A DNA stretch of 32,000 nt from an uncultured Lentisphaeraceae bacterium (GCA_964579865.1 CAZOIS010000031.1:5535-37534); one strand, 5' to 3'. Shown: positions 1 through 32,000, numbered from the stretch's first letter. Made by a program: numbers and translations. Notes: generated by a model not told the origin, from the sequence alone.

Positions 1-887
1 TGCGGTATCACGCGCACACGATGGTGCTGCGCAGCATGAAGCGCGCGCTCTACTCCGCGGAGAAGATCGGCCATTTCGGCCTCGCGAAAGACTTTTACGC
101 GCACTTCACCTCGCCGATCCGCCGTTATCCGGACTTGGTCCTCCACCGCCAGCTCGCCGATTATCTCGACGGCAAGGGCGGGAAGATGCCCCAGAACTAT
201 CTGGTCCAGACGGCGTTCCTGGCCACCGAGCGCGAGCAGGTGGCGGACGACGCCTCGCGGCAGCTGATCGAGATCAAGAAATTCCGCTTCCTGCAGCAGC
301 AGCTCGATGAGAAAAAGCCGATCGAGTACCGCGCGGTGGTCGCCAAATGCACCAACTACGGGGTGTTCATCGACATTCCCGATTTGGCGATGGGCGGCAT
401 GATCCACATTTCCAATCTCTCCAAGCAGTTCGTGCGCTTTAACCCCGCGAACGAATCGCTGAGCGCGGGCGCGACGGTCTACCGCGTCGGCACCGTGGTG
501 AAGGTGCAGGTGGCCACCGTCGATTTCAACCAGCGGCGCGCGGACTTTGTGCTGGTCGGGGAGGAGGTGTCGCGGACGGATGACCGAGGCCAGAGGTCGG
601 ACGCCAGAAGGCCGCGGACCGAGGGCCGCGGGCCGCGGCAAGAAGGCCGCAGCCGGAAACCGGCGGCGGGCGGTTTTTCTCGGCCGAAGGGCCGTGGGCC
701 GCGACCCGGCGACACGGGGCCCCGCCCTGACGGCCGTAGCCCCAGGGCCGATGCCGGCAGGGCTGGTTCTGCGAACAACAGCGGCCAACAACAGCACCGT
801 GGCGGCAAACCGCGGCCCGGCTCGGGCGGCGGACGGAGGTCTGGAAACGACTCGCGCCGGCATCCGGGCGGACACCGTCCACGGTGA
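1..887 (+). CDS. rnr: Ribonuclease R, C-terminal part (5' end outside window)
   Basis: The frame of ORF 21..887 is open to the window edge. It has the RNB catalytic-domain motif HFGLAKDFYAHFTSPIRRYPDLVLHRQL, an S1-like segment (YRAVVAKCTNYGVFIDIPDLAMGGMIHISNL), and a long Arg/Gly/Pro-rich basic tail typical of RNase R. Confidence 0.85.
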   Translation, partial: RYHAHTMVLRSMKRALYSAEKIGHFGLAKDFYAHFTSPIRRYPDLVLHRQLADYLDGKGGKMPQNYLVQTAFLATEREQVADDASRQLIEIKKFRFLQQQLDEKKPIEYRAVVAKCTNYGVFIDIPDLAMGGMIHISNLSKQFVRFNPANESLSAGATVYRVGTVVKVQVATVDFNQRRADFVLVGEEVSRTDDRGQRSDARRPRTEGRGPRQEGRSRKPAAGGFSRPKGRGPRPGDTGPRPDGRSPRADAGRAGSANNSGQQQHRGGKPRPGSGGGRRSGNDSRRHPGGHRPR

Positions 888-940
888 ACCACCCTGTGTG
901 ACGCCGGCGAGCGTGTCGGTCGCAAGGCCCCAGGCGTGAG

Positions 941-967
941 CTTGGTGCCCCTTTTTTCAAGGGCAAG
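941..967 (+). terminator. Possible weak stem-loop downstream of rnr
   Basis: CTTGgtGCCC-cttttttcaa-GGGCAAG is an imperfect hairpin about 55 nt after the rnr stop. It has no clear trailing U-tract. Confidence 0.25.
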
Positions 968-1026
968 TTTAGGGTTGCGCCGCGGTCGGCGGGACTGGGT
1001 CCGCGGCGACAAGGAGATCTGATAGA

Positions 1027-2250
1027 ATGACGCGGTGGAGCAGAAATGTCTGGGCGATGTTCGGGCTGGCCGCTTGGAGTTGGGCCTCGGGCGCGGCTGC
1101 GGCGAATTGGCCGTGCTGGCGGGGGCCGGAGCGGAACGGGATCTCGCGCGAGACGGGATGGACGCACGCGTGGGGTTCGGCCGGCCCCGCCGTCTTGTGG
1201 CGGGCCTCGGTCGGAAAGGGCTTCTCCTCGTTCGCCGCGGCGGACGGGCGTGTCTACACCTTGGGCAACGCGGACGACGCGGACTCGGTTTTCTGTTTCG
1301 AGTCGGAGACCGGCAAGCTCCGCTGGCGGCACACCTACCCGTGCGAGCCTCAACCGCTTTCCTATGAAGGCGGTCCGTCGGCGACGCCCGCGGTGTCGGG
1401 CGGCCGCGTCTATACCTTCAGCAAAGGGGGCGACCTGTTCTGTCTCGACGCGCGGGACGGACGCGTGATCTGGTCAAAGAAATATGCCCCGTGGCCGTTG
1501 CGGGAGGGGGATTGGAAGAACACGTGGCGCTACGCGGGTTCGCCGCTGGTGGCGGCGGACCGGCTGTACATGTGCCTGGGGGAGTCCGGCGCGGCGCTGG
1601 ACGCGCGGGACGGCAAGGTGCTGTGGGAGAGCCCCGCAGGCCACCCCGGCTATTCGTCGCCCGTGCCGTACCGCGCCGGCAACGAAGCCGCGCTCGCGTT
1701 CTTCTCCGGGCGCGCCGTGATCGGCATGGTTGCGGACTCCGGCAAACGGCTCTGGAGGATCCCTTGGCAGACCGCGTGGGACATGAACGCGGCCGATCCG
1801 ATCATTCATGAGAACCGGCTTTTCGTGTCGTCCGGGAACGGCGTCGGCGGTGCGCTGTACGACCTGTCAACCGCGCCGCCGCGCGAGCTGTGGCGCAACA
1901 AGCACCTGCGGCTGCCGATGAACAGCGCGGTGCTGTGGCAGGGCTGCCTGTACGGCTTCAACGACGAGAGTTTGGTCTGCGTGGAGTGGGCGACGGGCGA
2001 GAAGAAGTGGTCTGAATCGTCGGTGCGGCGCGGGTCGCTGACGGCGGCGGACGGCCGGCTTGTGCTGCTGAGCGAAAACGGGACGCTCGTGGTGGCGGAA
2101 GCCACGCCGCAGGCTTACCGCCCGCTGGCGCAGGCGCAGATCCTCGAGGGCCGGTGCTGGTCCGTGCCGGTGCTGTCCGGCGGGCTGCTCTTCGCGCGCA
2201 ACGCGCAGGGCGACGTGGTCTGCCTTTCCCTGCGGTCGGGGCCGAAATGA
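1027..2250 (+). CDS. PQQ-like beta-propeller repeat protein (BamB-family fold), secreted
   Basis: 407 aa. It has an N-terminal signal-like segment ([26 protein letters not shown]) followed by [12 protein letters not shown]. Repeated blades follow the pattern GRVY..., DG...W (e.g. [60 protein letters not shown]). Confidence 0.8.
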
Positions 2251-2320
2251 GGGTGGCCTGCCGGCGCGGCGCGATAAAAACGAGTTGTGTGGCGGCGCGG
2301 CGGCGGTTAAACTGGCACGT

Positions 2321-3370
2321 ATGAAATCTAAACACTCTTTTTTACTGGGGCTTCTCGCGGGGGCGGTTTTGGTCGCCGGTTGCGGCAAGCAGGGCGCGCC
2401 GCAGGACGGGGCTAAGAAGCAGACGTTCAAATTGACGTACAGCGTCTTTTTCCCGCCGACCCACGTGCAGGCCAAGCTGGCCACGGAATGGGCCGACGAA
2501 GTCAAAAAGCGCACGGGCGGCCAGGTGCAGATCACGGTGTTCGCGGGGGGCGCGCTGACCAAGGCCGACCAGTGCTATCAGGGCGTGGTGGACGGCGTGT
2601 CCGATATCGGCATGAGCGCGTTCGCCTACACGCGCGGACGCTTCCCGCTGCTGGAAGGTCTGGACCTGCCGGTCGGGTACCCCGACGGCATCAGCGCGAC
2701 GCGCATCGTCAACGCCTTGGCCGCCAAGTACAAACCCGCGGAGACGCAGGACACGAAGCTGCTTTACGTGCATGCGCACGGGCCGGGCATCCTGGCCACG
2801 AAGAAGCCGGTCGCGAAACTGGAGCAGCTGAAGGGCCTCAAGATCCGGGCGACGGGTTTCTGCGCAAAGGTTGTGGAGAATCTCGGCGGCTCGCCGGTGA
2901 GCATGCCGCAGGGCGAGACCTACGAGGCGCTCCAGAAGGGGGTGGTCGACGCGACGTTCTGCCCCGTCGAGACGCTCAAGGGCTGGAAACAGGGCGAGGT
3001 GATCGGCTGCATCACGGATTCCAAGTGCATCGGCTACACGACGGCCTTCTTTGTGGCGATGAACAAGGCGAAGTGGGCGAGCCTGCCCGGCGACGTTCAG
3101 AAGGCCATCGAAGACGTGTCGGCCGAGTGGGTCGCCAAGCACGGCCAGTCGTGGAATGAGGCCGACCGCGAAGGCCTCGCGTATATCGACGGGCTGGGCC
3201 GCGACATCGTGACGCTGACGCCGGCCGAGCAGGCGATGTGGATCGAGAAGGTCGCTCCGCTGCTGCAAGACTATGCGGCGCGCGCCGCGCAGAAGGGTCT
3301 GCCGGGCGAGGCGTTTCTGAACGAGCTGAAGGCGTCCGTCGCGGAAGCCCGCGCGGCCCAGGAGAAATAG
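2321..3370 (+). CDS. dctP: TRAP transporter substrate-binding protein (DctP family), lipoprotein
   Basis: ATG 2321 gives the lipoprotein signal [21 protein letters not shown]. The length and sequence pattern are DctP-like, and small and large TRAP permease genes follow directly. Confidence 0.85.
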
Positions 3371-3375
3371 GCGAG

Positions 3376-3885
3376 ATGCAGAAGCCGGTGAGAAAGCCGC
3401 TCGGGCCATTTTGGCGCGCGGTCGTCTGGTTGGGGCGGGGCATGACCTTCATCTCATGCCTCGGGCTGGTCGCGATGATGACGGTCATCTGCGTGGACGT
3501 GTTCCTGCGGGTCGTCGGGCATCCGGTCAAGGGCGCGTACGACATCGTGCGCGTGGCGGGCGCGGTGACGATCGCCTGTTCGCTGCCGATCACGACCGCG
3601 ATGAAGGGGCACGTGGCGATCGAATACTTTTTCCAGAAGCTGAACCGGCAGTGGCGCGTCATTGTGGACTCGGCGATGCGCCTGCTGGCGATCGGCGCGT
3701 TTCTGCTGGCGGCGTACGAGTGCGTGGGGTACGGGGTCCGGTTCTTGCGGAACAGCCAGGTGACCGACACGATCGAAATGCCGATTTTCTGGGTGCCGTG
3801 GCTGATGGCCGTGTCGTTCGGGGTGACGGCGCTGGTGGTGGTGTTTCATCTGATGTATCCCGGACGGGAGATGGTGCGGTCATGA
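3376..3885 (+). CDS. dctQ: TRAP transporter small permease (DctQ)
   Basis: ATG 3376 lies 5 nt after the dctP stop. The product is a 169-aa hydrophobic protein (MQKPVRKPLGPFWRAVVWLGRGMTFISCLGLVAMMTVICVDVFLR...). Its stop overlaps the next start (ATGA). Confidence 0.85.
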   Translation: MQKPVRKPLGPFWRAVVWLGRGMTFISCLGLVAMMTVICVDVFLRVVGHPVKGAYDIVRVAGAVTIACSLPITTAMKGHVAIEYFFQKLNRQWRVIVDSAMRLLAIGAFLLAAYECVGYGVRFLRNSQVTDTIEMPIFWVPWLMAVSFGVTALVVVFHLMYPGREMVRS

Positions 3886-5183
3886 CGCCTTTGGTTGTCG
3901 GCATTCTGGGTGTAGTCGCAATGCTGGCCCTGCTGGTCTGCAGCCTGCCGGTCGCGATCGTGATGGGGCTGGTCGGCGTGGTCGGTTATGCGGCCGTCAT
4001 CTCCGGCAAGGCGGCGCTGGCGATGCTGTCGGCCGACCTGTACGACGTGTTCTCGAACTACAACCTGACGGTTATTCCGCTCTTCGTGTTCATGGGGCAG
4101 GTGGCGTTCCACACGGGCATCAGCCGCCGGCTGTTCGCGGCCGCGAACAGCTGGCTCGCCGGCCTGAGGGGCGGGCTGGCGATGGCGACGGTCGGGGCCT
4201 GCGCGGCGTTCGGCGCGATCTGCGGCTCGGGGCCCGCCACCGCGGCGACGATGGCGGCGGTGGCGCTGCCGGAGATGAAGCGGTACAAGTACGACGACGC
4301 CCTGGCCAGCGGCACGGTCGCGGCGGGGGGCGGGCTCGGCATGCTGATCCCGCCGAGCGTGGTGTTCATCGTGTACGGCATTCTGACGGAGCAGTCGATC
4401 GGCAAGCTTTTCATTTCGGGCGTGATCCCCGGCATCGTGGTGGCGCTGCTCTTCTGCGGCGTGATCAGCATCCAGTGCTACCTGAACCCCAGACTGGCGC
4501 CGCCGGCCGTGCGCGTGGCGTGGCGCGAGCGCTTCAAGACGTTGGCGGGCGTGGTCGAGACGCTGGTGCTGTTCGTGTTCGTGATGGGCGGGATGTTCGC
4601 GGGCTGGTTCACGGCGACCGAGGGCGCGGCCATGGGCGCGGTCGGCAGCGTGGCGATCGCGGTGGCGGGCGGCAACTGTTCGTTCAAGATGCTGTGGCAG
4701 GCCGCGCAGGAGACCATCCGCACGTCGTGCATGGTCATGGTGATCGTGGCGGGCGCGACGATGTTCGGGCATTTCCTCGCCGTGACGGGTCTGCCCACGC
4801 AGTTCGCGGGCTGGCTGGCGGGCCTGCCGGTGCCGCCGTGGGTGATCATCGTCATGGTGATCGTCTTTTATCTGTTCGCCGGCTGCTTCATCGATTCGCT
4901 GGCGCTGATCCTTCTGACGATTCCGATCTTCTATCCGGTCATCGTCGGCCTCGGCTATGACCCGATCTGGTTCGGCGTCATGATCGTGCTGGTGACGCAG
5001 ATGGGCGTGATCACGCCGCCGGTGGGGGTGAACGTCTACGTGGTGAGCGGGATCGACCGGAGCATCCCTTTGCAGACGGTGTTCCGCGGGTCGATGCCGT
5101 TTCTGCTCGCGCTGTTCGCGGCGTGCGGGTTGCTGATGGTTTTCCCCCAATTGGCGACGTGGCTGCCGCGGATCGTGCAATAG
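3882..5183 (+). CDS. dctM: TRAP transporter large permease (DctM)
   Basis: ATG 3882 overlaps the dctQ stop. The product is a 433-aa polytopic membrane protein (MTPLVVGILGVVAMLALLV...), typical of DctM. The 3411 upstream extension is an Arg/Gly-rich out-of-frame reading of dctQ. Confidence 0.88.
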   Translation: MTPLVVGILGVVAMLALLVCSLPVAIVMGLVGVVGYAAVISGKAALAMLSADLYDVFSNYNLTVIPLFVFMGQVAFHTGISRRLFAAANSWLAGLRGGLAMATVGACAAFGAICGSGPATAATMAAVALPEMKRYKYDDALASGTVAAGGGLGMLIPPSVVFIVYGILTEQSIGKLFISGVIPGIVVALLFCGVISIQCYLNPRLAPPAVRVAWRERFKTLAGVVETLVLFVFVMGGMFAGWFTATEGAAMGAVGSVAIAVAGGNCSFKMLWQAAQETIRTSCMVMVIVAGATMFGHFLAVTGLPTQFAGWLAGLPVPPWVIIVMVIVFYLFAGCFIDSLALILLTIPIFYPVIVGLGYDPIWFGVMIVLVTQMGVITPPVGVNVYVVSGIDRSIPLQTVFRGSMPFLLALFAACGLLMVFPQLATWLPRIVQ

Positions 5184-5201
5184 ACCTAAAGGAGGACCAC
5201 C

Positions 5202-5708
5202 ATGAAAGAGTCAGAGCTGCGGCAAGGGCACTACCGTAAGATTCTGTTTTGCACGGATTTCTCCGAGAACGCGAAGTTCGCGTTCGATTTCGCGGTGGAC
5301 GCGGCCATCCGCAATGTCGGATGCACGCTCTGTCTTCTGCACGTCATCCCCGAGCCGGACGCCCAGTTCTGGAAGGGCTACATCTACGAGGTCGGCGACA
5401 TGGACGCCAAGGCGCGCGCCGACATCGACCGCGCGATCGACGCCGACTACCGTCCCCGCGTGCCTCAGGGGATCCGCTTTGAGGTGGAGATGCGCATCGG
5501 CGACGCGGCGCGGATGATTCTCGACTTCGCGGAGCAGCAGGGCGTCGATCTGATCATCCTGGGACGGCAGGGACGCGGCGCGATCACCCAGTGGCTGCTC
5601 GGCAACGTGACCGGGAAAGTGGCCCGCAAAGCCACCTGCCCGGTGCTGGTCGTGCCGATGGCGTTCAAGGATAAGCAGCCGGCTCTGGCGGCTGAAAGTC
5701 CTGTGTGA
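5202..5708 (+). CDS. Universal stress protein (UspA family)
   Basis: 168 aa. Matching segments are KILFCTDFSENAKFAFDFAV..., LCLLHVIPEP..., and the ATP-binding-type C-terminus DLIILGRQGRGAITQWLLGNVTGKVARKATCPVLVV. A Shine-Dalgarno AAAGGAGG lies upstream. Confidence 0.85.
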   Translation: MKESELRQGHYRKILFCTDFSENAKFAFDFAVDAAIRNVGCTLCLLHVIPEPDAQFWKGYIYEVGDMDAKARADIDRAIDADYRPRVPQGIRFEVEMRIGDAARMILDFAEQQGVDLIILGRQGRGAITQWLLGNVTGKVARKATCPVLVVPMAFKDKQPALAAESPV

Positions 5709-7770
5709 CCGCGGAGAGGTCCGGCGTGCCGACGAAGTCGGCGTCCGAGGCGTACCGGTAGGCCACCGTCAGGTTGTCGTCCATTTGGGCGAGATCGGGC
5801 AGGCTTTCGTTCGTGTCGTCGAGTTTGATCCGGCGGGGCAGGTAGCGCACCACATGCGCCTTGGCGGCGCGGCCGAGCGCGTCGCTCGCGACGATCCGGT
5901 GACCGAACGCGGTGAAGCGCTCCTCGTCCAGTCCCCGGATGCGCCGCCATCCCGTCAGACGGCCCCGCGCGTCGTACTGATACACGTCCTTCCAGTTGCG
6001 CGTGAGGCTCATGAGCGGGTCGTTGTAGGGGCTTTGCCGACGCGTATAGTCGACGGCGAGCAGCCTTCCGTCTTCGGCGTAGGAGCGCTGTTCGTTGCCC
6101 AGGAAATAAAAGCTGACGACCGCCGGCAGGGAGAAGGCCGTGGCGGTTTCGGCGATGACGCCGATGTCTACGCGCGAGGTCAGGATGCGCTGCTTGCCGC
6201 CGGCAGGGGTTTCGAACGGCGTCGTGTGGTAAGCGACGGTGAGCGACATCAGCGCCGGATTGGTGGGACAGGGCGTAAAGGCGATTTTCGCGGGGTCCCC
6301 CTGGAGCACCACCCAGTGGAGCCGCGCGTCCGCACGCCTGCAGCGCGCTTGCAGGTCGAGCGTGCGCGTCCGCGCTGTGCCGCGGAAGACGCGCGCGATC
6401 GCGAGGGGCGTGTCGACGAGCTGTTCGCTGCGGACGATGTCAAAAAAGTCGCGGTCGGGAACCATCTGGGTCTCCCGGCACACGTTGAGCAGAACCAGCG
6501 GCGGCAGGTCGTTGGTGGTCAGCGCGTGGGCCATCTGGACGAGCCGGGCGGTGTCAAGGTCGCACGCCTGGAAGACGGGCGGATGCGCGATGCCGGAGAG
6601 GTAGTCGCGCGGAGTTTTGACACGGCGCTGCGAGGCTCTGAAAAGCATGTTCAGGGCGGGCATCAGCAGCCCGGTGCGCGTGAGCTCGGCTCGCGTCTCC
6701 GGCCGCAGGGCGGCGAGCGCGGCGGCGGCGGCTTCCACAAAGGGGCGCTCGGCGTTGCTCTGCCCGGCCACGGCGATGAAGTAGGGCAGGTTTGCCGGGA
6801 AAAGGTCGCCGGTGCGCGGGGCATAGTCGTCATATACCGGATAGAAGAAAAGCTGGTTCCCCAGCAGGAAGAGCGATTGGAGCGCGGCTTGGCGCGGGTC
6901 GCCGCACACCGCGCGCGGCTGGCTGCGCCAGTAGGGCGAGTTGAGATAGCCCATCGAGGAGTGACCGATGACCGGTGCGAGCAGGCCGCTGTTTCCGAGG
7001 GCGAAAAGGGTGTTGGGCAGCCCGATGTTGAGCTTGCGCTCGACCATCTCCTGCGGGTATCCGAGCCTCGCCATGCCGGGGTGGCCGGCGACGTCGAGCG
7101 GCCGGGTGTCGTTGTCGCGGTTCACATAAAGCACGCCGGCCGAACCGGCGGCGGTGCCGTCGCGGAGCCAGCCGTTGATCGCGTCGGCTTCCGGGCCACG
7201 GTAGCCGGCCGCGGCAGGCGCTTGGGGCAGGTCGATGAAAGAGTGAAAAAGCCCCGTCTGGAAACTCCAGAGCGTGTTGGAGGCGCTCTGCATGACGGTG
7301 TGCGTGACGTCGGGCGCGAGCGCGACGAGCCGGTTGGTCGCGGTCCCGGGCGGCCCGCGGAGCTCCGTCATGCGGGCGATGCGCGCATTAAAGCCTTCGG
7401 CGCCGCGCAGGGAGGCGAGGTCGGGGTCTTGAGAAAGATGCTCGGAGTCGAGGAAACCGGCGGCGATCGCCCGGTCCAGCGCCTCCAGGGCCGCCCGCGT
7501 TTTCCCCTGCAGGGCCAGGGCGCAGGCGAGGTTATAGGTCCAGAGTTCGTCGGACGAGCCCAGTTCCACGCCTTCCCGGCAGGCCGTCTCCATCGCGGCG
7601 AAATCCTTCCGCGCGTGAGCGGCGTCCATCAGCGCCAGCAGCTGGAGGTGGCGGAGGTGAAGTCCGGGCATGTCGAAAACGCTGGCTGCGGAGCGGCCGG
7701 GAAGGACGGCGAGAAAGAAAAACAGGCCTGCCGCCAGAAACAGCGGCAAGATGAGGCGGGTGCGTTTCAT
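5665..7770 (-). CDS. Secreted hypothetical protein with N-terminal TPR-like helices and a C-terminal YD-repeat-like motif
   Basis: Start chosen at ATG 7770, which gives the signal peptide MKRTRLILPLFLAAGLFFFLAVLPGRSAA. TPR-like segment: WTYNLACALALQGKTRAALEALDRAIAAGF. The C-terminal part contains YQYDARGRLTGW (YxYDxxGRL). G/C is strongly enriched at third codon positions on this strand. The start overlaps the upstream DUF167 stop by 4 nt. Confidence 0.7.
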   Translation of the reverse strand: MKRTRLILPLFLAAGLFFFLAVLPGRSAASVFDMPGLHLRHLQLLALMDAAHARKDFAAMETACREGVELGSSDELWTYNLACALALQGKTRAALEALDRAIAAGFLDSEHLSQDPDLASLRGAEGFNARIARMTELRGPPGTATNRLVALAPDVTHTVMQSASNTLWSFQTGLFHSFIDLPQAPAAAGYRGPEADAINGWLRDGTAAGSAGVLYVNRDNDTRPLDVAGHPGMARLGYPQEMVERKLNIGLPNTLFALGNSGLLAPVIGHSSMGYLNSPYWRSQPRAVCGDPRQAALQSLFLLGNQLFFYPVYDDYAPRTGDLFPANLPYFIAVAGQSNAERPFVEAAAAALAALRPETRAELTRTGLLMPALNMLFRASQRRVKTPRDYLSGIAHPPVFQACDLDTARLVQMAHALTTNDLPPLVLLNVCRETQMVPDRDFFDIVRSEQLVDTPLAIARVFRGTARTRTLDLQARCRRADARLHWVVLQGDPAKIAFTPCPTNPALMSLTVAYHTTPFETPAGGKQRILTSRVDIGVIAETATAFSLPAVVSFYFLGNEQRSYAEDGRLLAVDYTRRQSPYNDPLMSLTRNWKDVYQYDARGRLTGWRRIRGLDEERFTAFGHRIVASDALGRAAKAHVVRYLPRRIKLDDTNESLPDLAQMDDNLTVAYRYASDADFVGTPDLSAVTQDFQPPEPAAYP

Positions 7771-8060
7771 GGGGCTGCCGTGAGGGTTGCGGTGACCGCA
7801 TCGGCGGACACGCCGCAGAGTTTGACGCGCTTGAGGCGCGAGGTGTCGCCAGTGAGGATTTCCACGGCGCGTTTCGGAATGCCGAACGTTTTCGCGAAAA
7901 ACGCCGTCAGCTCCGCGTTGGCCTTGCCGTCGACGGGCGGCGCCTGAAGGCGCACCCGCAGCCACTCGGGGTCCGCGCCGGCGATCTGCGACTTGTTGGC
8001 GCGCGGGGTGGCTTTCACCGTGAGGATGCAGCCGTCATGAGTGGAGAGGAGCCAAGACAT
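7767..8060 (-). CDS. yggU: DUF167 (YggU) family protein
   Basis: 97 aa from ATG 8060: MSWLLSTHDGCILTVKATPRANKSQIAG...PPVDGKANAELTAFFAKTFGIPKRAVEILTGDTSRLKRVKL. This is the classic YggU pattern (KA.P.A..., P.dGKAN..l..fLa, G..SR.K). It lies directly downstream of yggT. Confidence 0.85.
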   Translation of the reverse strand: MSWLLSTHDGCILTVKATPRANKSQIAGADPEWLRVRLQAPPVDGKANAELTAFFAKTFGIPKRAVEILTGDTSRLKRVKLCGVSADAVTATLTAAP

Positions 8061-8083
8061 AGGATTGTGTTGGGGGAGCGGTT

Positions 8084-8989
8084 TCAGTTGAAGAAAGGCG
8101 AATGGATGAGCTCGTAGAGCCCGCGGCAGATGCTGTTGTACATGAGGTCGACGACAAAAAAGAAGATGAGCGGCGTGAAGTCGAACCCCATGCCGGCCGA
8201 ACCGCGCCGCGCGAAGCGCCCGAGCAGGAGCTCCACGCCCTCGCTGCAGATGAGGGCGATGCCATGCGACTGCAGGACCGCCGCGCCGAGGTTCGCGATG
8301 ATCAGGATGAAGAGCCCGCGGGTCATGAACATCAGGCCGTCCGCCAGCGAGAGCGCGGCCAGCCAGCCCGTTTTCAGGCACTGGGCATAGAGCGGGCCCT
8401 CCAGGAACGGCGAGGCCAAGACCGGCTTGGCCGCTTCCAGGGGTTGGCCGAGGACGCTGAGCGTGCCGGTGCGGGAAAGGGCGAGGGCCATGGCGGCATG
8501 CAGCGCGACCAGCACGACCGGCTGCGCGAGCAGCGGCAACCGCGAGAAGGGGCGCGTGAAAAAGGTCAGCGCTTCCGACGCGCGGGAGACGCGGAACGGC
8601 GGGGTGATCAGCCGCACCAGCAGGGAAAGCGTCCAGAGCCTGAGAAGGAAAAGGGCAACATGCAGGACGCTGAAGATCAGCAGGGGCGTGATCCGCTCCC
8701 CGACGGCGTCCGGCGAGAACTGGAAAGTGGAGCCGATGCGGATGGCCCAGGAGACGTTGAGGCGGTAGAAAAGGATGGTCTTGAAAAGCGTGATGAAAAG
8801 GATCACCACGAGCGCGGCGGCCTGTTCCGGCAGAAACAGGACCGGGCGCAGGAACGCGAGGACCGAGTCGGTGAATTTGACCGTGCCCGAGAGGAAGGGG
8901 TTGAAATAGAACTCTTTCTCGGGGGCCGACCAGAGCCGGATCCAGAAAAGCAGCAGAAGAAAGTTGAAGGCGTAAATCAGATAATCCAT
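8084..8989 (-). CDS. yggT: YggT family membrane protein (long form)
   Basis: 301 aa from ATG 8989: MDYLIYAFNFLLLLFWIRLWS.... It is polytopic and has the YggT-like C-terminus LTPLIFFFVVDLMYNSI. It sits in the conserved yggT-yggU arrangement. The 8990-9394 extension of the ORF is Arg/Pro-rich and non-protein-like. Confidence 0.7.
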   Translation of the reverse strand: MDYLIYAFNFLLLLFWIRLWSAPEKEFYFNPFLSGTVKFTDSVLAFLRPVLFLPEQAAALVVILFITLFKTILFYRLNVSWAIRIGSTFQFSPDAVGERITPLLIFSVLHVALFLLRLWTLSLLVRLITPPFRVSRASEALTFFTRPFSRLPLLAQPVVLVALHAAMALALSRTGTLSVLGQPLEAAKPVLASPFLEGPLYAQCLKTGWLAALSLADGLMFMTRGLFILIIANLGAAVLQSHGIALICSEGVELLLGRFARRGSAGMGFDFTPLIFFFVVDLMYNSICRGLYELIHSPFFN

Positions 8990-9111
8990 AACGTTCCTAA
9001 GAGGTGGACAGGCACAAGGATACGGGTTAGGCCGAGGCACTTCAAGGGGAAAGGCGCCGGCGCAAGGGCCGCTCCGGGGGCCACAGCCGCGGCGGGGCGC
9101 GCGACGGCGGA

Positions 9112-10824
9112 TCAGGCGGGGTCGTCGCCGCGCTCGTCGAGCATGGCTTCGCCGATGTTCAGGCAGTCTTCCTTGATGCGGCGGTAGACGTTCAGAATGT
9201 CCAGAAGGCAGACGACCTTGATGGGCTCGGAATGAGGTTTGTGGTCGGTCAGCCGCTGGAGCTGGGCGCCCCGGATGTCTTTGATCCGCCGCGAGATCGC
9301 CTCGGATTCGGTGTGCATGTTTTTCAGCACGTCCGGCGCGAACGCTTTCCCTTTCCGGAATGCTTCGGTGACCTTGTCCGCAAACTGTGCGCACTGGTCG
9401 TGGAGCGAGAGCATCTCCGCCTTGCCTTCGGCCGACAGCGTCAACTCATTGCTCCGCATGCGCTGCATCATCTTCAGGACCGCGCGTACCTCGTCGCTGA
9501 CCGATTCGTACTCGTCGGCCACGCGCAGCAGCATGCGGGCGCGGTAGGCGACATCCATGGGCAGGTGCGCCGACATCACTTTGCCCAAGAAATCGGAGAC
9601 TTCGTGCTGGTCCACGTCGAGCTGGTCTTCCGCCTCGAAGATGCCGCGCTCAAGCTCGTCCTTTTTGATGCCTTTCAGGACTTCCCTGAAGTCGGCCAGC
9701 ATTTTTTGTGTGCGGGCGGCCATGCGGTCCACCTCTTGGCGGGCCTGTTCCACGGCGATGACCGGGGACATTTTCAGGGGGTCTACCTTGTTCAATCGCG
9801 GTTGTTCTGGCACGCTGCTTTCCGGCACGAGGCGCCGGACGAGCGCGGTGAACAAGCCGAGAAACGGCAGGAAGAGGCAGGTGTTGATCACGTTGAAGCC
9901 GGTATGCACGATGGCGATCGGGGCGGCGATATGGGGGTAAACAACGCTGCCGTTGGCCGTTGTCAAGGGATCCGTCATGGAGGGGAAGTAGCGGTGGATC
10001 AGCGGCACGAACACCGGCAGGAAGAGGGGGGCGAGAAGGATGACGCCGATGCAGTTGAACAGGGTGTGCGCCAGCGCGGCCCGCCGCGCCTCGGTGGTCG
10101 CCGTCAAAGCCGCCAGCCACGCGGTCACGGTGGTGCCGATGTTCATGCCGAAGACGAGCGCCGCACCGGTCTCGAACGAAATGACGCCGTTATAGGCCAA
10201 GCCGATGGAAATGGCGGCCGCCGCCGCGGAGGATTGGATGATGCCGGTCACGATGGAACCCGCGATGATGCATTTCAACACGCCCACAGCGTTTCCCGCA
10301 TGAAACATGTGGAACCATTCGATGAAGGACGGGTCGTCGCGGAGCGGGGCGAGGCCCTTGCTCATGAGTTCGAGGCCGAAGAAAATCATGCCGATGCCCA
10401 GGCTGGCCAGCGCGATGTAACGTGTGCGCTCCCGCTTCGAAAAAAGGTAGAACAGCGCCGCGCCGGCGATGATGATCATGCTTTGGTCGCCCAGTTTGGT
10501 CGGCATCAGGGCGACGAGCCAGGCGGTGGCGGTCGAGCCGATGTTCGAGCCGACGATCACGTTGACCGCCTGCCGCAAGGTCATCACGCCGGCGGTCACC
10601 AGTCCGACCACCATGACCGTGACGACCGAGCTGGACTGCACGATGCCGGTGACGGCCGCGCCGGTGGTGATCCCCGCGAAACGGTTGCTCGTGACGGTCG
10701 CGACGATTTTCCGGAGGCGCTTGCCGGCGACCGCCTGCAGTCCCTCCGAAAGCTGATTCATGCCCAGCAGAAAGATGCCGAGCCCGCCGGCGGTGTTGAT
10801 GAGAATGGAGCAGGTCGAGACCAT
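9112..10824 (-). CDS. Na+/phosphate symporter family protein (NptA/YjbB-like, with PhoU-like C-terminal domain)
   Basis: 570 aa. The N-terminus INTAGGLGIFLLGMNQLSEGLQAVAGKRLRKIV and the repeated half TGIIQSSAAAAAISIGL are typical of Na/Pi cotransporter II-related proteins. The soluble helical C-terminal domain resembles PhoU. Confidence 0.85.
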   Translation of the reverse strand: MVSTCSILINTAGGLGIFLLGMNQLSEGLQAVAGKRLRKIVATVTSNRFAGITTGAAVTGIVQSSSVVTVMVVGLVTAGVMTLRQAVNVIVGSNIGSTATAWLVALMPTKLGDQSMIIIAGAALFYLFSKRERTRYIALASLGIGMIFFGLELMSKGLAPLRDDPSFIEWFHMFHAGNAVGVLKCIIAGSIVTGIIQSSAAAAAISIGLAYNGVISFETGAALVFGMNIGTTVTAWLAALTATTEARRAALAHTLFNCIGVILLAPLFLPVFVPLIHRYFPSMTDPLTTANGSVVYPHIAAPIAIVHTGFNVINTCLFLPFLGLFTALVRRLVPESSVPEQPRLNKVDPLKMSPVIAVEQARQEVDRMAARTQKMLADFREVLKGIKKDELERGIFEAEDQLDVDQHEVSDFLGKVMSAHLPMDVAYRARMLLRVADEYESVSDEVRAVLKMMQRMRSNELTLSAEGKAEMLSLHDQCAQFADKVTEAFRKGKAFAPDVLKNMHTESEAISRRIKDIRGAQLQRLTDHKPHSEPIKVVCLLDILNVYRRIKEDCLNIGEAMLDERGDDPA

Positions 10825-11076
10825 GTGAACCTTCTACGCGAATGGAATGAGAGCAGCCGCTTCTCGGCTTTTCTTGAATGCGTCATGGTTTTTATCGAAA
10901 CGCCGCGTAACAGTCAAGGCGTATGAATAAAGGGTTGCGTCCGAATTTAAAAAAAGGACTCTTGCGGCTGCGGCGGGGAGTCTGCTACAGTATCTGACAA
11001 CGCAACGTTTCGTTGTGTTCATGTATTCCGGGTGCTGGCGCACGTCGCGCCAGCAGGCAACGAGATGGTCGGGCCG

Positions 11077-11120
11077 CCATCCATTGAACTGCGCTTTTTC
11101 AGCGCAAATGAAATGGATGG
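11077..11120 (+). promoter_or_regulatory. Imperfect stem-loop in the 5' leader of ORF 11127
   Basis: The outer arms are CCATCCATT (11077-11085) and AATGGATGG (11112-11120). The inner arms are TGCGC and GCGCA around a TTTTTCA loop. The 3' arm covers the purine-rich stretch 7 nt before ATG 11127. Confidence 0.35.
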
Positions 11121-11126
11121 TGCGCC

Positions 11127-11465
11127 ATGCAAGACCAGCCACCTGTGGAATATTCGAGCGAGGCGGGTTGCCTCCTGCGTCTTTACTGGATGTTTCTGGG
11201 CAATGCCCTTTTGGCCATCGTTTTGGCCTATCTGATTCAGAAACATCCGCCGTTCCCCTCTCTTCTGGACGCCGGTTATCTGTTGTCTCTGGCGTCCGTC
11301 GTGGCGGCCCGCTATGTCGATATCCGCCACATGAAGGGCGAGACCTGCGAGGGCGGAGTTCCCGCCACGCTGTCCGATTGGCGCAAGTATGCCGTTCTCA
11401 TCGTGGCCGGCTGCGTGTCCGTCTGGATGGCGGTGCGTCTCGCGGTTCCTTTGTTCGTGAAGTAA
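11127..11465 (+). CDS. Small hypothetical membrane protein
   Basis: 112 aa with three hydrophobic segments (LLRLYWMFLGNALLAIVLAYLI, GYLLSLASVVAARYV, YAVLIVAGCVSVWMAVRLAV). No family was recognised. Confidence 0.5.
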   Translation: MQDQPPVEYSSEAGCLLRLYWMFLGNALLAIVLAYLIQKHPPFPSLLDAGYLLSLASVVAARYVDIRHMKGETCEGGVPATLSDWRKYAVLIVAGCVSVWMAVRLAVPLFVK

Positions 11466-11550
11466 ACGTCCCTTTTTTCGCGCCGGGAGAGGGCCCCGGC
11501 GTCAACCTGCAAAGCCGAGGCCGGTGCTGCCGGCCATGAAGGAGGATACC

Positions 11551-11799
11551 ATGTTTGTTCAGGGTTTAGTTCTGTTGGTCGCGGGCGTTTCGATCGTTTT
11601 TCTTTTTCTCAGCCTGCTGGTGGTGGTGCTGTCGCTGAGCGCGCGGGTTATCCCGCGTTTCAACCATATCCTGCCGGACGAACAGCCGCGCGTGAAAGCG
11701 CCGAAAGCGAAGACGCCGAAGCCGCAGGCTCACGACGAGGAGGTCGCCGTCGCGATCGCTGCGGCGCTCGCGCATCAGCGGACCGCGGCGGGACTGTGA
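11551..11799 (+). CDS. OadG-family protein (sodium-pump decarboxylase gamma-subunit-like)
   Basis: ATG 11551 is preceded by GAAGGAGGA. The product has a single N-terminal TM helix (MFVQGLVLLVAGVSIVFLFLSLLVVVLSL), a Lys/Pro linker, and the family-typical C-terminal EEVAVAIAAALAHQ. No alpha or beta decarboxylase genes are nearby. Confidence 0.6.
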   Translation: MFVQGLVLLVAGVSIVFLFLSLLVVVLSLSARVIPRFNHILPDEQPRVKAPKAKTPKPQAHDEEVAVAIAAALAHQRTAAGL

Positions 11800-11818
11800 A
11801 GAGACGGGAAGGTGTGTC

Positions 11819-12325
11819 ATGTGGCAGCGAGTGCGGAAAAGCTTGATCCGGGCTTTGGAGAATGTGCTGATAGTGCTGGTCGTGGGGTTGACGCTGACGG
11901 TGCTGTGGGGCGTCTTCACCCGCTTTTGCCTTGGGAAGCAGGCGGAGTATACGGACGAGCTGGCGCGTGTGCTACTGGTCTGGATCTCGATGATCGGCGC
12001 GGCCTTGGCGTTCGGGGCGAAGGCCCATCTCGGCGTGGACTATTTTGTGGCCAAACTGCATCCCGAGGCGCGTAAGGCGCTCAGCGTTGTCGTGCAGCTG
12101 GTGGTGTTGTCTTTGGCGACGGTTGTGTTCGTGGCCGGCGGATGGGCGTTGGCCATGGGGCAGATGGGCCAGCAGTTGCCGACCTTGCCGCTCTCGCGAG
12201 GCATGGTTTACCTCTCCATCCCGCTCGGGGGGCTGCTCATGATCCTGTTCGCCATCGAGAACGTGGCCGAGATCATCCGCACGCCGGCCAGCCAATTGGG
12301 GGCGCAGACGAAGTCGGAGGGTTGA
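11819..12325 (+). CDS. TRAP transporter small permease (DctQ-like), orphan
   Basis: 168 aa. The sequence LENVLIVLVVGLTLTVLWGVFTRFCLGKQAEYTDELARVLLVWISMIGAALAFGAKAHLGVDYFV is the typical DctQ pattern. No DctM or DctP follows; the next gene is convergent. Confidence 0.75.
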   Translation: MWQRVRKSLIRALENVLIVLVVGLTLTVLWGVFTRFCLGKQAEYTDELARVLLVWISMIGAALAFGAKAHLGVDYFVAKLHPEARKALSVVVQLVVLSLATVVFVAGGWALAMGQMGQQLPTLPLSRGMVYLSIPLGGLLMILFAIENVAEIIRTPASQLGAQTKSEG

Positions 12326-12326
12326 G

Positions 12327-12345
12327 GCCGGCGGAGGGCGCCGGC
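12327..12345. terminator. GC-rich hairpin between convergent genes (possible bidirectional terminator)
   Basis: GCCGGCG-gaggg-CGCCGGC is a perfect 7-bp stem. It sits in the 22-nt gap between the dctQ-like stop (12325) and the mscK-like stop (12348). There is no U-tract. Confidence 0.35.
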
Positions 12346-12347
12346 GG

Positions 12348-14735
12348 TCAGAGACCCGGTGCACCTTCCGATGCGCAGGTCTCTGCGGGCGGCTGTATCC
12401 GCACCAGCAACGGGGTCGTCGTGTCCAGGTGAAGGTCCCGTTGCGGGAAGGCCATGACGACGCCGTGTTCCGCGAAGGTCCCCGCGATCATGTGCCGGAT
12501 ATCGCTCGCGACCTGCGAAGAGTTGTGCTTCAGCACGTCGACCCAGTATTGCAGGTCGAAGGACAGGTTGCTATCCCCGAAATTCGAAAAAAGAACTTGC
12601 GGCTTGGGCTCTTTCTGCACCTGGCCGTGCCGCGCCGCCACCTCGCCCAGCAGTTGCGCGACGTGGCGGGTGTCGGAGCCGTAGGCCACGCCGACCGAGA
12701 CGGTGAAGCGCACCACCTTGTTCGAATAGGTCCAGTTCGTCAGATTGTTCTCCAGGAGCGCGCTGTTGGGGATGAGCGTCTCGGTGCCGTCCCACAGCTG
12801 GATGACACTGGAGCGGATGCCGATGCCGGTGACCTTGCCGCGCTGCCCGGCGACGTCAAGCACGTCTCCGACACGGAAAGGCCGCTCGAAAAGAATGATG
12901 ATGCCGCTGATGAAGTTCTTGAGCAGATTCTGCGTGCCGAAGCCGATGCCGATGGCCAGCGCGCCGCCGGCGAAGGCGAAGATCGTCAGCGGGATCTTTA
13001 CGGAGACCATGCTGAACACGACGAGCACGGCCACGAAAATGACGTGTGACCAGCGGCGGATCAGGTTCGCCTGATTGGGGTCTATCCTCAGCCGGCGGAT
13101 CGAGAGCCTCTCCAGCCCCCGCGCGATCCGCTTGGAAATCCCGTAGCCGACGACCAGGATCAGGACGGCCAAAAGGATTTTGCCGACGGTGACGCCGCGG
13201 CGGCCGGTGATCTGCTGTCCCTCCACCGTGATGGTGTCTTGGACCACGAACAACTCGAAGTTCCAAGCGCTGCCGGCCAGATTGCGCAGGATCGCGAAGA
13301 AACCGCGGATCCGCTGCTCGAGCGGCTGGGTCTTTTGACTTCCCTCAAGTGCCTCCCGCCAGCAGGAAATCATGTGCTCATGCTTTTCCAGCTCTTCCAA
13401 AACTTGCCGGTAAGACTGCGCCTGTTGCTGGTAGGCTTCCAGGCGCTGCTGTGACAAGACCGGGTCATCGTCTTTGCCGTTGTTGACGCGGCTGGCCTGC
13501 TGTTCCGTGATGAGACGGGTTGTCACTTCGATTTGTTGGATATAAAAGGGTTTGGCGGACTGGATCAGGCCGTACAGCTTCTCCAGCTTCTTGCCCGCCG
13601 CCTGAATTTCCACGGGGTCGTGTTTTTGCAGAATGGCGAAACGCGTCTGCCAGAGCTGGCTCTCCATGTCGATGCCCCGCTGGAGTTGGCGCTGACAGGT
13701 GACGGCCTCCGTATTGGCTTGGGCCTGTGCGTTGCGGGTTTCAACGATTTCCTGAAGGTGCCGGATGGCGGCGGGGTCCGTGACGGCGCGGGGCTTCGCT
13801 TGCAGGGCTTGCAGCAGGTTGGTGCGGGCCGTCGCGAGGGCCTGCTGGCTCGCTTCGAGCCGGGCATAGGCGGAGATTTCATCCGCTTCCGAGCGACGCC
13901 GTGCCTCGTTGAGCGGGCCGAGCGCTTTGTCGAGGTCGTGTTGCGTGAAGCAGACGGCGCGGTTGAGGAGCGTCAGCTGCTGGCGGGCGAAGGCGAGGCG
14001 CAGGCGGTTTTCCTCCAGCTCCACGTTTGTTTTTTTTGATATCGTGTCGAAGGATGCGAGCGTGGCCGCGGCCGCTTGGCATCGGGTCTGCTCCAGTTCC
14101 TTCTGCCAGCGGGTGCGGATGATGAGGGGCTGTTCCGTTAGGCCTTCCAGCTGTTCGCTGATATGGCGAACCTTGCCTTCGGAGGTTTCCATGAGGGCGC
14201 TGGTGTCGGAGCCGAGCCGGTCCATGAACGCGTGGGCCGTTTCCAACATGGCGATTTTTTTTTCGAGCGACTGGATCGTGTCCCGGGTCTCGTCCACGCG
14301 CAGGATCGAATAGGGCGGCTGTTCCGCGAAGCCGGCCCACGTCTTGACGGACTGCTCAAAATCCTTTAACCGCTGGCGGTTGGTTTCATACGTGGCCACG
14401 TCGTTCAGATGGGTCTGATAGGTCTGGGTCAACCTTCGCAGCAGCGACTGATATTCGATCGCCTCGGCCTGCGTCGCACCGGGGGGGATGTTGGTGGTCG
14501 ATCCGAACTCGGCGGTGTAGCGGTTGAATTTCGCATGCGCCTCTGCGAGCTTCTCGCGCAGTTGCGGCGCCAGCGTGTCCGGGATGCCGGCGACGGCGAC
14601 ACCGGACTGTTGCGGGACCGCTGCCCCGGTGCCGGTTGTGCATAGAGCGGCCAGCGGCGACCAGAGGAAAAGGTACAGCAGCAGGTGCCTTTGCGGGCGG
14701 AAGAACGGTGTGAGAGAAGTCAGACGGTGAGGCAT
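12348..14735 (-). CDS. Mechanosensitive ion channel, MscK-like (MscS family with long N-terminal coiled-coil domain)
   Basis: 795 aa from ATG 14735, with signal-like segment LLLYLFLWSPLAALC. A long Gln/Glu/Leu-rich coiled-coil region is followed by TM helices and the MscS core: FERPFRVGDVLDVAGQRGKVTGIGIRSSVIQLWDGTETLIPNSALLENNLTNWTYSN. The ORF extension to 15143 runs antisense through arsR and was rejected. Confidence 0.85.
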   Translation of the reverse strand: MPHRLTSLTPFFRPQRHLLLYLFLWSPLAALCTTGTGAAVPQQSGVAVAGIPDTLAPQLREKLAEAHAKFNRYTAEFGSTTNIPPGATQAEAIEYQSLLRRLTQTYQTHLNDVATYETNRQRLKDFEQSVKTWAGFAEQPPYSILRVDETRDTIQSLEKKIAMLETAHAFMDRLGSDTSALMETSEGKVRHISEQLEGLTEQPLIIRTRWQKELEQTRCQAAAATLASFDTISKKTNVELEENRLRLAFARQQLTLLNRAVCFTQHDLDKALGPLNEARRRSEADEISAYARLEASQQALATARTNLLQALQAKPRAVTDPAAIRHLQEIVETRNAQAQANTEAVTCQRQLQRGIDMESQLWQTRFAILQKHDPVEIQAAGKKLEKLYGLIQSAKPFYIQQIEVTTRLITEQQASRVNNGKDDDPVLSQQRLEAYQQQAQSYRQVLEELEKHEHMISCWREALEGSQKTQPLEQRIRGFFAILRNLAGSAWNFELFVVQDTITVEGQQITGRRGVTVGKILLAVLILVVGYGISKRIARGLERLSIRRLRIDPNQANLIRRWSHVIFVAVLVVFSMVSVKIPLTIFAFAGGALAIGIGFGTQNLLKNFISGIIILFERPFRVGDVLDVAGQRGKVTGIGIRSSVIQLWDGTETLIPNSALLENNLTNWTYSNKVVRFTVSVGVAYGSDTRHVAQLLGEVAARHGQVQKEPKPQVLFSNFGDSNLSFDLQYWVDVLKHNSSQVASDIRHMIAGTFAEHGVVMAFPQRDLHLDTTTPLLVRIQPPAETCASEGAPGL

Positions 14736-14869
14736 AAAAAACTCCGTTCCCGGAACGTCGCGATGCCTCTGGGTGAGGCCGAACAACGTTCTCAAAGAAA
14801 ACGCGTTTAGTTTTTCACATTTTGGAAAGCGCATCAAGGGATACCCAAAGCGGACGATTCGGCCGGGAG

Positions 14870-14906
14870 TTGACGGCGCGGCCATCATTTGGTTATTATG
14901 CCAAAT
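14870..14906 (+). promoter_or_regulatory. Candidate sigma70-type promoter with overlapping palindrome (possible ArsR operator)
   Basis: TTGACG (14870-14875), an 18-nt spacer, then TATTAT (14894-14899). The inverted repeat ATTTGG (14887-14892) / CCAAAT (14901-14906) straddles the -10 box, and a nested GTTATT/AATAAC pair is also present. The site lies about 25 nt upstream of arsR ATG 14929. Confidence 0.4.
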
Positions 14907-14928
14907 AACAAAACGAAGGCGGTGCGTC

Positions 14929-15231
14929 ATGACGAAAGCGGAGACGGCGATGCTGGCGGCGAAAACGAAGGTGCTGAAGGCTATGGCGCACCCGGCCCGC
15001 CTGTGGATGGTGCAGCAGCTGGAGGGCGGGGAGCGATGCGTCTGCGAGCTGGTGGACGGGCTCGGGTTGGACTTTTCGACGGTCTCGAAGCATCTGCTGG
15101 TGCTGAAGAATGCGGGCGTGGTGGCGGACGACAAGCGCGGCAAGCAGGTGTTCTACTCCCTGAAGGTGCCGTGCGTGCTGAATTTCATGCATTGCGTGGA
15201 GGCGGTGCTGGAGAAGGGAAAAGAGGAATAG
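14929..15231 (+). CDS. arsR: ArsR/SmtB family metalloregulator
   Basis: 100 aa. Winged-HTH sequence: LKAMAHPARLWMVQQLEGGERCVCELVDGLGLDFSTVSKHLLVLKNAGVVADDKRGKQVFYSL. It carries the CVC metalloid-binding motif. Confidence 0.9.
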   Translation: MTKAETAMLAAKTKVLKAMAHPARLWMVQQLEGGERCVCELVDGLGLDFSTVSKHLLVLKNAGVVADDKRGKQVFYSLKVPCVLNFMHCVEAVLEKGKEE

Positions 15232-15330
15232 AGGAATGCTGGAATAGTGGAATGATGGTGAAGACGTCGTTGCTTCGGGATCACGGCCCCCATCACTCCA
15301 ACGTTCCCGTATTCCAAAATTCCAAAGAGG
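15224..15330. repeat. GGAATnnn-octamer hairpin element ('empty' copy)
   Basis: The left arm is tandem octamers GGAATAGA GGAATGCT GGAATAGT GGAATGAT GG. The right arm is CCATCACTCC AACGTTCC CGTATTCC AAAATTCC, its imperfect reverse complement. The loop is about 30 nt (15259-15290). The first unit overlaps the arsR stop codon. Confidence 0.7.
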
Positions 15331-15335
15331 CTCAT

Positions 15336-16634
15336 ATGGACTGGAAAAGCGAGTGGAAGAAAATGGCGTGGATCGTGGCAGGGTTTCTGGCCTGCTTCTA
15401 TCTTCCTGCGGGTGTTGCGCGGTTTGATCATGCGCTGCTGGAGGCGGCGCACCTGGTGAAGTGGTATGCGCGCGAGCATGTCTTGCTCTGCCTGATACCG
15501 GCGTTTTTCATCGCGGGCGCGATCGGCGTTTTCGTGAGCCAGGCGGCGGTGATGAAGTACCTCGGGCCCAGCGCGAAGAAGGTGCTGGCGTACGGCGTGG
15601 CTGCGGTATCGGGGAGCATTCTGGCGGTCTGCTCCTGCACGATCCTGCCGCTGTTCACTGGGATTTACCGCATGGGCGCCGGGCTGGGGCCGGCGTGCGC
15701 GTTTCTTTACTCGGGGCCGGCGATCAACGTGCTGGCCATGATTATGACGGCGCGGATTCTGGGTCCGGAGCTGGGCGTGGCGCGCGCGGTCGGCGCGGTG
15801 GCGTTCAGCGTGGTGGTCGGCTACGCCATGCACCTGATGTTCCGGCGCGAGGAGGAGGCGAAGATCGCGGCGGCGATCCAGCTGCCGGAGGAAGAGGGCG
15901 GGCGGCCGCTCTGGCAGACGTCGCTGTACTTCGCCTCGATGGTGCTGATCCTGGTGTTCGCGAACTTCGGCAAGCCGCAGAATCCGGAAGGGATCTGGGC
16001 CGCGCTCTACGGCGCGAAGTGGACGCTCACGGCGGTGTTCGCGGCGGGGCTCGGCGTGATGCTGGTGGCGTGGTTCAAGATGCGCCTGTGGAAGGTCGGG
16101 CTCGTGGCGGGTGTGACCGCGCTGACGGCGCTGGGTACGGGCGGCAACGCGTTGGCGGCGTTCACCGTCGGTTCGCTGGGGCTGGCATGGCTGACGGCGA
16201 CGGACACCGGCGAGGGCGGTCAGTGGTTCGAGTCCTCGTGGACGTTCGCGAAACAGATCCTGCCGCTCCTGCTGATCGGCGTGGTGGCGGCGGGCTTTCT
16301 GCTGGGCCGCGTGGGCGAGGAGGGCATGATCCCGTCGGATTGGGTGGCGAAAGCCGTGGGCGGCAACTCGCTGCGGGCGAACTTCCTGGCCTCGTTCGCG
16401 GGCGCGTTCATGTACTTCGCGACGCTGACCGAGGTGCCGATCATCCAGGGGCTGATGGGTTCGGGCATGGGCAAGGGCCCCGCGCTGGCGTTGCTGCTGG
16501 CCGGTCCGGCGCTGAGCCTGCCGAGCATGCTGGTCATCAACAGCGTGCTCGGGCCGAAGAAGACGGCGGCGTTCGTGTCGCTGGTGATCGTGCTCGCGAC
16601 GCTGGCCGGGTTCTTTTTTGGAATGATGGAATAA
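15336..16634 (+). CDS. Permease, PF03773/ArsP-like (UPF0718) family
   Basis: 432 aa from ATG 15336. It is polytopic, and the motif SGSILAVCSCTILPLF contains a CxC cysteine pair inside a TM helix, as in ArsP-type organoarsenical permeases. It lies directly downstream of arsR. Confidence 0.8.
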   Translation: MDWKSEWKKMAWIVAGFLACFYLPAGVARFDHALLEAAHLVKWYAREHVLLCLIPAFFIAGAIGVFVSQAAVMKYLGPSAKKVLAYGVAAVSGSILAVCSCTILPLFTGIYRMGAGLGPACAFLYSGPAINVLAMIMTARILGPELGVARAVGAVAFSVVVGYAMHLMFRREEEAKIAAAIQLPEEEGGRPLWQTSLYFASMVLILVFANFGKPQNPEGIWAALYGAKWTLTAVFAAGLGVMLVAWFKMRLWKVGLVAGVTALTALGTGGNALAAFTVGSLGLAWLTATDTGEGGQWFESSWTFAKQILPLLLIGVVAAGFLLGRVGEEGMIPSDWVAKAVGGNSLRANFLASFAGAFMYFATLTEVPIIQGLMGSGMGKGPALALLLAGPALSLPSMLVINSVLGPKKTAAFVSLVIVLATLAGFFFGMME

Positions 16635-16648
16635 TGGAATGGTGGAAT
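16618..16648. repeat. Left inverted repeat of the GGAAT element carrying the four-helix-bundle gene
   Basis: TTGGAATGATGGAATAATGGAATGGTGGAAT overlaps the permease stop codon (GGA ATG ATG GAA TAA). Apart from one extra 8-nt unit, it is the reverse complement of 17125-17147. Confidence 0.7.
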
Positions 16649-16666
16649 GAGGGGAGGCGGTGCGCG

Positions 16667-17118
16667 ATGGAACACGTTGTAAGGAAAAACATCAATCGAG
16701 GGTACATGAAGCTGATTGTCTGGCAAGACGCCAAGGCGTTGTATGTGATGACCTGTAAGATGTTCCGGGCGTTTCCCTATGAGTTCAAGCGCATGCCTCG
16801 CAACAGATCGCTTCGGTGGATTCTGTGCATCGGAATATTGCCGAGGGATACGCGCGCAGATCCATCAATGAGTATCTCCAATTTCTTAACATCGCATTGG
16901 GATCAATCGGTGAGTCAGTTTCTGGGTTACTCGTGTACCTCGATGCTGGGCAGCTTTCGGAGACCGACTTTGACTTGGCGGATGCTCTCGCATTCAAACT
17001 GGAGAACGGCTTGATCCGTCTCATTGAAAGCCTGCAAATAAAGCGTCATGACGGCGGATGGGACGACAGCTTCGTCGTCCGTGAAAGCAACGCCGCCTAC
17101 GACGCACAACCCTTTTAA
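16667..17118 (+). pseudogene. Four-helix-bundle protein (23S rRNA intervening-sequence protein / Avd-like family), interrupted by a -1 frameshift
   Basis: The N-terminal half is in the frame of ATG 16667 (MEHVVRKNINRGYMKLIVWQDAKALYVMTCKMFRAFPYEFKR). The C-terminal half is in the frame of ORF 16816..17118 (ASQQIASVDSVHRNIAEGYARRSINEYLQFLNIALGSIGESVSGLL...). Together they reproduce the family pattern (WQ...FP... SQ(I/L)..(A/S)..S(I/V)..NIAEGY.R.S..E..QFL.IA.GS). Adding one G between 16795 and 16796 restores a single 150-aa ORF. Confidence 0.8.
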
Positions 17119-17124
17119 CCCAGT

Positions 17125-17147
17125 ATTCCACCATTCCATCATTCCAA
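17125..17147. repeat. Right inverted repeat of the GGAAT element
   Basis: ATTCCACCATTCCATCATTCCAA is the reverse complement of TTGGAATGATGGAATGGTGGAAT. It lies 6 nt after the four-helix-bundle stop and about 20 nt before the next gene. Confidence 0.7.
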
Positions 17148-17168
17148 TTACTACGAAAGGAGTCCGAC

Positions 17169-17399
17169 ATGAGAATTCAAGTTCTGGGCACGGGGTGCCC
17201 GAAGTGCAAGACGCTGATGGCCAACGCGGAGTCGGCGGTCAAGGCTGCGGGGATTGAGGCGACGGTCGAGAAGGTCGACCAGATCGCGGACATCATGAAG
17301 ATGGGCGTGATGATCACGCCCGCCCTGGCGGTGGACGGGGTCGTCAAGAGCGCGGGCAAGGTGCTGAGCCCGGAAGAGATCAAGAAGTTCTTGGTGTAG
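17169..17399 (+). CDS. Small thioredoxin-fold protein (redox-active disulfide protein 2 / MTH895-like)
   Basis: 76 aa: MRIQVLGTGCPKCKTLMANAE...MKMGVMITPALAVDGVVKSAGKVLSPEEIKKFL. It has a CPKC active site and a cis-Pro TPAL. Shine-Dalgarno GAAAGGAG. Such proteins commonly partner PF03773 permeases. Confidence 0.85.
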   Translation: MRIQVLGTGCPKCKTLMANAESAVKAAGIEATVEKVDQIADIMKMGVMITPALAVDGVVKSAGKVLSPEEIKKFLV

Positions 17400-17465
17400 G
17401 AGTCTCTCGCCAAGGCGCAAAGATCGCCAAGTGTCTGGATTCATGGAAACGAAAGAGAGGTGGGG

Positions 17466-17843
17466 ATGCGCGAACAGAATGCGTGTGCGTGCGGGGCGGC
17501 CCCGAAACTGGTTTTCGCGTGCTCGGGCGCGGCGGACGTGGGGGCGGTGGCGGACCAGGCGGCGCGGAAGCTGACGCGGGACGGGGCGGGCAAGATGTTC
17601 TGCCTCGCGGGCATCGGCGGGCGCGTGTCGGGGATCATGGCCACGACAGCGGCGGCGTCGAAGATTCTGGCGATTGACGGTTGCCCGCTGAACTGCGTGA
17701 AACTGGGGCTGGAACAGGCGGGCTTCGCCGGGTTCGAGCACTTGCAGCTAGCCGACCTCGGCATGGAGAAGGGCAAGACGCCGGTGACGTCTGAAGCGGT
17801 CGAGAAGGCCGCTGCGGCGGGCGCGGCGAAACTGGCCTGTTAA
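17466..17843 (+). CDS. Putative zinc-binding protein, DGC domain
   Basis: 125 aa. It has conserved cysteines (CACG, FACSG, FCLAG) and the name-giving motif ILAIDGCPLNC. Confidence 0.75.
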   Translation: MREQNACACGAAPKLVFACSGAADVGAVADQAARKLTRDGAGKMFCLAGIGGRVSGIMATTAAASKILAIDGCPLNCVKLGLEQAGFAGFEHLQLADLGMEKGKTPVTSEAVEKAAAAGAAKLAC

Positions 17844-17861
17844 AGACCACGGGTTCGCGTA

Positions 17862-18446
17862 ATGGCGTTTAGCGGTCTTCTGGCGCAGGGGTGTTCCTGC
17901 GGGCATGTCGGATTTCGCGAGGTGTTGCCTGTGCTGGCGGCGCTCGCGGTGATCCTGGGGTATTCGTTTGCGGGCGACCTGTTCCGCAAGATAATGAAAA
18001 AGGCGGGCAAGATGAATGTGAAGAACATCGCGATTATCGGGGCAGTCGTCGTCGCGGCGGCGGCCATTGTGTTGCTGAAGCAAGGGAAGAAGGCGGAGCC
18101 GGCTGGGGCGGCGGCGCCGGCGGGCGTGGGGGATGCTCAATCCAAGGCGCTGCCGCGACTGGTGGATCTGGGCGCGGGGAAGTGCATCCCGTGCAAAGCG
18201 ATGAAGCCGATCCTTGACGAGCTCAAGACGACGTGCGCGGAGACCTTCAAGACGGAGTTCATCGACGTGTGGGAGAATCCGGAAGCCGGGAAGCAGTACG
18301 GGATCAACCTCATCCCCACGCAGATCTTCTACGGGGCCGACGGCAAGGAGCTGTTCCGCCACGAGGGGTTCTTCTCCAAGGAGGACATCCTCGGCAAATG
18401 GAAAGAGCTCGGGGTGGGGGTGGCTGAGAAAAACGTTCAACGCTGA
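17862..18446 (+). CDS. Membrane-anchored thioredoxin-family protein (TlpA/DsbE-like)
   Basis: The thioredoxin domain has active site GKCIPCK and cis-Pro LIPTQIFY, and is preceded by the TM helix NIAIIGAVVVAAAAIVLL. The longest ATG start (17862) adds a GCSCGH motif and a second hydrophobic segment, and that stretch is coding-like (G/C-rich third positions). Alternative starts are at 17994 and 18012. Confidence 0.75.
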   Translation: MAFSGLLAQGCSCGHVGFREVLPVLAALAVILGYSFAGDLFRKIMKKAGKMNVKNIAIIGAVVVAAAAIVLLKQGKKAEPAGAAAPAGVGDAQSKALPRLVDLGAGKCIPCKAMKPILDELKTTCAETFKTEFIDVWENPEAGKQYGINLIPTQIFYGADGKELFRHEGFFSKEDILGKWKELGVGVAEKNVQR

Positions 18447-18460
18447 AGGAAGGGGGACAG

Positions 18461-19162
18461 GTGATCAACGAACTGTTTTCCAGTCTGACGCGGGCGGTGG
18501 AGGGCACGCCCGCGGTCGCGATGGCGGCGGCGGTGGTGTGGGGGATTTTGAGCGTTGTGCTCAGCCCCTGCCACTTGGCGAGCATCCCGCTGATCGTGGG
18601 GTTCATCGACCAGCAGGGGCGGGTGAGCACCCGTCGGGCGTTCACGATCGCGCTGCTGTTCTCGCTGGGCATCCTGATCACCATCGGCGTGATCGGGGCG
18701 GTGACGGCGGCGGCGGGCCGGATGATGGGCGACGTGGGCCGCTGGGGCAATTATGGTGTGGCCGTGATTTTCTTCGCCGTGGGGCTTTACCTGCTCGGCG
18801 TGATCAATCTGCCGTTGCCGAACGCGGCGCAGCCGGGCATCAAGAGCAAGGGCCTGCTGGCGGCGTTCATTCTGGGGCTGGTCTTCGGCGTGGCGCTCGG
18901 TCCCTGCACTTTCGCGTACATGGCCCCGATGCTGGGCGTGACCTTCCGGCTGGCCTCGACCCATCTTGCCTACGGCATCCTGTTGCTGGTGCTCTACGGC
19001 GTGGGGCACTGCGGGGTGATCGTCCTGGCGGGGACGTTCACGGAGGTGGTTCAGCATTATCTGGACTGGAACGAGCGTTCCCAGGGCGCGCTGATCCTGA
19101 AGAAGGTCTGCGGCGCGCTGGTCCTGTTGGGCGGGCTGTGGCTGCTCTATACGGCGCAGTAA
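18461..19162 (+). CDS. ccdA: Cytochrome c biogenesis/thiol-disulfide electron transporter CcdA (DsbD family)
   Basis: 233 aa with a GTG start after AAGGAAGGGGGA. It has six hydrophobic helices and the two family cysteines, in SPCHLASIPLIVGF and LGPCTFAYMAPML. Confidence 0.85.
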   Translation: MINELFSSLTRAVEGTPAVAMAAAVVWGILSVVLSPCHLASIPLIVGFIDQQGRVSTRRAFTIALLFSLGILITIGVIGAVTAAAGRMMGDVGRWGNYGVAVIFFAVGLYLLGVINLPLPNAAQPGIKSKGLLAAFILGLVFGVALGPCTFAYMAPMLGVTFRLASTHLAYGILLLVLYGVGHCGVIVLAGTFTEVVQHYLDWNERSQGALILKKVCGALVLLGGLWLLYTAQ

Positions 19163-19175
19163 GGATTATGAATGA

Positions 19176-19806
19176 GTGTCACTCAGCCCTGATGCGTCGC
19201 TCGTCGCGCTCGAACGGTTGCAAAAACTACCCGACGGGCTGCTGCTGTATCGCCTCAAGAAACGCTGGCGCGACGGCACGGACGGCGTTGTCTTCGAACC
19301 GTTCGATTTCTTGGAGTGTCTGGCCGCGCTAGAGCCCGCGTCGCGCTTCAACATGATCCGCTACAGCGGCGTTCTCGCGCCTGCCGCGTCGTGGCGCGCC
19401 CGTCTCGCCCCCTGCGGTGAGGTAACGGAAGCCGAAACTCAAAACGAAACCGCCTCAGAACGTTCGGGACCCCCGCCAGACGCGCCCTATCCCCCGGACA
19501 TGCAGGCGATGCGGACATCGGCCTTGCCGACACTGCACCCGTTTCTGCGGGGACGCAGCCATCCACGGCCTCCTGTCCCGTACTGACATCATCAGGTCCG
19601 GCCGGTGGCGCGGATTGTCCCCAACCTGCCGTAATTATAAAACAACATTCCAGGCGGTATGACGGTACGACTGGGCTGAACTCTTGAAGCGATTGTTCTC
19701 TGTCGATGCGGTTCTCCGAGGTTTCTCCGTGCAGGCGCGTTCGCACCCACACGTCCAACAGCTTAACATTGTCGTCCTGAAAACGTCGCCATCCTACGTC
19801 TTCTGA
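19176..19806 (+). pseudogene. IS91-family (rolling-circle, Y2) transposase remnant, 5'-truncated and internally decayed
   Basis: The sequence LERLQKLPDGLLLYRLKKRWRDGTDGVVFEPFDFLECLAALEPASRFNMIRYSGVLAPAASWRARLAP matches the conserved C-terminal third of IS91-type transposases. A second fragment in another frame (YDWAELLKRLFSVD, about 19663-19705) matches the WAELL.RVF..D segment. No N-terminal zinc-finger or HUH part is present. The remnant begins 14 nt after the ccdA stop. Confidence 0.75.
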
Positions 19807-19955
19807 CACCCGCCGTCAACGCCAGGCGTCAAAAATCGGTCGCTGGACCGCCCCGTGCCTCTTCAGCCCCGTCCTTTACTTGACAGAAACCACGTTATCC
19901 GCCATTACCGTATCCTGACGCGTCCTCGAAAATTCAGCTTATACGTCGTATCCGC
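19709..19955. repeat. Direct repeat copy 1 (DR1), about 247 bp
   Basis: It aligns with 23359-23605 at a constant offset of 3650-3651 nt. By eye the copies are about three-quarters to four-fifths identical. Perfect blocks include GTTTCTCCGTGCAGG, ACAGCTTAACATT, AAAACGTCGCCATCCTACGTCTT, GTCAACGCC, TACTTGACA, TTACCGTAT and CAGCTTATACGTC. It overlaps the 3' end of the IS91 remnant. Confidence 0.85.
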
Positions 19956-19975
19956 CTCTATTTTTCCTCACAATC

Positions 19976-21007
19976 TCATTTCTTTGTCATATAAGCTTTT
20001 AGTCCAGAGCATTCCACCAAGCGACCAAGTGTCTTTGGCGTAAACACTTTCCCCTGCGTGGCAAAGAGTAATTTCTTCATGTCCTCCCGCCTGACACCAA
20101 ATCCCCGTCCGGCAATACAGGCGATGACCTCAAATTTCTGATCACCCTGCGGCATTCCATCTACACTCAACGAATGTAGATGCTGTATCCGTGTCACCTT
20201 GTCCCTGGCTGTACCGTCATCCTCGGTCAGCTTTGCCTCAATGACAATCTTTGGATTATACTCGCTGGGGATTATAAAGTCAGGTGCTTGATCGAAACCG
20301 GGAAAACGTTCCGCTCGCTTGGTCTTGCGAAAACTGACACCTGACTTGAGAAGGACCTCCTCGATCGCATTTTCTAAGCCATCGCCAATCCGCTCGCTGA
20401 CTGAATCTCGGTGCCCAGCGAACGGTCGCCCCAAAAAACGCTCATATAGCAACATTGCGTAAGGTGCGCCCATTGCCGCCATGTTACGTAGTGCCGCAAG
20501 CCCACCCATGGTATCCGCCTTGTGAAGCCGATGCAATTGATCGCTCGCGACAACTGGACACCCTTTCGTCAAGAGGTCGCACGCTGTGTCAACCAGCGCC
20601 TCTATACGTCTATGCATCTCTGGGGTTGGCTTAAGCGGTTCAAGAGGGTTAATACGGATCTTCCGATCCAGTGCCCTAGCAACCCCCTGGTTTAGCTCGG
20701 AACCGTACCGTTGTGAAGCAAGGTAAGCCCATTCTGGAGGCGTAAAACCCAGCATCGAACGGAGAACAATCAAAGCAATGGGCGTCTCTAGAACCGTTCT
20801 AAGCACTTCTGAACCCGCCAGAGTAGAAAAACCGCTTGTCGCTTTCTTGAGCGCCTCATATCCCGCCTCAAACAATGGGTAATCAATAAAACCCTCGCCT
20901 TTCGGCAGCACGAGAAACTCGGAAACAAGACTTGATACGACGGCTGAAACGAAAGGTTCCGGCGTCGCCTCGATTTCTGAGAAATTGACTTCAAAAGGAT
21001 ATTTCAT
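19976..21007 (-). CDS. Candidate type II restriction endonuclease (PD-ExK fold), uncharacterised family
   Basis: 343 aa from ATG 21007, overlapping the methylase stop by 17 nt. The C-terminal core LENAIEEVLLKSGVSFRK...FPGFDQAPDFIIPSEYNPKIVIEAKLTEDDGTARDKV fits E...PD...(E)xK. G+C is lower than in the flanks. Confidence 0.6.
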   Translation of the reverse strand: MKYPFEVNFSEIEATPEPFVSAVVSSLVSEFLVLPKGEGFIDYPLFEAGYEALKKATSGFSTLAGSEVLRTVLETPIALIVLRSMLGFTPPEWAYLASQRYGSELNQGVARALDRKIRINPLEPLKPTPEMHRRIEALVDTACDLLTKGCPVVASDQLHRLHKADTMGGLAALRNMAAMGAPYAMLLYERFLGRPFAGHRDSVSERIGDGLENAIEEVLLKSGVSFRKTKRAERFPGFDQAPDFIIPSEYNPKIVIEAKLTEDDGTARDKVTRIQHLHSLSVDGMPQGDQKFEVIACIAGRGFGVRREDMKKLLFATQGKVFTPKTLGRLVECSGLKAYMTKK

Positions 21008-23201
21008 CTTCAAGTTCCTCGCGCACACTCCATGCGCCTTCTGGTTTCCATTGTTGTCTGAGCCCCGCATCGTCAAAGGTCGCCCCAAGTTCCGTCAAAA
21101 CGGCATCCACCCCGCCGAAAGTCTTGAGCCATTTCTCGACCTTATCCAGCCGCTCACCAATGGGCAGTGCCGCGTCCCACTCTTTTCTCAGGAACCATAC
21201 TGCCAGCCGAATCAGATGGCCATAACAGACGCATCGAATGTCGCCCTGCGTGACGGTTAGACCACCCGCTGACAAATCCTCAACATCCCTCTGCAAGATA
21301 CCCGCCACCCCCGGCGCATTTTCCACAATCCATCTGCGCGGCACGTGGCCAGTCGAACGACACACGAAAACGGTGTCTACGATCGAGGACTCTGTGCCGT
21401 TGATATGGATGGACGCGCCCATTTCCGCCGGACACGGCAGCGATGCTGAGCAGACCAGTTTGGAGTCGAGCATGGCAACAGCTAGAGGAACATAAGCGTC
21501 AAGTTGGTTGTGGTGATACGTGAAGGCCAGCGGTCGCCCAGACTCTAACCGCTGCGCCGCCAAACACAGTGTTCTTGACATGCCTTCGGCGAAATGATCA
21601 AGCCCGCGCCCCATATTGGCATTGCCAGTCAATTCGTTCTGGTGGCGAGTACTCGGTTTCCTAAATTCGGGAATTGAACCGCTCAACAGTTTGCGCAGCC
21701 AGACATAGCAGAAGTCCATGAGTTCAGCATACTGGACGTTGCCGAAATAAGGTGGGTCTGTGAACACGGCATCGAAGCGATCCCCTCTGAGCGCAAGGGC
21801 GGAGGAGTCATCACAAAGAAGCCGGATGTTTCGAATATCAGTGCCTCTTTGTGTGTCGCGCCGGGGGCCAATCCATTCCCCGGCAATTGGGACTTCGGTT
21901 TTACGCGAGCCTTCGTGACGGATCTCGAACGGACGCACGCAGTAGCGTTTCGCTTTGGCGAACTTCTCTACGATGTTCAGCCAACCGCCGCTGCCAACAG
22001 GAACCCCGCGCGTACCTGCGATGCCGAAGAGATTCGACTCGCACTGAATCAGTCCAACCGGGAAGCCGTGTACCGAGAAGACGTCGAGAGACTTAAGCGC
22101 CATCGTGTCGTAGCGGCAGAGCATATTCTGATAACGCAGTAGGTCGGATAGATTCGTTGCGAGCGCCTCACGGATGCGCTGATCTTCAATCTGATCAATC
22201 CAGCGGCAACTCAGCTCTAAACCAAGCAACTGGCGGGCGTTGAATAAGTCGCGATAGTGATGATACCCCCACCGGTGCAGCCTCTCCGTCTCGTCACCAG
22301 TTGGAATTGCATCATCGGGAATAAACGTCGGTTGCAGCGCCGCTAACCGCGCAGTTGCCTCTTCGAACCGCGCCAAGTCGTCGGCATCGGGTTTCTTGAA
22401 AAGCCGGCCTTTTTGTGAAGTCTCCATTTTCGCGCAATTATTGCACGAGCACTCCATCGCAAACAGTCGGTGAGTCGGAGTCGACTCGCTCGGATAGAGT
22501 ACCGGCTTGTCGCAGTAGCTGCAAGTTGCCTTGTTGCGTGCTGCGGTATGATGCAGCGGCAAGGTTTTCCCGCAAATGGGGCAGGCACCCGGATTCTTTC
22601 GGTCTTCCGCCTCAAACAGCTCGCCGCAATGTCCGCATACAAAAACATTGGCGGGGTGACGCACATTCTCCGAGATCAGAAAATTGGGAAACAAATCGGT
22701 GTCTCGGCCACATGCACCGCACTTTGCTGTCTTGACCCAAAGGAAGTATTTTACATGTGCGTCGAGACTGCCACAACGTACACACCTCGTACGATAAAGA
22801 TGACCAATCTCCCTTTCTAAGTGCGACCTTAACTGATCAGCCGCCTTCAGATAAGCGTCAACATCGAGGTTCTGTAATTCCTGACGGACGATCCACCATG
22901 CCATCGGGTTGATATCAGTTCCTGTCACGGAACACCCGACACGGTTCGCCTCCATCATCGTCGTGCCACCACCCATAAACGGGTCGAAAACCCGGACACC
23001 TGGCAGGTCGTTTGCCTGATAGAATGTCTCAAAAACTGGTTTGTCGGTGAACTCGGACAGGATTAATGAACGAAAAAGAGTGCCCGGCCGCCGCGCAAAC
23101 CATTTATGAACGGCAATGAGCGGACGATAGTTTTGTTGGATCTGCTTCTCACGCAAAGCAAGAGAGGCCACAAAGGGCACATTGAAATGGCGTTCTATCA
23201 T
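20991..23201 (-). CDS. DNA methyltransferase, COG1743/DUF1156 type with zinc ribbons (N6-adenine or N4-cytosine)
   Basis: 736 aa from ATG 23201. The DUF1156 N-terminus is FVASLALREKQIQQNYRPLIAVHKWFARRPG. The AdoMet motif I is VFDPFMGGGTTMMEANRVG. Three CxxC...CxxC ribbons are present (CVRCG..CGACG, CGHCG..CPICG, CSYC..CNNC). The catalytic motif IV is DAVFTDPPYFGNVQY. The ORF-track extension 23202-23459 reads through DR2 and was rejected. Confidence 0.8.
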   Translation of the reverse strand: MIERHFNVPFVASLALREKQIQQNYRPLIAVHKWFARRPGTLFRSLILSEFTDKPVFETFYQANDLPGVRVFDPFMGGGTTMMEANRVGCSVTGTDINPMAWWIVRQELQNLDVDAYLKAADQLRSHLEREIGHLYRTRCVRCGSLDAHVKYFLWVKTAKCGACGRDTDLFPNFLISENVRHPANVFVCGHCGELFEAEDRKNPGACPICGKTLPLHHTAARNKATCSYCDKPVLYPSESTPTHRLFAMECSCNNCAKMETSQKGRLFKKPDADDLARFEEATARLAALQPTFIPDDAIPTGDETERLHRWGYHHYRDLFNARQLLGLELSCRWIDQIEDQRIREALATNLSDLLRYQNMLCRYDTMALKSLDVFSVHGFPVGLIQCESNLFGIAGTRGVPVGSGGWLNIVEKFAKAKRYCVRPFEIRHEGSRKTEVPIAGEWIGPRRDTQRGTDIRNIRLLCDDSSALALRGDRFDAVFTDPPYFGNVQYAELMDFCYVWLRKLLSGSIPEFRKPSTRHQNELTGNANMGRGLDHFAEGMSRTLCLAAQRLESGRPLAFTYHHNQLDAYVPLAVAMLDSKLVCSASLPCPAEMGASIHINGTESSIVDTVFVCRSTGHVPRRWIVENAPGVAGILQRDVEDLSAGGLTVTQGDIRCVCYGHLIRLAVWFLRKEWDAALPIGERLDKVEKWLKTFGGVDAVLTELGATFDDAGLRQQWKPEGAWSVREELEDEISF

Positions 23202-23358
23202 TCTATCTATCCTAAATATTCCTAGTATTCCCGTTTTCTTTTCTCGCGCAGGACGTCGTCGGCGCGCTTGATGCGGTCGCGCAGACGGATCGCCTCGGAG
23301 TCTGGCGCGGCCACGGGCTGGTCCCTGTCGCGCATGACGGTCCGCCCCGCGTACACAT

Positions 23359-23605
23359 CCGTTTCTCCTTAGTTTCTCCGTGCAGGTGTATACGAGCCAA
23401 CACGTCCGACAGCTTAACATTACCGTTCTAAAACGTCGCCATCCTACGTCTTTTAACACGCGTCGTCAACGCCGGGAGTCAAAAAATCGATCGCCGGACC
23501 GCCTCGCGCACCTTCAGCACCATCCTCTACTTGACATAGGCCCTGTTTTTCGCGCTTACCGTATTCCGCCCAGGCCGGAAAATGCAGCTTATACGTCCTA
23601 TCCGC
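23359..23605. repeat. Direct repeat copy 2 (DR2), about 247 bp
   Basis: See DR1. It has the same orientation and lies upstream of the methylase start, so DR1 and DR2 bracket the R-M pair. Confidence 0.85.
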
Positions 23606-23812
23606 TGCCTTCCTGTCCGCTCTTTTATCTGGTTGTTGTCAGGTGCAACTTGGCTTAGTAGCCCATGGTTTTCTCGGAGTTCGCAATCGTTCGGGACACC
23701 CTTGCGAAGCAGGTTGCCTCAGATGGTCTTTGAAGCAGGGCGCGTATATCCTGCTGAAGAGGTCGTGGTACTTAGGCGGACGGCGGATGTCATCCTTTGC
23801 CGATTCGCGCGT

Positions 23813-23841
23813 TTGACATCGGCGTCAACACGTGATAACTT
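23813..23841 (+). promoter_or_regulatory. Candidate sigma70-type promoter for the methyltransferase / arsR-hgcAB string
   Basis: TTGACA (23813-23818), a 17-nt spacer, then TAACTT (23836-23841). It lies about 45 nt upstream of ATG 23885. Confidence 0.3.
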
Positions 23842-23884
23842 CGTCACATAACGAAATGTAATCGTTTGGACGGAGTTTGAGAAA

Positions 23885-24745
23885 ATGATCGGTTGCTCTC
23901 AGAAATGTGATGATCATACCCGGTTTCTGATGACGGTTCACGCGCAGCATCCCGGCCTGACGGAGCGTAGCATCGGGGCGGCGCGAACGGACGACGGATT
24001 GACCAGCTATGAGGTGTTCTGCCGCTTCGTCGATCCGCAGCCGGGAATGACGGTTGTGGATCTTGCCTGCGGCAACGGTCCCCTGTGCGGGACGCTTGCG
24101 GAACGGGTCGGACCGAACGGAAGGGTCATCGGCGTGGATCTGAGCAGGGATGAGCTCCGGCTGGCTGGCGAGCGTTTGCGTTCTTATCCGAATGTTCGCT
24201 TGTTGAATGAGGCGGCGTCGACACTCTCGCTTCCTGACGCGGCGGCGGATCTCGTGGTTTGCCATATGGCGTTTATGCTCTTCACGCCGCTGGTGCCGAC
24301 GGTGACCGAGATCGGACGCATTCTGAAAAGCGGCGGGACTTTTGCCGCTGTGATCCCCACGCTTCGGAAGCCGACGGATCTGTTCCGCGACTGCGCGGGC
24401 GTTCTGCGTGCCGCCCTGCAGGAGGAGTGTCATGAGCTGGGAGCGCTCAGCGGCAACGTGGTCAGGATGAGCAGCATCGGTGATCTTCAGGCGGTCTTTT
24501 CTGATGGCGACTGGGAGTGCGATGGCATCTCAACCGGCGATATTGACGTGTCGATTGTTGCCAGGCCGGATGCGCTCGCGAGGCAAATATCGCCCGCATT
24601 CTATCACTACCAATTGCTTTCGTACGACGCGCAAGGGCGCGTCGTTTCGCAGTGGGACACTCTTTTCACGGAGCATATTGATAGGTCTGGAATGTGTTCA
24701 TTTCATTTTCCGCTTTCGGCCTTTAGCGTCAGAAAGCGCGACTAA
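23885..24745 (+). CDS. Class I SAM-dependent methyltransferase
   Basis: 286 aa. Motif I is VVDLACGNGPLCGTLAERVGPNGRVIGVDLS, and the post-I/II segments are DLVVCHMAFMLF and ILKSGGTFAAVIP. Shine-Dalgarno GGAG. The substrate cannot be inferred. Confidence 0.75.
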   Translation: MIGCSQKCDDHTRFLMTVHAQHPGLTERSIGAARTDDGLTSYEVFCRFVDPQPGMTVVDLACGNGPLCGTLAERVGPNGRVIGVDLSRDELRLAGERLRSYPNVRLLNEAASTLSLPDAAADLVVCHMAFMLFTPLVPTVTEIGRILKSGGTFAAVIPTLRKPTDLFRDCAGVLRAALQEECHELGALSGNVVRMSSIGDLQAVFSDGDWECDGISTGDIDVSIVARPDALARQISPAFYHYQLLSYDAQGRVVSQWDTLFTEHIDRSGMCSFHFPLSAFSVRKRD

Positions 24746-31443: not shown

Positions 31444-32000
31444 CTAAAAATCAAAAGCTGGAAATCGGTTTTTTTGACAAGTATTTGACCGTATGGGTCG
31501 CGCTGTGCATGGTCGCGGGCGTGATGATCGGCAAATTCCTGCCGGGGATACCCGCGTTTCTCGGGCGGTTCGAATACGCGAAGGTCTCAATCCCCATCGC
31601 CGTGCTTATCTGGCTCATGATCTGGCCGATGATGATGAAGGTGGATTTCGCCAGCATCAAGAACGTCGGCAGAAATCCGAAAGGGCTGTATGTCACCTGG
31701 GTGACCAACTGGCTGATCAAACCCTTCACGATGTATGCGATCGCCGCGTTTTTCTTCTTCGTGGTCTTCAGGTCGCTGATTCCGAGGGAACTGGCCCGTG
31801 ACTATCTGGCCGGGGCCATTCTGCTGGGCGCCGCGCCCTGCACCGCGATGGTGTTTGTATGGAGCCATCTGACAAAGGGAAGCCCGGCCTATACTGTGGT
31901 GCAGGTCGCGACCAACGATTTGATCATCCTGCCGGCTTTCGTCCCGATTGTCGCCCTGCTGCTGGGCGTGAGCGGCATCAAGATCCCGTGGGACACGCTC
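31440..32000 (+). CDS. acr3: ACR3-family arsenite efflux transporter (3' end outside window)
   Basis: This gene is not in the ORF track because it is open at the window end. My own translation from GTG 31440, which overlaps the rhodanese stop as GTGA, reads [41 protein letters not shown]...[43 protein letters not shown]...[19 protein letters not shown]. This is the ACR3 signature, including the conserved Cys in GAAPCTAMV. Confidence 0.88.
   Translation, partial: [187 protein letters not shown]

Follow-up and report, generated by a model that had tools for sequence, protein, structure and literature searches.

Probable capture of a helicase-methylase-nuclease operon fragment between two IS91/ISCR-like terminal units

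Rolling-circle sandwiches and the layout of the locus

Elements of the IS91/ISCR family transpose via a single-stranded circular intermediate, one-ended transposition included. The IS91 family has been described as lacking terminal inverted repeats and target duplication, with a GTTC/CTTG-type target tetranucleotide abutting the oriIS end (PMC13181058). For ISCR28, a sandwich with 'two sequential oriIS' has been published, in which the transposase gene is followed by oriIS, the cargo lies directly beyond it and another, directly oriented oriIS closes the far side (PMC12772301); ISCR28 with armA/sul4, ISCR1 in complex class 1 integrons and ISCR2-glmM'-sul2 are examples of this type. Right-end fragments of IS801 that measure 229, 360 and 679 nt and are delimited by a target-like tetranucleotide transpose alone and in a one-ended fashion (Bardaji et al. 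2011, PMC3189936). Among promoter-bearing sequences, the POUT promoter of ISCR1 resides in the 232-bp oriIS region (PMC6218425), and 'mobile promoters' have been defined as highly similar promoter-bearing sequences found upstream of unrelated genes, both within and between genomes (Nijveen et al. 2012, PMC3575422).

Analysis of a 32,000-nt stretch of DNA (the window) revealed an arrangement like that of the ISCR sandwich, with a transposase gene remnant and then an oriIS-like terminus, cargo directly beyond it and a second, directly oriented oriIS-like terminus on the far side. The terminal ~26 nt are homologous to those of ISCR elements, and the layout of tnpA and oriIS pointing towards an oppositely oriented cargo equals that of ISCR2, glmM' and sul2 in plasmid CP035637. 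The known sandwiches come from Proteobacteria and carry resistance genes, whereas this one lies in a Kiritimatiellia bacterium and encloses a fragment of a defence operon; its transposase is no more than distant kin of the curated ISCR clades, and its second oriIS is part of a discrete mini-element of 255 bp whose inner end is defined, instead of a truncated ISCR copy. We consider it probable that IS91/ISCR-type terminal units here bracket a captured fragment of a helicase-methylase-nuclease operon. Gene capture of the ISCR type is already known, and the present case places it in a bacterial group, the Kiritimatiellia, without earlier description; going beyond the original prediction, solo copies of the unit are plentiful, and the units carry a conserved, outward-facing sigma70-like promoter, a ribosome-binding site and an ATG.

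The repeated unit and its association with IS91-type transposase genes

Two same-orientation copies of one sequence, 75-80% identical, had been predicted to flank the cargo, and the family alignment bears this out: DR1 (19711-19955, plus strand) and DR2 (23350-23605, plus strand) are same-strand copies of a ~255-bp sequence and are 77% identical. Three of the four predicted edges were right to within a few bases, while the left edge of DR2, placed at 23359, lies ~9 nt further left. Alignment with MAFFT covers ~250 nt, a repeat search returned four collinear direct-repeat blocks at a spacing of 3650-3651 nt and 78-93% identity, and for a 22-nt block common to both copies zero chance matches are expected with up to three mismatches allowed. 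DR2 (nhmmer E=3.5e-77) is a complete solo unit with the same sharp ends as in ~20 full copies from unrelated contexts, its inner, ter-like end being CGTACACATCCG and its outer, oriIS-like end ...CCTATCCGC. DR1 (nhmmer E=4e-78) is, from the alignments with locus L030 and with the family, the oriIS-bearing terminal unit of a decayed resident IS91-like element whose tnpA survives only at 19176-19710; its inner ~11 nt (GTACACATCCG) were deleted along with the 3' end of tnpA.

The tnpA remnant (19176-19710, plus strand) belongs to the IS91/ISCR-family (Y2 HUH) transposases, scoring over the gathering threshold of Pfam Y2_Tnp (E=6.5e-6) and matching positions 346-429 of the NCBIfam ISCR clade Ia model (E=1.8e-15) with 56 bits against a 925-bit cutoff. 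Missing from it are ~340 codons on the N-terminal side and the final ~61; it is frameshifted after 19586 and 74-79% identical to P0002/L030 as far as 'WAELLKRLFSVD'; because only this fragment remains, the copy in the window cannot be functional. Compared with L030, a deletion of ~210 nt at the junction with DR1 has removed the last ~61 tnpA codons and the ~11 nt with which the unit begins. An IS91 remnant had been predicted at 19176-19806, and both its existence and its start 14 nt past the ccdA stop hold; coding homology, however, stops at about 19710 and not at 19806. The interval 19711-19806 is not decayed coding sequence, because the unit is non-coding after the tnpA stop and the end of tnpA is deleted in the window.

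The same unit begins ~20 nt past the stop of an IS91-type tnpA, on the same strand, in four independent contexts (L030/L031, L035/L036, L013 and L007), whose tnpA genes are 74-79% identical to the window remnant, and in intact tnpA-unit arrangements it is wholly non-coding, beginning after the stop codon. This linkage, together with an oriIS match at the terminus, answers in the affirmative whether the repeat is associated with IS91 elsewhere. The near-full-length relative in L035 carries Zn_Tnp_IS91 and Y2_Tnp domains and a VHFHAL (HUH) motif; no intact transposase or full-length element was recovered among the loci examined, and a search for the left end of a full-length element in positions 1-380 of L035 gave no match.

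The outer end of the unit, ...GAAAAYGCAGCTTRTACGTCCTATCCGC, shows homology to the oriIS of ISCR1 and ISCR2. With all alignments anchored at the end, the terminus of DR1 (GCAGCTTATACGTCGTATCCGC; 19934-19955, plus strand) matches the ISCR1 oriIS at 14 of 22 positions and the ISCR2 end at 17 of 26, and that of DR2 (GCAGCTTATACGTCCTATCCGC; 23584-23605, plus strand) at 16 of 22 and 19 of 26, the ISCR1 22-mer being from PMC13023784 and the ISCR2 end from plasmid CP035637; at least 15 matches arose in only 5 of 20000 shuffles. The prediction that the repeats comprise a 3' coding end plus an origin-type end is upheld for the origin-type end, given the oriIS match, and not for the coding end, which is absent from the repeat.

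A pattern scan and nhmmer placed ~45 copies of the unit in 30 loci (of the L001-L036 set), mostly in metagenome-assembled genomes (MAGs) of the PVC superphylum. Twenty full copies have both ends in common despite unrelated flanks, and identical copies occur in at least five loci of the Kiritimatiellia MAG AMR_MDS_1298, in a second MAG, and beside tet(C) on a plasmid of Nitratidesulfovibrio vulgaris (Desulfovibrionaceae). The unit has no terminal inverted repeats, its ends instead being alike in direct orientation (GTACACATCCG and GTACGTCCTATCCG), and the sequences flanking 17 distinct full copies showed no target-site duplication. Flanks beyond the oriIS-like end begin with GC (L002-type, window, L007, L010), CT (L020 type), GT or CG, with GTAC only in L030, and the unit flanks examined gave no consensus for a GTTC/CTTG-type target tetranucleotide at this position. 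Judged by its sequence, the unit is the presumptive non-coding, oriIS-bearing terminal module of an IS91/ISCR-like rolling-circle element common in PVC-superphylum bacteria; it may instead be a separate MITE-like element that inserts beside the IS.

Its nearest described counterparts are the IS801 fragments, which are likewise short, non-autonomous right (ori) ends of an IS91-family element with an inner target-like tetranucleotide, exist as solo copies, are close in size (229 nt against ~255 nt for the unit) and, by analogy, would also be mobilised in trans. Unlike these, the unit lies wholly downstream of the tnpA stop, retains a GC-rich stem-loop as in IS91-family left ends, carries a conserved promoter, ribosome-binding site and ATG, and is abundant as a solo copy, far outnumbering full-length copies in the loci examined.

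Same-orientation arrays of units with 1.3-5 kb of cargo in L020, L007, L004, L003 and L008 would also suit ~250-bp recombination sites between the cassettes of an integron-like or other site-specific system. We hold this to be the least probable of the readings considered: no recombinase gene stands beside any array among the ORFs inspected, the units are much longer than attC sites and do not show the R''/L''-L'/R' symmetry of these, the terminus shares homology with ISCR oriIS, and where a gene does lie adjacent, it codes for a Y2 HUH transposase.

Cargo, insertion site and proposed origin

The repeats tightly bracket two minus-strand genes, as predicted, with the nuclease stop 21 nt from DR1 and the methylase start (23201) 149 nt from the inner edge of DR2. 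The methyltransferase gene (20991-23201, minus strand; 736 aa) encodes a predicted DUF1156/HmaB-like adenine methylase, with matches to Pfam N6_N4_Mtase (27.6 bits, cutoff 26.7) and MethyltransfD12 (24.3 bits, cutoff 22), a partial match to NCBIfam DUF1156_antiphage, and PADLOC hits to HmaB (E=8e-25), DUF1156_MTase and MTase_II. The nuclease gene (19976-21007, minus strand; 343 aa) overlaps the methylase stop by 17 nt and carries a PD-(D/E)xK-like 'PDF...IEAK' motif, in full 'PDFIIP...IVIEAK'. Over 5900 homologues share 65-97% identity with it, 'C15orf41 family' being the name given to one, and Pfam, NCBIfam and PADLOC gave no family match. The best PDB match of its AlphaFold2 model (mean pLDDT 79.7) is BstEII, a weak hit (E=3.3e-4; TM 0.33-0.38) followed by other restriction-type nucleases, and fold match and motif together tentatively suggest a PD-(D/E)xK-type enzyme. 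The pair is accordingly named here a putative restriction-modification (R-M) system, from sequence and predicted fold.

In L037, L040 and L041 the methylase-nuclease pair makes up the downstream end of a three-gene operon whose first gene encodes a DEAD/Helicase_C/WHD_HRQ1/MZB helicase, BrxH-like according to PADLOC. The window has 81% nucleotide identity to L040/L037, in the methyltransferase gene as elsewhere, across 19995-23342 only, and this homology ends within ~8 nt of the inner end of DR2. A 3' stub of the helicase gene (23222-23347, minus strand) accounts for its last ~42 codons and is cut at that inner end; its peptide '...RDRDQPVAAPDSEAIRLRDRIKRADDVLREKRKREY', up to the stop, aligns with the C-terminus '...RDWDQPVTAPEPDTEGIRLREKLNRAADALREKRKREY' of the L037 helicase, and the 5' part of the helicase gene is absent beyond DR2 in the window. 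Instead of the simple two-gene R-M cassette that had been predicted, the cargo is, by comparison with these operons, a fragment (two-thirds) of a helicase-methylase-nuclease operon in which both retained genes are intact.

Collinearity with the Kiritimatiellia locus L046 defines an inserted or variable block at 19164-24775, between two arsenic-resistance modules: window positions 17995-19163 correspond to 2789-3999 of L046, and 24776-30536 to 4667-10449. L046 has CcdA, 667 nt with one C_GCAxxG_C_C gene, and ArsR, and lacks the 5.6-kb block, which in the window also holds a 280-nt spacer and a SAM methyltransferase gene (23885-24745, plus strand). The original prediction of a block at 19163-24761 splitting two metalloid modules thus stands with slightly shifted bounds, as does that of an AT-richer cargo. 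G+C is 53-57% in the repeat-bracketed block, with values of 0.53-0.56 for DR1, the cargo and DR2, and rises to 0.62 on the upstream and 0.67 on the downstream side; GC3 is 0.52-0.58 in the two cargo genes against 0.8-0.9 in their neighbours. The R-M genes are missing at this site in L046, and homologous pairs elsewhere belong to the three-gene operon and lack the repeats. Delivery or fixation of the R-M pair by an IS91-like element, as originally proposed, is supported by the breakpoint at the inner end of DR2, the tnpA linkage, the deviating base composition and the absence of the block from L046.

We infer the following order of events. A donor copy of the operon would have had a solo unit within its helicase gene; rolling-circle replication starting from the oriIS of this unit would have read through the ter-like end, which is degenerate in DR2, carried along the helicase stub, methylase and nuclease, and terminated just beyond the nuclease stop; and the product would have been set beside the oriIS of the resident element, giving an 'oriIS-cargo-oriIS' sandwich as known for ISCR elements. 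Layouts of this kind recur: L007 has a tnpA end, a unit, a cargo gene and a unit, L020 has units flanking a sul2-like gene, mirroring ISCR2, glmM' and sul2, and in L002 a unit is fused to a truncated GNAT gene followed by a PNPOx gene.

No other family copy comes as close to DR1 or DR2 (at most 74%) as the two do to each other (77%), and this sister relation fits a within-lineage origin but also homologous recombination between units forming the sandwich. We weighed a scenario without rolling-circle read-through. In it the units would be MITE-like elements that inserted independently, ordinary recombination would have produced the sandwich, and a deletion beside the IS would have removed the helicase; the methylase-nuclease DNA would have come by another route, or by homologous recombination joining unit copies of two replicons. 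In its favor, solo units are plentiful and evidently move alone, the sister copies offer 250 nt of homology, rearrangements of this sort did occur here, as the loss of ~210 nt where DR1 meets tnpA shows, and most genomic IS801 fragments are attributed to reorganisations and not to one-ended transposition (Bardaji et al., PMC3189936). Against this, the cargo breakpoint coincides within a few bases with the defined inner end of the unit, no 5' part of the helicase gene follows DR2, a unit with a truncated gene and intact co-oriented genes recurs in L002 and cargo between units in L007 and L020, and a donor molecule with a unit already at that position would still be required. We judge recombination of this kind unlikely and favor read-through.

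Inner end and promoter of the unit

The inner end of the unit starts with GTAC, preceded by CTCG in IS-linked copies, and a GC-rich stem-loop (GGCGC-GGGT-GCGCC) lies ~35 nt from it. A GC-rich stem-loop is conserved at IS91-family left ends, which the candidate ter-like inner end of the unit resembles. The proposed hairpins rest on direct reading of the sequence, since RNAalifold detected little covariation (covariation term +0.57).

A promoter scan predicted a sigma70-like promoter, TTGACG-17-TAGGAT, in both units. That of DR2 (23441-23469, minus strand) is directed at the helicase stub, methylase and nuclease, and downstream of it come a leader of ~90 nt, GGAG and, at the unit edge, an ATG; that of DR1 (19791-19819, minus strand) faces the antisense strand of the tnpA remnant and has no gene downstream. 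Across 27 distinct copies the key positions of TTGAC(G/A)-N17-TAnnnT do not vary, in contrast to the spacer and the central part of the -10 element. At 26 of 33 distinct inner-end flanks the adjacent gene is co-oriented (binomial p=0.0013), tnpA itself making up three of the seven exceptions, and the genes downstream of solo units are usually co-oriented and for secreted glycan-degrading enzymes. The window does not contain the native promoter of the operon, which in L037/L040 precedes the helicase; because this promoter was left behind, the predicted promoter, Shine-Dalgarno sequence and ATG of DR2 now probably drive the methylase and nuclease.

A conserved promoter, a constant-length leader, a Shine-Dalgarno sequence and an ATG, mostly placed upstream of such enzyme genes, could also mark a conserved non-mobile promoter or leader, an upstream region of regulon type, that was duplicated locally, the IS91 remnant lying nearby by coincidence. 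This reading is very improbable, being contradicted by the identical copies at unrelated loci and beside tet(C) on the Desulfovibrionaceae plasmid, by two sharp ends, one of them inside truncated genes, by IS91-type tnpA 3' ends linked in at least four contexts, by oriIS homology, and by a DR1 promoter that has no gene to serve.

A presumably mobile terminal unit with a predicted promoter has parallels among elements that furnish promoters to captured genes. ISEcp1-type elements also supply outward promoters. As predicted here for the unit, the non-coding end of ISCR1 gives a sigma70 promoter to adjacent captured genes, although POUT reads across oriIS in the direction of tnpA, whereas the promoter of the unit is antisense to tnpA in a full element and exits a solo unit via the ter-like end. 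Lastly, copies of the unit precede unrelated genes as mobile promoters do and, unlike these, have a proposed vehicle, a mini-IS91 unit with defined ends.

A paired repeat around a helicase-operon fragment

A repeat search of the window returned four collinear direct-repeat blocks (~19706-19955 against ~23357-23605) at a spacing of 3650-3651 nt and with 78-93% identity. Global alignment of the two direct copies of this ~255-bp unit, DR1 (19711-19955) and DR2 (23350-23605), placed ~250 bases opposite each other with three 1-nt indels and with similarity ending at the repeat borders, and a 22-nt block common to both occurs at these two sites only, the chance expectation being zero at ≤3 mismatches. 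The repeat pair recognized in the original prediction is therefore real, and it brackets two intact minus-strand genes as closely as proposed: the stop of a putative nuclease gene (19976-21007) lies 21 nt from the outer, oriIS-like end of DR1, and the start of a methylase gene (20991-23201), which overlaps the nuclease gene by 17 nt, lies 149 nt from DR2. The cargo is also AT-richer than its surroundings, as had been claimed, with a G+C content of 0.53-0.56 in DR1, cargo and DR2 versus 0.62 upstream and 0.67 downstream, and a GC3 of 0.52-0.58 in the two cargo genes versus 0.8-0.9 in their neighbours. An Rfam scan of positions 18500-25000 at E≤1 gave no match, and no tRNA or tmRNA gene was found in the window.

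The methylase is a DUF1156/HmaB-like adenine methyltransferase. Its 343-aa partner had no family match; close homologues number in the thousands, among them one named 'C15orf41 family', and the protein carries a PDF...IEAK motif. The best PDB match of its AlphaFold2 model (mean pLDDT 79.7) was the restriction enzyme BstEII (E=3.3e-4, with a TM score of only 0.33-0.38), followed by other restriction-type nucleases. Homologues, motif and fold match together make the partner a predicted nuclease; its family spans phyla and comprises over 5900 members (65-97% identity). At three comparison loci (L037 2251-8032, L040 2179-8032 and L041 105-5958) the same methylase-nuclease pair, with the same 17-nt overlap, is preceded by a helicase with DEAD, Helicase_C, WHD_HRQ1 and MZB domains that is BrxH-like in PADLOC. 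None of these three operons carries the unit, and their surroundings differ from those in the window. The helicase-methylase-nuclease operon is widespread and apparently undescribed.

Window positions 19995-23342 are 81% identical to L040 4668-8013, so that homology begins in the last ~42 codons of the helicase, present in the window as a stub at 23222-23347. The edge of this homology falls within ~8 nt of the inner end of DR2, and at the other side homology fades ~20 nt before the nuclease stop at 19976. No 5' part of the helicase gene was found beyond DR2. Given these homology limits and the absent 5' part, the cargo is a fragment of the three-gene operon cut at the ter-like end of the unit, rather than the self-contained two-gene restriction-modification cassette originally envisaged.

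The closest homologues of the CcdA encoded upstream are from Kiritimatiellia MAGs (an exact-sequence look-up of CcdA as first delimited gave no match), and in the syntenic Kiritimatiellia locus L046 the gene order is ArsR-ArsP-thioredoxin-DGC-thioredoxin-CcdA followed by ArsR-CdhD-like-Fer4-CMD-ArsD-ArsA-...-ArsC. Its collinearity with the window spans 14887-19163 and 24776-32000 (83-95% identity), save for short unaligned stretches such as 16610-17167. Between the two parts L046 has 667 nt with one unrelated small gene where the window has 5.6 kb (19164-24775); the block thus parts two metalloid modules that are contiguous elsewhere but for these 667 nt, as the original prediction had supposed. 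The variable block also holds, between DR2 and ArsR, a SAM-dependent methyltransferase gene (23885-24745, ArsM/UbiE-like, GC3 0.68), in whose place L046 has a C_GCAxxG_C_C gene; it may be separate cargo or a variable gene of the locus. The ~560-nt stretch 16610-17167 contains an ORF (16816-17118) for a 100-aa four-helix-bundle protein resembling the '23S rRNA intervening-sequence protein', flanked by 28-nt inverted repeats (TTGGAATGATGGAATAATGGAATGGTGG at 16618-16645 and CCAGTATTCCACCATTCCATCATTCCAA at 17120-17147); being absent from L046, it looks like a small TIR-flanked insertion.

The unit as a probable end region of IS91-type elements

The plus-strand ORF that starts 14 nt past the ccdA stop matches Pfam Y2_Tnp above the gathering score, which upholds its reading as an IS91 transposase remnant (tnpA remnant, 19176-19710); its match to the NCBIfam ISCR clade Ia model (E=1.8e-15) is far below that model's own cutoff. 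Homology of the remnant (WAELLKRLFSVD) stops where the repeat starts, and a tblastn search with it found no IS91 gene near ~45 other copies of the unit. A repeat unrelated to IS91 was nevertheless ruled out: the last 61 residues of the protein are missing from the remnant, and tnpA ends directly before units were recovered once intact homologues, which run ~61 residues further ('...ALQCDRCGGRMRILCAVNPPEAIRKILACLGMPIRAPPIAPALIEWGD..PVYSDAYA*'), served as queries. The same intact C-termini dispose of the notion, considered from six-frame translations, that the repeat is decayed C-terminal tnpA coding sequence.

At comparison loci L030/L031 an intact tnpA 3' end (stop at 755) is followed on the same strand by a complete unit at 773-1032. 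A near-full-length element at L035/L036 encodes Zn_Tnp_IS91 and Y2_Tnp domains with one frameshift; the inner end of the unit (CGTACACATC) lies 20 nt past its tnpA stop, and nhmmer homology to the unit resumes ~60 nt past the stop and continues up to the contig end. At L013, and in two instances at L007, '...PVYSDAYA*' and the same 20-nt spacer CGGCACGTTATAGCCCTCGC stand ahead of the unit. The repeat is accordingly tied to IS91-type elements elsewhere, as predicted; since the unit follows the tnpA stop in intact elements, it excludes the 3' coding end of tnpA that it had been thought to include. By its position in these sequences, the unit is the putative non-coding region from the tnpA stop to the element end. 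Compared with L030, ~210 nt are missing from the window: the spacer, together with the final ~61 tnpA codons before it and the initial ~11 nt of the unit after it. At L033 (7911-12172), an IS91-like tnpA remnant ends at 8719 and of the unit only the last ~65 nt, its oriIS end, could be found, at 12108-12172, 3.4 kb further downstream; PQQ-repeat and other genes fill the interval. This locus may represent an element whose oriIS is separated from tnpA by passenger genes, or the product of a rearrangement.

Twenty full copies of the unit align end to end, and their flanks turn unrelated at the same two nucleotides, which sets the inner end at CGTACACATCCGACCC... and the outer end at ...GAAAAYGCAGCTTRTACGTCCTATCC(GC). 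No terminal inverted repeats or target duplications were found at these ends, and comparison of the flanks gave no consensus target tetranucleotide. The right-end sequence of ISCR1 is 5'-GTGGTTTATACTTCCTATACCC-3' (PMC13023784), and that of ISCR2, read directly from plasmid CP035637, is ...GAAAAGGGCGTTTATTCTTCCTATACG; end-anchored, the DR2 terminus matches them at 16/22 and 19/26 positions, respectively, and 15 matches at any offset are reached by 5 of 20000 shuffles of the DR2 end. [quoted passage not shown]

The inner end begins with GTAC, preceded by CTCG in IS-linked copies, and a conserved GC-rich stem-loop (GGCGC-GGGT-GCGCC) lies ~35 nt inside it, with variants such as GGCGCG-GA-CGCGCC that keep the pairing; in DR2 this stem-loop is degenerate. 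Cleavage and target tetranucleotides of the IS91 family are CTCG, GTTC, CTTG, GTCC and occasionally GTAC (PMC13181058), and a GC-rich stem-loop is conserved at IS91-family left ends according to the literature. In these features the inner end is similar to a termination end; a search for the left end of the full-length element found none. In IS801, 26% of transposition events involve right-end fragments of 229, 360 or 679 nt that are limited by a target-like tetranucleotide (PMC3189936), and by analogy the 255-bp unit is best read as an IS801-like miniature element that has an ori at its outer end, carries a ter-like signal at its inner end and would be mobilised in trans. One copy (L006 32-60) has the inner-end motif (…GTACGTACACATCCGACCC) in place of the oriIS-like terminus, which suggests that unit ends can be exchanged or joined, as expected of ori/ter junctions.

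Beyond the window, a third copy came from a 20-mer scan of metagenome contigs (L001), and BLAST against plasmids gave one, flanked by tet(C) and a truncated GNAT gene on Nitratidesulfovibrio vulgaris pDsulf-L2-2. A gapped pattern made from the invariant blocks of the unit, run on species-representative genomes, gave 27 loci, mostly in MAGs of Kiritimatiellia, Lentisphaeraceae, Victivallales or Verrucomicrobia, and an nhmmer profile located ~45 copies. The pattern matches in Microbacterium (L011) and Rhizobium (L025) have no nhmmer support and are due to chance. An exact 22-mer of the unit had zero matches in genome contigs, as had a unit scan of viral contigs. One Kiritimatiellia MAG has identical copies at no fewer than five loci, and the same sequence is present in a second MAG and on the N. 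vulgaris plasmid; the unit has therefore spread in recent times and crossed phylum boundaries. A large number of copies stand at contig ends, as expected of a dispersed repeat, and several contigs (L020, L007, L004, L003, L008) bear same-orientation arrays with 1.3-5 kb between units. A ~255-bp mini-element with defined ends could serve to annotate many contig breaks and 'hypothetical' intergenic repeats in MAGs of PVC bacteria.

Probable capture of the operon fragment

IS91/ISCR elements are best known as capture vehicles for antibiotic-resistance genes in Proteobacteria. The window reads tnpA remnant, oriIS, cargo, oriIS, an arrangement like the 'sandwich' of ISCR28, where DNA lying between two sequential oriIS is captured (PMC12772301), and one that mirrors ISCR2 followed by glmM' ← sul2. 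The most economical history would have four steps: a solo unit would have lain within the donor operon's helicase gene; rolling-circle replication from its oriIS would have run through the ter-like end; it would have stopped just past the nuclease gene; and the product would have been set at the oriIS of the resident element. Related arrangements are found at L002, where a truncated gene (GNAT) joined to a unit has intact co-oriented genes (PNPOx) behind it, and at L007 and L020, where cargo lies between units.

For the last step, homologous recombination between units deserves to be taken seriously as an alternative. The two window copies are each other's closest relatives, with 77% identity versus ≤74% to any other member of the family, and most IS801 fragments in genomes arise by reorganisation according to Bardaji et al. 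(PMC3189936).

In structure the locus matches IS91/ISCR-type capture by way of a two-oriIS sandwich, combined with a miniature right-end element of the IS801 kind, and in this it fits current understanding. New are the host group (PVC bacteria), a defence-operon fragment as cargo, the discreteness and abundance of the 255-bp unit, and its conserved, predicted outward promoter, ribosome-binding site and ATG. The IS91/ISCR mechanism, with the same oriIS signature and sandwich, appears active in Kiritimatiellia and other PVC bacteria, and here it appears to have moved a defence-operon fragment into an arsenic-resistance island.

A predicted outward promoter and the genes beside it

A promoter scan found TTGACG-17-TAGGAT on the minus strand of each unit in the window. 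Among 27 distinct copies the -35 hexamer reads TTGAC(G/A) and the -10 hexamer conforms throughout to TAnnnT (TAGGAT, TATGCT, TATGAT, TACCAT, TATAAT and others), with a variable spacer sequence. The leader has a constant length of ~99 nt and closes with GGAGG-N6-ATG right at the unit border; the arms of its hairpin differ by subfamily (CAGGTCGG/CCGATCTG, GAGAGG/CCTCTC, CGACA/TGTTG). From 14 copies RNAalifold derived a weak consensus structure that covariation did not support; as the register of the leader hairpin shifts between subfamilies, a formal pair count would be uninformative.

The predicted promoter is antisense to tnpA in the full element and exits through the ter-like end in a solo unit. 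Among 33 distinct flanks of the inner end, 26 have a co-oriented gene (binomial p=0.0013); in three of the other seven the gene is tnpA. The downstream genes include those for a sulfatase, an alpha-L-fucosidase, a GH42-like protein, 3-keto-disaccharide hydrolases, serine hydrolases and a PLD-helicase, and in a few cases (L015, L029, L026) the ATG of the unit is the start codon of the gene. In the window, the DR2 promoter faces the helicase stub, methylase and nuclease, the native operon promoter having been left behind, and we infer from this layout that it would now drive the cargo genes. More generally, the conserved outward promoter may explain expression of promoterless captured genes. A speculative and rather doubtful extension is that the unit is a trans-mobilised mini-IS91 'portable expression cassette', supplying promoter, structured leader, Shine-Dalgarno sequence and start codon to whatever adjoins its ter-like end, that has been used repeatedly in Lentisphaerae, Kiritimatiellia and Verrucomicrobia to activate or jointly regulate genes for secreted glycan-degrading enzymes, sulfatases and fucosidases among them, together with captured defence and resistance genes, and that has already crossed into a Desulfovibrionaceae multiresistance plasmid.

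Both window units also have a terminator-like GC hairpin with a T-run (CGGTCCRGCGAYCG ATTTTTT) directly upstream of and overlapping the -35 element (19837-19850 and 23488-23501, minus strand), which could insulate the promoter from read-in transcription; not every family member has it.

The tet(C)-adjoining unit on the Nitratidesulfovibrio plasmid and units flanking a sul2-like gene elsewhere hint at traffic between environmental PVC bacteria and resistance plasmids. On pDsulf-L2-2 (L002 5348-6260, NZ_CP116247.1), which also bears OXA-21, aadA and lnu(F), the unit is identical to the Kiritimatiellia MAG copies and lies ~100 nt from the tet(C) 3' end; its ATG is in frame with the truncated GNAT gene (annotated 'hypothetical protein', MCTGLSTRV...), which is followed by a pyridoxamine 5'-phosphate oxidase gene. 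On a contig of the Kiritimatiellae MAG STF1_28 (L020 1-4670), four units lie inside 4.7 kb; one cargo (280-1382) has 75% nucleotide identity to sul2 and the downstream glmM fragment of ISCR2-sul2 plasmids, in the layout ISCR2-oriIS followed by glmM' ← sul2, and another encodes a Sir2-like protein.
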